From Escherichia coli (lineage in GTDB: Bacteria > Pseudomonadota > Gammaproteobacteria > Enterobacterales > Enterobacteriaceae): 64,000 bases of DNA. How positions within the stretch are numbered: the stretch's first letter is position 1; each line of letters starts with the position of its first letter. The stretch lies in NCBI RefSeq assembly GCF_016026235.1, contig NZ_CP065613.1. One strand, written 5' to 3'. The translations under genes were made by a program, and so were the position numbers. Under the pieces are notes generated by a model. The model was given only the letters and a program-made list of their open reading frames with translations. It did not search any database and was not told the origin of the DNA. This document shows positions 1 through 64,000 of the stretch, piece by piece.

Positions 1-1
1 A

Positions 2-355
2 CACACCAAAGATAAGCTTTCCGGCTCCATCGATGCCAACCGCGACTTTGACGGCAGCGCCACCTCCCAGCAGCAGAACAGTCTGCGCGGGGAGATCACC
101 GTGTCCGTCCACGCGGTGCAGCCCAACGGCATCCTGGAAATTCGCGGCGAAAAATGGCTGACCCTCAACCAGGGCGATGAGTACATCCGTTTAAGCGGCC
201 TTGTGCGCGCCGACGACATCCAGAACGACAACTCGGTTTCCTCCCAGCGGATCGCCGATGCCCGCATCTCCTATGCCGGACGCGGCGCGTTAAGCGACGC
301 CAACGCCGCAGGCTGGCTGACGCGACTGTTTAACCATCCTCTGTTCCCGATTTAA
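2..355 (+). CDS. lfgH: Flagellar L-ring protein (FlgH family), 3' part; 5' end lies upstream of the window
   Basis: Open frame from window edge to TAA at 353-355; translation (…[28 protein letters not shown]…[14 protein letters not shown]) matches FlgH C-terminal region; position directly upstream of a FlgI homolog. Confidence 0.8.
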
Positions 356-369
356 TGCCGGAGAGTGCA

Positions 370-1470
370 ATGCAAAACTGGATAAAGGCCGCCGTTATCG
401 CCGTAAGCCTGGCGCTGCCCGGCGTGGCGCTGGCACAATCGCTGGAGTCGCTGGTCAACGTACAGGGCGTGCGTGAAAACCAACTGGTCGGCTACAGCCT
501 GGTGGTCGGCCTCGACGGCACCGGTGATAAAAACCAGGTCAAATTCACCAACCAGACCATCACCAATATGCTGCGCCAGTTCGGCGTGCAATTGCCGAAT
601 AAAATCGACCCGAAGGTGAAAAACGTCGCCGCAGTGGCGGTGAGCGCCACGTTGCCGCCGATGTACTCGCGCGGGCAGACCATTGATGTCACCGTCTCGT
701 CGATTGGCGATGCGAAAAGTATTCGCGGCGGCACCTTGTTGCTGACCCAGCTTCACGGCGCGGATGGCGAAGTGTATGCCCTGGCGCAGGGCTGCGTGGT
801 GGTCGGCGGGATGAACGCCACCGGGGCCAGCGGTTCCAGCGTGACGGTTAACACACCGACCGCTGGGTTAATTCCCAACGGCGCGACGGTGGAGCGCGAG
901 ATCCCCAGCGATTTTCAGATGGGCGATACCATCACGCTTAACCTGAAACGCCCGTCATTTAAAGACGCCAACAATATTGCGGCGGCGATTAACGCCTCGT
1001 TTGGCGGCATTGCCACGGCGCAGAGTTCCACCAACGTTACCGTGCGCGCGCCCACCAGCCCCGGCGCGCGGGTGGCGTTTATGTCGCAACTGGATGATGT
1101 GCAGGTGCAGGCGGAGAAAATCCGCGCCCGCGTGGTGTTTAACTCGCGTACCGGTACGGTGGTGATGGGCGATGGCGTTGCGCTACATGCGGCGGCGGTG
1201 TCTCACGGCAGTCTGACCGTCTCGATTAACGAAACCAGCAACGTCAGCCAGCCGAATGCCTTTGCGGGCGGGCGCACGGCGGTAACGCCGCAGAGCAATA
1301 TCGCGGTGAATCATGCGCGCCCGGGCGTGGTGAGTTTGCCGGAGTCGAGCAGCCTGAAAACGCTGGTCAATGCGTTGAACAGTTTGGGCGCGACGCCGGA
1401 CGACATTATGTCGATTTTACAGGCGTTGCATGAAGCGGGCGCACTGGATGCTGACCTGGAGGTGATCTGA
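370..1470 (+). CDS. lfgI: Flagellar P-ring protein (FlgI family), Flag-2 type
   Basis: 371-aa ORF with N-terminal signal peptide ([22 protein letters not shown]) and FlgI-like core; GGAGAG SD before ATG at 370; alternative ATG at 355 overlaps lfgH stop. Confidence 0.85.
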
Positions 1471-1769
1471 TGAAAGTTAACGCCAGCGGCGGGATTGACG
1501 GCAGCGATGCGTTAATGGGGCCGAAGGTTCAGGCCAATGATATCAAGCAGGCCGCGGAGCAGTTTGAGGCGATTTTTTTACGCAACATGCTGAAAGAGAT
1601 GCGTAAAACCAACGAGCTGTTTGATTCGAAAGATAACCCGTTTAACAGCGATTCGGTGCGCATGATGCAGGGGTTTTATGACGATGAGCTGTGTAACACC
1701 CTGGCGCAGCAGCACGGGATCGGGATTGCGGCGATGATTGTGAAGCAGTTGTCGCCGAAGCATAAATGA
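1470..1769 (+). CDS. lfgJ: Short FlgJ-like rod-binding protein (N-terminal domain only, no muramidase domain)
   Basis: 99-aa ORF, ATGA overlap with lfgI stop; motif AAEQFEAIFLRNMLKEMRK resembles FlgJ N-terminal rod-binding domain. Confidence 0.75.
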   Translation: MKVNASGGIDGSDALMGPKVQANDIKQAAEQFEAIFLRNMLKEMRKTNELFDSKDNPFNSDSVRMMQGFYDDELCNTLAQQHGIGIAAMIVKQLSPKHK

Positions 1770-1785
1770 GGTTCCGGCGTTCGGC

Positions 1786-2062
1786 GCACGGTGCCTGATG
1801 CGACGCTGACGCGTCTTATCAGGCCTACGAGTCGCCCGTATGTAGGCCGGATAAGGCGTTCACGCCGCATCCGGCATTTGGTGCACGGTGCCTGATGCGA
1901 CGCTGACGCGTCTTATCAGGCCTACGAATCGCCCGTATGTAGGCCGGATAAGGCGTTCACGCCGCATCCGGCATTTGGTGCACGGTGCCTGATGCGACGC
2001 TGACGCGTCTTATCAGGCCTACGAGTCGCCCGTATGTAGGCCGGATAAGGCGTTCACGCCGC
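1786..2062. repeat. Tandem array of three ~97-bp REP/BIME-type palindromic units
   Basis: Unit beginning GTGCCTGATGCGACGCTGACGCGTCTTATCAGGCCTACGA…GTAGGCCGGATAAGGCGTTCACGCCGCATCCGGCA recurs with 97-bp period at 1791, 1888, 1985; copies differ by a single base. Confidence 0.9.
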
Positions 2063-2097
2063 TTTTAACCGGCACGATTTACCGGTAAGGATCCAAC

Positions 2098-3474
2098 ATG
2101 GACATGATTAACATCGGCTACAGCGGCGCATCAACCGCGCAGGTGGAGCTGAACGTCACGGCGCAAAACACCGCCAACGCCATGACCACGGGCTACACCC
2201 GCCAGGTGGCGGAGATCAGCACCATCGGCGCCAGCGGCGGTTCGCCGAACAGCGCCGGTAACGGCGTGCAGGTCGACAGCATTCGCCGCGTCTCTAACCA
2301 GTATCAGGTGAATCAGGTGTGGTATGCCGCCAGCGATTACGGCTATTACAGCACCCAGCAGGAGTATCTCACGCAACTGGAAGCGGTATTGAGCGACGAT
2401 AACAGCAGCCTGAGCGGCGGGTTCGATAACTTCTTCGCCGCCCTTAACGAAGCGACCACCAGCCCTGATGATTCCGCCCTGCGCGAGCAGGTGATCAGCG
2501 AAGCCGGGGCGCTGTCGTTGCGTATCGATAACACACTCGATTACGTCGACTCGCAAAGCACGGAAATCATCAGCCAGCAGCAGGCGATGGTGTCGCAAAT
2601 CAATACGCTCACCAGCGGCATCGCCAGCTATAACAAGCAAATCGCCCAGGCCGAAGCCAACGGTGATAACGCCTCTGCGCTGTACGACGCCCGCGATCAG
2701 ATGGTGGAAGAACTCAGCGGGATGATGGATGTGCAGGTTAATATCTACGACCAGGGCAACTACAACGTCACGCTGAAAAATGGTCAGCCGCTGGTGAGCG
2801 GGCAGCAAAGTTCGACCATCGCGCTGGAAACCAACGCCGATGGCACGCCGACCATGTCGCTGACCTTCGCTGGCACTACCTCGACGATGACCACCGACAC
2901 CGGCGGTTCATTAGGCGCACTGTTTGATTATCAAAACGACGTCCTGACGCCGCTGACCGACACCATCAACAGCATGGCGTCGCAGTTTGCCGATGCGGTC
3001 AACAACCAGCTGGCGCAGGGCTACGATCTCAATGGTAACTCCGGCGAGCCGCTGTTTATCTATGACGCCAGCAACGCCGATGGCCCGCTGACCGTTAACC
3101 CGGTTATCACCGCCGATGAGCTGGCGTTTTCCAGTTCACCGGACGAAAGCGGCAACAGCGACAACCTCCAGGCGCTGATCAACATCTCCACCGAACCGCT
3201 GGAGATCGACAATCTTGGCAGCGTGACGGTCGGGCAGGCGTGCTCGTCAATCATCAGCAATATCGGCATCTACAGTCAGCAAAACCAGACGGAAGTCGAT
3301 GCTGCGTCCAATGTCTATTCCGAAGCGCAAAACCAGCAGAGCAGCGTCAGCGGCGTTAGCATGGACGAAGAAGCGGTGAACCTGATCACCTATCAACAAA
3401 TTTATGAAGCCAATCTGAAAGTCATTTCCGCCGGGGCCGAGATTTTCGATTCGGTGCTGGAAATGTGCAGCTAA
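2098..3474 (+). CDS. lfgK: Flagellar hook-associated protein 1 (FlgK family)
   Basis: 458-aa ORF; FlgK-like N-terminus (MDMINIGYSGASTAQVELNVTAQN…) and C-terminus (…ITYQQIYEANLKVISAGAEIFDSVLEM); AAGGA SD upstream. Confidence 0.85.
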   Translation: MDMINIGYSGASTAQVELNVTAQNTANAMTTGYTRQVAEISTIGASGGSPNSAGNGVQVDSIRRVSNQYQVNQVWYAASDYGYYSTQQEYLTQLEAVLSDDNSSLSGGFDNFFAALNEATTSPDDSALREQVISEAGALSLRIDNTLDYVDSQSTEIISQQQAMVSQINTLTSGIASYNKQIAQAEANGDNASALYDARDQMVEELSGMMDVQVNIYDQGNYNVTLKNGQPLVSGQQSSTIALETNADGTPTMSLTFAGTTSTMTTDTGGSLGALFDYQNDVLTPLTDTINSMASQFADAVNNQLAQGYDLNGNSGEPLFIYDASNADGPLTVNPVITADELAFSSSPDESGNSDNLQALINISTEPLEIDNLGSVTVGQACSSIISNIGIYSQQNQTEVDAASNVYSEAQNQQSSVSGVSMDEEAVNLITYQQIYEANLKVISAGAEIFDSVLEMCS

Positions 3475-3488
3475 GCGGGAGCGCGAAA

Positions 3489-4418
3489 ATGCGAGTAACC
3501 ACCCAACAAACCTACGTCTCGATGACGCAAAGTTTTAATAATCTCTCCGGCGATCTGGCGCACGTGGTCGAGCAGATGGCAACCGGTAAGCAGATTTTGC
3601 AGCCGTCGGATGACCCGATCGCCGCCACGCGCATCACCCAGTTAAACCGCCAGCAGTCGGCGATTGAACAGTATCAGAGCAATATCGACTCCGCGTCGGC
3701 GGGGTTAAGCCAGCAGGAATCGATTCTCGATGGCGTCAACAACAGCCTGCTGGCGGTGCGCGACGACCTACTGGAAGCGGCGAACGGCACCAATACCGCC
3801 GATTCGCTCGCAAGCCTCGGCCAGGATATTGAGACGCTCACCGAATCGATGGTCGCGGCGCTGAACTATCAGGATGAAGACGGGCACTACGTGTTTGGCG
3901 GCACCATCAACGATCAGCCGCCGATTGTGGCAGTGGACGATGATGGCGATGGTGTCACCGACAGCTATAGCTACCAGGGCAACAGCGACCACCGCCAGAC
4001 CACCGTATCGAACGGCGTGGAAGTGGATACCAACGTGGCGGCGAGCGATTTCTTCGGCAGCAATTTAGACGTGCTCAACACGCTCAATTCGCTCTCGCAG
4101 GAGTTGCAAAACCCCAACGTTGACCCGGCAGATCCGCAGGTGCAGAGTGATATTCAGAACGCCGTTGATGTGGTGGACACCGCCTCGGACGACCTCAACG
4201 CCTCGATTGCGTCACTCGGCGAGACGCAGAACACCATGTCGATGTTGAGCGATGCGCAGACCGATATCTCTACCTCTAATGATGAGTTGATTGGTTCATT
4301 ACAGGATCTCGATTACGGCCCGGCGTCGATCACCTTTACCGGACTGGAAGTGGCAATGGAAGCTACCCTCAAGACTTACTCGAAGGTGAGTGAGTTGAAT
4401 TTGTTCAGCGTTCTCTAA
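3489..4418 (+). CDS. lfgL: Flagellar hook-associated protein 3 (FlgL family)
   Basis: ORF 3465-4418; GGGAG SD precedes internal ATG at 3489 (MRVTTQQTYVSMTQ…); flagellin-like N/C termini typical of FlgL. Confidence 0.8.
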   Translation: MRVTTQQTYVSMTQSFNNLSGDLAHVVEQMATGKQILQPSDDPIAATRITQLNRQQSAIEQYQSNIDSASAGLSQQESILDGVNNSLLAVRDDLLEAANGTNTADSLASLGQDIETLTESMVAALNYQDEDGHYVFGGTINDQPPIVAVDDDGDGVTDSYSYQGNSDHRQTTVSNGVEVDTNVAASDFFGSNLDVLNTLNSLSQELQNPNVDPADPQVQSDIQNAVDVVDTASDDLNASIASLGETQNTMSMLSDAQTDISTSNDELIGSLQDLDYGPASITFTGLEVAMEATLKTYSKVSELNLFSVL

Positions 4419-4434
4419 CTCTTTCAGGAACAGT

Positions 4435-5412
4435 ATGCAGGTCGGACTTACTTCTTCGTCACTCGCCACCGGCGGCGCGCACAGCGCTGCGGTATCGTCG
4501 TCAACCGTTGCGCCCACTCAGGCGGTGCGGCAAAAGCTCCCGGTGACGGCGAGTGAATATCCGGCCTCGCCGCTGATTACCACTCGCCCGCAGCGTTACA
4601 GCGTGCAGCTTAACGACCAGCTCACCACGTTGCAGCAGGCGGATCACTACCTCGGGCAACTGGAGCAGCAGTTGCTCGATTATCGTCATAGCCAGCGTAA
4701 GGGCGGGCAGGCGCAGAGTTCGGCGCTGATGCAGATGCTGGACAAACGCACCGCGCTTTCCGGCGGCGCGGTGGACCGCCAGTTACAGCCGGTGTTGCAG
4801 GGTGAAGCGCGGGTGACCTTTCACTCACCAGATCTGGCAAATCTGGTACACAATTCCACGCCGGGAACGCGTATGTTCAGCGTCTCTGACGGGCGACAGA
4901 CGCAGCTTTCGGCGGTAATGCTATCTGATGATGACAACGCCGGGCAGTATCAGACGCGGCTGACCAACGCCCTGCGCCGCGTGGGCGTGCAGCTACATCA
5001 GCAAGCGGATGGCATCAGTTTCTCCACCACTGAAAAACAGTGGCCCCATATCGAGCGCACCTTAAGCGTGCGTACCGATGGCGATAAATCAGCATTTATG
5101 CCGCTGAAAACCTTTGCTGAGCCGTCACAGGCGGACCGCTTAGCGCAAAGCCTGCAACAGGGCGGGGCGGGGATTTCTCAAATGCTGGAAAACATTAATC
5201 AGCAGCGCGCGCAGATGGCGGTGCAGCAGGAAAAAGCCCGCCAATTGATCGACGGCATGTCCCGCTTCCCGCAAACGGAAAATGCGGTGCAGGCATCGGA
5301 AAACCTCGGCGGCGTACTCGACAGCGCCAATCATAACTATCAGGTGTTATTGCAGGCGGTGAACGGCCAGGCGCGAATTTCCAGCCAGACGGTGAGGAAT
5401 TTATTGGGGTAG
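4435..5412 (+). CDS. lafW: Flag-2 locus protein LafW-like (Gln/Ala-rich, uncertain function)
   Basis: 325-aa ORF directly downstream of lfgL with AGGAACAG SD; assignment by position in laf gene order, not by recognisable motif. Confidence 0.55.
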   Translation: MQVGLTSSSLATGGAHSAAVSSSTVAPTQAVRQKLPVTASEYPASPLITTRPQRYSVQLNDQLTTLQQADHYLGQLEQQLLDYRHSQRKGGQAQSSALMQMLDKRTALSGGAVDRQLQPVLQGEARVTFHSPDLANLVHNSTPGTRMFSVSDGRQTQLSAVMLSDDDNAGQYQTRLTNALRRVGVQLHQQADGISFSTTEKQWPHIERTLSVRTDGDKSAFMPLKTFAEPSQADRLAQSLQQGGAGISQMLENINQQRAQMAVQQEKARQLIDGMSRFPQTENAVQASENLGGVLDSANHNYQVLLQAVNGQARISSQTVRNLLG

Positions 5413-5662
5413 GGTTATTGAAAATCAAACAAATGAGGCTGTCGCAAAAAATCATTTCAGTGCAGAATATGCTATAAATCTGCGGGTTAAAAAGGAATGA
5501 AATGGCCACTCTCAAGCAACTGATGGATAAGCAAAGCCCCGAAAGTCGTAGGCGAATAATTAAAAAAACAGAACGAATCCGGCAAACTATAATTAACAAA
5601 AAATTAGAGTTACCAATAACTACAACTATCAGTAATTCCGATTGATTTCATTCGGAATTTTC

Positions 5663-5702
5663 GTAGGCCGGATAAGACGCGTTTAGCGTCGCATCCGGCA
5701 TT
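5663..5702. repeat. REP palindromic unit
   Basis: GTAGGCCGGATAAGACGCGTTTAGCGTCGCATCCGGCA between convergent genes. Confidence 0.8.
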
Positions 5703-5714
5703 TATTAGCGCTCA

Positions 5715-6557
5715 TCAGCATTTCTGCACAGTATTTAACAACTTCTCTAAATTCTGGTACATCGCGCTATTAATATCACTATTCTGCCAGCCTTCCACAT
5801 TAAACGTTAATTGCCAGCTACCATTGCACTGGTTGCGCAGAACAATATCACTTTCCAGTCGGTTGCGAACATATTTATAATAGGTTGTCATTGTCATATT
5901 ATGCGCTGACAATAAATTATCGAGTTTGTCTTTCCCTGGTGCGAGGGTTTGTGAAAGTAACGGTGCGGAATTATTTTCTTTTCCAGAACTAAGATGAAAT
6001 ATTTTTATTCTTGGACTATTAACGGATTCTTTTACCAGCTGCGGGGCGTCAGGTGTATTTTTTAAGTGTGAATAACCCACGGTCGAGCCAATAAATATAA
6101 CAGCCGCGGTCAAGGCTAACCCCATCAGTCCTTTATGTTTTTTTCTAACAGGCACAGGCGGTGTTGTCGAAGATATCTCTTCTGGCGCTGTTTCTTTTAT
6201 CTGGTCGGTAATAATCAGCGCTTCCGCAGGCGATGACTCCGGCAAAGACACATACTCTTTATTGCATAAGTAACCTTTCTTCGGAATTGTTTTAATAATG
6301 TTCTGTTGTTTGCCATCATCGTCGATAGCAACGCGCAACGCATGAATCGCCGTCGGCAGGCTGTTACCGCCGACAATGCGGTTCTTCCATACTTCGGCAC
6401 ATAAATAAGATCGCGATAAAACTACATCGGCATTTTTTGCTAATGTTTCCAGCAAAATAAAATGGTATTCGCCGAGACGACGTGTTTCACCCGTTTCGCA
6501 ATGTATTAAGGCATTAAGCGACGGGTCCATCCGCCAGTTGTTGATAATAATACTCAT
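5715..6557 (-). CDS. lafZ: ToxR/CadC-like transmembrane transcriptional regulator (N-terminal winged-helix OmpR-type DNA-binding domain, one TM segment, periplasmic C-domain)
   Basis: Translation has OmpR/PhoB-type wHTH region (…LETLAKNADVVLSRSYLCAEVWKNRIVGGNSLPTAIHALRVAI…IKTIPKKGYLC) followed by hydrophobic segment GLMGLALTAAVIFIGSTVGY; ORF extends to 6614 but ATG at 6557 (MSIIINN) is the more likely start. Confidence 0.7.
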   Translation of the reverse strand: MSIIINNWRMDPSLNALIHCETGETRRLGEYHFILLETLAKNADVVLSRSYLCAEVWKNRIVGGNSLPTAIHALRVAIDDDGKQQNIIKTIPKKGYLCNKEYVSLPESSPAEALIITDQIKETAPEEISSTTPPVPVRKKHKGLMGLALTAAVIFIGSTVGYSHLKNTPDAPQLVKESVNSPRIKIFHLSSGKENNSAPLLSQTLAPGKDKLDNLLSAHNMTMTTYYKYVRNRLESDIVLRNQCNGSWQLTFNVEGWQNSDINSAMYQNLEKLLNTVQKC

Positions 6558-6970
6558 AGTTGAGTTTACCTTAGCAAGGGATAAATGTTCCTGATAGTGC
6601 TTTGCATAAAGCACAGTCTTATACGTCCCTGAGAAGATGATTTTTCTGCGTGATAATTAATATTTTATGGTAATAGGATTATTCTTAATCACTATATGGC
6701 GTGGAAATGTAACGAAATGACAGGACAGGTACAATAGCCAAATGTGTACTATTTGCAACGCAATGTAAATTTTGGCATCAGTACATTGAGAAGAAAACGC
6801 ATTAATTGATGGTAATCTTAACTATATCAAGCGTTTGATAAAGACATATTTTGATACCTGGCCATGTGGCAGATATTGCTAATAATCTTTTTATCTGAAT
6901 TTAAACTCTGCTTTTTTTTAGCTAAAAGTGGCATCAGATAATACGTAGCGAAAATTTTTTCATAGCGATT

Positions 6971-6997
6971 TTAAGTTTGCTCCTGAGGTGTCGTTTT
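6971..6997 (+). promoter_or_regulatory. Candidate sigma-28 (FliA/LafS-type) promoter upstream of lafA
   Basis: TTAAGTTT (7/8 to TAAAGTTT) -N11- GTCGTTTT (weak match to GCCGATAA), ~45 bp upstream of lafA ATG. Confidence 0.3.
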
Positions 6998-7042
6998 TAC
7001 AGGGTATCGAAACGAAAACGATTAATCCCAAGGAGCAGTATC

Positions 7043-7957
7043 ATGTTATCTATTAACACCAATAACGCCTCAATGGCCGCCGTTAATGCAATCAGCAAAA
7101 GCAGCTCTTCTCTGTCTACATCTATGGAACGCCTGGCGACAGGTAACCGGATTAACTCTTCTGCCGATGACGCCGCAGGCAAACAAATTGCTAACCGTCT
7201 GACTGCACAGTCCAGCGGTATGGGCGTGGCGCTGAGCAACATCAATGATGCCACCGCGATGCTGCAAACCGCTGACAGCATGTTCGACGAAATGTCTGAC
7301 GTGCTGGGCCGTATGAAAGACCTGTCAACTCAGGCAGCGAACGGCACCTACAGCGACGACGATCTGCAGGCGATGCAGGACGAATACGACGAACTGGGTC
7401 AGCAGATGTCTGACATGCTGCAAAATACCACTTACGGCGGTACCAACCTGTTCGGTGTTTCCGGTACCAGCAACACCGGTACTGACGGTCTGTTCCAGAG
7501 CGCGGTAACTTTCCAGGTGGGCGCGGAATCTTCCGACACCATGACCGTGAATATTTCAAGCCAGCTGAATACCCTGGTGACGGATCTTTCTGCTATCAGC
7601 AACTCCTTCAGTGCGGATCAGGCAGACACCACGGGTACTGCAGGCGTGTCTGGCGGTACTGAGCTGACTGCGTCTGGCTCGGCTAACCAGATGATCACCA
7701 GCATTTCTACCGCGATGGATGACGTGTCGCAGATCCAGTCCAAACTGGGTGCGTCTATTAACCGTCTGAACGACACTGCCAACAACCTGACCAGCATGCA
7801 GGACAACACCGAAGTCGCTATCGGTAACATCATGGATACCGACTACGCGACGGAAGCGTCCAACATGACCAAACAGCAGGTGCTGATGCAAACCGGCATC
7901 ACCATGCTGAAACAGTCCAACAGCATGTCCAGCATGGTTTCCAGCCTGCTGCAGTAA
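7043..7957 (+). CDS. lafA: Lateral flagellin
   Basis: 305-aa product with flagellin N-terminus (MLSINTNNASMAAVNAISKSSSSLSTSMERLATGNRINSSADDAAG) and C-terminus (…TKQQVLMQTGITMLKQSNSMSSMVSSLLQ); AAGGAG SD at 7030-7035. Confidence 0.9.
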   Translation: MLSINTNNASMAAVNAISKSSSSLSTSMERLATGNRINSSADDAAGKQIANRLTAQSSGMGVALSNINDATAMLQTADSMFDEMSDVLGRMKDLSTQAANGTYSDDDLQAMQDEYDELGQQMSDMLQNTTYGGTNLFGVSGTSNTGTDGLFQSAVTFQVGAESSDTMTVNISSQLNTLVTDLSAISNSFSADQADTTGTAGVSGGTELTASGSANQMITSISTAMDDVSQIQSKLGASINRLNDTANNLTSMQDNTEVAIGNIMDTDYATEASNMTKQQVLMQTGITMLKQSNSMSSMVSSLLQ

Positions 7958-7960
7958 TGG

Positions 7961-7999
7961 CGGACTTGCCGGATGCGGCGTAAACGCCTTATTCGGCCT
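7961..7999. repeat. REP palindromic unit downstream of lafA
   Basis: GCCGGATGCGGCGTAAACGCCTTATTCGGCCTAC. Confidence 0.75.
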
Positions 8000-8003
8000 A
8001 CGA

Positions 8004-8037
8004 ACAACACCGCCTGCGGGCGGTGTTGTGCTTTCTG
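8004..8037 (+). terminator. Rho-independent terminator after lafA
   Basis: Stem ACAACACCGCC / GGCGGTGTTGT with 4-nt loop, followed by GCTTTCT. Confidence 0.75.
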
Positions 8038-8109
8038 CGGCAGGCTTTTTTCCGCCAGACCGGAAACGCCATTTCCGCCAGTTTTTCAATCTATTGATTA
8101 TTCACATAA

Positions 8110-8137
8110 AAAATATTGGCACGCCTTTTGCCAATAA
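8110..8137 (+). promoter_or_regulatory. Candidate sigma-28-type promoter upstream of lafB
   Basis: GCCAATAA at 8130-8137 (7/8 to -10 consensus GCCGATAA), 27 bp upstream of lafB ATG; -35 match weak. Confidence 0.3.
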
Positions 8138-8163
8138 CCTGACATCGTTACCCGGAGTCATCA

Positions 8164-9480
8164 ATGATCAACCCAAGAACCATTGCGCAAGAAATCGCGT
8201 ATGCGGATGTTGCCACTCAGGCGGCAAACTTGCAGGAAAAGCAAACGGAGCTGGATGCCGAAAGCAGCGGCCTGGACTCGCTCAGCTCAGCGTTGAGCGA
8301 TTTCCAGAGCGCCGTCGACGCGCTGAACAGCGATACCGACGGCCCGGTGACTTTTGCCGCCACCAGCAATAATGACTCGGCGACTGTTTCCGCTAACTCG
8401 CAGGCGCAGGCGGGAAGCTACTCATTTTTCGTTGAGCAACTGGCGCAGGGGCAGCAAACCACGTTCAGTATGGGCGACGACGCCTTTTCCGCCACCGGCA
8501 CTTTTGAACTGACGATGGGCGACAGCACCATGGATATCGATCTGTCTGCGGCAGATCAGAACGGTGACGGCGACGGTTATATCGACGCCAGCGAGCTGGT
8601 GAGCGCGATTAACGACTCCGACGATAATCCGGGCGTTTCAGCGGCACTGGTAAAAACCGACGGCACCACCACGATAATGTTCACCTCGGATAGCACCGGG
8701 GCGCAGAGCGCGTTTTCGGTGAGCGTAACGGGGCATGACGCCAGCAACGATAGCACCAGCGCGCCCGTTGCCACGGATGTTTCCTCAGCCCAGGACGCGA
8801 TTATTCATCTCGGCAGCGCCACGGGGCCAGCCATCACCAACAGCAGCAACACTTTTGATGATGTGATCCCCGGCGTCACCATGACCTTTAGCGAAGTCAG
8901 CGACTCTGACAGCGATCTCACCACCTTTAACATTAGCGAAGATTCCAGCGCCACCGAAGACAAAGTGCAGACCTTTGTCGATGCCTATAACACGCTGATT
9001 GATACCGTCGATTCACTGACCACCAGCGGCAGCGACAGTACCAGCGCCGGGGTTTTTGCCGGAGATGCGGGACTCAGCTCACTGGCAAACCAGCTCGATG
9101 ACATCGCCCACGCCAGCTACAACGGCGAGTCGATTGTCGATTACGGCATTACGCTCGACTCCAATGGCCATTTGCAGATCGACTCTGATCAGTTCAACGA
9201 CGCGATGAAAAGTGACCCTGACGGTCTGACCTCTATTTTCGTTGGCGACAACAGCATGGTGGCGCAGATGGACGACCTGATTAACACCTACACGGACTCC
9301 AGCAACGGCATCATCACCCTGCGCCAGCAGAACATTGACGATCAGATGAGCAAAATTCAGGACGAAGGCGATCAGCTTACCGATACCTATAACGCCAACT
9401 ACGACCGTTATCTCGAGGAGTACACCAACACGCTGGTCGAGGTGTACACCATGAAAGCCAGCATGGCGGCATTCGCGTAA
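8164..9480 (+). CDS. lafB: Flagellar filament cap protein (FliD family)
   Basis: 438-aa ORF following flagellin; Ser/Thr/Asp-rich central region, FliD-like termini. Confidence 0.75.
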   Translation: MINPRTIAQEIAYADVATQAANLQEKQTELDAESSGLDSLSSALSDFQSAVDALNSDTDGPVTFAATSNNDSATVSANSQAQAGSYSFFVEQLAQGQQTTFSMGDDAFSATGTFELTMGDSTMDIDLSAADQNGDGDGYIDASELVSAINDSDDNPGVSAALVKTDGTTTIMFTSDSTGAQSAFSVSVTGHDASNDSTSAPVATDVSSAQDAIIHLGSATGPAITNSSNTFDDVIPGVTMTFSEVSDSDSDLTTFNISEDSSATEDKVQTFVDAYNTLIDTVDSLTTSGSDSTSAGVFAGDAGLSSLANQLDDIAHASYNGESIVDYGITLDSNGHLQIDSDQFNDAMKSDPDGLTSIFVGDNSMVAQMDDLINTYTDSSNGIITLRQQNIDDQMSKIQDEGDQLTDTYNANYDRYLEEYTNTLVEVYTMKASMAAFA

Positions 9481-9502
9481 CTCAGAAGGAATATCCCTAA
9501 AG

Positions 9503-9895
9503 ATGTACCAAGTACAGGACGGCTATTCACAATATAAAGAGATCGATCTCGCGGCGCGTACTGCGGCGGCATCGCCTCTGGAACTGGTGCTGGTGCTGTT
9601 TTCTGGCCTGATGGACGAGCTGGAACGCGCCAAAAGCCATATTGAAGGGCGGCGTTTCGAGAAGAAAGCCCAGAGCATCAATAAATGCATCGACATTCTC
9701 AATGCGCTCACCAGTTCGCTGGAGTTTGAAACTGGCGGCGAGCTGGTGGTCAACCTTTCGCGACTCTATGACCACTGCGTTTACCGATTGTATGAGGCCA
9801 GCGGCGAACTGTCGGCAGAGAAAATCGATGAAGTGATGCTGATCTTAAGCAACCTGCGCGAAGGCTGGGAAGGGCTTTCGGGCAAGCTGGGTTAA
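9503..9895 (+). CDS. lafC: Flagellin export chaperone (FliS family)
   Basis: 130-aa ORF; FliS-like helical protein in expected position. Confidence 0.75.
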   Translation: MYQVQDGYSQYKEIDLAARTAAASPLELVLVLFSGLMDELERAKSHIEGRRFEKKAQSINKCIDILNALTSSLEFETGGELVVNLSRLYDHCVYRLYEASGELSAEKIDEVMLILSNLREGWEGLSGKLG

Positions 9896-9899
9896 GACG

Positions 9900-20775: not shown

Positions 20776-21831
20776 TTAAAACTGATAGGTCATGCCAACC
20801 GCGACAATATCATCATTATTAATATTCAATTTGTTATCGCTATCCAGTTGGTTGATTTTATAATCAACAAACGCTGACATATTTTTGTTGAAATAATATG
20901 TAGCCCCGACATCGATATAATTGACCAGATCTTCATCACCGATACCTTCAATATCTTTCCCTTTCGATAAGACATAACCCAGCGATGGACGCAGACCAAA
21001 ATCAAACTGGTATTGAGCGACCGCTTCAAAGTTCTGTGTCTTATTGGCAAAGCCGCCAGTTATTGGCGTCATTTTGCGTGTTTCAGAATAAAAAGTTGCC
21101 AGATAAATATTATTGGCATCGTATTTCAGACCTGTAGCCCATGCTTCTGCACGCTTGCCTGTGCCACGGCTTTGCAGGTTCTGCTCGTTGGTGCGATCTG
21201 AGTTGGTATAGGCCCCACTAATGGCGAAATCGCTGCCGCCAAAGTCATATGTCAATGACGTGCCGAAGCCATCGCCGTTTTGCTTTTTAACGTCGCGGTT
21301 TTCGTTTTTCCCTTGATATTGCAGGGTTAAGTTCAGGCCATCGATAACGCCGAAGAAGTCGGTGTTCCGATACGTCGCCAGACCGCTGGCGCGTTTGGTC
21401 ATAAAGTTGTCGGTCTGCGCCGAGGAGTCGCCACCAAATTCCGGGAACATATCGGTCCAGGCTTCCACGTCATACAACGCGCCCAGGTTACGACCATAAT
21501 CGAAAGAACCCAAATCTTTATATTTCAACCCGGCAAAAGCGAGACGCGTTTTTTGCTGTGCAGTATCACTCTCTGCTTTATTACCGGCAAACTCTGCTTC
21601 CCAACGACCATAACCAGTCAGTTGATCGTTAATTTGTGTTTCGCCTTTAAAACCAAAACGGATATAACTCTGGTCGCCATCTTTACTGTCGTTATCACTC
21701 ATATAATGCATGGCTTTAACTTTGCCATAGACATCCAGTTTATTACCGTCTTTGTTATATATTTCTGCGGCCTGTACGGATGCAGATGCCACAATGCCCA
21801 TCACCACTAATGCCAGAGTGCTCTTTTTCAT
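20776..21831 (-). CDS. phoE: Phosphate-starvation outer membrane porin
   Basis: Porin with signal peptide and C-terminal …[12 protein letters not shown] extends to 21837 (MKMKK), second Met chosen. Confidence 0.9.
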
Positions 21832-21903
21832 TTTCATTCCTGATTTTAATTAACGCGCGAATATTCAGCGGGAGAGTCCCGTTGAAAACAGGAAAGTTTT
21901 TAA

Positions 21904-21930
21904 CCTGAGATTGTTAAAGATATATTACAG
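21904..21930 (-). promoter_or_regulatory. Pho box (PhoB site) of the phoE promoter
   Basis: Minus-strand CTGTAATATATCTTTAACAATCTCAGG upstream of phoE, resembling CTGTCATA-type Pho box repeats. Confidence 0.5.
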
Positions 21931-22118
21931 ATTAATAATATTCTTAAAATGTGGTAATTTATTAAATCTGTAATAAAAGCGTAAACAACTGCCGCTAGGC
22001 TTGCTGATCCCGCGCAACAAAACACCATGCTTTGCTCGCAGATGGTTGGCAACCGACGACAGTCCTGCTAAAACGTTCGTTTGATATCATTTTTCCTAAA
22101 ATTGAATGGCAGAGAATC

Positions 22119-23222
22119 ATGAGTGACAGCCAGACGCTGGTGGTAAAACTCGGCACCAGTGTGCTAACAGGCGGATCGCGCCGTCTGAACCGTGCCCATA
22201 TCGTTGAACTTGTTCGCCAGTGCGCGCAGTTACATGCCGCCGGGCATCGGATTGTTATTGTGACGTCGGGCGCGATCGCCGCCGGACGTGAGCACCTGGG
22301 TTACCCGGAACTGCCAGCGACTATCGCCTCGAAACAACTGCTGGCGGCGGTAGGGCAGAGTCGACTGATTCAACTGTGGGAACAGCTGTTTTCGATTTAT
22401 GGCATTCACGTCGGGCAAATGCTGCTGACTCGTGCTGATATGGAAGACCGTGAACGCTTCCTGAACGCCCGCGACACCCTGCGTGCGTTGCTCGATAACA
22501 ATATCGTTCCGGTAATCAATGAGAACGATGCTGTCGCTACGGCAGAGATTAAGGTCGGCGATAACGATAACCTTTCTGCGCTGGCGGCGATTCTGGCGGG
22601 TGCCGATAAACTGTTGCTGCTGACCGATCAAAAAGGTTTGTATACCGCTGATCCGCGCAGCAATCCGCAGGCAGAACTGATTAAAGATGTTTACGGCATT
22701 GATGACGCACTGCGCGCGATTGCCGGTGACAGCGTTTCAGGCCTCGGAACTGGCGGCATGAGTACCAAATTGCAGGCCGCAGACGTGGCTTGCCGTGCGG
22801 GTATCGACACCATTATTGCCGCGGGCAGCAAGCCGGGCGTCATTGGTGATGTGATGGAAGGCATTTCCGTCGGTACGCTGTTCCATGCCCAGGCGACTCC
22901 GCTTGAAAACCGTAAACGCTGGATTTTCGGTGCGCCGCCTGCGGGTGAAATCACGGTAGATGAAGGGGCAACCGCCGCCATTCTTGAACGCGGCAGCTCC
23001 CTGTTGCCGAAAGGCATTAAAAGCGTGACTGGCAACTTCTCGCGTGGTGAAGTCATCCGCATTTGTAACCTCGAAGGTCGCGATATCGCCCACGGCGTCA
23101 GTCGTTACAACAGCGATGCATTACGCCGTATTGCCGGACACCACTCGCAAGAAATTGATGCAATACTGGGATATGAATACGGCCCGGTTGCCGTTCACCG
23201 TGATGACATGATCACCCGTTAA
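22119..23222 (+). CDS. proB: Glutamate 5-kinase
   Basis: ORF 22032-23222; start set at [16 protein letters not shown]; amino-acid kinase plus PUA domain. Confidence 0.9.
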
Positions 23223-23233
23223 GGAGCAGGCTG

Positions 23234-24487
23234 ATGCTGGAACAAATGGGCATTGCCGCGAAGCAAGCCTCGTATAAATTAGCGCAACTCTCCAGCCGCG
23301 AAAAAAATCGCGTGCTGGAAAAAATCGCCGATGAACTGGAAGCACAAAGCGAAATCATCCTCAACGCTAACACCCAGGATGTTGCTGACGCGCGAGCCAA
23401 TGGTCTTAGCGAAGCGATGCTTGACCGTCTGGCACTGACGCCCGCACGGCTGAAAGGCATTGCCGACGATGTACGTCAGGTGTGCAACCTCGCCGATCCA
23501 GTGGGGCAGGTAATCGATGGCGGCGTACTGGACAGCGGCCTGCGTCTTGAGCGTCGTCGCGTACCGCTGGGGGTTATTGGCGTGATTTATGAAGCGCGCC
23601 CGAACGTGACGGTTGATGTCGCTTCGCTGTGCCTGAAAACCGGTAATGCGGTGATCCTGCGTGGTGGCAAAGAAACCTGTCGCACTAACGCGGCAACGGT
23701 GGCGGTGATTCAGGACGCCCTGAAATCCTGTGGCTTACCGGCGGGTGCCGTGCAGGCGATTGATAATCCTGACCGTGCGCTGGTCAGTGAAATGCTGCGT
23801 ATGGATAAATACATCGACATGCTGATCCCGCGCGGCGGGGCTGGTTTGCATAAACTGTGCCGCGAACAGTCGACGATCCCGGTGATCACAGGTGGTATAG
23901 GCGTATGCCATATTTACGTTGATGAAAGTGCAGAGATCGCTGAAGCATTAAAAGTGATCGTCAACGCCAAAACTCAGCGTCCGAGCACATGTAATACGGT
24001 AGAAACGTTGCTGGTGAATAAAAACATCGCCGATAGCTTCCTGCCCGTATTAAGCAAACAAATGGCGGAAAGCGGCGTGACATTACACGCAGATGCAGCT
24101 GCGCTGACACAGTTGCAGGCAGGCCCCGCGAAGGTGGTGGCGGTTAAAGCCGAAGAGTATGACGATGAGTTTCTGTCATTAGATTTGAACGTCAAAATCG
24201 TCAGCGATCTTGACGATGCCATCGCCCATATTCGTGAACACGGCACGCAACACTCCGATGCGATCCTGACCCGCGATATGCGCAACGCCCAGCGTTTTGT
24301 TAACGAAGTGGATTCGTCCGCTGTTTACGTTAACGCCTCTACGCGTTTTACCGACGGCGGCCAGTTTGGACTGGGTGCGGAAGTGGCGGTAAGCACACAA
24401 AAACTGCACGCACGTGGCCCAATGGGGCTGGAAGCACTGACCACTTACAAGTGGATCGGCATTGGTGATTACACCATTCGTGCGTAA
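23234..24487 (+). CDS. proA: Gamma-glutamyl phosphate reductase
   Basis: 417-aa aldehyde-dehydrogenase-family ORF immediately after proB. Confidence 0.95.
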
Positions 24488-24601
24488 ATAAAACCGGGTG
24501 ATGCAAAAGTAGCCATTTGATTCACAAGGCCATTGACGCATCGCCCGGTTAGTTTTAACCTTGTCCACCGTGATTCACGTTCGTGAACATGTCCTTTCAG
24601 G

Positions 24602-24677
24602 GCCGATATAGCTCAGTTGGTAGAGCAGCGCATTCGTAATGCGAAGGTCGTAGGTTCGACTCCTATTATCGGCACCA
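24602..24677 (+). tRNA. thrW: tRNA-Thr (anticodon CGU)
   Basis: GCCGATATAGCTCAGTTGGTAGAGCAGCGCATTCGTAATGCG… cloverleaf with CGT anticodon loop and TTCGA T-arm, ending GGCACCA. Confidence 0.9.
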
Positions 24678-24803
24678 TTTAAATCAAGTAGTTACCCCAT
24701 ATTTAAATACACCACGTTTCCTCCTGTGCCGTATTTGTGCCATTGTAACCCTGGCAATTAATCAAAATACTGTTCTGACATCAGGCAATGCAGGTGCAGA
24801 CAT

Positions 24804-25214
24804 TTAAGCCAATTGCTGCCGCCATTCCTTGACGTGGTCAATCAGGGCGCGGAGCTTTGGTGCAATATTGCGACGCTGTGGGAAATACAGATAGAAGCCC
24901 GGAAATTGTGGAAGAAAGTCATCAAGCAGAGATACAAGCCTACCGCTTTCAATATATGGCCTGAAAGTTTCCTGAGTGGCAATTGTTATTCCTCCGCCGG
25001 CAAGAGCCAGCCTCAACATCAGACGCAGATCATTAGTCGTAATCTGTGGTTCAATCGCAAGGTCGAAAGTTCTCCCGTTTTCTTCAAATGGCCAGCGATA
25101 AGGCGCAACCTCCGGGGACTGACGCCAGCCGATACACTTATGGGTATTTCCCCCGGAGGTGAGAAAGCGCTTTCCACGCCCGGCCGCAAGGATCAGGACG
25201 ACGGGGGCAGGCAT
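24804..25214 (-). pseudogene. yagP: LysR-family regulator, C-terminal fragment only (no HTH domain)
   Basis: 136-aa ORF ending with typical LysR C-terminus (…FPGFYLYFPQRRNIAPKLRALIDHVKEWRQQLA); DNA-binding N-terminal half absent. Confidence 0.7.
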
Positions 25215-26150
25215 GAATCCTCCTCCTGATGGAGACGTACAGAGGCGACTTCTGCCAGCACGGAGAGTGCCAGAGTATGCGCATCCCGGGCTTTGGGGAA
25301 TATCCCGACGGGTGCCCGAATTTGCGCTGTCTCCTCCCTGGACCATCCCAGCTCGTGGAGCTTTTGCAGACGTAACGTGTGGGTTCGATAGCTGCCCAAT
25401 GCGCCGAGATAAAAGGGTTTTGCTTCTCGCGCGGCCTGCAACACTGGCAGCTCCCGGTTGAGATCATGGCACAGCAAAATGACCGCCGTATCGGTATCGA
25501 TCTGAGCGCTGGCTGAGGCCGGAAAAAGATCGAAGATATGGCTGTCATAGCCTGTGGCTGCTGCAAGACTCGCGGTTGCCTGCGCCTCAAGAGAACGTCC
25601 GTAAATCATCAGCCTGACGCATGGCCTGAACCCCACCTCAAAGCCATTGAGATTCCAGCCACGTTCGGGTTTGCGTGGGCAGGCACACCAACGATTGTGC
25701 TTGCGGATCGTAGCGCAGCCCCGCCGGTTTTCTCTGTTCCAGGCGGTTCAGCACGGCGAGCAGAGGCTGTGCCGAGCGTAGTTTATGGAGCGTCAGCGTG
25801 ATCCCACCGCCGCAGGGCAGAACGATGTCAAACCACGGCGAACCTTCGCCATAGCGAATTTCGCGATCGCAGCCTGAGCCCATCATCTCCAGCGCTTCAA
25901 AAGCGGCAGCGGCCTCCACGCAGCCGCCAGAGACAAAACCGCAGTAACGACCATCTTCGCGCACCACCATCTGCGCCCCGAGCGGGCGCGCCGCGCCGCC
26001 GCGTATCTCCACCAGCGTCACCAGCACCGCTCCTTTACCGGACATTAGCGCCTCTACGGCGAAGCGCAGAATGGTCCGGTGGTCATCGGTGAGAAACGCC
26101 TGCTCTGGCTTATGCCAGTGTTCGTCTTTATCAAAAAGCGGGTATGACAT
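25193..26150 (-). pseudogene. paoD: XdhC-family molybdenum-cofactor insertion chaperone, split by a frameshift
   Basis: Two abutting minus-strand ORFs in different frames (26150-25638 N-domain; 25636-25193 C-domain starting RLMIYGRSLEAQ…) that together span an XdhC-like protein. Confidence 0.7.
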
Positions 26151-26159
26151 TGTTCCTCC

Positions 26160-28358
26160 TTAAACCACATCCGGCAGCTTATCGAGCAGCTTATCCAGAG
26201 TGATGGGATAATCGCGTACCCGAATACCGGTGGCGTTATACACCGCGTTGGCGATAGCAGCGCTCACGCCGCACAGGCCCAGCTCACCGACACCTTTGGC
26301 CTTCATCGGGGAGGATATGGGGTCGGTATCATCCAGGAAAATCACCTCCTGTTTTGGGATATCCGCATGGACCGGCACCTCATACCCCGCCATATCGTGA
26401 TTAACGAAGTAGCCCAAACGGTCATCCACCGCCAGCTCCTCCATCAGTGCCGCGCCCATGCCCATAGTCATTGCGCCAATGACCTGGCTGCGTGCAGTTT
26501 TCGGATTCAGGATGCGTCCTGCAGCACACACAGCGAGCATATGCCGGACCCGAACTTCTCCCGTCGCGCTATGCACGCCGACCTCCACAAAATGCCCGGC
26601 AAAGGTCGACTGCTGGTACTCCTTGCTCAGTGTTCCGAATTCAATGCTCTCTTCCGCTGTCAGTCTGCCGCCTGCGGTGGCCTCATGTAGCGTGGCGCTT
26701 CGGGTACCGTTGGTAATCTTGCCGTCGGCAAACTGCGACTGCTCAGGATCAAACCCGACTGCCGAGGCAATCATTTCGCGAAGCTTCACACAGGCGGCGT
26801 AAACGCCGGAGGTGGAGGTATTCGCGCCCCATTGTCCGCCAGAACCCGCAGAAACCGGGAAACTGGAGTCGCCAAGGTGAACCGCAACCTGCTCCAGCGG
26901 TACGCCAAGCATTTCCGCCGCCGTCTGGGCCAGAATGGTGTAGCTGCCGGTGCCAATGTCGGTCATGTCCGTTTCCACGGTAACGGTGCCGTTTTGTTCG
27001 AGGTGAACCCGAGCCCCCGATTTTTCCAGCAGATTATTGCGAAAGCCCGCCGCGACGCCGTGGCCGACTAGCCACTCTCCGTCGCGTACCTGTCCGGGTG
27101 TGGCGTTGCGCTGCTTCCAGCCAAATTTATCCGCTCCGGTGCGCAAGCACTCGATAAGCTGACGGCGAGAGAAGCGGCGCGTCGGGTCGGCGGGGTCAAC
27201 CTGAGTGTCATTCAGGATGCGAAACTCGACGGGATCGATGCCCGCTTTTTCCGCCAGTTCGTCGATCGCGATTTCGAGCGCCATCAGACCGGGGGCTTCG
27301 CCGGGCGCACGCATGGCGTTCCCTTCCGGCAAATCAAGCGTGGCGAGCCGCAGGCCGGTATGACGGTTTGCCCCGGCGTAGAGTAATTCGCTTTGCTGTA
27401 CCGCCGTTTCCGGCGTGCCGCCGAGCAGGTTTCCGGACCAGCTTTCATGTGAGATAGCTGTGATTTTCCCGCTCTGGTCGGCACCGATACGCAGGTGCTG
27501 AAGGGTGGCGGGGCGGTGCGTGGTGTTATTGGGAATAGTGGGGCGGGGGAGCATCACTTTAACCGGACGTTTCACCGCTCGGGCGGCGAGGGCCGCCAGC
27601 AGCGCATCGCTTCTCAGGAACAGCTTGCCGCCAAACCCTCCGCCGATATACGGGGAGATAATACGCACATTCTCCACGGGCACTTTCAGCGTTTTTGCCA
27701 GATCGGTGCGGCACCAGTCAATCATCTGATTTGAGGTCCAGAGAGTAAGCTTATTTCCATCCCAGACGGCCATCGAGGCATGCGGCTCCATCGCCATATG
27801 GCTCTGGTCCGGGGTCGTGTAGGTAGCATCAATCTTCACCGCAGCGGAGGAGAAAGCCCCGTCAAAGTCACCGACGTTTTTGTCGGGCGTGCCTTCCGGC
27901 GGCTGATTGACGGCCTGTTTTTCGTCCGCCAGGGAGTAAGCTCCTTTATTACGGCGATAGTGCGCCTGCACCAGCGAGGCCGCCGCTCGCGCCTGTTCGA
28001 AGGTCTCGGCCACTACCAGCGCAATGGCCTGATGATAGTGCTCAATAGTGGGGCCGCCTAACAGCCTGGCGGTGTTTTTGTCGCCTTTGCCGAGTGCCCC
28101 GGCGTTACTGGCGGTAATGACAGCCAGTACGCCCGGCGCTTTTTGCGCGGCGTCCGTATCAAGGGCGGTGAGGCGTCCTTTGGCAATGGCGGAACCGACG
28201 ATATAGCCATAGGCGGCGTTGGGGGATTCTTCATGCCATTCGTAGGCGTAGCGTGCCGTGCCGGTAGTTTTCAGCGGTCCGTCGATGCGGTCATAGGGAC
28301 GACCGACAACCTTCAGCTGATCGATCGGGTTTTCCCCTGCGGGTTTATCAAATTTCAT
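26160..28358 (-). CDS. paoC: Aldehyde oxidoreductase molybdopterin-binding subunit (xanthine dehydrogenase family)
   Basis: 732-aa ORF with Ald_Xan_dh domains; stop/start overlaps with neighbours. Confidence 0.9.
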
Positions 28359-29311
28359 GCTTGTGCCCTCGCTTCAGCCAGTACGGAGGCAAGCGTTCGC
28401 TTCGCCAACAGGAGTTTAAAGGTGTTTTCAGCGGTGGGATGGGCGCTGGCGAACAGCGCGTCATATACGGCCTGCGCCCCCTGGGATAGCTGAGCATCCG
28501 CAGCCTCAATGCGCCAGGGCTTATGTGCTACTCCGCCCAGCGCGACGCGCCCGCTGCCGTCAGGCTGAATAATCGCCGCGACCGATACCAGGGCAAAGGC
28601 GTAGGAGGCGCGATCGCGCACCTTACGGTAGATATGTTTTCCGCCGAGCGGCGGAGGTAACGTCACCGCAACGATAAGCTCACCGGGAAGCAGGGCGGTT
28701 TCAATGTGCGGCGTTTTCCCCGGTGGGTGATAAAAATCAGCCAGTGTGATACTGCGAGTCTTTCCCTCCGGCGTGATGGTTTCCACCACCGCATCCAGCA
28801 ACCGCATTGCGACCGCCATATCGCTCGGATGGGTGGCAATGCAGGCTTCGCTTACGCCTACCACCGCGTGCTGACGGCTAAAGCCTTCAAGCGCCGCGCA
28901 GCCGCTCCCGGGCAGGCGCTTATTGCAGGGCTGATTGGTGTCGTAAAAATAGGGGCAGCGCGTGCGCTGGAGCAGATTACCTGCGGTGGTTGCCTGATTA
29001 CGTAACTGACCAGACGCGCCAGCGAGCAGGGCGCGGGAGAGTACCGCGTAATCACGACGCACGCGCTCGTGAGCCGCCAGGTCGGTGTTCCGTACCAGTG
29101 CGCCGATGCGCAGCCCACCCGCGTCGGTCACTTCAATCTTATCGAGCCCGAGGCCGTTCACATCGATAAGGTGGGTGGGCGTTTCAATTTCCAGCTTCAT
29201 CAGGTCCAGCAGATTGGTCCCGCCCGCGATAAATTTTGCGCCGGGTACGCGCTGAGCGCTAAGTGCCGCCTCGGCCGGGGTGTTCACTCGTTCATAGGTA
29301 AACGCCTTCAT
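28355..29311 (-). CDS. paoB: Aldehyde oxidoreductase FAD-binding subunit
   Basis: 318-aa FAD-binding CO-dehydrogenase-type ORF (…[14 protein letters not shown]…). Confidence 0.9.
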
Positions 29312-29997
29312 GATTTTATCTCCCCCGCAGCGTCTTCAATGGCGGCAAGGATGTTAGCGTATGCACCACAGCGACAGATGTTGCCGCTCATACGTTCACG
29401 GATCTCATCGGCAGTTCTTTCTGGAGGGGAAACCAAATCGACCGTGACGTGACTGGGAATGCCGTCCTGAATCTCTTTTAGCACCGCTACTGATGAGCAA
29501 ATTTGCCCGGAGGTGCAGTAGCCGCACTGGAAGCCATCATGCTTGATAAAGGCCGCCTGCATGGGGTGAAGATTATCTGGTGAACCCAGGCCTTCAATGG
29601 TGGTGATCTCGGCCCCCTGATGCATGACTGCCAGCGTCAGGCAGGCATTAAGCCTGCGACCATTGACCAGCACGGTACAGGCTCCGCACTGTCCGTGATC
29701 GCAACCTTTCTTGGTACCGATCAAATGCAGATTTTCACGCAAAGCGTCCAGTAGCGTGGTTCGGGTATCCACCTCAAGCTGCTCGGTTTTGCCGTTCACC
29801 TTAAGTGTCAGGGGCATTATCTCTGGCGCGGGTGTAGCTGCCGGAACGCTTGCCGCAAGCGTAGAATGAGGATAAACCACGGCGGTCGCCGCCGTTGCGG
29901 CGCTCACTTTAATCAGATCGCGACGGGTCAAACTTAAATCGTGCGGCTCGTGCTTCCCAACCCGATTATCTTCGGGGTATTCGCCTTGGTTGCTCAT
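29308..29997 (-). CDS. paoA: Aldehyde oxidoreductase 2Fe-2S subunit with Tat signal
   Basis: 229-aa ORF with twin-arginine motif ([18 protein letters not shown]) and two [2Fe-2S] cysteine clusters. Confidence 0.9.
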
Positions 29998-30414
29998 ACC
30001 AGGCCTCCGGTATTCTAAAGGGGAAAATAAGAGTGCGTTGCGAGAGTGCTGATGCTTTTTTAAACGTTAAGCATAGTCGGCGACAGCAGGAGGATTATTC
30101 TTAAAACGCGAATGCAGCTATGAGTCCGGCTGATAAATTCATGTTCGCCGGGATGTTGATGATGATGGGAGCTGGTTTATTGCTTGAGTTGTACGATGCA
30201 AAAACCGATAAGGAAACCTGTGATTGTCAGCTCTGCATCACCCTGCAAATCTATGTCACTTCTAATATAAAAATAGGGAGAAATGATGGTGCTTATATTC
30301 TTTGGCGATTAGACAACCATTTTGTTATACAAAACAATACAGTTCTTTACATTTACCTTGTTTTATGAATACTCCTAAAGAGGTGTATAACATAATGGTA
30401 CAAGCAGGGTAGAT

Positions 30415-31029
30415 ATGAATATATTTGAACAAACTCCACCGAACCGCAGACGTTATGGTCTTGCTGCATTCATTGGGCTGATTGCTGGCGTTGTTTCCGC
30501 ATTTGTGAAGTGGGGGGCTGAAGTTCCATTGCCGCCACGTAGCCCGGTGGATATGTTTAATGCAGCGTGTGGCCCGGAATCATTAATCAGGGCTGCTGGG
30601 CAAATTGATTGCTCGCGTAATTTTCTCAATCCTCCGTATATTTTTCTTCGAGACTGGCTGGGGCTGACAGATCCCAATGCGGCTGTTTATACCTTTGCCG
30701 GGCATGTCTTTAACTGGGTTGGTGTTACGCACATTATCTTTTCGATAGTGTTTGCTGTCGGTTATTGTGTGGTCGCTGAAGTATTTCCAAAAATTAAACT
30801 CTGGCAGGGCTTACTGGCAGGTGCTTTAGCCCAACTTTTTGTTCATATGATTTCATTCCCTCTCATGGGACTGACACCACCTCTGTTTGATCTCCCGTGG
30901 TATGAGAATGTTTCTGAAATTTTTGGACATTTAGTCTGGTTCTGGTCCATTGAAATTATTCGCAGAGATTTACGAAACAGAATTACTCATGAGCCAGACC
31001 CTGAGATCCCTTTAGGCTCAAACAGATAA
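30415..31029 (+). CDS. yagU: Inner membrane protein (DUF1440 family)
   Basis: 204-aa multi-TM ORF in conserved position. Confidence 0.8.
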
Positions 31030-31275
31030 TGCATTGAATGATAAAAATGGCGCAAATACAGCGCCATTTTTATAGGTTAAAAACATTGCTTTTTATATTC
31101 TGATTCAGATAGTCAGTGAGTATATCGCGCTACTTCAGGATGATGTAGATCCGAAGAACGCTACAGAAGAGAGGCATTGTTGCTGGCAAATAGAAGAAGT
31201 ATCGGGTTTTGTTGCCCCTAAAAACGAAGCCCCGCTATTACAGTAGGCGGGGCAGTGCAATTAATTATTGTATGT

Positions 31276-31605
31276 TTATAACGGTGTCAGCCCGTATTTA
31301 GCCCTTGCACGATTGCAAGCCTCATTGACGACTCCGTTCTCACCAGACATGGCGAATTCTCTGCATGTGGACGATCGATTTTTATATATCGTGCAGCAGG
31401 CATTTTTGCCCGGGGTTCCTGCAAGGGCAATACATCGGGGGTTTTTCTGATTGGTACCGCTCATGCATCGGTGAAAAGGGGATATTTGTTCAGTGAGCCT
31501 GGCGGGAATAGTGCCGCCAGCATCGTCGGCTTCGGCCCAGTAGAAAGAGACGCGGAAAAATGCACAACAGGCACCACACGTCATGCATGGATTCAGATTG
31601 CTCAT
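31276..31605 (-). CDS. ykgJ: Cys-rich zinc/iron-chelating domain protein
   Basis: 109-aa ORF with CxxCxxCC motif (CMTCGACC). Confidence 0.8.
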
Positions 31606-31917
31606 AATTCACCAGTACAGCTATAAATCGTAAAGAGAACAGCGGTACATCGTATGTAAGAACGTACCGCGGTTGGCTGGGGAACTTTCGATAGTGTGAG
31701 TATTGAATGATTTCCAGCCGTTACCGATTTTACGTACTAATTCGTGATTAAACCACTCGTTAGCAGGCTGCCTGATACCTTTCCGTGTCTCCTGAACACT
31801 ATGGTGTGCATATGAGAAAGCCCATCGTTACAGGTGATATTGACGATCGCTTCCACATCATTTAAACGATTTTTGGGGCTCTGAAGTGGAATTCTTCCCT
31901 CGACCGATGGATAAGTC

Positions 31918-32628
31918 TTAGTCCGCCGAAGGGGGCTTAGCCGGACAGGAATCGCTAATCTTAATGAATTTGTCGTTATAGACCAGATAATGATTCCCCG
32001 GCTGACGTAACTCAGGTTGATGAACCACGTCTCCCGGACGTAGATACCAGGCATCGCCTTCCTCTTCGGTCGAATCACATCCTGGTTTAATCAGTAGCTT
32101 AAACCACGTGTTGCCGGTGTTACTTACCGTTCCGGTCACCTGATCGAAGGACCATTTAAACTGAACCTGACGTGGTCGTACTACCAGAATGGTATCCATC
32201 ACCACCACCGGCTCCGTGCTGACCTCACCGCCGGTAGGTCTGCGTTTTGTCAGGTTACGAGTGGGGACCTCGCGAAATGAGACCCGGTAGTAGCGCTCGC
32301 GGTTATCCTGTGGACCATGATAGTAAAATTTAAAATACTCGCTCTCACCAGCCTGCAACGCCAGCTGGCGGGGGGCGAAAAGCAGTTCACCATCCACCGG
32401 TCGGGTGCGCAATTCACTGCTGCCCGGGCTATCAATAGCACTGATGGCAATACGGTATATCCGTGCGCTTTTGTTGTTATTCACTACACGTTTGCTGACA
32501 AAGTCAGTCTCGGACGGCAGTGAAAAAGTCAGATTGCCGACCGAAATCGCCTGTGTCAAAGGTGCCGCCAGCATACAGACCACTGTCAGCAGGGCCTTAG
32601 TTAATGTTACGCCACGTCGCCTGAACAT
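31918..32628 (-). CDS. ecpE: E. coli common pilus chaperone-like protein EcpE
   Basis: Last gene of ecp cluster; ORF extends to 32673 but Met at 32628 precedes signal peptide. Confidence 0.8.
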
Positions 32629-34240
32629 GAATCTCTCCTGAAGCGCTGACTTCGCCAAACCAGCCGTTATCATCTACCGTACGCAGAGAAATGGCGTTAT
32701 CCATTGGAATCGAAAATTTGACTGTGGTCTTATCCATCTGCCCCACTTCGCCAGAGATATCAGTCCACGGTGTGGTCAACCACAGCGCATCGGTCATATC
32801 CCGCCAGCTATCATCGCACCCGGCATCGTAGGTTTTTGTAGCTCCGTTGCGGGTAATAAAGGAAAGTGTCGCCGGGAACGGTACTTTCGCCTTACCGTCA
32901 TCGGAGCTGAAGACACAATAGGAGCGCCCGCCAATCACCTGCGCGGGTCCGGTCACCTTGATCAGCACTTCGTCGGCAGCTGTTTTACCGCTGGTGGTTA
33001 CGATATAGCCGAAATCGAGTGCCGACTCGCCGCTGCCAACATATCCCTCCCGCGACGGTGTCTGAGTATATTCATCGGAGATAATACTGATGCTGAAATC
33101 ACGGGGTTTGATAATCAGCGTGTTGGAGGTAGAAAATTCATACCAGCCAGACTCCGGTGATGTGGTGTTCTGAAAGCGAAAGTTGAATAGATCTTTGGTG
33201 TTGATATCGCTGATCCCGAGGTTCACCATCTGCTTAAAGAAGTTGCTCGAGAAGAAAACATAGATCGAGTCTGCGCTCTTCATCTCGTTGAAGGTGTAGT
33301 AATAGGCAGTATTGCTCACCGGTTTCCATGAACTGCCATTCAGACTGAACTGCATATCGTACGCCCCGACGGCCGAGGCTAACGACGAGTTGGCGATCGC
33401 CGGGAATATATGGATTGAGGTGTTGCTGAGTCCGTTTGTTTGCAGGGTATAGTTAACCATCTTACAACTTAATCCTGAACGGCTGCCGATGGTTTGCGTC
33501 CGGCAGTCGGCGTTCCCTTCGCCCAGAGTCGGTACTCCGTCGCTGTTGATAAATACTTCCGCCAGCGAGTGGGTATTTATCAACCGTAGATTTGCTGCTT
33601 TCGTATGGGTGACGTTGCGAACATACCAGTTGCCGGAGGCCTGATCCTTACAGCGTGCGCCGCTGCTGGCGTCATAGTTCACAGAGGTCTGGCAGGCATT
33701 GATGGTCATTGTAAAGCTGCTGCCGACGGGCATTTGTTGCAGATACTGGTAAAACGCGTCTGACAACATGCCGTGCATCCACTTCGCGCCGCCGCTGGTC
33801 ACCGTCGCGCCATAAAATCCACTGGCGTCGGTGGTTTGCGGCAGGATAAGACTGGTGGTCATATTACACCCAGCGTACCAGTTGATGCAGCGCAAGCCAG
33901 TTAAAGGAGATGAAACTGGTGAATTTTCCAGCCACATATCAAACTTCCAGTTGGTATAAAGGCCGGTGTTGTAACCGTTATCAATGTAGCCGAGGCTTTG
34001 CTGATAGATGGTTCCTGAACCATTGTATTTTAAACCGGTCCAGCGGTTGGCACCGGTCAGGCGCGGATCCAGCGCCCCGCCAGGAGTGACGAAAAAGTTG
34101 TCGTCTGAGTTGTTTTCGACAAACACAAACTCGCGTGCCGGTGCATCCGCCCAGGTTGTTTTGCTCACTGCAGCTCTGAGCGCGGTTGCAGGCCAGATTA
34201 GCGCAAAGATTATCATCGCTATCAGTAGGTTAACTCTCAT
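32597..34240 (-). CDS. ecpD: E. coli common pilus tip adhesin EcpD
   Basis: 547-aa secreted ORF in ecp order. Confidence 0.85.
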
Positions 34241-36755
34241 TCTCTTCTCCTGTCTGCGTCACCGCCGCCCACGATGAGAGGCCGCTGCAGACCACATCAC
34301 CGACCCAGACGGCACCGCGCGCCTGGTTGAGTTCCAGTGCCACTTCGCAGGTTTTATTGCCACTGTAGCGAAAATCGATAGTGGGGTATTTCTTATCCAC
34401 GTCCATGACAAACTCGCCGTTTTCATCGGTTCGGGTTCGGCCGATGTGGTTGTTAATCCGTGCGTTAGCCAGCAGTGTGCCGTCTTCCGCACGGATACGA
34501 CCGGAGACGGTAACCATCTGCTTCACCTCTGGCTCAATGACAGCGACATTGCCTGGATAGAGAGTCAGATGACTTTTGCGGCCGCTGACGATATCGTAAC
34601 TGTCGAGTGAGTTTTTGCTGTTCTGTAACTCCACCTCATATCTTCCATAGGGAGAGAGCGGGAGATAGTTACGCTTGCCGTTAAGCGGGAAAATCCGCCC
34701 GTTGATTTTGGCGCTGATCTGACCGTCGTCCTCCAGCCCGGTGTTGAATATCACCCCAGCGTTGCCATCAGTCCGCCCGCTGGCAGCAATGTTTTTACCC
34801 TGCCAGCCGACGCTGCCATTGGCGGTTAAATTGGTATTGACGTAGCCGTCCGCCGCGCTATTGACGTTCAGCGTTCCGCTGGCGTAGCGAGCGTCGAACT
34901 GTGCATACGCCCCACCACTGAGAGTTTTGTCATCACCGGTATTGCCGGAGATGGCTCGTGACAGATTGGCACCAACAGTGCGAATGGTCCCTTCATCAAA
35001 CTGCTTGCGTGCTGACAGGTTTGCCATGGTGTAGCCGTTTTGATGAGTCATCCCTGCGCTAAACCAGTTGCCCAGTGGTAGCGAGAGATCGAGAGCGATA
35101 TATTTCCCTGTATTGGCGTTGCTGTCGCCGTTGTTATAGCGCTGAATACCGGCCCGCAGGCCAAGCGAACCAAAGGGACCGCTGTAGACATTTTGATAGT
35201 AATCTGCCGTGTAATAATGGCTGTTGTAACGGCGGTCATCATTGTAGCTGATGCTGAATGTGCCCAGCTTCGACCACAGTGAGTTCAGGTTGAGTGTGCC
35301 GCCGATTGCACGGTTGTCGGCATCGCTACGTCGCAATTGATTGCCAATGCGGGTTTTTTCCTGGTTAACCCACAGCGAACTAAAGCCTCCCGGTAGAGTG
35401 GCGCTGATGCTGGCGATGTTGCTCCATGAGCTGTCACTGGCCAGCATATTTTGCAGGTTAACGTTGATCGCCCCCCCAAGCGGCAGCGTCAGACGGGTTT
35501 CACCCACCGCCTGATTATCGTATCCATATCCCGTTGCCGCCCAGCTAAGCGTACTCAGTGAGCCGGAGGTCGAGGCACCTGCCAGCCAACTCTCTTTAGC
35601 TGGTCGCGTCTTTTTCCCGTTTTCCGACCAGCGATCCATATGAAAGCTACCGCCCCATATCTGCCACGCCAGTGGTGCACCGACGCCGCGCCCCCGGCTA
35701 AACAGCTTATTGACCCGTTGAGTGCGTTTGCTGATCACGCGACCGTTAACGATCACCTCAACTTCCACATCGTAAATACCGTACGGTAGACCCCGGGTAT
35801 CCACTTCATGATTGCCCATGGTGAAGTTCTGAACGCTTAGTAACCGCCCATCACGGGTGAGATGTACTTCGCCCGCCGCCGGTAAAAAGGCGATCACTGG
35901 CGTGGCTGACTGGCTGCTGTCGAAGATGGTGGAGCTGGCCTGGTTTCCCCAGGAAAGGCCGTAAATCTTCCCTGCTGAAATGGCGGTCATCGGCCCTAAG
36001 GACTGCAAGTTCCAGGTGTCGAGCATTCCACCGGCAAATCGGTGACCGGCAAAATCGCGTTCATACATCGCTTTATATAATTCACTGTCCTGTTGACCGC
36101 TACCGATCCCGTACAGCGAGCCGTCGAGCACCACATGATGTTCGCGCAGTGCAGTAACGTTATTCAGCGACAGATAGCTGGATGTGTTACTCCCGCCGTT
36201 ACGCAACTGGTTGTTATAGATGCCGAAGTTATAGCTCAGATTACTGCTGAGGGTGTTAACACTGGACTGCCCGATGTCTTCGCTACGTGAGCGTAGTACA
36301 GTGCCCAGCGCTTCGCGCTTGACCACCAGCTGCAGCAGCAGTTGGCGCAAGCTGAGATCCAGCTGCGCGTTGTCAGTCAGGGGGATGGTAAGGGCCTCAT
36401 TGAACGGGGCGTTTGCCAGAGCCATCAGCTGCTGTCGAGTTTGTTCGCTGACACTGGCGTTATCTTCACTCTCTTCCAGCTGTATTTTCCGGATGCGTAG
36501 CTGTCCATCATCCAGCCAGATAAAAGCGCTGCCGATTCGCTGATCGTCCTGGCGACCCTGGCTACCGGCGAGATGAATATAGAGCGGGACGCTCATGCCG
36601 TCCAGGAGCGCCTGACTGAAGGCCTGCGGAATAATCACCCCACCTATTTGCTGCGCACTTATGTCAGCAGCGCTGGCATCGGGCTGAACGAACAAAAAGA
36701 CCATGCCGAAGGCAAACTGGGCTTTCAGTCCTGGGGAGAACCGTCGTAAAGGCAT
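34230..36755 (-). CDS. ecpC: E. coli common pilus usher EcpC
   Basis: 841-aa outer-membrane usher-sized ORF. Confidence 0.85.
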
Positions 36756-36780
36756 TGTCGTTATCCATCTGCACAGCTAT

Positions 36781-37449
36781 CTATTTCACGGGAATGAACT
36801 TATCACCCTGCCAAAGTGCAACCCGTCCTTTGTTATCCGCCGTGTCCACGCGGGTAAAACGACGCGACTTGCCCGGCATCAGGTAGTAATTCTCTTTACA
36901 CTCTTTACCATTGGCGGCTTTCAGGCAGGGGCCGTAGGCGAGGATCCGCAGCGTCGCATTTCCTGTATTTGTCAGGGAGCCGTTGGCGTACTGAAAGTGG
37001 TAGTTTGCCTGGCGGGGTGCGACGACCAGAATGGTGCCGATGCGGGCGGAAGCAGTGGCCACAGCGCTGCGGTTGGCATTATCGCGCTGCGCATCACTGA
37101 GGGCCTGATCAAACCAGACAATGCGGTAGTAGCGCTCTTTTTCATCTGCGGGTCCCTTATAGAAGAAGCGGATCACTTCGCTGGCTTGGGCGGGTAGCAG
37201 CAAGCTGGCGGGAGTGAGTAGCAACTCATCCGGCTTGTCCATTGCGATAACCTGCCCGTCGTCAAGCGGTGAAGAGAGCCGTTCGAGACGGATATTGATA
37301 AGGCGACCACTGTCGGTACTGTTTTTGATCGTTTTGCTCAGCGTGCTGCTGTCACTGTTCATAAACGATGATATATCGCCGACATCCAGCGCCTGGGCCG
37401 GAGATATTCCGGATAACAGCAGAGCGAGAAGCAGAAGGTGCTTTTTCAT
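36781..37449 (-). CDS. ecpB: E. coli common pilus chaperone EcpB
   Basis: 222-aa periplasmic chaperone-like ORF with signal peptide. Confidence 0.85.
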
Positions 37450-37506
37450 AACAATTCCGTCCAGGAATAAAGCAGGGGGGCTACCCCTGCTGGTACATCA
37501 GAGAGA

Positions 37507-38094
37507 TTAACTGGTCCAGGTCGCGTCGAACTGTACGCTAACGTCGCCGCTCCAGATGCCTTCCGGTAGAGTGCTGTAGTCGGTTACTGCGGTGGTACCA
37601 TTGGTGGTGCCGCTGATGATGGAGAAAGTGAAACCATCCTGTGCGGTGGTACGATTGCTGGCATTGTAACCGTTTGCCAGCGGGCTAAGGTTGCCGCCCA
37701 GTACGCCGTTGGCGGTATCGATCATCACGGTATCGCCAGTTTTTTCGACTGCCGCGCCGTTATAATCCACGCCCACATTCAGTGTAGAACCTGAGGTATC
37801 CAACTGGGTTAAGGTGTTGGTGATAAGACGTGAGGTCAGTTTAAAGGCGGTAGCCGTTGAGTCACCCTCGATAGCCACGTCAAATAGACCTTTCTGTGAG
37901 TTAAAACCTTTAATGCCTTCGGCATACTGGAACGCCAGGCTACCGAGTGGCGTCACAACCAGCTTACTGGTGGTGTCTTTTTTGGCTGTTGCTGACCAGG
38001 TCGCTACAGCCTGAGCTGTTACGTCAGCAGCCTGCGCCACACCTATACCGGTAAACACCGTTACCAGAGCTATTGCCAGAACCTTTTTTTTCAT
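37507..38094 (-). CDS. ecpA: E. coli common pilus major subunit EcpA (MatB)
   Basis: 195-aa ORF, signal peptide [22 protein letters not shown] then [15 protein letters not shown]. Confidence 0.9.
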
Positions 38095-38168
38095 TGCTTT
38101 TCTTCCCGAGTTGAATTGAGGACATGAAGTCCCGGTGAGTCATTTATTAAAACTAACTTGCCTGGAGT

Positions 38169-38780
<612 letters not shown>

Positions 38781-39163
38781 TTACAGGTACATTCAGTTTC
38801 TTTAGTAAATCGGAAGTAAATAAGATACGTAGCACATATCAATATAGGTTAAACGACATTAAGTTTTAATTATTTCGATTAGGTTTAAATTTATGTTTTT
38901 TTCCTGATGAGTGTCAATATGTGAACAGAAAATGAATTCCATGGTTAAGTCAATATTTACAAAAAATGAAAATATTGCTTTTTTGATAAGAAGAAAAAGA
39001 CATTCAGTTTCATAAGGTTATTGGCAATATAACGTTCAATTCTTACTTGCATTTTATATTAGCCAGGAACTTTGCCCTAAGGTGTTAGGAATAGTCTTAA
39101 TGTGTTGTGTAATGGACTAGTAAAAAAACAAGTTTAAATGATAAGAAATAGAATATAAAACTA

Positions 39164-39388
39164 TCATGAGTCATAATTAAAGATGATTTGCCAATCAGTA
39201 AGGTGTTTTAATGGATTAACATGCCGCACAAAATGGTTATGGGTGTTCATTCCAATAAGTGATGAAAAATTAAACAGGTGTAAGTACGTCATCTGTCCGG
39301 TAAGCCCCCTAAGAGCCAAATTAAGTGAAGTTAAACGAAGACTGCCAGTTGTCACAGGAACGATGGCCTCTTTGCCAGGGCACTGCAT
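39164..39388 (-). CDS. Hypothetical small protein (possibly ykgL-like)
   Basis: 74-aa ORF in the ecpR–ykgO gap; no motif recognised. Confidence 0.3.
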   Translation of the reverse strand: MQCPGKEAIVPVTTGSLRLTSLNLALRGLTGQMTYLHLFNFSSLIGMNTHNHFVRHVNPLKHLTDWQIIFNYDS

Positions 39389-39794
39389 TCAGTCATCTGT
39401 GCGCGTTACTCTAACTGGCACTCGAACGTCGGCGATGGGGTTACCGGTGGATCAGGCCGTTCCTGTGGCGTAAACGTTTTTATGTCAGTACCAACAGATT
39501 TACCACATTTATCATCTTAACAGTTTGAGTGTAAATGCAGGCTGCGTCGCAAAGGGAGGAAACTGAGTGGCGTGTTCAGTCTAAAAGAGGGTTGATGCCA
39601 GCATACAGGGCGAAGCTGGTCAACAAGTCAACATTAATATAATGGAATATTCGGAGAGAAACGTCAGGCAGTTGACCTTAAATGAACAGGAAGATACATC
39701 CCCAGGAAAATTAATGCTGGTGTAATAAATACACCAACATTAATCCGGTCTGATTATTAATCAGACAAATATCGTTAATCCGTCGAATTTTGAA

Positions 39795-39935
39795 TCAACG
39801 TTTTTTCTTACGACCCTGAACGGCCTTAAAACGTGGATTAGATTTACAAATCACATATAGCCGTCCTTTTCGCTTCACAATCTGACAGTCTGGATGGCGT
39901 TCTTTTGCGGTACGAAGAGAGTTAAGAACTTTCAT
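39795..39935 (-). CDS. ykgO: Ribosomal protein L36 paralog (zinc-independent type)
   Basis: 46-aa [49 protein letters not shown]; start overlaps ykgM stop. Confidence 0.85.
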
Positions 39936-40201
39936 CACGCCCCCTTTTTCGTGCTAACAAAACGACCAAAACGTTGGGTGAATCGTGCAACATTTCCTTC
40001 TGATGCCACTGTTCTCAGCTTCCCTGTATAGAACGGGTGCGATTTCGAAGAGACATCAATTGTTACGTACGGATACGTTACGCCATCCAGCTCAATCTCA
40101 CGGTCTGTTTTGATAGTCGAGCCGATTTTAAAGTACTCATCAACACTGGTGTCGTGGAACACCACAGTACGATACTCAGGATGGATATTGGGCTTCATCA
40201 T
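39935..40201 (-). CDS. ykgM: Ribosomal protein L31 paralog (zinc-independent type)
   Basis: [19 protein letters not shown]… L31 type B; start could be either of two adjacent Met codons. Confidence 0.85.
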
Positions 40202-40209
40202 TTTTACCT

Positions 40210-40227
40210 GTTATGTTATAACATAAC
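40210..40227. promoter_or_regulatory. Zur box (zinc uptake regulator operator) upstream of ykgM-ykgO
   Basis: Perfect 18-bp palindrome GTTATGTTATAACATAAC, 9 bp upstream of ykgM start. Confidence 0.75.
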
Positions 40228-40561
40228 TATAAAGATACATGCTCATCCGGATCATTTCAACACCCAATCCCTGTGACCATTAGTGATATGTGGAATTTCC
40301 TCAACGGGGAACTCTGGCATTGTTAACAGCCATTGGTGACGCTCCCATAAACGCCTGGATGAGTGATTGATGATAGTTTCGCTGAGAGTATGGATTTTTC
40401 GAGAATGGAGGTTATCTCCACTTTACTGGCCGATGATTTATCGCAGTATGATTGATTACCTGACAGCGTGTATTCCTCTCCCACGGATATAATAATTACT
40501 TACAAAAAGGGAGAGGATGCATATTTTAAATATCACTGAAGTGAACAGTTTATTGCCGTTA

Positions 40562-40663
40562 TTAATAGAAATGGAGAAATAAATAGGCGTATTCTACAAT
40601 TGCGACAAAAACAACGATATTAATCAGTTTATGACTGATTTGTTGTACTTTATTCTCTTTCAT
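40562..40663 (-). CDS. ykgR: Small membrane protein (33 aa), YkgR-like
   Basis: MKENKVQQISHKLINIVVFVAIVEYAYLFLHFY with GAGGAAG SD; below the ORF track size cut-off. Confidence 0.5.
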   Translation of the reverse strand: MKENKVQQISHKLINIVVFVAIVEYAYLFLHFY

Positions 40664-41136
40664 TGGTACTTCCTCGCTTTAAAAAAGAGCGCACTTCGTA
40701 AGTGCCCTTATATAAATAACGAGTTTGGTCAACCAATTTTTTGACATGTATCACAAATTTGAATAGATGTATTACATCGGCTATCTTTTATTGCACCAAC
40801 GTCATTGATATATGTCGCCTGAAGTCAGTTCCGGGAATGAGTCTGATCTCAAGACTGGCCCAGTCCTGGCGTTGATTGGCGCTGAGGAGCATATCGCATC
40901 TCATCATAATGTCGTATCTCCTGGGGTGTTATACAAGATATCGTTGTTGGTAACCTGGGCGAGGAATTGAGCTCTATTAAACCGTCAACTATGCCGGATA
41001 CATACTGGATTACACTGCAGGCACGCCTTATGAGAGAACGTGCCGCAGTGACGGGTTAATTATCTGAAAGAATTTGTGAGGCTGTATCGGTTACTCATTG
41101 ATTTGATAGTTTTACTCTCGGGAGAGTAATAGATAT

Positions 41137-42279
41137 TTAATCCATTAACGGAAACCAGCCAGTTCCTTTCGATGCCTGAATTTGATCCCATAGTTTATCC
41201 GGAATGGTTAATTCAGGAACAAGTTGTGGATTAAGGGTTGTTTGAATTTCATGGCCTCTACCTGATTCAGCTAAAGTCACCCATTCTGGATTTATCACCA
41301 GCCCTTTACCGATCGCAACAAGTGGCAGGCCAGTGGAGATTGCTTCTTGAGCCTGAGACGGTGTGCGTATTTTACCTGCAGCGATTACCGGCACTCTGCC
41401 TGCAATATGATTTAAAATCAATTCAATAGTTCGGGGGCCATTTGGCGACTCAACAGGGTAGCTTTCGTTAATACTGACCAGCGAGGTATGTATATACGAA
41501 ATACCGGATGAAATGAGCCGATCAAGGAGTTTATAAGTATCCTCTATCCGCAGTCCCCCTGTTGCAGATTCTTCAGGAGATATTCTGTAACCGATGGCAA
41601 AGGGCTTTGTCGCATATTCATAGACTACATTTTTTACTTCCTGTAATACGGCCAGCGGGAAGCTCATACGTCCTTCGAGATCTCCTCCCCATCGGTCATT
41701 ACGCTGGTTAAATAGAGGGGAGAAGAAATTCTGTAGAAGGAATCCGTGCGCACCATGAAGTTCAATGCCATCAAAACCTGCTTTAATCGCCCTTTTTGTG
41801 ACATCTCCGAATGCTCTAATGGTTTCCTGAATTTCGTTTTCAGTCATTTCCCTGCTTTGTACCACTCTCTTCATAAAGTCACCAGTTTTTACGCTTGATG
41901 CGCTGGCACTAATAACATCGTTATTTGGTACAAGCTCCGGGATGGCTTTATTACCGGCGTGGAAAATCTGCAAAATAGCCGGAGCACCCCCACTTTGGGC
42001 TGCCGCTGCTAACTTTTCAAGGCTGTTAATGAAACGGTCGTCATACGCGGCAAATTCATGAGTAAACCCAATGCCGCTTGGCGTGACATAGGTACATCCT
42101 GTTATTACTAAACCAACATTTTGTGAGCGGCGTTTATAAAATTCGAGTTCTTGCTCAGAGATGGTTCCATCAGGATTCGCTGACCAGGTCGTCATAGGAG
42201 CCATAACGATACGATTACGTAGCTTTATTTTTTCTGTCAGCATAAAAGGAGAAAACAATGATGGGTGTTTATTTGTCAT
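41137..42279 (-). CDS. Old-yellow-enzyme family NADH:flavin oxidoreductase / ene-reductase
   Basis: 380-aa ORF with OYE TIM-barrel signatures (…LQIFHAGNKA… ; …GIELHGAHGFLLQNFFSP…). Confidence 0.8.
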   Translation of the reverse strand: MTNKHPSLFSPFMLTEKIKLRNRIVMAPMTTWSANPDGTISEQELEFYKRRSQNVGLVITGCTYVTPSGIGFTHEFAAYDDRFINSLEKLAAAAQSGGAPAILQIFHAGNKAIPELVPNNDVISASASSVKTGDFMKRVVQSREMTENEIQETIRAFGDVTKRAIKAGFDGIELHGAHGFLLQNFFSPLFNQRNDRWGGDLEGRMSFPLAVLQEVKNVVYEYATKPFAIGYRISPEESATGGLRIEDTYKLLDRLISSGISYIHTSLVSINESYPVESPNGPRTIELILNHIAGRVPVIAAGKIRTPSQAQEAISTGLPLVAIGKGLVINPEWVTLAESGRGHEIQTTLNPQLVPELTIPDKLWDQIQASKGTGWFPLMD

Positions 42280-42522
42280 AACAATACCTCAAATGTTTAT
42301 CTGATTTTGATGCGTATGTTTTAACTGGTTAGTTGTTGCCAGCTTTGGAATCAAGATTTCTGGCTTTATTTATAATCCCTTCAAAGGATTTCTAATAATC
42401 TTAATAATTGAGTTGCTGCTTTTTTGTTTTTTAATGAAATTTCTTTTTGAGTAATTTTATTATTGTTGTGTAGTCAATAAAGGATAAATGTCAGGGAAAT
42501 AAGGGATCTCCCTGTAGGATTA

Positions 42523-43443
42523 TTACAAATGTGTTTTATAAAAAGGAATTAATTTATCGAGTGCCTGTTTCACAGGTTCTGGCTTATCATACAGGTCGTA
42601 ATGTGAATAACCTTCAACCACGACCAGCTCTTTATGTTTTGAGGCAGCGCGGCCAATAATTTCGCAGCCGTCACGGTAGGCACCAAATGCGCCCACTCTA
42701 TCGCCCACCACAACCATTATTGGTTGAGTTAACAGGACTTCTGCAAGATGAAATGCATCCCAACCCACGGCAACAGTCTGATGTGAGAATAGCGAACGAT
42801 TTACCCCATTAGGTGCATAGCCTCGTGGCGAACGATAATATTCTGTGGCTTCAAAAAGGTCTATTTCTGTTAATCCCGCTTCAAGAGCTGCATCCGGAGA
42901 AGAGGGGAGTAAATCATCTACGCGAAGTTTTGCGCCGTTAGCTTCGTCTGTTCTTTGTTGCGCCATTGCTTCGAGTGCTCCGATAGGATTAAACGCTGTA
43001 AATCCCTCACGCATAAGACGCCCGTAGTTTGCACCCGTGACAGTACCAATAGCTTTAATTCGACGTTCTGTCATTGCGGCATTAATGGCATATCCACCTC
43101 CACCACAAATACCCAGTACACCAATACGCCCGGCATCAACGTAAGGTAAGCTGGTAAGGTAATCAACGACAATGCTGAAGTCTTTTACTCGCATTGTTGG
43201 ATCTTCCAGATAACGCGGTTCTCCACCGCTGCTTCCCTGAAAACTGGCATCAAAAGCAATGACGATAAAGCCAGCTTTTGCCAGGGCGGCACCATACACA
43301 CTACCCGATGTCTGTTCTTTGCAGCTTCCAATTGGATGGGCGCTGATAATGGCAGGATACTTTTTTTCACTATTAAAATCGTCAGGGAAATAGATATCAG
43401 CAGCTATATCCCAGTAAGTGTGTTTTATCGAAACAGTTTTCAT
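42523..43443 (-). CDS. Alpha/beta-fold hydrolase (dienelactone-hydrolase-like)
   Basis: 306-aa ORF with nucleophile-elbow-like GICGGGG and conserved His near C-terminus. Confidence 0.7.
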   Translation of the reverse strand: MKTVSIKHTYWDIAADIYFPDDFNSEKKYPAIISAHPIGSCKEQTSGSVYGAALAKAGFIVIAFDASFQGSSGGEPRYLEDPTMRVKDFSIVVDYLTSLPYVDAGRIGVLGICGGGGYAINAAMTERRIKAIGTVTGANYGRLMREGFTAFNPIGALEAMAQQRTDEANGAKLRVDDLLPSSPDAALEAGLTEIDLFEATEYYRSPRGYAPNGVNRSLFSHQTVAVGWDAFHLAEVLLTQPIMVVVGDRVGAFGAYRDGCEIIGRAASKHKELVVVEGYSHYDLYDKPEPVKQALDKLIPFYKTHL

Positions 43444-43599
43444 TTCAAGCTCCGGGGATTTGCCTAAACAGATTTAAATATCATTTCTATTATCCGCAAC
43501 TGGCATTTGTGTTCATATCGAGAACGGCGTAATAGTATGACTTGTATTGGTTATCATCAATGGTCTAATATCTATCACAGTGTTAAGTTAAGGTTTACA

Positions 43600-44524
43600 A
43601 TGATGAAAATAGAGCCTTCAATTTTGCCTTCTCTTGCCTGGTTTGCGCTGATTGTTCGTGCCGGCAGTTTTTCCAGAGCCGCTTCTGAAATGGGTATTAC
43701 GCGGGCCGCATTGTCCCAGAATTTAAAATCTCTTGAGGAACGTCTTAACACCAAGCTGATATACCGTACGACCCGCAATATGTCGCTTACTGAGGAAGGA
43801 CTGCGTCTGTATGAAGTGCTGGTGTCGGCTTTGGGGCAAATTGATGATGCTTTGAAAGATGTTGGTGATACCCAACTTGAACCTACAGGCCTGTTGAGAA
43901 TAAATTCCTCCCGTGTTGCAGCACGGATGCTTGTTGAGCCTCATATTGGCGAGTTTCTTACTCGTTACCCCAAAACAAAGATAGAACTCATTATGGATGA
44001 CGGTTTATCTAACATTATTGCGGACGGCTGTGATGTGGGCATACGTCTTGAGCAAGGACTGGATGAGCATATGACTGCCGTTCCTGTTTCTCCGCTTATT
44101 AAACTGGTTACTGTGGCATCGCCAGATTATTTAAAAGAACACGGTATTCCTGAAACGCCTCAGGAACTGAGTAACCATAATTGCCTTCGGTTGCGGCATA
44201 AAAGTAGCGGTGCACTCTCTGCATGGGAGTTTTCTAATGTTGCGGGCGGGAATGAAGAGTTCGAAATAGAGGTTTCAGGTAAGTATATTTCTAATGATGA
44301 CGAAAGCATGATACGAATGGCGCTGAATGGAACGGGTATCATTCAACATCTGGATTTTGCAATCGCTGAACATATCAATGCGGCAAGTTACAGCCGATTC
44401 TTGAGGATTGGGCTGTTTCATTTCCTGGGTTTTATATTTATGTTTCATCACGGGTGAGAATGCCCTCTAAAGTTCGTGCTTTTATTGATTTTATGGTGGA
44501 GAAAAGAGTAAAACTCGAAAATTG
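43600..44524 (+). pseudogene. LysR-family transcriptional regulator with a frameshift near the C-terminus
   Basis: HTH start MMKIEPSILPSLAWFALIVRAGSFSRAASEMGIT; the track ORF ends at 44457 in non-LysR sequence, while the canonical LysR C-terminus (GKLQPILEDWAVSFPGFYIYVSS…KVRAFIDFMVEKR) is encoded in another frame from ~44382 to 44524. Confidence 0.7.
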
Positions 44525-44674
44525 ATGATATGTGTCAGAATATCGGTAAGAAGAATGGCGCAATCGTGAGAATACGTTTATTCATAATAAATATCCTGAA
44601 AGTTTAGAATTATTTTCGATACAGCCAGATTATCATTGTTACTAATAATGTGGTTAAAATAATAGCATCTATGA

Positions 44675-47611
<2,937 letters not shown>

Positions 47612-48083
47612 TCATAAATCTGTTTGAGTGTTGCGATGGGTAGTGCAAGTTCGATATCTCCGCAATTTACAGTCCGATGAAGGAAAATGAATATCCATAA
47701 AAAATATATCGGTTTATCCTGGCGTATATACCTACTTCGACGTATTTCCAATAGTTGCTAATTAAAGGCAGGTCATTATTATTCACTCTGAATAATGAAT
47801 TATTCACTGTCCGCAGAGTAAGAAATATAACTTAGGTATCTATTTAATGACTTGCACAAAAAGCTAAATTTTCACCCATAAATAAAAATATAATCCCGCG
47901 CCCAACCACCTGATGAGTGGCTACAGGCACTGGATATATTAGGTGGCGGTGTACTTTCTTACATAAAGGTATTTCCTTTTCTGCGGAAAAGGAAACCGGG
48001 AAATCCCCGGTTTTTCTGACAAGCAGACGCCATTATTTGTGTCTGCCTATGTTCGTTAATTCGTTCATCAGGAAATTATCTCA

Positions 48084-51000
48084 ATGTCACGTTATAAAAC
48101 AGGTCATAAACAACCACGATTTCGTTATTCAGTTCTGGCCCGCTGCGTGGCGTGGGCAAATATCTCTGTTCAGGTTCTTTTTCCACTCGCTGTCACCTTT
48201 ACCCCAGTAATGGCGGCACGTGCGCAGCATGCGGTTCAGCCACGGTTGAGCATGGGAAATACCATGGTAACTGCTGATAATAATGTGGAGAAAAATGTCG
48301 CGTCGTTTGCCGCAAATGCCGGGACATTTTTAAGCAGTCAGCCAGATAGCGATGCGACACGTAATTTTATTACCGGAATGGCCACCGCTAAAGCTAACCA
48401 GGAAATACAGGAGTGGCTCGGGAAATATGGTACAGCGCGCGTCAAACTGAATGTCGATAAAGATTTCTCGCTGAAGGATTCTTCGCTGGAAATGCTTTAT
48501 CCGATTTATGATACGCCGACAAATATGTTGTTCACTCAGGGGGCAATACATCGTACAGACGATCGTACTCAGTCAAATATTGGTTTTGGCTGGCGTCATT
48601 TTTCAGGAAATGACTGGATGGCGGGGGTGAACACCTTTATCGACCATGATTTATCCCGTAGTCATACCCGCATTGGTGTTGGTGCGGAATACTGGCGCGA
48701 TTATCTGAAACTGAGCGCCAATGGTTATATTCGGGCTTCTGGCTGGAAAAAATCGCCGGATATTGAGGATTATCAGGAACGCCCGGCGAATGGTTGGGAT
48801 ATCCGCGCAGAGGGCTATTTACCTGCCTGGCCGCAGCTTGGCGCAAGCCTGATGTATGAACAGTATTATGGCGATGAAGTCGGGCTGTTTGGTAAAGATA
48901 AGCGCCAGAAAGACCCGCATGCGATTTCTGCCGAGGTGACCTATACGCCAGTGCCTCTTCTGACACTGAGCGCTGGGCATAAGCAGGGCAAGAGCGGTGA
49001 GAATGACACTCGCTTTGGCCTGGAAGTTAACTACCGAATTGGCGAACCTTTGGCGAAACAACTCGATACGGATAGCATTCGCGAGCGTCGGGTACTGGCA
49101 GGCAGCCGCTATGACCTGGTTGAGCGTAATAACAACATCGTTCTTGAGTACCGCAAATCTGAAGTGATCCGTATTGCTCTGCCTGAGCGTATTGAAGGTA
49201 AGGGCGGTCAGACACTTTCCCTCGGGCTTGTGGTCAGCAAAGCAACTCACGGACTGAAAAATGTGCAGTGGGAAGCGCCGTCATTACTGGCTGAAGGTGG
49301 CAAAATTACCGGTCAGGGTAGTCAGTGGCAAGTAACGCTCCCGGCTTATCGTCCAGGCAAAGACAATTATTATGCGATTTCTGCGGTTGCCTACGATAAC
49401 AAAGGCAATACCTCAAAACGCGTGCAGACAGAGGTGGTCATTACCGGAGCTGGTATGAGCGCCGATCGCACGGCGTTAACGCTTGACGGTCAGAGCCGTA
49501 TTCAAATGCTTGCTAACGGTAATGAGCAAAAACCGCTGGTGCTGTCTCTGCGCGACGCCGAGGGCCAGCCAGTCACGGGCATGAAAGATCAGATCAAGAC
49601 TGAACTAACTTTCAAACCGGCTGGAAATATTGTGACTCGTTCCCTGAAGGCCACTAAATCACAGGCAAAGCCAACACTGGGTGAGTTCACCGAAACTGAA
49701 GCAGGGGTGTATCAGTCTGTCTTTACTACCGGAACGCAGTCAGGTGAGGCAACGATTACTGTTAGCGTTGATGGCATGAGCAAAACCGTCACTGCAGAAC
49801 TGCGGGCCACGATGATGGATGTGGCAAACTCCACCCTGAGCGCTAACGAGCCGTCAGGTGACGTGGTTGCTGATGGTCAGCAAGCCTATACGTTGACGTT
49901 GACTGCGGTGGACTCCGAGGGTAATCCGGTGACGGGAGAAGCCAGCCGCTTGCGATTTGTTCCGCAAGACACTAATGGTGTAACCGTTGGTGCCATTTCG
50001 GAAATAAAACCAGGCGTTTACAGCGCCACGGTTTCTTCGACCCGTGCCGGAAACGTTGTTGTGCGTGCTTTCAGCGAGCAGTATCAGCTGGGCACATTAC
50101 AACAAACGCTGAAGTTTGTTGCCGGGCCGCTTGATGCAGCACATTCGTCCATCACCCTGAATCCTGATAAACCGGTGGTTGGGGGTACAGTTACGGCAAT
50201 CTGGACGGTAAAAGATGCCTATGACAACCCTGTGACCAGCCTCACGCCGGAAGCGCCGTCATTAGCGGGTGCCGCTGCTGAAGGTTCTACGGCATCGGGC
50301 TGGACAAATAATGGTGATGGGACGTGGACTGCGCAGATTACTCTCGGCTCTACGGCGGGTGAATTAGAAGTTATGCCGAAGCTAAATGGACAGAATGCGG
50401 CAGCAAATGCGGCAAAAGTAACCGTGGTGGCTGATGCGTTATCTTCAAACCAGTCGAAAGTCTCTGTCGCAGAAGACCACGTAAAAGCCGGCGAAAGCAC
50501 AACCGTGACGCTGGTGGCGAAAGATGCGCATGGCAACGCTATCAGTGGTCTTGCGTTGTCGGCAAGTTTGACGGGGACCGCCTCTGAAGGGGCGACCGTT
50601 TCCAGTTGGACCGAAAAAGGTGACGGTTCCTATGTTGCTACGTTGACTACAGGCGGAAAGACGGGCGAGCTTCGCGTCATGCCGCTCTTCAACGGCCAGC
50701 CAGCAGCCACCGAAGCCGCGCAGTTGACGGTCATCGCTGGGGAGATGTCATCAGCGAACTCTACGCTTGTTGCGGACAATAAGGCTCCGACCGTCAAAAC
50801 GACGACGGAACTCACCTTCACCGTGAAGGATGCGTACGGGAACCCGGTCACCGGGCTGAAGCCAGATGCACCAGTGTTTAGCGGTGCCGCCAGCACGGGG
50901 AGTGAGCGTCCTTCAGCAGGAAACTGGACAGAGAAAGGTAATGGGGTCTACGTGGCGACCTTAACGCTGGGATCTGCCGCGGGTCAGTTGTCTGTGATGC

Positions 51001-52340
51001 CGCGAGTGAACGGCCAAAATGCCGTTGCTCAGCCACTGGTGCTGAACGTTGCAGGTGACGCATCTAAGGCTGAGATTCGTGATATGACAGTGAAGGTTAA
51101 TAACCAACTGGCTAATGGACAGTCTGCTAACCAGATAACCCTGACCGTCGTGGACAGCTATGGTAATCCGTTGCAGGGGCAAGAAGTTACGCTGACTCTG
51201 CCGAAAGGTGTGACCAGCAAGACGGGGAATACGGTAACAACCGATGCGGCAGGTAAAGCCGACATTGAGCTGATGTCAACGGTTGCGGGAGAACACAATA
51301 TTTCCGCTTCGGTGAATGGTGCTCAGAAGACGGTCACGGTGAAATTCAAGGCGGATTTCAGTACCGGTCAGGCGACCCTGGAGGTTGATGGCAGCACGCC
51401 AAAAGTGGCAAACGACAATGATGCCTTTACGCTGACGGCAACGGTTAAGGATCAATACGGCAACCTTCTGCCTGGCGCTGTGGTCGTCTTTAATCTGCCT
51501 CGGGGCGTCAAACCGCTTGCAGACGGTAATATCATGGTGAACGCCGACAAGGAGGGTAAAGCGGAACTGAAAGTGGTCTCCGTGACTGCCGGAACGTATG
51601 AGATCACGGCGTCGGCAGGAAATGACCAGCCTTCAAATGCGCAGTCTGTAACGTTTGTGGCCGATAAGACTACGGCGACCATCTCCAGTATTGAGGTGAT
51701 TGGCAACCGTGCAGTGGCGGATGGCAAAACCAAACAGACGTATAAAGTTACGGTGACTGATGCCAATAACAACCTGTTGAAGGATAGCGACGTGACGCTG
51801 ACTGCCAGCTCGGAAAATTTAGTTCTGGATCCTAAAGGGACGGCGAAAACTAATGAGCAAGGACAGGCTGTTTTCACCGGCTCTACCACTATCGCAGCGA
51901 CATATACACTCACGGCGAAAGTGGAACAGGCCAACGGTCAGGTATCGACGAAAACTGCTGAATCTAAATTCGTCGCGGATGATAAAAACGCGGTGCTCGC
52001 CGCATCTCCAGAACGTGTAGATTCTCTGGTGGCGGACGGGAAGACTACTGCAACAATGACGGTTACCCTGATGGCGGGAGTCAATCCCGTAGGAGGAAGT
52101 ATGTGGGTCGACATTGAGGCTCCGGAAGGAGTGACGGAGAAGGATTATCAATTCCTGCCGTCGAAGGCTGACCATTTCTCAGGTGGGAAAATCACGCGTA
52201 CATTTAGTACCAGCAAGCCAGGTGTCTATACGTTCACATTCAACGTACTGACGTATGGCGGGTACGAAATGGCGCCTGTGAAGGTGACAATTAACGCCGT
52301 TGCTGCAGAGACTGAAAATGGCGAGGAGGAGATGCCATAA
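48084..52340 (+). CDS. eaeH: Intimin/invasin-family inverse autotransporter adhesin (EaeH/FdeC-type), full length
   Basis: 1418-aa ORF: N-terminal beta-barrel region followed by many Big-type repeats including three ~100-aa near-repeats (…GELEVMPKLNGQNAAANAAKVTVVA / …GELRVMPLFNGQPAATEAAQLTVIA / …GQLSVMPRVNGQNAVAQPLVLNVA). Confidence 0.85.
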   Translation: MSRYKTGHKQPRFRYSVLARCVAWANISVQVLFPLAVTFTPVMAARAQHAVQPRLSMGNTMVTADNNVEKNVASFAANAGTFLSSQPDSDATRNFITGMATAKANQEIQEWLGKYGTARVKLNVDKDFSLKDSSLEMLYPIYDTPTNMLFTQGAIHRTDDRTQSNIGFGWRHFSGNDWMAGVNTFIDHDLSRSHTRIGVGAEYWRDYLKLSANGYIRASGWKKSPDIEDYQERPANGWDIRAEGYLPAWPQLGASLMYEQYYGDEVGLFGKDKRQKDPHAISAEVTYTPVPLLTLSAGHKQGKSGENDTRFGLEVNYRIGEPLAKQLDTDSIRERRVLAGSRYDLVERNNNIVLEYRKSEVIRIALPERIEGKGGQTLSLGLVVSKATHGLKNVQWEAPSLLAEGGKITGQGSQWQVTLPAYRPGKDNYYAISAVAYDNKGNTSKRVQTEVVITGAGMSADRTALTLDGQSRIQMLANGNEQKPLVLSLRDAEGQPVTGMKDQIKTELTFKPAGNIVTRSLKATKSQAKPTLGEFTETEAGVYQSVFTTGTQSGEATITVSVDGMSKTVTAELRATMMDVANSTLSANEPSGDVVADGQQAYTLTLTAVDSEGNPVTGEASRLRFVPQDTNGVTVGAISEIKPGVYSATVSSTRAGNVVVRAFSEQYQLGTLQQTLKFVAGPLDAAHSSITLNPDKPVVGGTVTAIWTVKDAYDNPVTSLTPEAPSLAGAAAEGSTASGWTNNGDGTWTAQITLGSTAGELEVMPKLNGQNAAANAAKVTVVADALSSNQSKVSVAEDHVKAGESTTVTLVAKDAHGNAISGLALSASLTGTASEGATVSSWTEKGDGSYVATLTTGGKTGELRVMPLFNGQPAATEAAQLTVIAGEMSSANSTLVADNKAPTVKTTTELTFTVKDAYGNPVTGLKPDAPVFSGAASTGSERPSAGNWTEKGNGVYVATLTLGSAAGQLSVMPRVNGQNAVAQPLVLNVAGDASKAEIRDMTVKVNNQLANGQSANQITLTVVDSYGNPLQGQEVTLTLPKGVTSKTGNTVTTDAAGKADIELMSTVAGEHNISASVNGAQKTVTVKFKADFSTGQATLEVDGSTPKVANDNDAFTLTATVKDQYGNLLPGAVVVFNLPRGVKPLADGNIMVNADKEGKAELKVVSVTAGTYEITASAGNDQPSNAQSVTFVADKTTATISSIEVIGNRAVADGKTKQTYKVTVTDANNNLLKDSDVTLTASSENLVLDPKGTAKTNEQGQAVFTGSTTIAATYTLTAKVEQANGQVSTKTAESKFVADDKNAVLAASPERVDSLVADGKTTATMTVTLMAGVNPVGGSMWVDIEAPEGVTEKDYQFLPSKADHFSGGKITRTFSTSKPGVYTFTFNVLTYGGYEMAPVKVTINAVAAETENGEEEMP

Positions 52341-52479
52341 TTTGAATAGTATGAAAGTTACGATCTAATAAAGAATAATGGTGTTGAAATATTCAACGCC
52401 ATTATTCACTGAATACCTTGCCTGATACTGATTAAATAGTATCAGGCAAGGATAAAACTCAATAAGAGATAGTGACCAA

Positions 52480-53364
52480 CTAAACCGGACGAACGGGAAT
52501 AAAAATTTCGCAAACAACATCATTGCCATCCTTTTCTACGAAATCTTCATTGTAATAAAAGCGCTCAATATCGCTGCCGTTCACTCTGGCTAACCCCCTG
52601 GCAGGCAACTCTATCAGATAGATGTTACGCACCCAGTCAGGATAATTTTCCCAGTTTCCTTCATAACGGAAAGAGGCATAAAGTCCTCGGGTCGTTGTCC
52701 ACTCTTTTGGCATGTCAGCATATTCACATACCGTACCAGCAAAAGTTTCAACCGTGAGCAAATCGACCGATTTTGTTGACGGTTCAAACGTGGAGACGAA
52801 ATAGATATCCGTCTTATAATTCTTCATACATCTGGCTAAATGATGACGTCGTAGTTTGACTTCTTCATCCGGTGATTTATTCGACACCTCAATGTCATAT
52901 TTAAATGAGTTGCCAAAAATAGGTGTCTCAGGAAAGTTGACTAATCGACACTCCGTCTTTTGCTGTTGACGTATTAAAAAAGAAGGGAAGATATTTGCGA
53001 GATCCCAATAATCACGGTGGCGGTATTCACGGGGAGAGCAGCCGAATAACTTTTTAAATTCGCGGCTGAATGACTGCTGTGAATCAAAATGCAAAGAGAG
53101 TGCAATATCAAGCATAGATTTCGCGGTGAGCCGGACAAGAATGGCGGCACGGCAAAGCCTTCGTTTGCGAATGTATTCTCCCAAAGGCACATGCATGAAA
53201 TTTCGGAACAGAAGCTGGATGTTGCGTCTGCTGTAGCCAGATTTCTGTGCGATATCTTCGATTGAAATAGGGTGCTCAAGATTGCACTCAATCCACTCCA
53301 GGAGCTGCTGTAGAATCTTCTGCCTGATCATCACATTCTCCATTAATTCTTCGTCATATCGCAC
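52480..53364 (-). CDS. ykgA: AraC-family transcriptional regulator with C-terminal effector-binding domain
   Basis: 294-aa ORF with AraC HTH region near N-terminus (…IAQKSGYSRRNIQLLFRNF…). Confidence 0.75.
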   Translation of the reverse strand: MRYDEELMENVMIRQKILQQLLEWIECNLEHPISIEDIAQKSGYSRRNIQLLFRNFMHVPLGEYIRKRRLCRAAILVRLTAKSMLDIALSLHFDSQQSFSREFKKLFGCSPREYRHRDYWDLANIFPSFLIRQQQKTECRLVNFPETPIFGNSFKYDIEVSNKSPDEEVKLRRHHLARCMKNYKTDIYFVSTFEPSTKSVDLLTVETFAGTVCEYADMPKEWTTTRGLYASFRYEGNWENYPDWVRNIYLIELPARGLARVNGSDIERFYYNEDFVEKDGNDVVCEIFIPVRPV

Positions 53365-53562
53365 ATTTTCGTTATGCCCTGGGCCCTAGTGTATCAAAAA
53401 CAGCAAGTCCGAAGGCAAAAGCACTGGTAGCGTCTGCTTCATTGCCCAAAAAATAGAGAGGTTTCAGTCCTACATTATTAATGAATTTTTTGCATAAGTG
53501 ATATCAAAATCCACATACTAATTTGAGGTTACGTTTTAACGTAGACTCATTGTTCATGCCTA

Positions 53563-54447
53563 ATGGAGGGACTGACAGTGGAATTTTCCGTATTAAGTAA
53601 CAATCTGAAAATGCCGATGATGGGATTTGGTGTTTTTCAGGTTACCGATAAAAACGTGTGCAAACAGTCAGTGTTGAACGCTATCCGCACGGGGTATCGA
53701 CTCATCGACACTGCAGCGGTATACGGTAATGAAGATGCTGTCGGTGAAGCCGTTCGTGAAGCCATATCCGAAGGTTTATGTACCCGAGAAGAGTTATTTA
53801 TAACGTCTAAATTGTGGGTGCAGGATATGTTGAATCAGGATACGGCAGCAGCAGGTATTGAAGCATCATTAAAAAAATCGGGACTAGAATACTTCGACCT
53901 CTATTTATTGCATCAGGCTATGCGCGATTATTTCAGTGCGTGGCGTGCACTCGAAGATGCCTATGAAGAGGGCAAATTAAAAGCGATTGGGGTTTCCAAT
54001 TTCTATCCTCATGTTCTGGCGAACTTTTGTGAAACGGTAAGAGTTAAACCGATGGTCAACTAGGTCGAGTTGCATCCCTATTTTGCCCAACCAGAGGCGC
54101 TGGCAACCATGAAGTATTATAACGTGCAGCCTGAAGCATGGGCTCCGTTAGGTGGTGGACGACATAAACCCTTTGAAAATAATCTGCTTCAGAGTATTGC
54201 AGATGCCCATCAAAAATCGATTTTTCAAGTCATTCTGCGTTGGAATATTCAACGGGGAGTGGTCGTTATTCCGAAATCGACACATCAACAGCGTATCGAA
54301 GAAAATTTCGCTATCTGGGATTTCTCACTGACAGAGAAAGAAATGGCACAAATTAGTTCGCTTGATTTGGGTTATGTTGGGGAGTCGGTAAAACATTTTA
54401 ATCCTGAATTTGTTCGTGGTTGTCTTGCTGTAAAAATACATGATTGA
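53563..54447 (+). pseudogene. Aldo-keto reductase interrupted by an in-frame amber codon
   Basis: Two same-frame ORFs (53563-54063, 54070-54447) separated only by TAG at 54061-54063; translation reads …PMVN*VELHPYF… where AKRs have NQVE(x)HP. Confidence 0.75.
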
Positions 54448-54606
54448 TATTAATCATGTATTTTTCCTGAGACGACAAGAATCTTTTAACAGGGGAGTGA
54501 TATTGATCTTCACTCTGTCATATCTCCGGTAATATGGCGTCAGGCTTCATCATCAGAAAGGGGGCCTGACGCCTGAAAAAGTGAACAACAGACAGTGTTC
54601 GGATTA

Positions 54607-55200
54607 TCAATATTCAGTTTTTAACGTTGAACTGGATTCATTACTGCGTTGTTTAAGAATTTCCCGCGCCGAATCTGCCATTATCATGACAGCACCTGCC
54701 AGCATCAGAGTATCTTTCAATACCAAGCGACCAGCACCGGATAAATAAGGGAAACCATGATGAGCGTCACCCAATGCGGGTACCCATGCCTCCGGGGTGG
54801 TGATTAAAAATGAGAGTGTTACCAACGGTGTGGTAAATGCCATCAGCCCTCCCAATAAACCTAACCAGCGATTGACAGGATTAGCCAAAACCAGCAGAGC
54901 AATAATCACCTCCACGACGCCAAGACCGTTGGAAAAACCATAGGTATTATTGGCCGATTGCCATGCCCTTGCTTCTGGTTTGTATTCGCCTTCGTGAGTC
55001 AGATACTGTTTATAGTCTTCCGGGTGTTCATAAAAGAACGACATTAGTGGACTGTTTGCGACGAATGGTGTAATGCTGTCTGCCTCGTAAGGGACAAACT
55101 TTAATAACCCAATCCACATAAAAACAATTGCAATACTCAGACGAATCAATGTCAGGCCAATTTTATCTCCCCGACTTAACAGGTGCAGGTATTTTTCCAT
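54607..55200 (-). CDS. rclC: DoxX-like inner membrane protein of the reactive-chlorine response
   Basis: Multi-TM ORF adjacent to rclB/rclA; ORF extends to 55209. Confidence 0.8.
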   Translation of the reverse strand: MEKYLHLLSRGDKIGLTLIRLSIAIVFMWIGLLKFVPYEADSITPFVANSPLMSFFYEHPEDYKQYLTHEGEYKPEARAWQSANNTYGFSNGLGVVEVIIALLVLANPVNRWLGLLGGLMAFTTPLVTLSFLITTPEAWVPALGDAHHGFPYLSGAGRLVLKDTLMLAGAVMIMADSAREILKQRSNESSSTLKTEY

Positions 55201-55211
55201 TGTGAACATCC

Positions 55212-55448
55212 TTATTTATACAATACTGCTGTTGCGGTTGAATTATTATCAATTCGCATCGATGTGACTTTCCAGGATGAAGCATTATATTTTCTGGCTA
55301 TATCAGCAATGGCATCCTCCAGAACTGTCGGTGATGCTGATACTGACGAGACGCTGATATGTTTCAGAATTATTTTATCATCTGCATTGGTGGAAAATGC
55401 CATAACGCCAGATAATAGTGTTGCAAATAAAACAGATTTTTTAAACAT
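55212..55448 (-). CDS. rclB: Small periplasmic protein of the reactive-chlorine response
   Basis: Signal peptide then ~60-aa mature domain; ORF extends to 55463. Confidence 0.75.
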   Translation of the reverse strand: MFKKSVLFATLLSGVMAFSTNADDKIILKHISVSSVSASPTVLEDAIADIARKYNASSWKVTSMRIDNNSTATAVLYK

Positions 55449-55556
55449 ATAAAATACCATCAATGAAGTGATTAAGAAGTTATAGAGTAACAGGGAATTA
55501 ATAAGATTCTTTTCTCTGAGACGCCAGAATATTTGTTCTGGCGTCTGATTTTGAGT

Positions 55557-56882
55557 TTATTTGACTAATGAAAATAGATCATTGAGTGATTCGCTCATCG
55601 ACGGATGAGTAAATATCTGATCGCGTAATATGCTATAAGGCAGCCCGGCATCCATCACCATTTTCACTATATTAATCATCTCGTGGGAGTCAACACACAG
55701 CAGTGATGCCCCTAATATACGTTGGGTTTTATTATCAACAATCGCTTTTAATACCCCACGGGTATCGTTCATCACTCTGGCACGCGGAATTGCAGCTACA
55801 GGCAATGTCACCACCTGAATATCAGCACCACTCTCTCTGGCTTGTTCTTCTGTCATACCAACCCTGGACAGGGGCGGTGTCATAAATACGGAATAAGGCA
55901 CATTTTTCCGATCATCAGTACTACGTTTGCCTTCACCCAGTAACTCATCACGTACAATGCGGTAATCATCCAGTGATATGTAAGTAAATTGCAGCCCGCC
56001 GGTAACATCTCCCATCGCCCAAATATTGTCTGCGGTGGTATGTAATCGCTTGTCAACGACAATTGCCCCACGCTCGTTTACTGCGATACCGGCATTTTCT
56101 GGATGTAACGAAGCGGTAGCCGGTTGACGACCGGAAGCTATTAACAGTGCATCCACCGCCAGTTGGGCGTGCTCGCTATGCACTTGCACTTGATTTTCAT
56201 GGTGACTGATTCGCTCCACATGGGCATTGAGGATAATATCGACGCCCTGATCGCGTAAAATCGTCGCGATATTATCAGCAATATCCCGATCTTCCCGAGG
56301 CAAAAACAGCGAAGCTGCTTCTAAAATGGTTACCTTGCTGCCAAAATTAGCGAACATAGAGGCGAACTCAACGCCAATATATCCGCCGCCCAAAATATCT
56401 AAATGCCCAGGCAATTCTTTTAGATTAAGTAATCCGGTGCTGTCATATACACCAGGCGTGGTGGTAATTCCAGGAATTGGCGGAACCACGGTTTGTGCAC
56501 CGGTATTAATAAAAATTTTCTCGCCATGAATTTCCAGATTTCCCTCAGGCCGATGAACACGCAGGCTATGATTATTGATAAACTCCGCCTGGCCGTCGAT
56601 CACGTCGATATTGGGCATATCCGCAAGATTATGAAAATTCTTATTACGTAAAAAATTAACCACTTCATTTTTACGCTGTATGGCACGGACAAAATCTGTG
56701 TGCTGCTGTGCGTCATGAACCAATGTTTTGGTTGGGATGCAGCCGATATTAATACAGGTCCCGCCATACATTGCATTTGATTGTTCGATGAGAGCCACTC
56801 GCCAACCTGCTTTTGCCAGCGTGACGGCTAATGTTTTTCCAGCCTTGCCAAAACCAATAATAACTGCCTGATATTTATTCAT
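55557..56882 (-). CDS. rclA: Pyridine nucleotide-disulfide oxidoreductase (RclA)
   Basis: FAD-binding GFGKAGKT motif and redox CINIGC disulfide motif; ORF extends to 56909. Confidence 0.85.
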   Translation of the reverse strand: MNKYQAVIIGFGKAGKTLAVTLAKAGWRVALIEQSNAMYGGTCINIGCIPTKTLVHDAQQHTDFVRAIQRKNEVVNFLRNKNFHNLADMPNIDVIDGQAEFINNHSLRVHRPEGNLEIHGEKIFINTGAQTVVPPIPGITTTPGVYDSTGLLNLKELPGHLDILGGGYIGVEFASMFANFGSKVTILEAASLFLPREDRDIADNIATILRDQGVDIILNAHVERISHHENQVQVHSEHAQLAVDALLIASGRQPATASLHPENAGIAVNERGAIVVDKRLHTTADNIWAMGDVTGGLQFTYISLDDYRIVRDELLGEGKRSTDDRKNVPYSVFMTPPLSRVGMTEEQARESGADIQVVTLPVAAIPRARVMNDTRGVLKAIVDNKTQRILGASLLCVDSHEMINIVKMVMDAGLPYSILRDQIFTHPSMSESLNDLFSLVK

Positions 56883-57107
56883 GATGATTTCCTGTCGAAA
56901 CGCGTTCATTTGACATCATGACTATAGACGCAAAAGAGCAAATACCATTTCTTCACAACGCTTGATATTTTGTCTTATCGTCTGGTATTTTCTTTTTCTT
57001 AATCAGAATCACAAAACAAAAATCATGATTAACCATTTGATGGTATTAGATTAGTTATTTACTAAGATTGTTGGTGTTTGTAATCAAAAACCACTCAGGA
57101 GTCTGAT

Positions 57108-57962
57108 ATGGATGCCCTTAGCCGTTTGTTGATGCTTAACGCTCCACAAGGAACGATCGATAAGAATTGCGTGTTAGGAAGTGACTGGCAGCTTCCACAT
57201 GGTGCCGGGGAATTATCGGTTATTCGTTGGCATGCGTTAACGCGAGGAGCGGCGAAGCTGGAAATGCCGACGGGAGAGATTTTTACATTACGCCCGGGAA
57301 ATGTGGTCCTGCTACCACAAAATTCAGCTCATCGCCTGAGTCATGTCGATAATGAATCGACCTGTATTGTCTGCGGCACTCTTCGGTTGCAACATTCGGC
57401 GCGTTATTTTTTAACGTCTTTGCCGGAAACGCTGTTTTTAGCACCGGTTAACCACAGCGTGGAATATAACTGGCTGAGGGAGGCGATCCCGTTTTTACAA
57501 CAGGAATCCAGATCGGCGATGCCGGGAGTGGATGCACTGTGTAGCCAGATCTGCGCTACATTCTTTACCCTCGCGGTGCGTGAGTGGATTGCACAGGTTA
57601 ATACAGAGAAAAACATTCTCAGTTTGCTTCTGCATCCACGTCTTGGTGCGGTAATACAGCAAATGCTGGAAATGCCAGGACACGCCTGGACCGTCGAATC
57701 GCTGGCCAGCATCGCCCACATGTCTCGGGCAAGTTTTGCCCAGCTTTTCCGTGATGTTTCCGGAACCACGCCGCTGGCTGTATTAACAAAGTTGCGTCTA
57801 CAAATAGCGGCCCAGATGTTTTCCCGGGAAATGCTCCCTGTTGTGGTGATCGCTGAGTCAGTAGGCTATGCCAGTGAATCATCTTTTCACAAGGCGTTTG
57901 TCCGCGAGTTTGGTTGTACTCCGGGAGAATATCGGGAAAGGGTCAGACAGCTTGCACCCTGA
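57108..57962 (+). CDS. rclR: AraC-family redox-sensing regulator of rclABC
   Basis: 284-aa ORF divergent from rclA with C-terminal AraC HTH. Confidence 0.85.
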   Translation: MDALSRLLMLNAPQGTIDKNCVLGSDWQLPHGAGELSVIRWHALTRGAAKLEMPTGEIFTLRPGNVVLLPQNSAHRLSHVDNESTCIVCGTLRLQHSARYFLTSLPETLFLAPVNHSVEYNWLREAIPFLQQESRSAMPGVDALCSQICATFFTLAVREWIAQVNTEKNILSLLLHPRLGAVIQQMLEMPGHAWTVESLASIAHMSRASFAQLFRDVSGTTPLAVLTKLRLQIAAQMFSREMLPVVVIAESVGYASESSFHKAFVREFGCTPGEYRERVRQLAP

Positions 57963-58490
57963 ATAAAACCGCCAGAAATCAGGGCAAAGATAATCCGCAT
58001 TCCGGGAGTTGTGAGCCTTTCAACTATTTCTATTTCCAACGGTGGTTTGGGCTTTATATATTTTTTTTCTGATGGACTCTAGCTCAGTTTTTAAATAAAA
58101 ATGCAAACTAAATTGCTTCAATTAAATAAAACCCCGACTATTACTTGATACGTGATTATTGTCGGTGATTTTTTTGTACACCATCAGTGTATATCTCAAT
58201 AACCCCTGAATAAGTAGCTCTGAATAGGTATAAGGGATGTAGCCTTTTTAAATGGATTTCTTATGCCAAAAATGAACGTCGATTTCCCCATAAAATGTGA
58301 GCGATGCCGAAAGAAATAAAATTAGTTATTGCATTTGAAGTTTGGATGAAAGATTATCATTTGTCATACAAATGAGGGGTGGTATGTTGCTAGCCAATTA
58401 AAAAAGAACGCCATATTTATTGATGATTGCTCCCCCGGAAGGAGGGGAACCATCGGGCATAAATGGGCATGAAGTAATGGAGTATTAGTT

Positions 58491-59210
58491 GTGAATGTCA
58501 ATTTCTTTGTCACCTGTATTGGTGACGCCCTGAAATCAAGAATGGCACGAGACTCCGTGCTGCTACTGGAAAAACTCGGCTGTCGCGTAAATTTCCCGGA
58601 GAAACAGGGATGCTGCGGTCAGCCTGCGATCAATAGCGGTTATATCAAAGAAGCGATTCCAGGGATGAAAAATCTGATCGCCGCACTGGAGGATAACGAC
58701 GATCCCATTATTTCACCGGCTGGCTCTTGCACCTATGCCGTAAAAAGTTACCCGACGTATCTGGCGGATGAACCTGAATGGGCATCACGTGCCGAAAAGG
58801 TTGCCGCGCGTATGCAGGATCTCACCTCTTTTATTGTTAATAAATTAGGAGTAGTCGATGTAGGTGCCAGTTTGCAAGGGAGAGCTGTGTATCACCCATC
58901 TTGTAGCCTGGCCCGTAAGCTGGGAGTGAAGGACGAGCCACTTACGCTGCTGAAAAATGTGCGTGGACTGGAGCTGTTGACCTTTGCTGAACAGGATACC
59001 TGCTGCGGATTTGGCGGCACGTTCTCGGTCAAAATGGCCGAAATATCCGGCGAGATGGTGAAAGAAAAGGTTGTGCACCTGATGGAAGTCCGCCCTGAGT
59101 ATTTAATTGGTGCTGACGTGAGTTGCCTGCTGAACATCAGTGGGCGATTACAAAGGGAAGGGCAGAAAGTCAAAGTGATGCATATTGCTGAAGTGCTGAT
59201 GAGCCGCTGA
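58491..59210 (+). CDS. ykgE: LutA-like Cys-rich (CCG-domain) Fe-S oxidoreductase subunit
   Basis: 239-aa ORF with paired CCG motifs (CCGQP, CCGFGG). Confidence 0.85.
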   Translation: MNVNFFVTCIGDALKSRMARDSVLLLEKLGCRVNFPEKQGCCGQPAINSGYIKEAIPGMKNLIAALEDNDDPIISPAGSCTYAVKSYPTYLADEPEWASRAEKVAARMQDLTSFIVNKLGVVDVGASLQGRAVYHPSCSLARKLGVKDEPLTLLKNVRGLELLTFAEQDTCCGFGGTFSVKMAEISGEMVKEKVVHLMEVRPEYLIGADVSCLLNISGRLQREGQKVKVMHIAEVLMSR

Positions 59211-59220
59211 GGATATAAAG

Positions 59221-64000: not shown

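Follow-up and report, generated by a model that had tools for sequence, protein, structure and literature searches.

Between the Flag-2 genes lfgJ and lfgK of Escherichia coli lies a block of repeated DNA, and the question that it raises is what kind of element this is and whether it has any consequence for the flagellar genes on either side. We addressed it in a stretch of 64,000 nucleotides (contig NZ_CP065613.1 of assembly GCF_016026235.1, hereafter the window), which an initial annotation had read as carrying a triplicated array of 97-bp REP/BIME units inside a flagellar operon, possibly decoupling lfgHIJ from lfgKL. The lfgJ-lfgK gap measures 328 nt and is filled by the array, which is wholly extragenic. 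Upstream of it lie lfgI (355-1470) and lfgJ (1470-1769, + strand), the latter coding for a 99-aa rod-binding protein of the FlgJ N-terminal type (open reading frame list and NCBIfam FlgJ-type matches; stop codon TGA at 1767-1769), the orthologue of which is annotated as 'rod-binding protein' in RefSeq. Downstream, lfgK (2098-3474, + strand) encodes hook-associated protein 1 (TIGR02492 FlgK, E = 6e-105), with its start codon ATG at 2098 and a ribosome-binding site AAGGA at 2087-2091 on the same strand.

Tandem Repeats Finder reported an array of period 97 at 1773-2062 (3.0 copies, 97% matches, no indels, score 552), and a repeat search of the window returned units at 1773-1869, 1870-1966 and 1967-2063 that are 96-100% identical, confirming the triplicated head-to-tail arrangement. 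Comparison of the units places the final base of the third one, at 2063, among the differences, and we take this unit as 1967-2062. The extent first given for the array, 1786-2062, needs correction at its start: beginning at 1786 skips three linker differences, at 1779, 1782 and 1785, that distinguish unit 1 from units 2 and 3. The accompanying statement that the copies differ by one base is true within 1786-2062, where the units read G/A/G at 1831/1928/2025, the A being found in unit 2 alone.

On the + strand, each unit is made of a head-to-head linker TCCGGCATTTGGTGCACGGT, a Z2 palindrome, a 13-nt linker and an inverted Y palindrome. The Z2-type REP is the 36-nt sequence GCCTGATGCGACGCTGACGCGTCTTATCAGGCCTAC, located at 1793-1828 in unit 1 and repeated identically at 1890-1925 and 1987-2022 (assigned by pattern search, fold and likeness to the Z2 class of REP325). 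It is followed by the tail-to-tail linker GAGTCGCCCGTAT, that is, GA(G/A)TCGCCCGTAT, at 1829-1841, with copies at 1926-1938 (the GAATC variant) and 2023-2035. Then comes the inverted Y-type REP GTAGGCCGGATAAGGCGTTCACGCCGCATCCGGC, at 1842-1875 and, in an identical copy, at 1939-1972 (pattern search, fold and match to the Y units of REP325), and behind each of these the 14-nt head-to-head linker ATTTGGTGCACGGT (1876-1889 and 1973-1986). A related flank that resembles this linker, TCCGGCGTTCGGCGCACGGT, opens the array at 1773-1792. The characteristic feet of REPs, CTAC at the 3′ end of the Z2 REP (1825-1828) and GTAG at the 5′ end of the Y REP (1842-1845), recur in each unit, and the REP pattern yielded three matches against 0.00 expected in shuffled sequences. 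Two inverted REP palindromes had been described for every unit; this is correct for units 1 and 2, while the third Y REP (2036-2062) is truncated and lacks its 3′ arm ATCCGGC. The array thus contains five complete hairpins and one truncated.

Under the Gilson/Bachellier nomenclature, as summarised by Ton-Hoang et al. in 2012 (PMC3333891), a BIME-2 element is built from z2 and y REPs and repeated several times in tandem, its short linker being called S and its flanking motifs s, l or r; the copies are well conserved within a locus, and their number per locus differs between strains. In the lfgJ-lfgK gap, Z2 REPs (from 1793, 1890 and 1987) alternate with inverted Y REPs (from 1842, 1939 and 2036), GTAG/CTAC feet and the stem mismatch are present, tandem copies are joined by short linkers of 13 nt and 14 nt, the site is extragenic and the locus varies in copy number (0, 1, 3, 4 or ~6 units) with near-identical units (96-100%). 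The Flag-2 array shares all of this with the family, both short linkers included, and shows no structural difference from it, its last Y REP having been truncated by a deletion. Since every sequence-level feature of the family definition is found here, the repeat is almost certainly an ordinary BIME-2, the E. coli REP family in its tandem form. It does not figure in the classic BIME catalogues because the lfgJ-lfgK locus is absent from K-12.

The Rfam model naRNA4 (RF02564) matched twice with 84.4 bits, at 1845-1922 and at 1942-2019 on the + strand, passing its gathering threshold of 59.5; each match spans a Y REP, the linker and the next Z2 REP. Matches to Rfam microRNA models were rejected, as they fell far under their thresholds and reflect the palindromes alone. 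The naRNA4 family corresponds to a single Y+Z2 pair from REP325, a K-12 array in the yjdM-yjdN gap that we read directly from NC_000913.3 (a record without REP features there). REP325 has the same Z2-linker-inverted Y-linker order as the Flag-2 array, in the same orientation relative to transcription, and it too is located between genes on the same strand; its units are 83-87% identical to the window unit. It differs in its linkers, in its period (100 nt against 97 nt) and in its size, with about six units (12 hairpins) against three units with five complete hairpins and one truncated. Furthermore, the Flag-2 array probably precedes a promoter belonging to the downstream gene, whereas none has been described for yjdN, and the terminator/stabiliser effect has been measured for REP325 alone.

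Folding of each unit as RNA, proposed at the outset as a check, bore out the presence of stable hairpins. The Z2 palindrome gave a hairpin of -22.4 kcal/mol (z = -5.0) and the Y palindrome one of -20.9 kcal/mol (z = -4.6), each with an internal mismatch, so that both lie at a z of about -5. Adjacent palindromes can also pair with each other (predicted -49.4 and -44.0 kcal/mol), and the whole lfgJ-lfgK gap folds with -181.7 kcal/mol (z = -6.4). The truncated third Y REP, at 2036-2062, gave no significant fold (z = -0.56). Liang, Rudd and Deutscher reportedly described, in 2015, ribosome stalling when a REP stands within about 15 nt of a stop codon. This stop-proximal control of translation is probably inapplicable at the present locus, where the first REP begins ~21-24 nt after the lfgJ stop.

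Searching with the two flanks and leaving out the array, we counted the locus in 1,275 of 5,426 complete E. coli genomes, at a flank-to-flank distance that varies. Among carriers sampled at even intervals along the ranking, 58 had both flanks; the insert was 138-168 nt long in 52 of these and at least 216 nt long in 6, and about 90% of the sampled carriers have one unit. The copy-number comparison across Flag-2 strains suggested by the initial annotation returned alleles with 0, 1, 3, 4 and ~6 units. The site is empty in AHB5 (a 76-nt gap without REP) and holds one Z2+Y pair in 042, CI5, EcPF7 and PSS-12. XH990 carries three 97-nt units followed by a 55-nt tail, and FDAARGOS_943 four units and the tail. 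In ECCNB12-2 we read three units of a variant whose period is 119 nt and whose inner linker is long; the flank-to-flank span is the same in SMS-3-5 and others. A gap of 794 nt, with about six units of the long variant, belongs to Escherichia sp. MOD1-EC7003.

The near-identity of the units had been taken as a sign of recent amplification. Yet the 110 nt that run from linker 1 to linker 2, with a unit junction and the G-to-A variant among them, match at 100% identity in 23 records and at 99% or more in two more. As it occurs in about 25 other complete genomes, the amplification is common to several lineages and is neither private to this strain nor very recent; what is recent is a 152-nt deletion described below. 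Changes in unit number would come from identical units recombining unequally or slipping against each other, possibly with the assistance of RayT, the REP-associated tyrosine transposase (rayT/yafM). In REPIN/RAYT systems the unit is an inverted REP doublet, as in the Flag-2 array, and the GTAG tetranucleotide and stem mismatch needed for RayT binding are both present in it. RayT cleaves and recombines single-stranded BIMEs in vitro (PMC3333891). The rayT gene is annotated beside lfhA, next to Flag-2, in FDAARGOS_943 (99.9% identical to the window); it lies ~30 kb from the array, in a position outside the window.

We extracted the lfgJ-lfgK gap from Flag-2 loci of one genome per species. In Citrobacter, Phytobacter, Enterobacter, Leminorella and others the gap is 66-100 nt long and contains no REP; that of Pseudocitrobacter holds a different small palindromic element. 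An alignment of 13 related sequences showed a nearly invariant motif before lfgK, TTAAGAA-N13-G(C/T)CG(C/T)T, in 13/13 of them and with a spacing of exactly 13 nt, whereas the gap overall is 51% conserved. A search with the pattern TTAAG-N14-15-GYCGYTTT in a 46-kb stretch of FDAARGOS_943, mostly Flag-2, found it upstream of lfgK (by 33 nt) and of lafA (by 46 nt) and nowhere else; the window has it before lafA only. This pattern was written after both sites had been seen and its shuffle statistics are indicative only, but the conservation across species is independent of it. Set against the E. coli FliA consensus, TAAAGTTT-N11-GCCGATAA, the Flag-2 motif TTAAGAA-N13-GCCGCTTT is divergent, and the lfgK upstream region scores 10/16, no better than background. 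It is the cross-species conservation, and not the FliA-consensus score, that makes the motif convincing.

In the lateral system of Vibrio parahaemolyticus, the genes flgBCDEFGHIJ are class II, and flgKL and lafA are sigma-28-dependent class III (PMC6963403); that of Plesiomonas has a lateral sigma factor which activates flgKL (PMC11242183). Flag-2 resembles both: flgB-J adjoins flgKL on the same strand, and a sigma-28-type bipartite motif stands before flgK and before the flagellin gene. It differs from them in that, in Escherichia, a BIME is interposed between the lfgJ stop and the motif, and in that the promoter is here predicted from sequence. Because the motif is conserved, is found before lafA too, and flgKL is sigma-28 class III in other lateral systems, it is likely to be a LafS-type (sigma-28-like) promoter. 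The gap is then probably a class II / class III operon boundary and not an intra-operon spacer, and the conserved sigma-28-like motif would mark this boundary in Flag-2. The array likely closes the lfgB-J unit at its 3′ end and precedes the candidate lfgK promoter. On the same grounds, the initial claim that the array sits inside an operon is doubtful. In all the other Escherichia BIME alleles that we compared, TTAAGAA comes after the array and the motif is unbroken, which suggests selection against its disruption.

The motif could also be read as a terminator. In Citrobacter the same stretch folds as a hairpin (-13 to -21 kcal/mol) followed by a T-run, and part of its conservation could reflect this activity. 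On the other hand, it does not fold (0 to -8 kcal/mol) in Escherichia, Leminorella, C. freundii M-21 and Enterobacter ENT03, and boxes and spacing are kept in all of them. As several lineages keep the boxes without the fold, we set the terminator aside as the main reading and retain it as a caveat. Under either reading, promoter or terminator, the gap separates two transcription units.

What a BIME-2 array would do in such a place can be proposed by analogy with REP325, for which the effect suggested in the initial annotation, stabilised upstream mRNA and attenuated read-through, has been measured. Deletion of REP325 in the yjdMN operon brings the yjdM/yjdN mRNA ratio from ~35 to ~1 and raises downstream expression about ten-fold, and bicyclomycin increases read-through from 23% to 39%, termination being partly Rho-dependent (bioRxiv 10.64898/2026.03.23.713779). 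Transcribed from the lfgB promoter, the hairpins of the Flag-2 array would block 3′-to-5′ exonucleases and hence stabilise lfgB-J mRNA; they would also lower read-through into lfgK, as for REP325. In strains that keep the tail, the promoter of lfgKL would still drive these genes, and the main effect of the array would be a sharper class II / class III boundary. We give the statement as a whole, that is, a BIME-2 array at the 3′ end of lfgB-J acting through this stabiliser/read-through mechanism, a probability of roughly 0.6. The size of the effect is uncertain for five complete hairpins and one truncated, since REP325 fragments of 2-4 hairpins have no detectable Rho dependence, which is seen for the 12-hairpin array only, and since REP effects are context-dependent (same study).

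The closest genome to the window is that of E. coli FDAARGOS_943, with 99.9% identity over 18-21 kb (14 substitutions in 21 kb), the next genomes being at 97.4%, and the side-by-side comparison of both sequences (with blastn) reveals a deletion at the edge of the array. Units 1-3 of the window are identical to units 1-3 of FDAARGOS_943, with the G/A/G order kept. In FDAARGOS_943, unit 3 is followed by a fourth unit and then by the tail ATCCGGCATTTGGCACCCGGTTTACGGAACTTAAGAATCCCCAACTTCACGCCGC, whereas the window jumps from TTCACGCCGC, within the third Y REP, directly to TTTTAACCGG. The missing 152 nt comprise unit 4 and the 55-nt tail with TTAAGAA, and the deletion is bounded by two 10-bp direct repeats of TTCACGCCGC, which at the junction occupies 2053-2062. 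Only the downstream half of the lfgK motif survives, the -10-like GCCGCTTTTA at 2058-2067, the spacer having gone with TTAAGAA; the lost TTAAGAA half was not found in window positions 1700-2120, nor anything similar at the right distance from GCCGCTTTTA. A 44-nt probe seeding only across the junction had no match among the 5,426 complete E. coli genomes, and the deletion is a recent, strain-specific change. With its end-points in a 10-bp direct repeat, it points to slippage or to recombination at microhomology, and in this it differs from RAYT systems.

Deletion between the two TTCACGCCGC repeats would have removed unit 4 together with the -35-like half of the lfgK motif, and the lfgK promoter is probably lost in the window. 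Expression of lfgKL in this strain would then rely on attenuated read-through and would probably be low. From this we derive a tentative reading, to which we give somewhat less than even odds, in which the BIME array has been mutagenic for its surroundings: 10 bp shared by a Y REP and the native spacer of the lfgK promoter allowed the 152-nt deletion of the -35-like element and left lfgKL promoterless behind an attenuating array. If true, this would give a tangible example of an array of REPs that rewires or silences the transcription unit next to it, and hastens the decay of Flag-2. The array itself is of a well-described and already known kind; modestly new are only the conserved lfgK motif, not mentioned in the one Flag-2 comparative paper searched (PMC6993521), and the loss of part of this motif where the array ends. 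The natural alleles with 0, 1, 3, 4 and ~6 units, together with the promoter-half deletion, constitute a ready-made series for the effects of REP copy number on mRNA stability and read-through. The effect of short arrays is a question left open by the 2026 study of REP325 (bioRxiv 10.64898/2026.03.23.713779).

The strongest rival to a stabiliser/read-through role is that the array has no consequence for fitness or expression: a selfish, RayT-dependent repeat drifting neutrally in a permissive site of a decaying cluster, with the 152-nt deletion as one more step of decay. It is compatible with BIME-2 identity and differs from our preferred explanation on consequence only. The presence/absence and copy-number polymorphism of the locus, empty site included, is what neutrality would give, as is the different small palindromic element in the gap of Pseudocitrobacter. 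So is the condition of the cluster. In FDAARGOS_943, Flag-2 is broken by the deletion of lfgE, by ISEc60 in lfgH and by an internal stop in lfgL; in 042, flgC is frameshifted; and in the window the conserved lfgK motif was itself destroyed by the deletion. Contrary to this, all the other BIME alleles compared are placed upstream of the conserved motif and leave it intact, lfgH (of which part is present), lfgI, lfgJ, lfgK and lfgL are all open in the window, and arrays of the REP325 type measurably alter the expression of neighbouring genes. We consider neutrality unlikely on balance, but a serious contender. As Flag-2 is already broken in the sister strain FDAARGOS_943, any regulatory effect of the array may be moot in the lineage that it forms with the window. 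A Z1-like REP was also seen in FDAARGOS_943, at the scar of the lfgE deletion.

Taken literally, the initial annotation makes lfgB-lfgL a single operon, with the array inside it acting to decouple lfgHIJ from lfgKL and to set the ratio between them. All the genes are indeed on the same strand with short gaps, neither a sigma-70 promoter nor an intrinsic terminator was predicted in window positions 1400-2500, and with the -35-like element gone in the window, read-through may be the main source of lfgKL mRNA. However, this reading does not account for a bipartite motif that is conserved before lfgK across genera and present before lafA, it departs from related lateral systems, whose flgKL forms a sigma-28 class III operon of its own, and most species have no REP in the gap. 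We hold it to be improbable.

The array could, alternatively, act at the DNA level and independently of transcription, as a strong binding and cleavage site for DNA gyrase that sets local supercoiling between the two flagellar units. This proposal, made by analogy, draws on the observation that BIME-2 elements are significantly enriched for in vivo gyrase cleavage sites, mostly in Y REPs, and that the signal goes up when transcription is blocked; yet a subset only of BIME-2 elements has such sites (PMC6379681). Moreover, the REP325 study found no evidence of REPs organising the chromosome (bioRxiv 10.64898/2026.03.23.713779), and we put little weight on a gyrase role at this locus.

Mis-assembly of the repeat, as the origin of the copy number or of the missing tail, is very unlikely. 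Tandem repeats of 97 nt are difficult to assemble, the nearest genome, FDAARGOS_943, has four units and the tail, and the junction is unique among 5,426 genomes. Nevertheless, the sequences joined share 10 nt only, which is too short for collapse by an assembler, and the units of the window carry the G/A/G variants in the order of FDAARGOS_943. The window also differs independently from that genome: it has no ISEc60 in lfgH (a 12-bp overlap at window positions 89-100 corresponds to the insertion site in FDAARGOS_943), its lfgL lacks the stop, and the two differ by the substitutions counted above.

Finally, that the two naRNA4-like segments form a gene for nucleoid-associated RNAs, processed to bind HU and condense the chromosome as in the original naRNA4 proposal (PMC4550694), has in its favour matches above the Rfam threshold, but the model is in effect a Y+Z2 REP pair that any BIME-2 would match, and deletion or over-expression of REP325 leaves nucleoid volume and REP-REP contacts unchanged (bioRxiv 10.64898/2026.03.23.713779), which makes a gene of this kind extremely improbable here. 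For annotation, BIME-2/REP is the appropriate label for the array, and no gene should be called from the naRNA4 match; beyond annotation, this matters little.

Upstream of lfgK lies a bipartite element, TTAAGAA-N13-GCCGCTTT, which is conserved in 13 related sequences and resembles a sigma-28 promoter. Comparison of positions 2053-2067 of the window with positions 500-981 of the corresponding locus (L004) in the sister strain FDAARGOS_943 revealed a 152-nt deletion, as a consequence of which the TTAAGAA half of the element is gone from the window. No copy of the junction left by this deletion turned up among 5,426 complete E. coli genomes.

A motif like that of lfgK, TTAAGTTT-N11-GTCGTTTT, is present at 6971-6997, 46 nt before lafA (7043-7957), which encodes the lateral flagellin. 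The pattern matches nowhere else in the 64-kb window. Further along, the lafB/fliD start (8164) is preceded at a distance of 33 nt by a perfect sigma-54 core (TGGCAC-N5-TTGC, 8117-8131). This core suggests that the lafB/fliD operon is controlled by LafK/sigma-54, a single match of this kind being not significant when compared with shuffled sequences (21/100).

We also compared the lfgJ-lfgK gap in relatives. In Citrobacter spp. (L016-L022, L027, L032 and L033) the stretch from TTAAGAA to GCCGCT folds into a hairpin (-13 to -21 kcal/mol) with T-rich sequence behind it, so in these species the promoter may overlap with a terminator. Pseudocitrobacter (L023 and L024) carries in the gap a different GC-rich palindromic insertion of ~125 nt (GCCCTCACCC...CCCTCTCCC...GGGAGAGGG...GGGTGAGGGC), also upstream of TTAAGAA; of this insertion E. 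whittamii (L014) retains a remnant only. Small repeats seem to land repeatedly in this gap. A variant array with a 34-nt AT-rich inner linker and a period of ~119 nt, possibly an 'atypical BIME', occupies the gap in ECCNB12-2 (L005, three units) and in Escherichia sp. MOD1-EC7003 (L015, about six units).

Two single Y-type REPs are located at 5663-5698, between an ORF (4435-5412) and a convergent regulator gene (5715-6614, minus strand), and at 7968-8001, immediately 3′ of lafA, where a GC hairpin and a T-rich run come after the REP. In FDAARGOS_943 the gene for the REP-associated tyrosine transposase, rayT (L062, 3875-4372), is the immediate neighbour of lfhA, about 30 kb away from the array at the other end of Flag-2. 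The same strain lacks the hook gene lfgE (L010, 24552-24652), which is present in E. coli 042 (L063, 3632-4834), and the lfgD-lfgF scar holds a Z1-like REP (GCCTGATGCGCTTCGCTTATCAGGCC). Its cluster also carries two features that the window does not have, an ISEc60 within lfgH (12-bp overlap, corresponding to window positions 89-100) and a stop inside lfgL.

Elsewhere in the window, and with no relation to the array, we noted a tRNA gene at 24602-24674 (+) and a match to Rfam IS009 at 31035-31233 (+), scoring 188 bits against a threshold of 117.

Follow-up and report, generated by a model that had tools for sequence, protein, structure and literature searches.

The lafZ–lafA–lafB region of the Escherichia coli Flag-2 (lateral) flagellar locus is best described, with a probability of roughly 0.7, by a regulatory map in which the flagellin gene lafA has a sigma-28-type promoter (PlafA), lafB has a sigma-54 promoter (PlafB), and lafZ encodes a ToxR/VtrA-type regulator, probably with a promoter of its own. 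Architecture, conservation and promoter types are read directly from the compared loci, and from these we infer which sigma factor or activator acts at which site. In the proposed order of events, LafK, an enhancer-binding protein, would activate the lafBCDEFSTU operon from PlafB, and LafS, made from that operon, would then drive lafA, a monocistronic late gene whose sigma-28-type promoter is preceded by an A/T tract and which has a short leader lacking structure and, at its end, a terminator hairpin of its own. With sigma-54 at lafB and LafS at lafA, the map follows the known lateral-flagella hierarchy.

Gene content of the locus

The window, by which we mean the whole 64-kb stretch of DNA analyzed, is cluster 3 of E. 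coli Flag-2, running from lfgH to lafU and followed by dinB. Over positions 5400–8500 the DNA has 100% identity with E. coli FDAARGOS_943, whose annotation (transcriptional regulator, lafA, fliD) agrees with the gene identities given by the sequence-only reading, an earlier model-made annotation of this DNA. Flag-2 is carried by 1263 of 5426 complete E. coli genomes, about a quarter, and its copy in FDAARGOS_943 contains one IS and one internal stop. A function for E. coli Flag-2 has never been demonstrated (PMC3032704).

Three genes on the plus strand are central to the map. The lateral flagellin gene lafA (7043–7957, 304 aa) is identified by NCBIfam NF033376 (E = 2.6e-201) and by Pfam Flagellin_N and Flagellin_C. 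The fliD homologue lafB (8164–9480; annotation and Pfam) is the first gene of lafBCDEFSTU. The FliA-family sigma factor gene lafS (11764–12480; NCBIfam NF009091, E = 1.1e-134; Pfam Sigma70_r2 and Sigma70_r4) encodes the presumed reader of PlafA. Complete Flag-2 loci also encode LafK, which has a sigma-54 interaction domain; lafK lies outside this window. An Rfam search over 5300–8300 returned sub-threshold matches to the REP-derived naRNA4 only.

A sigma-28-type promoter upstream of lafA

PlafA (6971–6997, plus strand) consists of a −35 block, TTAAGTTT (6971–6978), an 11-nt spacer and a −10 block, GTCGTTTT (6990–6997). Across 16 loci from Escherichia, Pseudocitrobacter, Citrobacter and Phytobacter both blocks are invariant, and the 11–12-nt spacer and the flanks vary. 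A sigma-28 −35 element matching at seven of eight positions, with 11-nt spacing, had been proposed here as part of a LafS-dependent late promoter; the element is present, its blocks are conserved in all 16 loci, and lafS lies in the same cluster.

Compared with the FliA class 3 promoters of E. coli and Salmonella (TAAAGTTT-N11-GCCGATAA), PlafA shares the −35 element (7/8 positions), the 11-nt spacer and the place before a flagellin gene. It differs in the −10 element, where only four of eight positions agree with GCCGATAA (G, C, G and T in common) and the 3′ half reads TTTT rather than ATAA. A scan of the window with the full FliA consensus, allowing up to three mismatches, found neither the lafA site nor the lafB site, its only hit being an unrelated site at 51743. 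The −35 half-site alone is at chance level, with 51 7/8 matches to TAAAGTTT in the 64-kb window.

The LafS-type pattern derived from the conserved sites matches lafA alone in the window. Applied to a complete Flag-2 locus of 49 kb, it picks out exactly lafA, lfgK and lfgM, in the right orientation and 33–46 bp upstream, against 0.01 hits in shuffled sequence, a count that is partly circular because the consensus was derived from those very sites. Both lfgK and lfgM have a GYCGYTTT-like −10, as would be expected if LafS reads a −10 element of its own, distinct from FliA GCCGATAA; in the window's own lfgK the −35 element is deleted. Among distant loci, one (L025) has the PlafA motif with GTCGCTTT as its −10, and L027, the most distant one examined, shows no recognizable lafA −35 block at standard spacing.

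A conserved A/T tract, AAAATTTTTT (6951–6960, plus strand), lies at about −45 to −55 of PlafA, where an UP element would sit, and may act as one. Downstream, the A-rich and nearly invariant lafA leader (6998–7042, plus strand) carries a Shine–Dalgarno sequence, AAGGAG, at 7030–7035; a search for RNA structure in the leader found none (folding z-score 0.29). The likeliest reader of PlafA is LafS, encoded in the same locus. The set of sites agrees with experiments in Plesiomonas, where FliA(L) controls flgMN(L) and flgKL(L) as well as the lateral flagellin gene (PMC11242183).

A sigma-54 promoter upstream of lafB

A GC-rich, intrinsic-terminator-like hairpin follows lafA (8004–8029, plus strand), its stem conserved in all loci and its loop variable. 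A strong T-run comes after it in two distant loci, L025 and L027; the E. coli T-run is weak, and for that reason a pattern scan did not list the hairpin. Its presence suggests that lafA is monocistronic.

Beyond the hairpin lies PlafB, TGGCACGCCTTTTGC (8117–8131, plus strand), with the −24 GG at 8118–8119 and the −12 GC at 8130–8131, 32 bp upstream of lafB. It is the sole exact TGGCAC-N5-TTGC in the 64-kb window; TGGCA-N7-TTGC is invariant at this position in 15 of 15 loci compared, and equivalent sigma-54 sites occur upstream of lfgB and of a VR1 gene. Upstream of PlafB, an inverted repeat, CGGAAAC-N3-TTTCCG (CGGAAACGCCATTTCCG, 8061–8077), is a candidate enhancer-binding site for LafK: its GGAA…TTCC repeat is conserved in orthologues, and a repeat of the same type precedes a second Flag-2 sigma-54 promoter, in the lfgN–hyp1 spacer of L020. 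Between this repeat and PlafB, the stretch AATCAATAGATTG, equivalent to WATCAANNNNTTR (8087–8099, minus strand), matches the IHF consensus and is partially conserved in orthologues, making it a putative IHF site. Because a sigma-54 promoter here is accompanied by an inverted repeat and an IHF-like site, the lafB operon would be a middle-class, LafK-activated unit.

The octamer GCCAATAA (8130–8137, plus strand) had been proposed as a sigma-28 −10 element for lafB. Its 7/8 match to the consensus is real, but the promoter it was taken to mark is not supported: the −35 partner at 11-nt spacing matches at only four of eight positions, the octamer is not conserved among 14 loci (where GCTATCAC, GCTGACTG, GCTTAATA and GCTATTAC occur in its place), and it overlaps the −12 element of the invariant sigma-54 site. 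With 90 7/8 matches to GCCGATAA in the 64-kb window, GCCAATAA occurs at chance density, and we regard it as a chance half-site overlapping the PlafB −12. Since FliA(L) had an effect on the fliD(L) operon of Plesiomonas as well (PMC11242183), sigma-28 may nonetheless have a share in lafB expression, for example through read-through from lafA.

LafZ has the architecture of a bitopic ToxR/VtrA-type regulator

LafZ is a predicted one-component regulator in which a cytoplasmic N-terminal wHTH of the OmpR/PhoB type is joined by a single TM helix to an alpha/beta domain in the periplasm, and the wHTH–TM–periplasmic (ToxR/CadC) architecture attributed to it earlier is borne out by a Pfam Trans_reg_C match, a single hydrophobic segment and a modelled C-terminal domain. 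The lafZ CDS (5715–6557, minus strand) encodes 280 aa from an ATG conserved in the orthologue alignment. A 299-aa ORF with a GTG start (to 6614) is over-extended, every orthologue beginning at ATG 6557 (MSII.NNWRMD). Within the CDS, all on the minus strand, 6258–6557 code for the wHTH, 6132–6257 for a linker, 6072–6131 for the TM helix and 5718–6071 for the periplasmic domain.

Residues 25–97 match Pfam Trans_reg_C (PF00486, E = 1.4e-13), the sole domain found, with no receiver domain, and in the PDB the wHTH finds its best sequence match in the DNA-binding domain of ToxR (E = 5e-10), followed by CadC (1.4e-6). The wHTH assignment rests on these matches because AF2 confidence is low there with a shallow alignment. 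E. coli CadC is also the best NCBIfam hit, through the wHTH only and at 34 bits against a 400-bit cut-off. The single hydrophobic segment (19–20 residues, 143–162; mean Kyte–Doolittle 1.85) corresponds to a TM helix at residues 144–164 in the structure model, and the RKKHK just before it suggests, by the positive-inside rule, an N-in topology. The C-terminal periplasmic domain is modelled at pLDDT of about 80–90 with VtrA as its best fold match, and its two cysteines, a pair that includes the C-terminal Cys, are invariant among orthologues.

LafZ therefore has the same domain order as VtrA of VtrA/VtrC (V. parahaemolyticus) and ToxR of ToxR/ToxS (Vibrio), with a wHTH closest in sequence to ToxR and, as in VtrA and ToxR, a small alpha/beta domain in the periplasm that carries a conserved pair of cysteines; unlike the wHTH, this domain has no sequence similarity to its ToxR and VtrA counterparts. 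In E. coli it also resembles CadC, as a bitopic one-component protein without a co-transcribed periplasmic partner.

A candidate lafZ promoter and conserved islands in the intergenic region

The region between lafZ and lafA is AT-rich (34% GC), as first described, but its length is 485 bp (6558–7042) and not ∼430 bp, because lafZ starts at ATG 6557 and not at the GTG. It contains a candidate sigma-70 promoter for lafZ (6731–6758, minus strand), with the −35 TTGCAA at 6753–6758, the −10 TATTGT as the reverse complement of 6731–6736 and a 16-nt spacer; both hexamers are invariant, and the spacer is variable, across the 16 loci.

Three islands are conserved within an intergenic region that is otherwise 40–60% identical between E. 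coli and Pseudocitrobacter. I1 (GGAAATGTAACGAAA, 6703–6717), conserved in 16 loci, has an AATGTAA that is repeated in I2 (TATTTGCAACGCAATGTAAATT, 6750–6771), which lies over and just upstream of the candidate lafZ −35. I3 (ATATTGCTAATAATCTTTT, 6873–6891) is situated ∼115–130 bp upstream of the predicted lafA start and occurs once in one complete 49-kb Flag-2 locus. I2 was ruled out as a sigma-54 promoter, as it has no GG at −24. A sigma-70 promoter belonging to lafZ itself is thus probable, with conserved islands containing AATGTAA flanking it. I1 is a candidate regulator site, possibly LafZ's own, and the AT-rich islands of the shared intergenic region may more generally be bound by LafZ. These candidate sites sit around the candidate lafZ promoter, 110–300 bp upstream of the lafA promoter. 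A search for an operator motif common to the islands and other Flag-2 intergenic regions, including lafK–lfiM, found none longer than 7 nt and only chance 7-mers.

A candidate partner gene is missing from Escherichia loci

Most other flag-2 loci have, downstream of lafZ and overlapping it, a gene whose product is a secreted protein of 157–161 aa, in the position that ToxS and VtrC take. This gene is present in Citrobacter, Phytobacter and the distant loci L021, L025, L026 and L027, a further likeness to VtrA/VtrC and ToxR/ToxS. Its beta-rich product has two invariant cysteines, and the gene is at present regarded as “VR2 cargo”. The position is shared with ToxS and VtrC, but no relation in sequence or fold to either is detectable. 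Pfam and NCBIfam gave no match (ToxS and VtrC included), a PDB profile search gave noise only, a Foldseek search with a moderate-confidence model (pLDDT 62.6) gave nothing significant, with lipocalins only at E > 1, and a search of 5.8 billion proteins returned names of the “hypothetical protein” kind only.

In contrast to the VtrA/VtrC and ToxR/ToxS systems, the window and all Escherichia and Pseudocitrobacter loci are without the partner gene. A tblastn search of the window for a remnant found nothing, and downstream of lafZ there is only a REP element and a fragment of an HTH gene. A co-transcribed periplasmic partner (ToxS, VtrC, TcpH, PsaF) is typical of the ToxR-like regulators, among them ToxR, VtrA, TcpP, PsaE and CadC, and not universal, CadC having none. 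Partner-less lafZ alleles have dN/dS of 0.02–0.05 in the wHTH and 0.08–0.11 in the periplasmic domain, values obtained with saturated dS, which indicate that Escherichia LafZ is under purifying selection even though the partner gene is absent.

Alternative readings of the region

The sequence-only reading placed LafS (sigma-28) promoters at both lafA and lafB and had LafZ relay a membrane signal directly to them, which we now consider quite unlikely. The 7/8 octamers at 6971–6978 and 8130–8137 do exist, lafZ and lafA are divergently arranged in Escherichia, Citrobacter and Phytobacter as well as in L025 and L027, and the effect of FliA(L) on the Plesiomonas fliD(L) operon would fit a sigma-28 contribution at lafB; against this stand the unconserved GCCAATAA, without a −35 partner and lying on an invariant sigma-54 promoter, and candidate operator islands placed far upstream of PlafA. 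The sole basis for a LafZ input into a LafS-dependent PlafA is gene adjacency, and in L021, L022 and L026 lafZ is present but lafA is not its neighbour. Sigma-28 promoters of flagellar class 3 also normally need no activator. A reading of the TTAAGTTT…GTCGTTTT block not as a sigma-28 promoter but as an operator, or as a sigma-70 promoter serving some other factor, would account for the 4/8 agreement of its −10 with GCCGATAA and for the FliA consensus scan missing the site, but is very unlikely given that two conserved blocks around a variable 11–12-nt spacer are a promoter signature, that the spacing to the Shine–Dalgarno sequence fits a promoter, and that the same block type precedes lfgK and lfgM, whose counterparts are FliA(L)-dependent in Plesiomonas (PMC11242183).

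Two further alternatives concern LafZ. It may stand atop the hierarchy, passing an envelope or periplasmic cue to lafK or to the whole locus, with its adjacency to lafA incidental and the islands serving lafZ autoregulation only. We hold this to be a tentative but serious possibility: the AATGTAA-repeat islands flank the candidate lafZ promoter and not PlafA, ToxR-family members such as ToxR, TcpP and VtrA typically top their cascades, and lafZ and its partner gene are kept where lafA is not adjacent; the lack of any motif longer than 7 nt shared between the islands and lafK–lfiM or other Flag-2 intergenic regions weighs against it. Alternatively, E. coli lafZ could be a decaying relic, in an often degenerate locus, that has lost the co-transcribed periplasmic partner on which ToxR/VtrA-type sensors depend. 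The lack of the partner ORF in the window and in every Escherichia and Pseudocitrobacter locus, the IS and internal stop in FDAARGOS_943 Flag-2, the lfgK −35 deletion in the window and the unproven function of E. coli Flag-2 (PMC3032704) all fit such decay, but the intact lafZ ORF, its low dN/dS in both domains (with the same saturation of dS) and the invariance of both periplasmic cysteines make it unlikely. CadC, too, functions with no such partner. The preferred map, with PlafA read by LafS, PlafB by sigma-54, and LafZ probably expressed from its own promoter, is set against known systems below.

Relation to other lateral flagellar systems

The proposed order, LafK/sigma-54 to LafS/FliA(L) sigma-28 to lafA, is that of the lateral hierarchies of V. 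parahaemolyticus, Aeromonas hydrophila and Plesiomonas shigelloides. As in those systems, flagellin is encoded by a late unit of its own under a sigma-28-type promoter, the fliD…fliA…motAB-type operon encodes the sigma factor and has a sigma-54 promoter, and the flgKL- and flgMN-type genes bear the late promoter type. E. coli Flag-2 differs in its −10 element, GYCGYTTT instead of GCCGATAA.

A more speculative extension, which we offer tentatively, is that LafZ and the partner protein form a hitherto unrecognized two-protein periplasmic sensor of the ToxRS/VtrAC type, dedicated to the secondary flagella of Enterobacterales, that Escherichia and Pseudocitrobacter turned it into a partner-less sensor on which selection still acts, and that LafS promoters are insulated from the housekeeping FliA. 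If so, insulation through GYCGYTTT versus GCCGATAA would let two flagellar systems coexist in one cell.

These results do not overturn the current understanding of lateral flagella, and the side observation of a partner gene is modestly new. They correct the assignment of a sigma-28 element to lafB, which was plausible but mistaken, name PlafA as a reporter target for LafS and PlafB as one for LafK/sigma-54, and map, from sequence, the regulation of a flagellar system present in roughly one in four complete E. coli genomes. LafZ, together with an unannotated partner in other genera, is a likely environmental input to this system and could explain when Flag-2 is switched on.

Gene content of the locus

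The region corresponds to cluster 3 of Flag-2, a name that reportedly goes back to Ren et al. (2005). Existing annotation and family scans place lfgH' to lfgL upstream of 4435, followed by lafW (4435-5412), an HTH-gene fragment (5505-5648), lafZ (5715-6557, minus strand), the lateral flagellin gene lafA (7043-7957), lafB/fliD (8164-9480), lafC to lafF, lafS (11764-12480), and lafT and lafU, which end at 14282 and precede dinB. The stretch 5400-8500 is 100% identical to E. coli FDAARGOS_943, and among 5426 complete E. coli genomes, ∼1263 have ≥ 80% of it. De Maayer et al. (2020) use the cluster 3 naming and had already called LafZ a putative transmembrane regulator, one that flag-1 lacks (PMC6993521; PMC7526173). 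The function of Flag-2 in E. coli has never been demonstrated (PMC3032704).

A ∼200-bp E. coli-specific insertion (5435-5650), adjoined by a REP element (5666-5709), separates lafW and lafZ and contains the HTH (antitoxin-like) gene fragment; E. coli 042 reportedly has a two-gene toxin-antitoxin system here (PMC3032704).

Promoters of lafA and lafB

A one-genome-per-species scan found LafZ relatives at 17 loci in Escherichia spp., Pseudocitrobacter, Citrobacter, and Phytobacter, and L021-L027 were added by look-up of more distant LafZ homologues. Comparison across these loci upheld the sigma-28-type promoter with 11-bp spacing that the sequence-only reading had proposed for lafA, where TTAAGTTT (6971-6978) and GTCGTTTT (6990-6997) flank an 11-nt spacer. 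The half-sites alone are not significant, with 51 and 90 matches of ≥ 7/8 in the window to TAAAGTTT and GCCGATAA, respectively, and neither the lafA nor the lafB site matches the complete FliA consensus at ≤ 3 mismatches. None of the 16 aligned loci shows a change in TTAAGTTT or GTCGTTTTTACAG upstream of lafA; their 11-12-nt spacer and the DNA further upstream diverge in these loci, the A/T tract AAAATTTTTT (6951-6960) excepted, and this conservation falls within a block in which E. coli and Pseudocitrobacter share only 40-60% identity. In the distant locus L025 the site reads TTAAGTTT-N12-GTCGCTTT.

Similar sites lie 33-46 bp upstream of lfgK (TTAAGAAT-N12-GCCGCTTT, kept in Escherichia, Citrobacter, L025, and L027) and of lfgM (TAAAGTTT-N12-ACCGCTTT). 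The pooled late-promoter pattern matches once in the 64-kb window, exactly three times in a complete 49-kb Flag-2 locus (lafA, lfgK, and lfgM), and 0.01 times in shuffled sequence, a count that is partly circular; the lack of matches beyond these three genes is informative. In Plesiomonas, lafA-, lfgK-, and lfgM-type genes depend on the lateral sigma-28 (PMC11242183). Conservation leaves the class of the lafA promoter well supported. The lafA leader is nearly invariant and unstructured, and a conserved GC-rich hairpin follows the gene (8004-8029), with strong T-runs behind it in distant loci.

REP elements between lafA and this hairpin (7954-8000, and the equivalents in L004 and L006) vary in number among strains, with a spacer of 206 bp in the window, 258 bp in L004, and 404 bp in L006. 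At the window's lfgK promoter (2030-2075; cf. L001 2600-2670), the -35 block TTAAGAAT is missing and the -10 block GCCGCTTT is kept: ∼56 bp found in FDAARGOS_943 and every other locus have been lost from between two copies of TTCACGCCGC, beside a REP/BIME array (1780-2060). The best whole-window match to the E. coli FliA consensus (TAAAGTTA-N11-GCCAATAA, 51743-51769, two mismatches) is close to fdeC and a gene for an HTH regulator; about half of shuffles would be expected to give one such match by chance.

For lafB, a sigma-28 -10 element had been read at GCCAATAA (8130-8137). This assignment is unsupported, because the bases of the octamer vary in orthologues (GCTATCAC, GCTGACTG, GCTTAATA, and GCTATTAC) while the conserved element at the same place, TTGGCA-N7-TTGC (8117-8131), has the sigma-54 -24/-12 signature and is unchanged in all orthologues. 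The sole exact match to TGGCAC-N5-TTGC in the window is this site. Its upstream DNA contains the inverted repeat CGGAAACGCCATTTCCG at 8061-8077 and, at 8087-8099, a perfect match to the IHF consensus. Further sigma-54 sites are found in front of lfgB and of one gene of variable region 1, and complete Flag-2 loci encode the sigma-54 activator LafK. A sigma-54 class for the lafB promoter is well supported by this conservation, and the promoter layout of cluster 3 matches the hierarchy of known lateral flagellar systems.

In locus L020 (22031-22157), the same repeat as before lafB (GCGGAAAC-N4-TTTCCGCC) precedes a sigma-54 promoter (CGGCACGCTTATTGCA) at the head of variable region 1, whose first gene encodes a hypothetical protein and is followed by a glycosyltransferase gene; this suggests that the flagellin-modification genes belong to the LafK regulon.

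LafZ and its intergenic region

LafZ has the ToxR/CadC-type architecture previously assigned to it, a wHTH followed by one hydrophobic helix (143-162, preceded by RKKHK). Trans_reg_C is its sole Pfam domain, and a ten-orthologue profile run against solved structures found the ToxR DNA-binding domain best (E 5e-10) and CadC next. The wHTH is near-invariant across genera, the linker and TM segment change quickly, and Cys244 and the C-terminal Cys280 are invariant among orthologues. The gene start needed revision: the ORF read at 5715-6614 (GTG, 299 aa) is too long, as all orthologues begin MSII.NNWRMD, with the ATG at 6557, and DNA upstream of this ATG lacks conservation among them. The lafZ-lafA gap is therefore 485 bp rather than ∼430 bp, and is AT-rich as described (34% GC), within a 1.7-kb low-GC island (32-45% vs 52-62% in the flanks).

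Three conserved islands in this gap (6703-6717 and 6750-6771, both containing AATGTAA, and 6873-6891) are the likeliest sites for a regulator to bind; the rest of Flag-2 yielded no related motif. The first two lie on either side of a candidate lafZ promoter, a conserved TTGCAA-N16-TATTGT on that gene's strand. By analogy with ToxR-family behaviour, we infer that LafZ may sense a periplasmic cue and bind these islands; it may act on lafA, on its own gene, or on lafK.

The divergence between E. coli and Pseudocitrobacter is far greater in lafZ and the intergenic region than in the flanking genes: dS is saturated and LafZ is 64% identical, against 99.7% for LafA and 94-97% for LafW. At the nucleotide level, 5700-7040 is 40-80% identical to L008/L009 (Pseudocitrobacter), and flanking lafW and lafA are 90-98% identical. 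This segment is a deeply diverged, mosaic allele block within a recently shared locus.

A possible partner gene of lafZ

In Citrobacter, Phytobacter, L021, L025, L026, and L027, the 3' end of lafZ is overlapped by 17-26 nt by an ORF (L010-L019, e.g. L012 6929-7408; L021 1815-2288; L025 6917-7390; L026 6863-7336; L027 6902-7387). Its product, always named "hypothetical protein", has 157-161 aa, a signal peptide, and two invariant cysteines. The genes for ToxS, VtrC, and TcpH occupy the equivalent position beside their regulators. The analogy is positional only, because no relatives were found in Pfam, NCBIfam, or PDB, and a fold search with the predicted beta-rich model (pLDDT 62.6, eight strands and one helix) gave no significant match. 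A published flag-2 comparison treats the same spot as variable region 2, with "cargo" that averages one ∼0.6-kb hypothetical protein.

No Escherichia or Pseudocitrobacter locus, the window included, has the partner gene. Partner-less lafZ genes have dN/dS of 0.08-0.11 in the periplasmic domain and 0.02-0.05 in the wHTH, and thus lafZ is not decaying. The sequence-only reading correctly recognised a known type of regulator and one real late promoter, miscalled the other promoter, and proposed a possible link between them. The case is ordinary in kind; modest new leads come from the partner gene and from the distinct -10 element of LafS.

Follow-up and report, generated by a model that had tools for sequence, protein, structure and literature searches.

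The 3' half of thrW, a gene for tRNA-Thr, is the attachment site (attB) in E. coli, Shigella and Salmonella for P22, SfI, SfII, SfV, SfX, CP4-6, PAI III-536 and VAT-PAI. The gene is among the most-used tDNA hotspots (PMC7545054). It carries CP4-6 in K-12 and is empty in strains W, B and Crooks (PMC3032704 Table 2), and the 'thrW/yagP' intergenic region is listed for genomes from E. coli B × K-12 crosses (PMC5809092). The 46-bp core of SfI, SfII, SfV, SfX and P22 has been published (PMC3636060), as has the general mechanism of heterobivalent tyrosine integrases with arm-type sites (PMC2951348). At thrW, tyrosine integrases recombine within the 3' half of the tRNA gene (core 24632-24687 in the coordinates used here), so that the gene is made whole again at one end of the insert and part of it is duplicated at the other. 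The elements that do so include P22-, SfV- and HK75-type phages, CP4-6 (IntF), P4-like satellites and several pathogenicity islands.

We analysed this locus in a 64-kb window of E. coli DNA, by which we mean the whole stretch studied. Very probably, the region is an attB without an insert, located in the 3' half of thrW of a B/C/Crooks-type E. coli strain, and the yagP pseudogene comes next. An empty thrW is a published and common state of a well-studied hotspot, and the finding matters little beyond correct annotation. With thrW empty, the strain is recognizable as a clean host for phages and islands that target this gene and for cloning vectors based on integrases.

The thrW gene, its att core and its occupants

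ARAGORN identified one tRNA gene in the 64 kb, a tRNA-Thr(CGU) with anticodon CGT, located at 24602-24677 on the plus strand. The gene is intact, present in a single copy and identical to thrW of K-12. It stands 3' of phoE, proB and proA, with proA adjacent, as indicated by the ORFs of the window. The published 46-mer (PMC3636060) matches 24632-24677 exactly, and the attP of the free phage HK75 matches the window perfectly over 24632-24687, that is, over 56 bp and 10 bp beyond the 46-bp core. These alignments, and a comparison with attL and attR of K-12, define 24632-24687 as the att core, or crossover region, of the attB.

A first-pass annotation of this DNA had called the thrW site unoccupied, and our analyses bear this out: there is a single intact tRNA gene with no insert, and the junction to the next chromosomal gene is contiguous. 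No second copy of the last 25 nt or the last 15 nt of the tRNA occurs in the spacer or elsewhere in the 64 kb with 2-3 mismatches allowed, and a repeat search of 24400-25400 returned no direct repeat with the tRNA end, only short chance pairs. The same annotation had placed a cryptic prophage at this position in K-12. In the RefSeq record of K-12 MG1655, the cryptic prophage CP4-6 indeed lies between thrW and yagP, spanning 34 kb from 262898 (inside thrW) to 297205, and is followed by intF, yagP and paoD. CP4-6 is bounded there by a direct repeat of ~58 bp that corresponds to ~24630-24687 of the window, which has one copy.

Over 24300-25500 the window and E. coli strain C share 100% identity, and the best match over 8 kb is FDAARGOS_943 (99.9%). 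The same contiguous arrangement is found in strain B (C3029, BLR/BL21 lineage), ATCC 8739 (Crooks) and C, and the junction between thrW and the LysR fragment described below is unbroken in 768 of 5,426 complete genomes (14%). Approximately 86% of complete genomes are interrupted at the thrW core, with integrase genes at the breakpoints. In these split genomes the right-hand piece begins in the 3' half of the tRNA (24626-24661) and the left-hand piece stops at 24678-24745. The occupants seen were CP4-6, lambdoid and P22-like prophages, and a P4-like element. The site of the window thus combines an intact tRNA gene beside proA, a matching core in one copy, and interruption of the same position in other strains.

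Two further records illustrate the variety of this neighbourhood. At thrW, E. coli O157:H7 F8492 carries a P4-like satellite (L001 1164-8467) that encodes ogr/Delta-like, Psu and Icd-like proteins and a primase-helicase, and in the attR of this satellite the tRNA is represented by no more than its final 17 nt. Such a short attR indicates that several integrase types with differing core lengths share thrW. In the strain C record (L002 1-484), an IS1A copy abuts the phoE 3' end, upstream of phoE.

Precise excision by Int/Xis of CP4-6, or of another island or phage, from thrW of an ancestor would restore a clean attB and give exactly the sequence observed, and sequence alone cannot separate a vacated site from one never occupied in the lineage. 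Occupancy is the majority state of this site, which many elements use. However, thrW is empty in each of the related laboratory lineages B, C, W and Crooks, which is explained most simply if emptiness was inherited. We consider it unlikely that the site was vacated in this way, and such an excision is a variant of the unoccupied-attB explanation that does not contradict it.

An integrase-gene relic and putative arm-type sites in the spacer

The tRNA gene and the next chromosomal gene are separated by a spacer of 126 bp (24678-24803). The spacer had been described as free of integrase and phage genes. It contains no gene, but it is not free of phage sequence: at 24692-24745 (minus strand) we identified 54 bp that derive from the 3' end of an integrase gene of the HK75/P22 family. 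The relic, recognized by translation and by alignment with the HS prophage and HK75, consists of the stop codon and 17 codons with a 1-bp deletion. In gene order it reads NGTNTAQEE and, after the frameshift caused by this deletion, NVVYLNMG and stop; the C-terminus of the HS/HK75 integrase reads ...NGTNTAQEENVVYLNAR and stop. The remainder of the spacer (24746-24803) is featureless chromosomal sequence downstream of the LysR gene, recognizable as such in that the integrase homology stops at 24745 and the same sequence forms the attR-side flank in K-12 and O157:H7. A scan of 24400-25300 revealed no promoter-like or terminator-like sites.

The first-pass annotation had held that att-like direct repeats and phage remnants in the spacer would speak against an empty site. 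The repeats are absent and a remnant is present. Element genes bounded by att repeats, as in a cryptic prophage or an integrated island, are lacking, and all that was found is the 54-bp frameshifted int relic. With this relic in its spacer, the thrW site is still empty in a practical sense, though not pristine.

In strain HS, the integrase gene of a lambdoid prophage ends 15 bp past thrW, and similarity to the window runs ~50 bp into int. Integrases of the HS type are also found in the free phages HK75 and mEpX2. Beyond the perfect core, the attP of HK75 and the window are identical at 48 of 59 positions with one indel, up to an abrupt end at 24745. In the integrases of both the HK75 type and the P22/SfV type, HLTEHA is followed by 26 residues and the stop codon falls at the same base, and the tail motif N-(G/D)-T-N-(T/M)-(A/T)-Q occurs in integrases of Salmonella, Yersinia, Pectobacterium, Pantoea, Morganella, Vogesella and Chromobacterium. 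The relic retains the integrase reading frame in the spacer of E. coli CB7286 (NGTNTAQEENVV and stop). The thrW gene of CB7286 has two base differences in the T-arm region.

Within the relic, the 21-mer TGTGCCGTATTTGTGCCATTG (24725-24745) contains two GGCACA hexamers 11 bp apart, which correspond to TGTGCC-N5-TGTGCC with the hexamers at 24725-24730 and 24736-24741. This tandem pair occurs once in the 64-kb window. A scan of species-representative genomes for the exact 21-mer gave five loci and no E. coli representative; it lies within the 3' end of int in Vogesella, Pectobacterium, Shimwellia, an Escherichia sp. and a proteobacterial metagenome-assembled genome (MAG), the last with a tRNA-Thr of different sequence. 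The codons AAT GGC ACA AAT ACG GCA CAA are invariant at silent sites while the flanking codons vary, and this is true even of elements at other tRNA genes. Among integrases of the P22/HK75 family (int 3' ends L017-L022), tandem GGCACA, GACACA or GTCCCA hexamers with 11-bp spacing are seen in the last ~20 codons.

The attP of HK75 (L007 1747-1981) has five G(G/T)CACA sites in one orientation, and the three across the core form a single site and a tandem pair. In the attP of P22 (L023 1147-1382), GTCCCA occurs five times with the same arrangement. A heterobivalent tyrosine integrase would be expected to have arm-type sites in such a pattern. Family members with D...T instead of G...A in the tail carry GACACA twice. 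This covariation (88 matched versus 12 mixed combinations; Fisher p = 2e-15) was counted over 112 proteins with no correction for phylogeny, and the count is inflated by their shared ancestry. The conservation of silent sites across genera and tRNA targets suggests that the NGTNTAQ peptide is a by-product of embedded arm-type DNA sites. Conserved amino-acid motifs at the C-termini of integrases can thus be by-products of embedded DNA-binding sites.

From the pattern of the sequence and this comparison, we infer that the hexamers of the window represent two P' arm-type sites for binding of Int, now putatively fossil (24725-24745, minus strand). Their layout is that of an attL (B-O-P'): the core is followed by TGTGCC at 24725 and at 24736, collinear with the attP of HK75.

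The direction of transfer could also have been the reverse, with the 54 bp representing original host DNA that HK75-type phages captured through aberrant excision. The homology adjoins the att core and so lies within reach of aberrant excision, and hybrid host/phage tails show that exchange occurs at this site. However, the same motif with identical silent positions is present in Vogesella, Chromobacterium, Pectobacterium, Salmonella and the MAG, in some cases at other tRNA genes whose flanks are unrelated; the tails of the HK75 and P22 types are collinear and equal in length, with the same stop position; and the motif recurs on the P arm of the attP of free phages. A host origin is therefore very improbable, and we reject host-to-phage capture as largely refuted, the motif being intrinsic to the phage att/int module. 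The silent-site conservation across genera and the collinear tails indicate instead that the spacer sequence is a member of the phage int/att module and that the chromosomal copy is derived.

Given its sequence, the thrW site is best read as what looks like the fossil attL (B-O-P') of an old prophage, later reused as attB. An old HK75-like prophage would have lost everything from within int through attR, and the intact or regenerated tRNA gene with its core would have kept serving as attB for later elements. We infer this order of events, loss of the prophage and then reuse. The relic offers HK75-type phages a longer homology, and recombination with such phages has given rise to hybrid integrase C-termini. 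Lysogens of the P0001 type, a cluster of 1,125 sequences, have an attL that consists of the host relic to ~24715, followed by phage sequence. P0001 is the most abundant variant of this integrase in E. coli (lysogens L008 / L009, attL beside thrW), and its last seven codons (VVYLNMG) match the relic and not HK75. The hybrid P0001 tail points to crossovers in the extended homology beyond the 56-bp core.

We tentatively extend the fossil-attL reading to the species as a whole: it is possible that the thrW 'attB' is a species-wide fossil attL whose two putative P' arm sites HK75-type integrases continue to bind. In that case, the attR formed when HK75-type phages integrate would amount to an almost complete attP (P-O-P'relic). 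The efficiency of integration and excision would be biased by the relic, and its repeated exchange of sequence with incoming phages would produce hybrid C-termini, the abundant ...VVYLNMG among them. A tRNA attachment site that counts as 'empty' can be a fossil of an earlier occupant. We found no description of an integrase-tail relic beside the thrW core in the literature searched, and regard the relic as a minor new detail of modest weight.

The truncated LysR gene and the neighbouring paoD

The first gene past the spacer is a yagP-like ORF of 136 codons (24804-25214, minus strand). It matches the Pfam family LysR_substrate (PF03466) only at profile positions 104-207 of 209 (E = 7e-15), and no HTH domain was matched in the 136-aa ORF by Pfam. 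Residues 24-136 (24804-25142) share 97% identity with the C-terminal part, residues 187-299, of a LysR regulator that is intact in E. coli O157:H7 (299 aa). As the alignment begins at residue 187, the fragment is without the DNA-binding domain and the first half of the effector domain. It had been described as a LysR fragment lacking its DNA-binding half, which is correct, and it is even shorter than a C-terminal half. The ORF does not qualify as a LysR-type regulator, with no N-terminal winged HTH and an incomplete substrate-binding domain.

A short stub ORF, which runs into the stop codon of paoD, contributed the first 23-24 codons of the chimeric ORF (25143-25214, minus strand). In O157:H7 this stub is an ORF of 26 codons (L001 about 15610-15690), and in the window (25143-25229, minus strand), where it has a strong Shine-Dalgarno sequence AGGAGGAGGATTCATG, it is fused to the LysR codons. 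The stub ORF has the look of the first codons of a fifth pao gene, since lost from the operon, and no Pfam family was assigned to it. For a possible likeness to the N-termini of MobA/MocA, we tried the stub (MPAPVVLILAAGRGKRF...) as a remnant of a MobA/MocA-like nucleotidyltransferase gene downstream of paoD and rejected this candidate, as Pfam gave only a sub-threshold and irrelevant hit (LonC_helical, E = 0.03).

E. coli O157:H7 F8492 encodes the intact 299-aa LysR regulator at the same position. Between this gene and paoD it has genes for an SDR oxidoreductase, a hypothetical protein, a ykgR fragment, a second LysR regulator, an alpha/beta-hydrolase and an MFS transporter. BLAST alignment of the window with this genome extends up to 25142 and picks up again after a gap of ~6,134 bp, at a point immediately downstream of paoD. 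A 5-bp microhomology, TTATG (25138-25142), is common to both sides, and the junction (25138-25144) includes one extra G relative to O157:H7. This deletion junction is common to 2,683 of 5,426 genomes (49%), including K-12, and is found with thrW both occupied and empty; 414 genomes have an unbroken LysR gene at the junction point. An independent, smaller deletion in the same LysR gene, joined near the ykgR fragment, was seen in CB7286 (L006 4506-5085).

The truncation of LysR is a microhomology deletion with a chance fusion of two frames, separate from integration at thrW. Mechanistically, a microhomology-mediated loss of ~6.1 kb, which took with it the six genes or gene fragments listed above for O157:H7, fused the stub after paoD in frame to LysR codons 187-299. 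The first-pass annotation had taken the fragment to imply an older deletion or integration scar, of which the deletion is borne out. LysR is the first gene downstream of a heavily used integration hotspot, so that its truncation might have been left by an island that integrated and excised at thrW. However, the retained 3' end of the gene faces thrW and the spacer on that side is intact. The missing 5' half faces paoD, which puts the breakpoint on the far side of the fragment from thrW, 465 bp from the tRNA, where it is joined to paoD-side DNA by the 5-bp microhomology. In addition, thrW of O157:H7 is occupied yet its LysR gene is intact, and K-12 is occupied and truncated with the same junction. 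A scar of thrW integration is thus scarcely credible, being refuted by the mapped junction, and the yagP pseudogene says nothing on past integration.

The RefSeq annotation of K-12 lists yagP as a CDS and not as a pseudogene, so some residual function of the 136-aa product is conceivable. In strain C, PGAP annotates the LysR fragment as an incomplete pseudogene. Comparison of the window with K-12 revealed 5 nonsynonymous and 3 synonymous differences in the yagP ORF and 4 and 21, respectively, in proA (Fisher p = 0.02, with only eight substitutions in yagP). Small as these numbers are, the contrast fits relaxed constraint on a product that may be evolving like a pseudogene, and YagP is probably non-functional.

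The paoD gene (25193-26150, minus strand), which is predicted to encode a molybdenum-cofactor chaperone of the XdhC family, is frameshifted in the window by an extra A at 25661. Pfam places XdhC_CoxI on 25638-26150 and XdhC_C on 25193-25636, in two separate ORFs. The extra A (CCAGCC-A-CGTT) does not lie in a homopolymer, and strain C, K-12, O157:H7 and the closest complete genome, FDAARGOS_943, lack it. Either the PaoABC maturation chaperone has been inactivated by a true mutation, or the base is an error of the assembly.

Comparison with described systems

When compared with the thrW attB of E. coli, Shigella and Salmonella, the window has the same tRNA gene beside proA, the same core and the same flanks as E. 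coli B, and it differs in nothing of substance. Its yagP shares with that of K-12 (b0282) the same 136-codon ORF, the deletion junction and the overlap with the paoD stop codon, and the two alleles differ at five amino acids. The neighbour of yagP is ptwF/intF, at the attR end of CP4-6, in K-12, whereas it is thrW itself in the window. Relative to the O157:H7 block of LysR, SDR, LysR, alpha/beta-hydrolase and MFS genes, the window is without the first 186 codons of LysR and the ~6.1-kb block.

The closest described counterpart of the relic is the attP of P22, which presumably has five experimentally mapped arm-type sites. Its layout is that of the HK75-type attP, with a tandem pair in the tail of int, the core, a single site and a second tandem pair, although the hexamer is GTCCCA in P22 and GGCACA in the HK75 type. 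Of these elements, the core and the first tandem pair are retained in the window, which has the P' side only and has it in a frameshifted, non-coding relic.

Follow-up and report, generated by a model that had tools for sequence, protein, structure and literature searches.

A probably inherited single-base insertion splits paoD, the cofactor chaperone gene of the paoABCD operon, in a lineage of Escherichia coli

The window considered here, by which we mean the whole 64,000-nucleotide stretch of E. coli DNA that was analysed, carries the pao genes on its minus strand, with paoD represented by two open reading frames (ORFs) in place of one. The features on which the argument turns are as follows.

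29308..29997, minus strand: paoA, 2x[2Fe-2S] subunit with the twin-arginine signal TRRDLIK, 229 aa, intact
28355..29311, minus strand: paoB, FAD-binding subunit, 318 aa, intact
26160..28358, minus strand: paoC, molybdenum-binding subunit, 732 aa, intact (single frame, no gaps versus the reference)
25193..26150, minus strand: paoD, read as a pseudogene; 958 nt, that is, the native 957 nt plus one inserted base
25638..26150, minus strand: N-terminal ORF, 170 aa, made up of native residues 1-163 and seven aberrant ones (WLESQWL), followed by TGA
25661, minus (gene) strand: the lesion, an inserted T as first base of codon 164, ACG[T]GGC
25637..25643, minus strand: premature stop CTT TGA G, with a CUU UGA shifty-stop core as in RF2 (prfB)
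25193..25636, minus strand: C-terminal ORF, 147 aa, GTG start, carrying the Rossmann-like XdhC_C domain
24804..25214, minus strand: downstream remnant, a fusion between the start of a MocA-like nucleotidyltransferase gene and the C-terminal portion of a LysR-type regulator

paoA, paoB and paoC lie immediately upstream of paoD on the same strand, the setting that characterizes a paoD of the XdhC/PaoD family. A first-pass annotation of the window, made from the letters alone, had judged the three structural genes intact, and each is indeed full length in one frame; its identification of the split gene as paoD is borne out by a RefSeq paoD match and by Pfam domains. We also recover the two ORFs that it described, an N-terminal one running from 26150 to a TGA ending at 25638 and a C-terminal one continuing from 25636, which occupy adjacent frames with GTG 25636 one base past the TGA. 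Using Pfam gathering scores as cutoffs, the 170-codon ORF matches PF02625 (XdhC_CoxI; 73.1 bits against a cutoff of 24.3, residues 35-101) and the 147-codon ORF matches PF13478 (XdhC_C; 76.4 bits against a cutoff of 29.7). Counted from GTG 25636, the C-terminal ORF corresponds to native residues 172-318, while gene callers start it at ATG 25609, giving 138 aa. Both frames had been described as open around 25640-25690, and the C-terminal frame in fact remains open upstream to at least 25720. A tblastn comparison with the reference returned an HSP for the N-terminal half of paoD only; the C-terminal half was confirmed by direct translation and alignment.

Members of the XdhC/PaoD family carry both domains on one chain of ~305-320 residues, and this allele encodes no such chain. 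Judged from its reading frames, the window's paoD would be a pseudogene of the family rather than a functional member. For the intact protein, the equivalog model NF045664 (XdhC family aldehyde oxidoreductase maturation factor) gives 76.4 bits, below its cutoff of 350, which would place PaoD outside that equivalog and within the wider XdhC family only.

On the downstream side, positions 25137-25214 of the remnant correspond to codons 1-26 of a MocA-like nucleotidyltransferase gene (PF12804) and share 85% identity with the fifth gene in the pao cluster of Leclercia. The remnant (24804-25214) is common to E. coli in general, and the E. coli RefSeq records examined label it a LysR pseudogene that is incomplete; an operon-linked cytidylyltransferase gene kept by relatives thus seems to be lost from E. 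coli. Further features of the window are worth recording in their own right. A lateral-flagella (Flag-2 type) cluster on the plus strand (1-14279, flgH to lafU, including lafA, fliD, fliS and motA) appears intact: flgH is truncated by the start of the window, and the genes listed are all full length in one frame, bar an 88-aa hypothetical that matches from residue 21. Within it, at 1773-2062 between the rod-binding-protein gene and flgK, the reference matches at several offsets 97 bases apart, which indicates a tandem repeat of ~97 bp, seemingly of different copy number in different strains. At 16175-16706 (plus strand), rtcB codons 1-69 and prfH codons 105-204 are what is left by comparison with strain AHM8C212RI, which points to a deletion that joined both genes. 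At 48084-53331, fdeC and a neighbouring helix-turn-helix gene have only ~93% amino-acid identity to the nearest genome, with many small indels in the 3' part of fdeC and the spacer, so that this region is far more divergent than the remaining window. Finally, a 500-codon ORF at 62427-63929 (minus strand) ends in an autotransporter beta-barrel, adjoins ykgH and heads toward the end of the window; 1,542 complete genomes that share this arrangement annotate it as hyxB, whereas the nearest overall relative has betA at this place.

To return to paoD, the lesion was mapped by aligning the gene with the intact paoD of strains EC14 and BL21(DE3), an alignment of the kind that the first-pass annotation had proposed as a check. 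Over 1,021 aligned columns the sole length difference from either strain is the T at 25661 (an A on the plus strand), and a BLAST gap listing, independent of the alignment, gives the same position. The earlier expectation of a single-base indel somewhere within 25640-25690 is thereby narrowed to one nucleotide. Otherwise the 1,021-nt stretch is 100% identical to EC14, whose RefSeq paoD (WP_021577022.1) is named 'molybdenum cofactor insertion chaperone PaoD', and this identity outside a single base argues that the split is a matter of homology, not chance. The insertion changes residues 164-170 from GWNLNGF to WLESQWL, after which TGA follows. Homopolymer slippage as the origin of the extra base is ruled out by its context, ACG[T]GGC.

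What does codon 164 contribute to the protein? Intact PaoD was modelled with AlphaFold on an alignment of 37 ortholog sequences (mean pLDDT 88, pTM 0.84). A Foldseek search with this model finds the solved XdhC-family structures 2WE8, 2WE7 and 3ON5 (E 1e-21 to 5e-19, TM 0.63-0.69), and the intact sequence itself matches 2WE7 with E 4e-26; the XdhC-family fold is thus modelled for the intact allele, not for the window's broken one. Residues 164-166 and 169-174 form a beta-hairpin in this model (pLDDT 93-95) that runs directly into the first Rossmann-like strand (179-183). Across the aligned orthologs conservation exceeds 90% at T163 and at W165, and glycine is the consensus at position 164. The first-pass annotation had put the frameshift in an inter-domain linker. 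This holds insofar as the site lies between the two Pfam domains, but the model suggests that the lesion sits at the domain junction within an ordered, conserved element rather than in a flexible linker. Each of the 35 intact orthologs in the alignment is a single polypeptide of ~304-321 aa (a 36th alignment row, P0052, is a frameshifted E. coli variant in its own right). Among the homologues listed that have both domains, these always lie on one polypeptide, and those listed with a single domain are truncated or fused forms from E. coli, with at least 90% identity.

We propose the following account. paoD, the final gene of paoABCD, would carry a vertically inherited +1-base insertion at codon 164, so that translation would run through seven wrong codons into TGA and release a 170-residue fragment that has no Rossmann-like domain, while the C-terminal half has no ribosome-binding site of its own. 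PaoD is essential for sulfurating the molybdopterin cytosine dinucleotide (MCD) cofactor and for inserting it into PaoABC (PMC3909100, PMC2997495), and paoABC expressed without paoD yields protein that is inactive, unstable and devoid of MCD (PMC2997495; PMC3909100). Since PaoD is needed for cofactor sulfuration and insertion into PaoC, the lineage would be left without PaoABC activity: only inactive, unstable apo-PaoABC would be made, and periplasmic aromatic-aldehyde oxidation would be lost. Given the lesion and what has been published on the need for PaoD, this lineage has most likely lost PaoD function and, with it, PaoABC activity, and we hold the account as a whole, a genuine inherited paoD insertion with PaoD lost and PaoABC probably inactive, with good confidence. 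One qualification concerns YqeB, the second XdhC-family protein of E. coli, which has been proposed to be a general chaperone (PMC2997495) and might stand in for PaoD.

There are several scenarios in which the allele would nevertheless yield active chaperone. In the first, paoD would be a leaky pseudogene: the tRNA-Leu on CUU would slip by +1 to UUU at CUU UGA, as it does in prfB, and produce a trace of 318-aa PaoD, and this small amount of protein, altered from GWNLNGF to WLESQWL, might be sufficient in the case of a chaperone. The heptamer CTT TGA G falls exactly at the premature stop (CTT TGA itself occupies 25643-25638), CUU UGA is described as the part of the RF2 frameshift site that matters most (bioRxiv 10.64898/2026.01.08.698412), and an in-silico +1 slip at the stop gives a full-length product that is native except for seven residues, 164-170, with TWLESQWLEVGFRPCVR as its junction peptide. 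The site therefore resembles that of RF2 in its core and in that the +1 frame leads into a functional downstream part of the protein. It differs from the RF2 site in everything else that was compared. No SD-like element is found in the 18 nt upstream of CUU, where the best anti-SD pairing reaches -3.3 kcal/mol versus -10.6 kcal/mol for prfB, and in Pseudomonas weakening of the SD alone sharply reduces RF2 output. The prfB-type spacer UAU/UCU and the C after the stop are both absent, their places being taken by TGG (UGG in the message) and by a G after TGA. Moreover, G164 and the conserved W165, both in the ordered hairpin, are among the residues replaced. Nor is the stop site conserved: the in-frame stop is made by the insertion and is missing from 3,597 complete genomes, so that the motif is a by-product of a lineage-specific event and its likeness to the prfB site a resemblance only. 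A conserved programmed frameshift is rejected, the allele being lineage-specific and the stimulatory elements missing. Taking these points together, we regard trace production of PaoD by slippage as improbable, and the extension that an RF2-level-dependent slip keeps some PaoABC active, which would explain why paoABC is intact, as quite improbable too.

A second scenario dispenses with slippage. Here the C-terminal half would be re-initiated at GTG 25636, and the two fragments would associate into an active chaperone, a functional split protein. The single nucleotide between TGA and GTG is a geometry that fits termination-reinitiation, and the loss or change would be confined to native residues 164-171. 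Against this, SD pairing is essentially absent at both restart codons (-3.3 kcal/mol at GTG 25636 and -2.6 kcal/mol at ATG 25609, compared with -12.1 kcal/mol at the native paoD start), the missing residues are those of the ordered hairpin with its conserved tryptophan, and all two-domain homologues listed are single polypeptides. PaoD is, in addition, an unstable and aggregation-prone protein even when whole (PMC3909100). We consider a working split chaperone very improbable, and loss of PaoD function remains the reading that we carry forward.

Both scenarios, like the account that we prefer, presuppose that the extra base is real. When positions 24700-26300 were searched by megablast, the locus was found, annotated paoD, in 3,608 of 5,426 complete E. 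coli genomes, and every top match, at 1,600 bases, falls one short of the 1,601-base query. An 81-nt query spanning the site matches 3,597 complete E. coli genomes, at best over 80 of 81 positions, and the insertion is present in none of them. The exact 170-aa product does occur elsewhere in public data: at least 24 contigs encode it, each from a separate sequencing run (SRR11606891, ERR926423, SRR13627093 and SRR17652784 among them), and both ORFs of the allele are already deposited as separate NCBI proteins, STL99534.1 for the 170-aa product (on a 4.56-Mb contig) and STL99537.1 for the C-terminal piece. At four of these carrier loci (of at least 24) the 81-nt site is identical, and relative to the window the same four loci have 0, 3, 1 and 1 substitutions, at differing positions, which suggests that at least four distinguishable haplotypes have the insertion in common. 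Because carriers combine an identical site with different private SNPs, the insertion behaves as an inherited lineage marker. Some carrier runs could re-sequence one strain; for at least three, private SNPs argue otherwise. A full-text literature search on six carrier run accessions found no papers.

The surroundings of the lesion tell the same story. Relative to the nearest complete genome, no gap besides that at 25661 is found in the flanking 17.3 kb, and ~57 of the 61 reference genes inside the window are intact (full length, one frame), so the assembly is not indel-noisy. The nearest complete RefSeq E. coli genome is no closer than ~99.1% over 24 kb. A second frameshift lies elsewhere in the window, in a LysR-family regulator gene on the plus strand (43600-44522). 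There a 1-base deletion (GGG to GG) at ~44382 puts the last ~50 codons into a changed frame and gives a product of 285 aa versus 308; none of the 2,105 complete E. coli genomes with this segment has it, whereas the exact 285-aa product is present on at least 24 independent public assemblies. It is a second real frameshift in the 64 kb that is missing from complete genomes.

Might the insertion nonetheless be spurious? The NCBI entries of both paoD halves bear ST-series accessions, which we take to be typical of long-read NCTC assemblies; such assemblies often contain indel errors, and further ST/SQ-series PaoD entries are frameshifted too. That a long-read source of this type added a base to a truly intact paoD is hardly credible all the same, given an identical product and site in at least 24 independently assembled runs with private SNPs, a non-homopolymer context, flanks free of further gaps, and a LysR-gene frameshift, likewise unique, that independent assemblies confirm. 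The first-pass annotation had left a sequencing error open, a caveat now largely closed by the recurrence of the same product and 81-nt site in independent assemblies; as far as assemblies allow one to judge, the paoD insertion appears to be a true mutation that has been passed down within one E. coli lineage.

How does this allele relate to other versions of the gene? It shares with intact E. coli PaoD its locus, its place after paoABC and, bar one base, the DNA sequence of EC14; it differs from it in that the frame is broken at codon 164 and no single polypeptide holds both domains. Other inactivated paoD alleles exist in E. coli, namely a product that ends after residue 151 (10 contigs; P0003), a 167-aa product on a complete chromosome (P0009) and 448-aa PaoD-LysR fusion products. 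They are like the window's allele in that a truncated or fused PaoD is encoded beside an otherwise normal pao locus, but they differ from it in position and type of mutation, which makes them independent events. In yet another E. coli lineage (L013, GCA_907172715.1, positions 400-620) paoD was inactivated independently, with TGG changed to TGA at codon 12 (W12) and, in addition, 5 bp deleted from the GCGGCGGCGCGGCG stretch around codon 52. The operon as a whole is dispensable, seeing that paoD, and likewise paoC, occurs in only ~3,600 of the 5,426 complete E. coli genomes; about one third of complete genomes do not have it.

The structural genes of the lineage, meanwhile, bear no signs of decay. 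As paoD closes the operon, no polar effect on paoABC is expected. Among carriers paoC varies at only three SNPs, two of them nonsynonymous and one synonymous, a number too small to bear on relaxed selection. Either PaoD was lost recently, or the structural genes retain some use.

In sum, the window's paoD is a real frameshift pseudogene, specific to one lineage and of an ordinary kind, and the gene concerned is well characterised. For annotation of the lineage, paoD should be marked as a pseudogene, which is of little import beyond strain level, and the insertion together with the LysR-gene deletion at ~44382 offers a clean lineage marker. The accidental CUU UGA is of mild interest as a natural test of +1 frameshifting from a bare shifty stop. 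More broadly, the allele is one more case of recurrent decay in an operon that is missing from a third of complete E. coli genomes, and members of the lineage would be expected to show weaker detoxification of aromatic aldehydes such as vanillin and cinnamaldehyde at low pH.

Follow-up and report, generated by a model that had tools for sequence, protein, structure and literature searches.

The Zur operator of the ykgMO operon and the small membrane protein gene ykgR at one Escherichia coli locus

The region upstream of ykgM in this E. coli DNA almost certainly holds two independent features that have already been described in E. coli: the Zur operator of the ykgM-ykgO (ykgMO) operon and the gene ykgR, which encodes a small membrane protein. 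The region was examined as part of a window of 64,000 nucleotides (the whole stretch of DNA that was analysed, from contig NZ_CP065613.1), and no evidence contradicting the reading as two known features was found. An earlier note on the window had pointed to a perfect 18-bp palindrome near ykgM as a site of zinc repression and to a 33-codon open reading frame (ORF) farther upstream that resembled YkgR. The features of the locus are given below with their coordinates in the window and the basis of each assignment.

39795..39935, minus strand: ykgO, type B ribosomal protein L36, 46 aa (NF002021, Pfam Ribosomal_L36, RefSeq)
39935..40198, minus strand: ykgM, type B (zinc-free) ribosomal protein L31, 87 aa, without cysteine (NF002462, Pfam Ribosomal_L31, RefSeq)
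40210..40227, no strand assigned: Zur box, perfect 18-bp (9+9) palindrome GTTATGTTATAACATAAC, predicted operator of the ykgMO promoter
40232..40260, minus strand: predicted sigma-70 promoter of ykgMO, with -35 hexamer TTGAAA (40260-40255), 17-nt spacer and -10 hexamer TATCTT (40237-40232) (promoter scan)
40562..40663, stop codon included, minus strand: ykgR, 33-aa single-pass small membrane protein (K-12 identity, NF041474)
40669..40675, minus strand: Shine-Dalgarno sequence GAGGAAG of ykgR, 5 nt before the ATG (read from the sequence)
40681..40705, minus strand: hairpin GCACTTACGAAGTGC with a T6 tract, resembling a terminator and ending 5 nt before the ykgR Shine-Dalgarno sequence (terminator scan)

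The segment from 39700 to 40800 matches 5086 of 5426 complete E. coli genomes with 97-99.7% identity (the best match is strain 48, a deer isolate), and the RefSeq genes under the match are ykgO, ykgM and ykgR, alongside ykgL or a hypothetical protein. This gene content identifies the locus as the well-known ecp-ykgL-ykgO-ykgM-ykgR chromosomal region. Matches to plasmids were considered as possible mobile copies of the locus and rejected, since most of them, judged by record size, look like large episomes of K-12 or entries of several megabases deposited as plasmids. Upstream of ykgR the window has an intact gene for an OYE-type NADH-dependent flavin oxidoreductase (380 aa, 41137-42279, minus strand), whereas in K-12 only the last 90 bp of this gene are left (pseudogene ykgP), with the eaeH pseudogene and IS3 beyond them. 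The intact oxidoreductase gene indicates that the locus is undeleted in the window, as it is in strain 48. On the other side of the operon, the ykgL homologue (39535-39725, plus strand) has a 1-bp deletion at ~39608 (GGGG to GGG) when compared to strain 48 and K-12. This deletion in the G-run splits the ykgL-like ORF into pieces of 35 and 27 aa, and it represents either a frameshifted pseudogene or a sequencing error.

The ykgMO operon and its operator

The two proteins of the operon are recognised by their NCBIfam models, with YkgM scoring 122.9 bits against NF002462 (cut-off 86) and YkgO scoring 91 bits against NF002021 (cut-off 70), and the ykgM stop and the ykgO start overlap by 1 nt. The four-ligand zinc-binding motif is lost in both, as YkgM has no cysteine and YkgO has two (C17 and C30). 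Ribosomal proteins of this kind have been divided into C+ and C- forms (PMC9825181), and the cysteine loss in YkgM and YkgO is consistent with the C-minus, zinc-independent class. The start of ykgM was assigned to the second ATG of an ATGATG because other Escherichia have only that ATG, and the aligned single ATG supports the annotated start of the 87-aa protein at 40198.

The palindrome that had been reported near ykgM was found 11 nt upstream of this start codon, and relative to the promoter it starts 5 nt past the -10 hexamer. A consensus promoter scan gave no enrichment over shuffled sequence (3 matches versus 4.6 expected), and Shimada et al. 2014 (PMC3946193) give the TTGAAA-17-TATCTT element, located between ykgM and ykgR, as the ykgMO promoter. 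The ykgM (L31p) operator of K-12 was characterised by Gilston et al. in 2014 for both Zur binding and repression, in a study that also mentions its earlier prediction by comparative genomics; among the K-12 operators it is the most palindromic and binds Zur most tightly (apparent Kd 0.025e-18 M2), and in vivo it is repressed ~560-fold (PMC4219657). Window and K-12 agree fully in the 18-bp box, both promoter hexamers (-35 and -10), the distance to ykgM and the genes downstream. They differ at 40229, 2 nt upstream of the box, where the window has A and K-12 has G, and this base is also variable among other Escherichia; a few further substitutions are located farther upstream, and none of these changes is expected to alter function. 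Based on this base-for-base agreement with the K-12 ykgM/L31p operator (PMC4219657), the proposed zinc-repression site is identified as the Zur operator of the ykgM-ykgO operon, and Zur would be expected to act on it in this strain as it does in K-12.

The alternative that has to be weighed here is that the palindrome arose by chance or serves a different regulator, for example Fur. The 64-kb window has no other perfect 18-bp palindrome, and a search with up to 3 mismatches found no second copy of it, but a perfect 18-bp palindrome of some sequence was held by 28 of 100 simulated windows. Since palindromes as such are common in the simulations, the case for an operator must rest on the identity of the sequence and on its location. 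The structure-derived motif for Zur operators is RxxxYRxxR*YxxYRxxxY (PMC4219657). The ykgM box fits RxxxYRxxRYxxYRxxxY at 8 of 8 constrained positions with a self-complementarity of 18/18; the window contains 231 loose matches to this motif, and the runner-up has a self-complementarity of 14/18. A position matrix was then built from the K-12 znuC, zinT and pliG operators, and ykgM was kept out of the training set because circularity was to be avoided. Against these independent Zur operators the ykgM box scored 25.66 of a possible 26.77 bits, which is the highest score in the window, above the training operators themselves (22.1-24.4 bits) and ~11 bits above the runner-up (14.47 bits). None of 200 simulated windows reached the score of the box, and as the simulated maximum was 20.7 bits, the sequence is placed beyond what is expected by chance. 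The motif scan, which the earlier note had named as a possible refutation, therefore came out in favour of a Zur site. The boxes of the Fur family are all AT-rich inverted repeats, which leaves some room for a Fur site; however, the central TATA, which is contacted by Tyr45, is reported to be specific for E. coli Zur and is absent from the Fur box consensus (PMC4219657). Together with the identity to an operator that Zur binds and represses in K-12 and with the genes that adjoin the 18-mer across Proteobacteria (discussed below), these results leave the chance or Fur reading barely credible.

The Zur operator of ykgMO would act by occlusion. A Zur footprint spans ~30 bp (PMC4219657), and with the box starting 5 nt past the -10 hexamer, a footprint of this size would cover the edge of the -10 hexamer and the expected transcription start. 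This placement agrees with Yersinia pestis, in which Zur footprints at the mapped ykgM, znuA and znuC promoters overlap their -10 elements (PMC2706843). Judged from the expected transcription start, the box overlaps the core promoter in the way that is looked for in a zinc-sparing gene. When zinc is sufficient, zinc-loaded Zur would occupy the box as a dimer of dimers that protects ~30 bp, covers the expected transcription start and thereby blocks RNA polymerase. When zinc is scarce, Zur would depart and the paralogues of L31 (cysteine-free) and L36 (type B) would be made, and these would replace the zinc-binding L31 and L36 in the ribosomes. The Zur-ykgMO switch is a textbook case of zinc sparing by means of ribosomal protein paralogues.

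The Zur box in other genomes

When the window was aligned with K-12, E. albertii and a divergent Escherichia lineage (L109), the Zur box was identical at 18 of 18 positions in all four sequences. In the same alignment the spacer that runs from ykgR to the -35 hexamer has 47-54% identity and an indel of ~90 bp. A box that is kept amid a decayed spacer is a clean phylogenetic footprint.

An exact search for GTTATGTTATAACATAAC in the genomes of bacterial and archaeal species returned at least 120 loci, and nearly all of the matches listed are in Proteobacteria (alpha-, beta- and gamma-). In 31 of the 120 listed loci the 18-mer is located <400 bp upstream of a homologue of ZnuA, ZnuC, YkgM, YkgO or ZinT. 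Pfam annotation of 150 ORFs flanking the first 85 of the listed loci identified cobW/COG0523 (20 ORFs), ABC_tran (12), FUR family (12) and ZnuA (6) as well as the rarer FolE2 (4) and TonB Plug (4), with single or few occurrences of ZrgA, ZinT, L31 and L36. The ORFs that flank the 18-mer are dominated by the classic families of the Zur regulon, and this adjacency to zinc-homeostasis genes across Proteobacteria is the last of the observations that stand against a chance palindrome or a Fur site.

Several other observations were made in the same survey. The 18-mer is often present in several copies per genome, as in Moritella and in a metagenome-assembled genome (MAG) of the Burkholderiaceae, and one match was found in the MAG of a spirochaete, Brevinema. 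COG0523, zur, znuABC, folE2, M15 peptidase and DUF1826 genes are further neighbours of the 18-mer (loci L006-L125).

The form of the box can be compared to the published consensus sequences. The gamma-proteobacterial consensus GAAATGTTATANTATAACATTTC and the consensus of the Rhodobacter group GATATGTTATAACATATC have a common core, ATGTTATAACAT, with TGTTAT...ATAACA half-sites (PMC2706843). The ykgM box is an even 9+9 palindrome without a central base, whereas the gamma consensus has an 11-1-11 arrangement. Without the central base the ykgM box is closer in form to the alpha-proteobacterial 18-mer than to the gamma consensus, and this is consistent with the many exact matches in alpha-proteobacteria.

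The small membrane protein gene ykgR

The 33-codon ORF encodes the peptide MKENKVQQISHKLINIVVFVAIVEYAYLFLHFY, and its stop codon is located 334 nt upstream of the palindrome (the earlier note had given about 340 bp on the same strand, which agrees) and 363 nt upstream of the ykgM ATG. The ORF has the Shine-Dalgarno sequence that had been claimed for it, and the GAGGAA core of this sequence is invariant in the four aligned Escherichia lineages, with the seventh base being A in E. albertii. The peptide had been described as resembling YkgR. The likeness is confirmed but was understated, as the peptide is 100% identical to K-12 YkgR (b4671, UniProt YKGR_ECOLI) and has the same Shine-Dalgarno sequence, position and orientation to ykgM, so that it is YkgR itself. 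The gene differs from K-12 ykgR by one synonymous change, codon 8 being CAA in the window and CAG in K-12. YkgR scores 78.1 bits against the NCBIfam equivalog NF041474 (cut-off 40) with residues 1-33 of 33 covered, the UniProt entry YKGR_ECOLI has the exact sequence of the ORF and is found on at least 1000 contigs, and 5066 of 5426 complete E. coli genomes (93%) contain ykgR together with its flanking sequence. The description of the ORF as unlisted did not hold, since RefSeq already gives the name 'small membrane protein YkgR' in every listed genome row that covers ykgR. Since about 2008 YkgR has been catalogued among the small membrane proteins of E. coli.

The claim of a single transmembrane segment is borne out by the sequence of the peptide, in which residues 13-31 are hydrophobic (mean Kyte-Doolittle value of 2.01) and form the only such segment. 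The 12 N-terminal residues include 3 Lys and 1 Glu, and by the positive-inside rule this charged N-terminus suggests an N-in/C-out topology. Several studies have examined YkgR as a protein. Its insertion into the membrane has been described, it contacts the signal recognition particle (SRP) post-translationally and was cross-linked to it in vitro, and His-tagged YkgR that was encoded on a plasmid and induced by arabinose was seen in vivo by western blot (PMC7549839). The intramembrane protease RseP cleaves YkgR, as determined in four assay formats (PMC10470546).

The ORF could also have arisen by chance and go untranslated. With 33 codons it is very short, ORFs of 20-40 codons are numerous in the window, and no match was found in the Pfam copy that was scanned, although precomputed annotation does give PF28062:YkgR. 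The Shine-Dalgarno sequence, however, is strong and correctly spaced, and length and frame are kept at 85-88% identity in the homologues of E. albertii and L109, where the position is unchanged and the downstream spacer has an identity of ~50%; the conservation that had been anticipated for the peptide is therefore found in two lineages. The NCBIfam equivalog match and the detection of the tagged protein by western blot and SRP cross-linking likewise argue against an untranslated frame, which we regard as exceedingly improbable.

An exhaustive phmmer search with YkgR against 1.84 billion representative proteins returned only 9 YkgR clusters, which are close variants of the Escherichia type and mostly frameshifted or truncated E. 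coli forms. The most divergent cluster (66% identity) is located upstream of a variant of the Zur box, a degraded ykgM and ykgO, and ecpR. The gene is found upstream of ykgM-ykgO in K-12, strain 48, E. albertii, L109 and L126. From the 9 Escherichia-type clusters and this shared context, the YkgR family looks to be confined to Escherichia and tied to the ykgMO locus. The last of these genomes, L126 (GCA_900603405.1, 4423-4815), is divergent and Escherichia-like. Its YkgR homologue has 66% identity, its Zur-box variant is GCCATGTTATAACATAAC, and its ykgM (57% identity, split over two frames) and ykgO (40% identity) are both apparently degraded.

Elements around ykgR and the relation to the zinc response

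The hairpin upstream of ykgR is kept in the four Escherichia lineages, with one compensatory change from A-U to G-C in E. albertii. This hairpin could mark the end of a transcript from upstream, or it could belong to the 5' part of the ykgR mRNA. Farther upstream, ~80 nt from the ykgR ATG, a CRP-like site TGTGATACATGTCAAA was seen at 40740-40755 on the minus strand, with both of its halves, TGTGA and TCAAA, preserved among Escherichia species. With one mismatch allowed, the CRP core has 3 matches in the window where 1.8 would be expected, which is no enrichment, and the site is kept as a lead only.

Downstream of ykgR, at 40473-40514 on the minus strand, 8-9 GC-rich base pairs form a stem (CCTCTCCC ... 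GGGAGAGG) that closes a long loop and lacks a U tract. This stem is located ~50 nt past the ykgR stop codon, other Escherichia maintain the pairing only via wobble-compatible changes, and it may serve ykgR as a non-canonical 3' end element. The terminator scan found no canonical intrinsic terminator between ykgR and the ykgM promoter, and an Rfam scan of 38500-42500 (E-value <=1) gave no match. Two other ORFs were considered as candidates and rejected: an antisense ORF of 21 codons (40517-40582, plus strand) with GGGAG upstream, as E. albertii and L109 lack its ATG, and an ORF of 53 codons (40323-40484, minus strand), which has no Pfam match and is located within the poorly conserved spacer.

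[quoted passage not shown] It is a T to C change at BW25113 position 308,687, and it was obtained against the sensitivity of a ydgH deletion to benzethonium/benzalkonium (PMC11705850). This change maps to a T-run of the spacer at ~40375-40379 (L128 position 688), ~180 bp upstream of the ykgM start, and the T-run is outside of both the Zur box and the core promoter.

The arrangement of the locus raises the question of whether ykgR takes part in the zinc response, either by read-through into ykgMO that is halted by Zur as a roadblock or by a functional tie to the ribosomal switch. The gene is co-oriented with ykgMO, E. coli, E. albertii, L109 and L126 share the order ykgR-Zur box-ykgM-ykgO, and the apparently Escherichia-only YkgR family is found at the ykgMO locus wherever context is available. 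With the gene order kept and no canonical terminator found in the spacer, read-through coupling retains a small residual probability. Against a zinc link, ykgMO has a promoter of its own, the spacer is poorly conserved and contains the ~90-bp indel, and the 9-bp GC-rich stem that follows the ykgR stop codon is conserved. No second Zur-like site is located near ykgR, as the next match in the window (14.5 bits) is elsewhere. YkgR is reviewed as being induced in stationary phase rather than under zinc limitation (PMC10502375), and the 20 top-ranked of 30 papers that name ykgR are on subjects other than its zinc regulation. No support for a zinc link was found, a role of ykgR in the zinc response is unlikely, and we give marginally less weight still to the statement that ykgR is transcriptionally or functionally coupled to the zinc-starvation ribosome switch, for example by read-through that stops at the Zur roadblock. 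If such a coupling were true, the conserved hairpin-U6 before ykgR could be a regulatory attenuator.

The reading of the locus as two independent features is therefore correct but ordinary, as the Zur operator and ykgR are both already known and the discovery value is small. The earlier call, which was made on the Zur box and the small ORF before any database had been consulted, proved accurate, and the window carries a standard, intact version of the Zur-ykgMO-ykgR locus.

Follow-up and report, generated by a model that had tools for sequence, protein, structure and literature searches.

A 1-nt deletion in an accessory LysR-type regulator gene of Escherichia coli, designated here LysR1, is a real inherited allele fixed in one clonal lineage of the species. 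It is highly probable that the frameshift is real and at the same time causes a loss of function. Judged by its sequence, LysR1 appears to be an ordinary pseudogene specific to this lineage, although an altered allele is possible. The gene was analyzed in a stretch of 64,000 nt from contig NZ_CP065613.1 (RefSeq assembly GCF_016026235.1), which is referred to throughout as the window.

Reading frames and site of the deletion in LysR1

The gene, the mutation site and the remnant of the original frame are located in the window as follows.

43600 to 44457, plus strand: LysR1, frameshifted LysR-type regulator gene with a 285-aa product; start codon according to the RefSeq annotation of the ortholog
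44382 to 44383, plus strand: mutation site, GG versus GGG in the intact alleles, one G lost
44382 to 44524, plus strand: out-of-frame remnant encoding the native C-terminus, G262 to N308 and TGA

The open reading frame of LysR1 begins with the ATG at 43600, encodes 285 aa and ends with the stop codon at 44455 to 44457. The first-pass annotation had described this frame as a normal LysR up to about 44381, and residues 1 to 261 are indeed native, with zero amino acid differences, and LysR-like through ...DFAIAEHINA (Ala261). The continuation of the annotated frame as non-LysR sequence with a stop at 44457 was likewise borne out, and residues 262 to 285 form a 24-residue hydrophobic and aromatic out-of-frame tail, ASYSRFLRIGLFHFLGFIFMFHHG*, which resembles nothing. 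The LysR C-terminus, which had been claimed to lie in the shifted frame through 44524, was found there, the native residues being read from 44382 as GKLQPILEDWAVSFPGFYIYVSSRVRMPSKVRAFIDFMVEKRVKLEN (GKLQPILEDW...VEKRVKLEN) up to the stop codon at 44522 to 44524.

A 1-nt deletion had been suggested near AATGCGGCAAG, and alignment with the intact gene of E. coli AHM8C212RI located it at 44382 to 44383, where one G is missing from GGG. The two sequences showed a single difference in 242 alignment columns, GCGGGC in the intact gene and GCGGC in the window, by which codon 262 is changed from GGC (Gly) to GCA and all downstream codons are out of frame. The intact ortholog, annotated in both AHM8C212RI and NCTC9112, encodes 308 aa in one continuous frame across the site. 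The DNA of the 3' remnant is identical to the intact allele of AHM8C212RI and free of further decay, which fits a recent event and does not prove that the gene is dispensable.

Distribution of the allele

The region 43450 to 44600 was present in 2,213 of the 5,426 complete E. coli genomes searched by megablast; the best matches shared 99.6% identity with the query and exceeded it by one base. An 80-nt probe centered on the deletion matched 2,104 complete E. coli genomes, none of them at 100%, and the matches listed span 81 nt. A 40-nt probe centered on the deletion, which seeds a megablast hit only where the deletion is present, did not detect it in any of the 5,426 complete genomes, and the deleted version was found in no species-representative genome in a scan of the GTDB representatives. 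Alignment to orthologs, proposed in the first-pass annotation as a check, thus recovered the GGG and the 308-aa frame in about 2,100 complete E. coli genomes and the aberrant C-terminus in none outside the lineage. Sharing of the allele by other E. coli was rejected on the results of both probes and of the GTDB representatives. The clone that carries the deletion is itself absent from the 5,426 complete RefSeq E. coli genomes, among which the best identities over 25 kb were 98.7% (39 to 64 kb of the window) and about 97% (1 to 25 kb).

The exact 285-aa product corresponds to the public protein STL99477.1, described as 'putative LysR-like transcriptional regulator [Escherichia coli]'. This protein was counted on 18 contigs in public protein collections, the longest of 4.56 Mb, and in the gene-position index it was represented by 30 blocks, with at least 24 contigs encoding it. 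The contigs originate from different runs and assemblies, including ERR3331069, SRR5330898, SRR13627086, GCA_902503985.1 and the 4.56-Mb NCBI contig, whose STL accession prefix may point to a long-read NCTC project. A length of only 4.56 Mb for the longest contig with the allele is small for E. coli. Independent sequence, which had been named as able to restore the frame, did not restore it, the lesion being reproduced in all of these at least 24 independently assembled contigs.

Outside the site, the contigs differ little from the window. Contig L004 (SRR13627086; the same contig in six samples) was 100% identical to positions 33600 to 54457 (20,858 bp), contig L003 differed by 2 SNPs in 6.9 kb, contig L005 by 3 SNPs and an 11-bp deletion in 14.4 kb, and contig L006 by 5 SNPs and a 9-bp indel in 14.4 kb. 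The deletion is thus common to isolates that are separate yet close relatives, and represents an allele inherited within a clone, neither a base-calling error nor a phase-variable tract.

The possibility that a homopolymer miscall dropped the G and that LysR1 is really intact is accordingly very improbable. The site is a short run of G and the longest record with the 285-aa product is a 4.56-Mb single contig, but errors do not typically concentrate in runs of three bases, and the truncated product recurs on contigs from independent runs and assemblies that differ elsewhere by few SNPs and indels. The second 1-nt frameshift of the window, located in paoD, was also reproduced in at least 24 independent contigs. 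With the independent assemblies, a sequencing error at LysR1 was rejected and is effectively refuted. Even more remote is the restoration of full-length LysR1 in part of the population by programmed recoding or phase variation, that is by ribosomal frameshifting, transcriptional slippage or a reversible tract length. Such a process would be suited to a mutation in a homopolymeric G tract with a fully kept downstream frame; however, the frame would have to be recovered by a -1 shift at U GCG GCA, a sequence without the X XXY YYZ pattern of a slippery heptamer, and a run of only GG or GGG is much too short to slip. Within each group the run is moreover invariant (GG in all lineage contigs examined, GGG in some 2,100 genomes outside the lineage), and the sole terminator-like hairpin downstream (44394 to 44411) is a weak consensus match. 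Both a programmed frameshift and a phase-variable tract were rejected on sequence context and tract invariance.

Identity and relatives of LysR1

From its sequence, LysR1 is best described as an accessory, uncharacterized CrgA/AphB-like LysR-type regulator (LTTR). The winged-HTH domain typical of LTTRs was recognized in the intact and in the truncated protein alike by Pfam HTH_1 (PF00126; residues 11 to 67, 68 bits versus a cut-off of 26.6), and in intact LysR1 the LysR_substrate domain (PF03466) matched residues 94 to 301, corresponding to positions 3 to 206 of the 209-position profile. The best NCBIfam model was YafC (NF040888), with an E value of 3.6e-56 and a full-length alignment over residues 12 to 302, and by this model LysR1 falls into a common LTTR subgroup with YafC and its relatives TtdR, AaeR and GcvA. 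LysR1 was not accepted as YafC itself because its score of 190 bits is far under the equivalog cut-off of 470 bits. The cut-off of a curated equivalog family was not reached by LysR1, the second LysR-family regulator of the island (LysR2), the hydrolase, the OYE or the reductases. At E ≤ 1e-30, 2,005 relatives of LysR1 were found among 1.84 billion cluster representatives, and the closest was only 53% identical. The literature search found no paper on this regulator, the matches to fdeC with LysR concerning LeuO or unrelated genes, and nothing specific on the run and assembly accessions that carry the allele.

The closest solved structures by sequence were CrgA of Neisseria meningitidis (3HHG), 3MZ1 and AphB. 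CrgA was the best sequence match among them, with an E value of 1.5e-37 over residues 12 to 302, and its 3HHG structure was also a top fold match (Foldseek E value 5e-25) that has its two-domain layout in common with intact LysR1. The identity is only about 30%, LysR1 has the hydrolase and the OYE flavin reductase as presumed targets in place of mdaB, and the window allele lacks the segment equivalent to CrgA residues 251 to 299. AphB of Vibrio cholerae and V. vulnificus (3SZP, 3T1B, 5FHK) was the best fold match to the intact model (Foldseek E value 2e-25, TM 0.66 to 0.70), with a sequence match at an E value of 5e-28 and 26% identity; according to its PDB entry it is a virulence activator, whereas nothing ties the E. 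coli LysR1 to virulence. The AlphaFold model of intact LysR1, built on 100 relatives, had a pLDDT of 94.3 and a pTM of 0.79. A full-length LTTR fold, with AphB and CrgA as the top Foldseek matches at E values of about 1e-25, was found for the intact ortholog only.

Segment removed by the frameshift

In LysR1, the 47 conserved residues at the end give way to 24 unrelated ones. The LysR_substrate match in the window product ends at residue 260 and covers positions 3 to 165 of 209, short of a complete regulatory domain, and since the match in the intact protein extends over positions 3 to 206, the replacement of the C-terminus is not a matter of chance. What remains is the winged-HTH with the linker helix and the greater part of the regulatory domain. 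Because its product has no complete regulatory domain, the gene is an LTTR gene by descent and the product is not a complete LTTR.

Conservation was measured on 100 relatives with 30 to 52% identity to intact LysR1. The mean frequency of the top residue was 0.57 for residues 262 to 301, compared with 0.58 in the HTH and 0.49 in the remaining regulatory domain, so by this measure the lost segment equals the DNA-binding domain in its conservation within the family. Several of the lost residues are highly conserved, namely, G262 (89%), L264 (94%), L268 (95%), G277 (84%) and Y281 (94%). In the AlphaFold model of the intact protein, the strands 265 to 267, 273 to 275 and 278 to 282 and the helix 290 to 307 all lie after the break.

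In the HMMER alignment, G262 of LysR1 pairs with G251 of CrgA. According to the CrgA structure paper (PMC2724274), RD-II comprises residues 163 to 264 and RD-I residues 89 to 162 together with 265 to 299. Two strands, beta6 and beta13, pass from one subdomain to the other, helix alpha11 lies against the sheet of RD-I, and F268 is part of the lining of the effector pocket. With these domain bounds and the pairing of G262 with G251, LysR1 loses the end of RD-II and the second crossover strand, and by the same alignment also the last strand and the helix of RD-I and the pocket residue aligned with F268. The frameshift thus removes sequence that is both conserved and structurally required.

Accessory island and presumed targets

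LysR1 belongs to a block of six accessory genes that lies between ykgR and fdeC in about 40% of E. coli and comprises the OYE flavin reductase, the alpha/beta hydrolase, LysR1, LysR2 and two aldo/keto reductases. Its immediate surroundings comprise the following features.

41137 to 42279, minus strand: OYE-family NADH-dependent flavin oxidoreductase, 380 aa, downstream of the hydrolase, intact; presumed target
42523 to 43443, minus strand: alpha/beta hydrolase, 306 aa, divergent from LysR1, intact, 0 nt differences from AHM8C212RI; presumed target
43444 to 43599, no strand: divergent LysR1/hydrolase intergenic region, 156 bp; presumed promoter/operator region
44726 to 45619, plus strand: LysR2, intact LysR-family regulator, 297 aa, 200 bp downstream of LysR1; paralog of the YafC/CrgA-like group

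The island genes adjoining LysR1 are all intact in the window, and the divergent orientation of LysR1 relative to the hydrolase/OYE pair, noted in the first-pass annotation, is present. Divergent arrangement with the target is typical of LTTRs, and the hydrolase/OYE pair is presumed to be the target of LysR1 only from this arrangement. No convincing T-N11-A operator was found in the AT-rich 156-bp intergenic region. The dyads there are weak, for example ATGAC-N11-ATCAT with one mismatch, and judged by eye do not exceed chance level, and the promoter-like hexamers there are likewise weak and at chance level.

Functional consequences

C-terminal truncations of LTTRs generally abolish oligomerization and activation. 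From the sequence and the structural model we infer, with good support, that LysR1 is altered or inactive, as had been proposed, since the frameshift takes away a conserved segment that is integral to the structure. The deletion of one G (GGG to GG at 44382 to 44383) shifts the frame after Ala261 and, going by the established LTTR architecture, would leave a regulatory domain unable to fold properly, to oligomerize or to form the RD-RD interface, and hence an inactive protein. CrgA represses its own gene and activates the divergent redox gene mdaB (PMC2724274). By analogy, the divergent hydrolase-OYE pair would lose its effector-dependent activation and the LysR1 promoter its autorepression, and effector-responsive control of the intact hydrolase/OYE pair is likely lost. 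The untouched DNA-binding domain and linker helix leave room for residual DNA binding, which the truncated protein may retain.

An activity that is changed and not lost, in which truncated LysR1 dimerizes and binds its operator as an effector-blind repressor or autorepressor, or acts as a dominant-negative partner, is unlikely. It would draw on the unchanged residues 1 to 261, without amino acid differences, on the N-terminal interface, which in CrgA is formed mainly by the linker helices (PMC2724274), and on the retention of an unchanged allele in a clone with measurable internal diversity. Such short-term retention is, however, equally expected of a neutral pseudogene, the crossover strand and core elements of RD-I are lost, and the 24-residue aromatic and hydrophobic tail is expected to cause misfolding or proteolysis. 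Loss of function by an ordinary frameshift fits what is seen in lineage-specific pseudogenes of E. coli accessory genes, where a single-base indel in a short homopolymer leads to a premature stop and intact orthologs exist elsewhere. LysR1 is alike in these respects, damage of this kind is also seen in paoD, AKR3 and ykgL nearby in the window, and nothing sets LysR1 apart from this class.

Other lesions in the window

Comparison of 62 reference CDSs with the window yielded 58 with a counterpart. In addition to LysR1, three genes were disrupted, namely, paoD, the third aldo/keto reductase gene (AKR3) and a ykgL-like ORF; the second aldo/keto reductase gene (AKR2) is listed with them.

25193 to 26150, minus strand: paoD, Moco insertion chaperone of the PaoABC aldehyde oxidoreductase; 1-nt insertion of T versus NCTC9112, giving ORFs of 170 aa and 138 aa
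39535 to 39725, plus strand: ykgL-like small ORF; 1-nt deletion versus NCTC9112
46667 to 47518, minus strand: AKR2, second aldo/keto reductase; intact in the window
53578 to 54447, plus strand: AKR3, third aldo/keto reductase; CAG to TAG at 54061, stop codon at 54061 to 54063, Q162* versus the intact 289-aa gene of NCTC9112

Since the 170-aa fragment of PaoD is encoded on at least 24 independent contigs, this lesion is real and lineage-wide. AKR3, which lies between the AraC-family gene and rclC, carries a lesion for which an 80-nt site probe had no match at 100% in any of the 2,948 complete genomes with the region. The ykgL gene is annotated as 'frameshifted' in AHM8C212RI too, and the ykgL-like ORF may be a recurrent or unstable small ORF. 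Within the lineage, contigs L002 and L005 (ERR3331069, GCA_902503985.1) have the 11-bp deletion near the 3' end of AKR2, at about 46696, which gives 277 aa versus 283. On contig L006 (SRR5330898), the 9-bp indel lies in ecpB, within about 3191 to 3850 of the contig, and EcpB has 219 aa versus 222.

The LysR1 frameshift is therefore one of several private lesions of the clone, and three to four lesions among 58 genes are somewhat high and not remarkable. Their functional similarity may be a coincidence, as the region is rich in redox genes. It is quite doubtful that the lesions in LysR1, paoD, AKR3 and, in a sub-lineage, AKR2, which lie within 30 kb, would mark relaxed or reversed selection on carbonyl, aldehyde and electrophile detoxification in a particular niche of the clone and not random decay, or that the truncated LysR1 would act as an effector-blind repressor silencing the hydrolase/OYE pair.

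Several features elsewhere in the window were also recorded. The Flag-2 (lateral flagella) gene set at 370 to 14282, with flgI, flgK, flgL, lafA, fliD, fliS, fliK, fliL, a sigma factor gene, motA and lafU, looks complete; its identity to the closest complete genome is only 93 to 99%. At 5715 to 6614, a winged-HTH gene is open in the window and frameshifted in strain TB06051. The toxin-antitoxin pair yafN-yafO, which in the reference separates dinB from yafP, is missing from the window, and dinB (14353 to 15408) directly overlaps yafP (15405 to 15857) at 15405 to 15408. Between the proA side and paoD, a remnant ORF at 24804 to 25346 on the minus strand has a LysR_substrate domain only, its N-terminus missing; the annotation of TB06051 includes an incomplete LysR substrate-binding fragment on the proA/tRNA-Thr side.

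Significance

The lesion in LysR1 matters little beyond annotation and is unsurprising to a specialist. The record STL99477.1 presents LysR1 as a normal 285-aa regulator, whereas the gene should be annotated as a pseudogene with a frameshift. As a diagnostic marker, the loss of the single G cleanly identifies one E. coli clone, and for the study of the uncharacterized OYE/hydrolase/LysR island this lineage is a natural regulator mutant.

Follow-up and report, generated by a model that had tools for sequence, protein, structure and literature searches.

FdeC is a well-studied surface adhesin of Escherichia coli. The protein comprises 1416 residues, identity among its alleles exceeds 91%, and a crystal of residues 678-991 revealed three Ig-like domains (PMC3324786). 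It was reported to bind collagen, to depend on host-cell contact for its expression, with little expression in laboratory culture, and to be encoded by a pseudogene in K-12 (PMC3324786). For FdeC of CFT073 it was shown that the protein inserts into the outer membrane and displays its passenger on the cell surface; modelling yielded ten Big domains, and TAM was found to assist the assembly (PMC4943183). A complete fdeC was present in 67% of 126 genomes (PMC6714894). The same paper cites Easton 2014, whose title points to regulation by H-NS and temperature (PMC6714894).

The window, that is, the whole stretch of 64,000 nucleotides analysed here, contains one such gene:

48084..52340, + strand: fdeC (eaeH) coding sequence, intact inverse autotransporter adhesin (open reading frame, Pfam, orthology and identity to 4E9L)

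We regard it as practically certain that an intact allele of fdeC (eaeH), a chromosomal gene of E. coli, occupies 48084-52340, encoding a type Ve inverse autotransporter adhesin of 1418 residues. The reading frame starts with ATG and comprises 1418 codons plus stop, uninterrupted, as the preliminary description had it. Its length and start are those of the annotated fdeC of NCTC86 (4257 nt), and the RefSeq name of the orthologue is fdeC. Identity to the FdeC-B crystal construct (PDB 4E9L) was 95.9% (397 of 414 residues, aa 595-1008). No NCBIfam model reached its cutoff with the 1418-residue protein, the best being the IatC N-terminus (650 against 2400) and intimin (391 against 1400); the name fdeC therefore rests on orthology and identity, without a dedicated HMM. 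Of 5426 complete E. coli genomes, 5082 have a match annotated as fdeC, and in 4585 of these 80% or more of the gene is found at a single place. It is an ordinary copy of an adhesin that was already known.

The encoded protein was divided as follows:

48084..48308, + strand: N-terminal 75 residues, with a long basic leader, a hydrophobic stretch and a short periplasmic segment (sequence)
48309..49133, + strand: inverse-autotransporter beta-barrel (aa 76-350) and linker through the pore (PF11924, IAT_beta)
49164..50126, + strand: Ig-like domains D1-D3 (aa 361-455, 456-575, 576-681; structure match and Pfam)
50127..50441, + strand: repeat R1, Ig-like (aa 682-786; Invasin_D3, 52 bits; within 4E9L, PMC3324786)
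50442..50747, + strand: repeat R2, Ig-like (aa 787-888; Invasin_D3, 55 bits; within 4E9L)
50748..51065, + strand: repeat R3, Ig-like (aa 889-994; Invasin_D3, 51 bits; within 4E9L)
51066..51956, + strand: Ig-like domains D7-D9 (aa 995-1092, 1093-1193, 1194-1291; Big_1)
51957..52337, + strand: terminal domain D10 (aa 1292-1418), Ig-like and then a short acidic tail (Invasin_D3, 29 bits)

The N-terminal 75 residues matched no Pfam family even at E ≤ 10 and no LysM domain; a presumed signal peptide would end near ...PVMAARAQ. The preliminary description had assigned the protein to the EaeH/FdeC type and had proposed a domain search as a check, and this search located the inverse-autotransporter beta-barrel at aa 76-350, with 364-368 bits against a cutoff of 22.3 and profile positions 3-279 of 279 covered. 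Among solved structures, the barrels of invasin (4E1T) and intimin (4E1S) matched it as well, at 280 and 243 bits, respectively. In the passenger, nine Invasin_D3 and five Big_1 stretches were found by Pfam between aa 456 and 1418. The inverted order, with the barrel N-terminal and the Big/Ig-like passenger C-terminal, was confirmed, and together with orthology it bears out the assignment. D1 matched intimin D00-D0 (6TQD), while D2 and D3 matched Invasin_D3/Big_1. The strongest Big_1 scores of the protein belong to D7-D8 (139 bits) and D9 (69 bits), and invasin 1CWV matched aa 1008-1139. D10 scored under the gathering score of Invasin_D3 (29 bits, E 1e-6), and no Intimin_C match was detected in it with Pfam. 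The AlphaFold model of aa 1190-1418 (pLDDT 86.5) is nearly all beta-strand and displays two Ig-like domains, with intimin D0-D1 and D00-D0, invasin, InvE and InvD as best PDB matches; as modelled, the D10 tip is Ig-like and not C-type lectin-like. With 1418 residues where about 1416 are expected, ten delimited Ig-like segments, and neither LysM nor a lectin tip, the protein belongs with FdeC/EaeH. The reading frame, its intactness, the domain order and the orthology are established by these observations.

Three further features were delimited around the gene:

47519..48083, + strand: upstream intergenic region of fdeC (composition, alignment to NCTC86)
52373..52451, no strand assigned: two hairpins, with a 16-bp stem (52373-52407) and a 15-bp stem (52416-52451) (RNA fold)
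52480..53331, - strand: ykgA-like AraC-family/GyrI-like regulator gene, the convergent neighbour (annotation in collinear genomes)

The upstream region is AT-rich (GC about 0.38), carries an AGGAA Shine-Dalgarno sequence about 10 nt 5' of the ATG, and aligns from window position 47533 on with the eaeH upstream region of NCTC86. One promoter-like site was located at 47755-47782. The promoter scan returned five sites against 5.7 expected, and therefore no enrichment; the terminator consensus scan likewise stayed at shuffle level. The hairpins occupy the 139-nt gap between the convergent fdeC and ykgA-like genes. This region folds at -47.5 kcal/mol (z = -10.4 against shuffles), the two hairpins being the only structures to stand out, and they are likely bidirectional terminators. 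The ykgA-like gene (852 nt) is annotated in collinear genomes as a helix-turn-helix domain protein, with HTH_18, HTH_AraC and GyrI-like domains. It is also kept beside a 1630-residue FdeC-like subtype, and so accompanies fdeC-type genes at another locus too.

The locus was established as the canonical one, upstream of ykgA-like and rclCBA and downstream of ecp and ykgMO or a reductase island. Its order is two LysR genes, two aldo/keto reductases, fdeC, ykgA-like, an aldo/keto reductase, rclCBA and rclR, collinear with the annotated fdeC loci of FDAARGOS_943, NCTC86 and 14EC033. In the window, a neighbouring aldo/keto reductase has a premature stop. The claim that no IS element adjoins the gene held: within window 1-60000, probes for IS1, IS600 and ISEc60 matched flank or target-site fragments only, and no transposase is annotated across the corresponding spans of collinear genomes. 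The sole multi-copy element within window 1-22000 is most likely a pair of REP-derived naRNA4 repeats at 1845-2019. An Rfam match named 'IS009' was recorded at 31035-31233; the family is typed as gene by Rfam, and no transposase is located there in the collinear genome.

The 5426-genome E. coli collection does not contain the window allele in intact form; its closest intact counterpart there shows 99.0% identity. Compared with O157:H7, the repeat block reaches 99.1% identity and the whole gene only 95.4%, and on this comparison the window allele looks mosaic. The nearest relative overall, FDAARGOS_943 (99.9%), has fdeC broken by IS1A and IS600, with ISEc60 just upstream, and in 14EC033, the best collinear genome, fdeC is frameshifted. 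These two cases, the IS3 truncation in K-12-type genomes, the stop in the neighbouring reductase and the scant expression in laboratory culture (PMC3324786) would suit a gene with an intact frame that is nevertheless silent and decaying towards the pseudogene state of K-12 and of the closest relative. Yet the 1418 codons are uninterrupted, the Pfam scores of the domains are all normal and the whole gene is retained in the majority of E. coli genomes, so that we consider such a decay improbable here and retain the reading of an intact fdeC allele.

The three consecutive repeats of about 100 residues noted in the preliminary description do exist (aa 682-994, window 50127-51065; z = 23-26 over shuffles), although their identity is 41-47% and not the 60-70% given there. 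They were compared by per-domain Smith-Waterman alignment against shuffles and by an unbiased sliding self-comparison; self-BLASTP of the whole protein was uninformative, giving the diagonal only because contained HSPs are culled. R1 is 44% identical to R2 and 47% to R3, BLOSUM positives among the three units amount to 57-64%, and the best ungapped sub-window of 60 residues reaches 53%. Between units the DNA is 52-55% identical and exact matches extend over 8 nt at most, and neither Tandem Repeats Finder nor a second DNA repeat search detected a tandem array or a repeat family in the R1-R3 block. Of 4630 E. coli records, 4616 contain this 939-nt block whole. In 60 evenly sampled records it spans exactly 939 nt in 56, the others measuring 935, 938 and 916 nt, plus one 131-nt fragment. 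The divergence of the repeats and the stability of domain number across thousands of genomes are thereby established, and R1-R3, judged by their sequences, are too diverged to drive repeat-number switching.

Length variants do occur. In a large protein collection, internal variants carry in-frame deletions of 28-306 residues, which map mostly to D2, D3 and R1; the greater part falls outside R1-R3. Six deletion junctions were examined, with microhomologies of 0, 2, 5, 5, 7 and 9 nt; several do not keep the domain register, and in no case was a repeat unit lost cleanly. In the variant P0120 (1112 residues, at least 24 contigs), D3 is fused in register to R3, at a coding motif for the conserved G-N-P-V-T-G. 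As the junctions indicate, short-microhomology events gave rise to these rare variants, and some of the deletions take away the antigenic FdeC-B region.

The internal variants, P0120 and the 1630-residue subtype, which has two additional R-type domains where R2 meets R3, are what a contingency-type adhesin would produce if homologous or unequal recombination between its three Ig units altered the number of domains among strains. This explanation is very unlikely. There is no shared DNA stretch long enough for homologous recombination, the whole block lies in one place in nearly every record, and the junctions, most of them in D2-R1, bear the short and often out-of-register microhomologies described above. 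Moreover, the extra domains of the 1630-residue form are only 32-44% identical to R1-R3 and the form occupies another locus, so the difference must be old. The preliminary view of the repeats as material for recombination and changes in length is thus unsupported, and the comparison of repeat number suggested for it showed the number to be fixed.

A more tentative idea concerns the deletions themselves. Those that recur, rarely and in frame, at short motifs of the Ig array (e.g. G-N-P-V-T-G) might be functional, selected antigen-loss forms lacking part or all of FdeC-B (aa ~597-1008); we hold this to be possible but rather unlikely. If true, natural antigen-loss forms would be relevant to vaccines based on FdeC, FdeC-B being a protective-antigen fragment, and the window's allele would share the latent breakpoints of these variants.

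For the intact fdeC allele, a mode of action can be proposed, its secretion route, ligands and regulation being taken from the cited papers and from what is known of the family. The N-terminal signal peptide would direct export across the inner membrane. A 12-stranded IAT beta-barrel (aa 76-350) would then enter the outer membrane, aided by BAM and TAM, and the C-terminal passenger would thread outward through it and fold into a rod of ten Ig-like domains projecting from the cell surface. This rod may bind epithelial cells and collagens I, III, V and VI, and may promote cell aggregation and biofilm. Expression would normally be low, reportedly induced by host-cell contact and, as far as the cited title tells, under H-NS and temperature control. 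R1-R3 are Ig-like domains 4-6, the crystallised, antigenic FdeC-B region; they go back to old duplications, may now serve as structural spacer or binding modules, and do not form an active recombination substrate.

The practical value of these results is limited. An adhesin that is broadly conserved and a vaccine candidate is retained at full length in the window's genome; in K-12 and in the relative closest to the window among sequenced genomes, IS elements have disrupted it. In addition, the idea that Ig-domain repeats make fdeC hypervariable in length is corrected.

That the gene is instead an orthologue of intimin (eae) or Yersinia-type invasin, whose C-terminal lectin-like domain would bind Tir or beta-1 integrin, deserves hardly any credence: the barrel and Big domains are common to all, the structural matches include both proteins, and the NCBIfam models gave 391 bits (intimin_all) and 310 bits (Inv N-terminus), but these scores are far under the cutoffs of 1400 and 710, LysM and Intimin_C matches are lacking, the tip is modelled as nearly all beta-strand and Ig-like, and the annotated flanks (window 42000-60000) contain no LEE or Tir genes. 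Membership in the intimin family was accordingly rejected (390.6 bits, domain content, Ig-like tip), and so was membership among Yersinia-type invasins, whose lectin-like terminal domain (integrin-binding D4-D5 superdomain) is missing.

In topology FdeC is of type Ve, like intimin (Eae) and Yersinia invasin; the beta-barrels of the three are homologous, and each carries a rod made of Big domains. FdeC differs from the other two in its ten extracellular domains, where they have four or five, and in lacking LysM and a C-type lectin-like tip, and LEE genes are absent from its annotated flanks. Contingency-type repeat proteins have near-identical tandem DNA repeats with long exact homology, which the window fdeC does not possess, and a strain length polymorphism in whole repeat units, which fdeC does not follow. 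In the 1630-residue FdeC-like subtype (P0102 cluster, 234 member sequences), the barrel is 96% identical, the domain types are the same and the same AraC/GyrI-like neighbour follows downstream. The two extra R-type Ig domains of this subtype are inserted behind residue 884; in the distal domains, identity to the window protein is 66-80%. The locus is another one, beside sulfatase, radical-SAM and SbmA-like genes. Its origin as a duplication-derived allele of the window type was rejected, the extra domains being as diverged as the others and the locus different.

The eaeH pseudogene of K-12 occupies the same locus, and its first 876 nt are 98.2% identical to the window copy. Only these 5' 876 nt are left in K-12, followed by IS3, and part of ykgA is lost too, whereas the window copy is full length and without IS; the contrast with an IS-truncated copy is therefore real. 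FdeC of ExPEC IHE3034 (ECOK1_0290) and EaeH of ETEC H10407 are the same gene at the same locus, with the same barrel and ten Ig-like domains. The window protein measures 1418 residues against 1416 in IHE3034 (PMC3324786), the DNA identity of the whole gene to E. coli alleles is about 92-99%, and the differences from IHE3034 FdeC and H10407 EaeH are allelic only.

The gene at window 48084-52340 (plus strand) is the well-known, previously described fdeC (eaeH). Its parts are as follows.

aa 76-350: inverse-autotransporter beta-domain
aa 361-455, 456-575 and 576-681: Ig-like passenger domains D1, D2 and D3
aa 682-786, 787-888 and 889-994 (window 50127-51065): repeat units R1, R2 and R3
aa 1292-1418: terminal domain D10

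The ORF listing of the window gave a single ATG-started frame, which was translated over 1418 aa without interruption, and its length (4257 nt) and start agree exactly with the fdeC annotation in E. coli NCTC86. The Pfam beta-domain scored 364 bits (cutoff 22.3), with essentially the full profile covered. The identification as an EaeH/FdeC-type adhesin made in the preliminary description stands, as does its uninterrupted 1418-codon frame. A megablast search of 5426 complete E. coli genomes matched the gene in 5082, and in 4585 of these a single place held 80% or more of it; the matches listed are annotated as "fdeC: inverse autotransporter adhesin FdeC". PDB entry 4E9L (FdeC-B fragment) aligned to aa 595-1008 with 831 bits and 397 of 414 residues identical. 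The flanks are also those of the known fdeC locus: upstream, a pair of LysR genes and a pair of aldo/keto reductases; downstream, a convergent ykgA-like AraC-type gene, an aldo/keto reductase, rclCBA and rclR. That downstream reductase (53578-54447, plus strand) carries a premature stop at codon 162 (CAG to TAG at 54061) and is a pseudogene unless the stop is a sequencing error; the ORF is intact (289 aa) in FDAARGOS_943 and 14EC033.

Pfam detected nine Invasin_D3 and five Big_1 stretches in the protein. When it was cut into slices, Ig-like matches were found in all passenger segments but the first (aa 361-455), which resembled the intimin D00-D0 structure 6TQD in a PDB comparison. The match of the last segment (aa 1292-1418) to Invasin_D3 was weak (29 bits). 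LysM and Intimin_C domains were detected neither in the whole nor in the sliced protein. An AlphaFold model of aa 1190-1418 (nine sequences in the input alignment, mean pLDDT 86.5) was beta-strand nearly throughout and formed two Ig-like domains, and its top PDB matches were the tandem Big domains of intimin, invasin, InvE and InvD. On the basis of the Pfam slices, the model and the PDB matches, the FdeC tip is Ig-like rather than lectin-like. The protein falls in none of the subfamilies IatC, Ilp, intimin, Inv, SinH and YchO, since every NCBIfam score was far under its cutoff.

The three consecutive units of about 100 aa are clearly related, with alignment z-scores 23-26 above shuffles. They are the three Ig-like domains of the 1.9-Å crystal structure of FdeC residues 678-991 (PMC3324786). 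The 60-70% identity first attributed to them was an overestimate, as shown by the measured amino-acid identity.

Table. Similarity between R1, R2 and R3 and repeat content of fdeC.
Amino-acid identity between units: 41-47%
BLOSUM positives between units: 57-64%
Best ungapped 60-aa window between units: 53%
DNA identity between units: 52-55%
Longest exact DNA run common to units: 8 nt
Longest exact direct repeat anywhere in fdeC: 16 nt
Tandem Repeats Finder arrays: none

Repeat number was compared by searching the 939-nt R1-R3 block in E. coli records. It was matched in 4630, and at least 80% of it lay in one place in 4616 of these. In 60 rows taken evenly down the ranking the span was exactly 939 nt in 56, and 935, 938 and 916 nt in three others; the last was a 131-nt fragment. 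Variation by whole units is thus not supported. Among the 120 best FdeC clusters in a collection of 5.8 billion proteins, most were 1413-1420 aa long, and a minority had internal in-frame deletions of 28-306 aa, mainly at residues 454-728, in D2, D3 and R1.

Table. Junctions of the six deletion variants with DNA recovered.
285 nt: microhomology TACCGGA (7 nt)
918 nt: 2 nt exact, lying in an imperfectly matched stretch of about 17 nt at the G-N-P-V-T-G motif; D3 joined to R3 in register; seen in at least 24 contigs
306 nt: 0 nt microhomology; D3+47 to R1+42
588 nt: GGGTG (5 nt); D2+76 to R1+45
666 nt: TCACC (5 nt); R1+8 to R3+22
114 nt: GTCAGGTGA (9 nt)

The pattern is consistent with rare illegitimate deletion of the slippage type and not with unequal crossing-over between the units. 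The proposal that the repeats are a substrate for recombinational length variation fails both on sequence (shared runs of at most 8 nt) and in the population.

The allele itself looks mosaic, because the R1-R3 block is 99.1% identical to O157:H7 genomes but the whole gene just 95.4%. The block is 99.9% identical to that of strain EC1515. Gene-wide identity across E. coli is about 92-99%, and that of the 18-kb neighbourhood is 97.7-98.6% among the best-matching genomes listed.

In K-12-type genomes just the first 876 nt of fdeC remain, followed by IS3, and that copy has been termed a pseudogene (PMC3324786). The nearest relative of the window, FDAARGOS_943 (99.9% identity), has ISEc60 inserted 61 nt ahead of the fdeC start (window 47998-48008), IS1A and IS600 within the gene (48271-48285 and 50808-50810) and an IS1-linked deletion of 38179-45531. 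Apart from it, no genome of the E. coli collection exceeded 99.0% identity over fdeC. The three elements are all absent from the window, and collinear annotated genomes have no transposase over 1-60000, in agreement with the earlier statement that no IS lies beside the gene. Given the three IS sites and the deletion in this relative, the window looks like the undisrupted state of an IS-rich lineage. In 14EC033, the best fully collinear genome (98.6% over 18 kb), fdeC (6078-10330 of the extracted locus) is annotated as frameshifted, which is another independent route to gene loss.

GC content is about 0.38 in the 565-nt gap upstream of fdeC and higher, 0.51-0.59, within the gene. Expression is reported to be induced upon host-cell contact (PMC3324786), and the title of Easton 2014 (cited in PMC6714894) names regulation by H-NS and temperature; the AT-rich gap is compatible with H-NS control, although no proof of it. 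At 47971-48024 (plus strand), 60-110 nt upstream of the start, lie two hairpin-forming stretches, ATTTCCTTTTCTGCGGAAAAGGAAAC and CCGGGGAAATCCCCGGTTTTT. The latter resembles an intrinsic terminator; the ISEc60 target site of FDAARGOS_943 overlaps it. Two strong hairpins at 52373-52451 (folding z = -10.4) probably serve as terminators for transcripts of both fdeC and the convergent ykgA-like gene. According to what is known of the family and to published work, FdeC would be exported via Sec and its barrel inserted into the outer membrane with the aid of BAM/TAM (PMC4943183); the passenger would then leave as a hairpin and form a rod of ten Ig-like domains. It may bind epithelial cells and collagens I, III, V and VI, and contribute to aggregation and biofilm formation.

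Elsewhere in the window, collinearity with an annotated genome at 97.4% marks 1-14300, upstream of dinB, as the distal half of a Flag-2 lateral-flagellar cluster, with flgH/I/K/L, lafA, fliD, fliS, fliK, a FliA-type sigma factor, motA and lafU. Its hook-associated gene (4435-5412) has an open frame of 325 aa in the window and is frameshifted in the annotated collinear reference genome. The stretch 1-22000 matched a median of 28 places in each E. coli genome and holds one multi-copy element; this is most likely the tandem pair of naRNA4 (REP-derived) elements at 1845-1922 and 1942-2019 (plus strand), which probably accounts for that median. Downstream of yagU, 31035-31233 (plus strand) matched Rfam IS009 (188 bits), which Rfam types as a gene; the collinear genome has no annotated transposase at that position.

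Two additional R-type domains lie at the R2/R3 border in a 1630-aa FdeC-like subtype represented by 234 member sequences. These domains are just 32-44% identical to R1-R3 and represent an ancient difference. The genomic locus of the subtype is unlike that of the window fdeC: in three comparison loci (L007-L009) the gene, at 5001-9893, adjoins sulfatase, radical-SAM and SbmA-like genes. An AraC/GyrI-like gene is nevertheless kept convergent downstream, as with the window fdeC, and its retention at this other locus suggests that adhesin and regulator travel as a pair.

Follow-up and report, generated by a model that had tools for sequence, protein, structure and literature searches.

The window analysed here, a stretch of 64,000 nucleotides from Escherichia coli, carries an aldo-keto reductase (AKR) gene whose reading frame is interrupted by one TAG codon. 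This raises the questions of whether the codon is a true mutation or a sequencing error, what the gene has lost by it, and how the base change arose and was kept.

The AKR gene and its locus

The features of the locus are as follows.

52480 to 53331, minus strand: AraC-type regulator with a GyrI-like domain, intact and divergent, ortholog of the K-12 pseudogene ykgA
53565 to 53569, plus strand: GGAGG Shine-Dalgarno sequence, 8 nt 5' of the GTG at 53578, read directly from the sequence
53578 to 54447, plus strand: AKR gene, full-length ortholog of ykgQ, 289 codons with codon 162 a stop
53578 to 54063, plus strand: residual N-terminal ORF of 161 aa with Asp44, Tyr49, Lys78 and His112, deposited as STL99453.1
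54061 to 54063, plus strand: amber TAG replacing Gln162 (CAG) in the NQVE cofactor-binding motif
54109 to 54447, plus strand: residual C-terminal ORF of 112 aa from an internal ATG, with the IPKS and R..EEN motifs, deposited as STL99450.1

Translation from 53563 (or 53578) runs in one frame to the TGA at 54445-54447, and the TAG is its sole internal stop; the window reads GTC AAC TAG GTC GAG around 54061-54063. Translation and alignment agree with the original prediction of an in-frame TAG in an otherwise intact AKR, at the Gln of NQVE. That prediction had begun the gene at 53563. The frame is indeed open from there, but the GTG at 53578 is the more likely start, since it is the PGAP start in relatives and is well spaced from the GGAGG sequence, with which the ATG at 53563 overlaps.

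When codon 162 was read as Gln, the translation matched the Pfam family Aldo_ket_red (PF00248) over residues 25-262 with 145.7 bits (cut-off 24). Among solved AKRs it matched 1vp5 best (E=1.7e-84), then 4mhb, 3b3d (YtbE), 3d3f (YvgN) and 1mzr (DkgA), with full-length homology to the 2,5-diketo-D-gluconate reductase and YvgN/YtbE AKRs at E=1e-58 to 1e-84. The solved AKRs read vNQiE where this gene has TAG. The 2,5-diketo-D-gluconate reductase group shares with it the catalytic residues, NQ(V/I)E and IPKS, the difference being that the window allele is truncated. From its sequence, the AKR is predicted to be an accessory NADPH-dependent enzyme of the group around the 2,5-diketogluconate reductases and YvgN/YtbE.

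D44, Y49, K78 and H112 are invariant columns when the product is aligned with the other two AKRs of the window, and they correspond to the established AKR catalytic tetrad Asp-Tyr-Lys-His. In AKRs, the Gln at the place of Gln162 in NQVE makes a hydrogen bond to the nicotinamide carboxamide, as Gln183 does in human aldose reductase. The neighbouring AKRs had been said to read NQVE at the homologous place; this holds for the gene at 46667-47518 on the minus strand (VNQVE, 44% identical) but not for that at 45651-46640 on the minus strand (LQSEY, 27% identical).

The AKR gene is flanked by the divergent AraC/GyrI regulator gene on one side and by the convergent rclC-rclB-rclA operon on the other. 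Its position between ykgA and rclC, together with 99.2% identity of nt 742-870 to the K-12-type ykgQ remnant, identifies it as the ykgQ ortholog. From the gene arrangement alone, the AraC/GyrI protein (52480-53331) is the probable regulator of the AKR. A promoter and terminator scan of 53300-54650 gave nothing above shuffled expectation.

The amber codon is genuine and one step from an intact allele

FDAARGOS_943 (L001), which among complete genomes is closest to the window (99.9% identity in the ~12 kb that align), has CAG at codon 162, as do the DNA sequences L006, L010-12 and L024-26. The exactly repaired 289-aa protein (P0016) is present in other E. coli isolates. These comparisons bear out the single CAG-to-TAG change proposed earlier, and the sequences place the TAG allele a single mutational step from a living intact allele. 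Between the window and FDAARGOS_943, the AKR gene has no synonymous and two non-synonymous differences in addition to the stop.

The original prediction had left room for a sequencing error, in which the isolate would truly carry CAG. The absence of the TAG 61-mer from all complete E. coli genomes holding the AKR stretch (0/2,948) could be read in this way, as could the two further single-base lesions in the window; the best complete RefSeq E. coli match to 24 kb of the window has 98.7% identity. Error is nevertheless excluded by assemblies of the same clone from other sequencing runs that are fully or nearly identical to the window and carry TAG. The Logan assembly of SRR13627086 is 100% identical over 20.4 kb, that of ERR926423 is 100% identical over 11.6 kb, and that of SRR17652795 has a single difference in 16 kb (99.99% identity). 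The exact 161-aa truncated product was found in 15 contigs and 26 index blocks, such contig counts of nonsense alleles reflecting clonal sampling and not mutation rate. Both AKR halves, STL99453.1 and STL99450.1, were also deposited on a 4.56-Mb E. coli contig. The other two lesions recur in the same manner, the LysR frameshift in the same 100%-identical contigs and the truncated PaoD product in 26 index blocks including ERR926423, and the paoD insertion lies outside any homopolymer run. The probability that the TAG is an error is practically nil; it would require that every one of these runs go back to one faulty reference-guided assembly. The comparison of the codon in other strains that had been proposed separates CAG in the relatives from TAG in independent assemblies of the clone.

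Two further residues of the gene were observed in these comparisons. The AKR of FDAARGOS_943 is open and carries Pro232Ser in the conserved IPKS motif (ISKS; aligned to window 54271), so that this enzyme may be impaired although it is annotated as intact. Codon 216 of the window gene (54224) encodes Phe (KSIFQVI), where the other full-length alleles examined, except P0016, have Ser; since the intact allele P0016 has Phe216 too, this lineage-specific change is older than the amber codon.

Consequence of the truncation

Because of the stop at codon 162, the protein loses 128 of its 289 residues, the C-terminal 44%, including IPKS and R..EEN, and no single polypeptide of this allele holds a complete (alpha/beta)8 barrel with NQxE, IPKS and R..EN. 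The window AKR is a family member by descent, but its allele cannot encode a complete one. The 161-aa fragment retains the catalytic Asp, Tyr, Lys and His; an active enzyme would not be expected from it, because it is without the C-terminal 44% and the C-terminal cofactor motifs. Two more AKRs are encoded 6-8 kb from the gene within the window, and E. coli has several further AKRs elsewhere. Redundancy of the AKR with these enzymes is plausible.

The mutated base lies in the only Dcm site of the gene

One more feature is needed here.

54060 to 54064, plus strand: CTAGG, mutated Dcm site (ancestral CCAGG), changed at 54061, the internal cytosine that Dcm methylates

In the repaired AKR gene, the CCAGG at codon 162 is the only CCWGG. 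All CAG alleles have CCAGG at this place and all TAG alleles have CTAGG. The link to Dcm was absent from the original prediction, and the methylatable C of CCAGG as the mutated base is the new point. Of 5,426 complete E. coli genomes, 5,358 contain the dcm-vsr region at >=80% coverage, with a query located in NC_000913.3.

Published rates give this position its weight. At the lacI amber hot spots, GC-to-AT changes fall on the second C of CCAGG and are ~10-fold over-represented; the hot spots are absent in E. coli B, which is without cytosine methylation (PMC12606429). Cherry 2018, as summarised in PMC9520237, reported for natural genomes of E. coli and Salmonella that T replaces the inner C of CCWGG ~8-fold faster than it replaces other cytosines. 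If this excess applies here, ~7/8 of the mutations at such a site would be owed to methylation. Vsr very-short-patch repair normally corrects the T:G mismatch that arises from 5-methylcytosine deamination (PMC2715241).

We consider it probable that the window AKR is a young pseudogene produced by a heritable C-to-T change at 54061, most likely through deamination of 5-methylcytosine, which has persisted because the gene is dispensable. Deamination is favoured as the origin because the mutated base is the internal C of the only Dcm site of the gene. We infer both methylation of the site in the window strain and deamination as the cause. A 5-methylcytosine at 54061 would have deaminated to thymine and escaped Vsr repair, and the resulting change of the Gln162 CAG into an amber codon would end translation after 161 of the 289 residues. 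The TAG allele would then have persisted in the clone, the enzyme being dispensable and probably redundant, and would be too recent for removal by selection.

Recurrence of nonsense alleles in the AKR gene

Truncation after residue 161 was also found on other N-terminal haplotypes (P0034, P0046, P0047 and P0048). When these truncations were checked in the DNA, all were CTAGG, on at least five haplotype backgrounds, a count that, like the other background counts given here, is not phylogeny-aware. Five TAG backgrounds differ mutually at ~20-105 positions in 2.7 kb. For three of them, a complete genome differs at that base alone over 2,737-2,738 bp; the closest CAG sisters of the window clade and of TAG background L009 have 2 and 4 other differences, respectively. 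Independent mutations are the simplest reading of TAG on several backgrounds, as suggested by these sequences, with import through a recombination tract shorter than ~220 bp as a formal alternative.

Most other haplotypes contain a second in-frame CCAGG (CAC CAG G, codons 112/113). The window reads CAT CAG G at 53911-53917 and is without this second Dcm site because its codon 112 is CAT. CAG-to-TAG alleles of Q113 (P0050), which lie in the second site, were found at the DNA level on at least three backgrounds.

The control was formed by other C-to-T nonsense changes. Nine of ten such truncations on one N-terminal haplotype are present in the collection. At two non-Dcm sites the DNA confirmed real stops, Q217 CAA-to-TAA on at least three backgrounds and R195 CGA-to-TGA on at least four. 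Recurrence was therefore rejected as proof of a hot spot, as non-Dcm nonsense sites recur across backgrounds too. Recurrence at the Dcm site is unspecific because the sampling of E. coli is near saturation for AKR null alleles, and the case for a hot-spot origin is built on precisely where the change lies and on the published rates, and not on the recurrence count. In more general terms, E. coli sequencing is now near saturation in the sense that almost every C-to-T nonsense allele of a dispensable gene can be found, and recurrence alone is poor evidence of a hot spot or of selection.

Gene loss and selection across E. coli

Among 5,063 complete E. coli genomes with the locus, the AKR region was present at >=80% in 2,927, leaving ~2,100 (~40%) without a full-length gene. 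Those sampled from the remainder match the region at ~44% and bear a cut-down AKR annotation. Alleles disrupted by a poly-A frameshift or by an IS are present in other E. coli. Between deep haplotypes, intact alleles have pairwise dN/dS of 0.06-0.17, and the intact AKR is under purifying selection. The AKR is dispensable and often lost in E. coli. Weak or relaxed selection on a dispensable gene, which had been suggested earlier, fits these data.

An A7 run at 53871-53877 within the gene is intact in the window. Loss of one A from this run in other E. coli gives a 102-aa frameshifted product (P0033) found in 269 index blocks; slippage at this hot spot has inactivated the same AKR gene in another lineage.

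Alternative explanations

The closest competitor to a methylation-driven origin is an ordinary C-to-T mutation, unrelated to methylation, that fell within CCAGG by chance and was kept by drift in the clone. The repeated hits at Q217, R195 and other non-Dcm sites show that no hot spot is needed for a nonsense allele of this gene. Against this, the AKR gene allows 129 single-base nonsense changes, 28 of them transitions, and only one of them falls at the Dcm cytosine, yet this is the one observed; the ~8-fold excess reported for Dcm cytosines (Cherry 2018, as summarised in PMC9520237) would make ~7/8 of such mutations owed to methylation; and dcm-vsr is nearly universal in E. coli. We regard a methylation-independent change as unlikely. 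A different matter is whether inactivation was itself advantageous in some niches, with selection behind the many null alleles. The number of independent routes to loss (deletion in ~40%, the poly-A frameshift in 269 blocks, IS insertion and several nonsense alleles) would agree with such an advantage. However, intact alleles are under strong purifying selection, the TAG alleles are young, with only 0-4 further differences between them and their intact sisters, and TAG is missing from all complete genomes, a pattern that short-lived alleles with a neutral or slightly deleterious effect would give, which makes adaptive loss a distinctly weaker candidate than chance mutation.

Two further possibilities would leave the enzyme available to the cell. 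One is suppression or read-through of the amber codon, for instance by a Gln-inserting suppressor tRNA, so that the full-length enzyme is made. With a suppressor of the supE type, Gln would be inserted and the protein would be wild type, and the downstream frame is perfectly intact; however, the allele is young enough to account for the intact frame, as it is identical to P0016 save this base, and tRNA-Thr is the only tRNA annotated in the homologous regions examined. To our knowledge, amber suppressors are rare in natural isolates, and we hold suppression to be extremely improbable. The other is that CAG/TAG in the Dcm site is a contingency-like polymorphism, a two-way methylation-driven switch in which deamination (CCAGG to CTAGG) would turn the AKR off and Vsr repair (CTAGG to CCAGG) would turn it back on. 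Vsr repair is reported to promote CTAGG-to-CCAGG changes (discussion in PMC2715241). If true, the switch would also act in other haplotypes, at their second in-frame CCAGG (codon 113). We give this proposal very little credence, slightly more than suppression.

Relation to known systems

Among the closest known cases is K-12 MG1655, in which the locus carries the annotated pseudogenes ykgA (b0300) and ykgQ (b4631), the latter a 129-bp remnant. The locus is the same in both (fdeC/eaeH - ykgA - AKR - rclCBA - rclR), and both AKR copies are dead. In K-12, however, only the 129-bp 3' part of ykgQ remains and ykgA and eaeH are broken too (IS3A), whereas the window has a complete 870-bp gene with one base changed and intact orthologs of ykgA and fdeC. 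The inactivation of the window AKR is independent of, and much younger than, the loss of ykgQ in K-12.

The fdeC/eaeH gene (1,418 aa; 48084-52340) and the ykgA-type regulator gene (52480-53331) are intact in the window, and both are pseudogenes in K-12 MG1655 through IS3A insertion.

The chemistry likewise has a classic precedent. Amber hot spots of lacI at Dcm sites were described by Coulondre, Miller, Farabaugh and Gilbert in 1978. The AKR change resembles them in that CCAGG became CTAGG at the second C and a CAG Gln codon became amber. It differs in that the dependence on methylation was demonstrated experimentally for lacI, whereas methylation and the rate excess are inferred for the AKR, and in that the population control for the AKR did not single out the Dcm site. 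A second likeness is with the methylation-induced hypermutation in natural E. coli and Salmonella populations reported by Cherry 2018 (J Bacteriol; as cited in PMC9520237), where C-to-T changes at the inner C of CCWGG recur across natural isolates; that work is genome-wide and statistical, whereas the AKR is a single-gene instance of loss of function.

The window AKR is a real, recent and lineage-wide amber pseudogene of an ordinary kind; events of this type are in the textbooks, and in K-12 the gene already counts as a pseudogene. It cleanly illustrates, in a natural isolate, the chemistry of the classic Dcm amber hot spots. For annotation, the entries STL99453.1 and STL99450.1, each named 'putative aldo/keto reductase', are the halves of one recent pseudogene.

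The other lesions and the state of the window

Two other genes of the window carry lesions.

25193 to 26150, minus strand: paoD, molybdenum cofactor insertion chaperone of the PaoABC aldehyde oxidoreductase, with +T at 25661
43600 to 44525, plus strand: first LysR-family regulator gene, one G of a GGG run missing at ~44381

The original prediction of three point lesions was right in that all three are real, but those in paoD and the LysR gene are single-base frameshifts and not substitutions. Compared with intact references, the inserted T in paoD shifts the frame at codon 163 and gives a 170-aa product. The missing G in the LysR gene, at codon 261, frameshifts the C-terminal 48 residues, and the contigs from other runs that share this lesion with 100% identity are L002 and L004. 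In FDAARGOS_943, paoD is intact and the LysR gene is wholly deleted beside an IS1. Over ~35 kb, the window and FDAARGOS_943 differ by ~20 substitutions and two single-base indels. The three lesions belong to the load of mutations, not yet purged, that a clone of recent divergence usually carries in its accessory genes.

Because FDAARGOS_943 is rich in IS1, IS600 and ISEc60, Shigella-style genome decay of the window was suspected. It was rejected, as the 58 window genes checked were all full length and free of insertions, and 55 of them had no frameshift or premature stop. The fdeC gene of FDAARGOS_943 is broken by IS600 and IS1. The genes of the Flag-2 lateral flagellar cluster that were checked (370-14282, flgI to lafU, including lafA, fliD, motA and a FliA-type sigma factor) are undisrupted in the window, and the cluster of the comparison reference strain contains frameshifted or partial genes as annotated.
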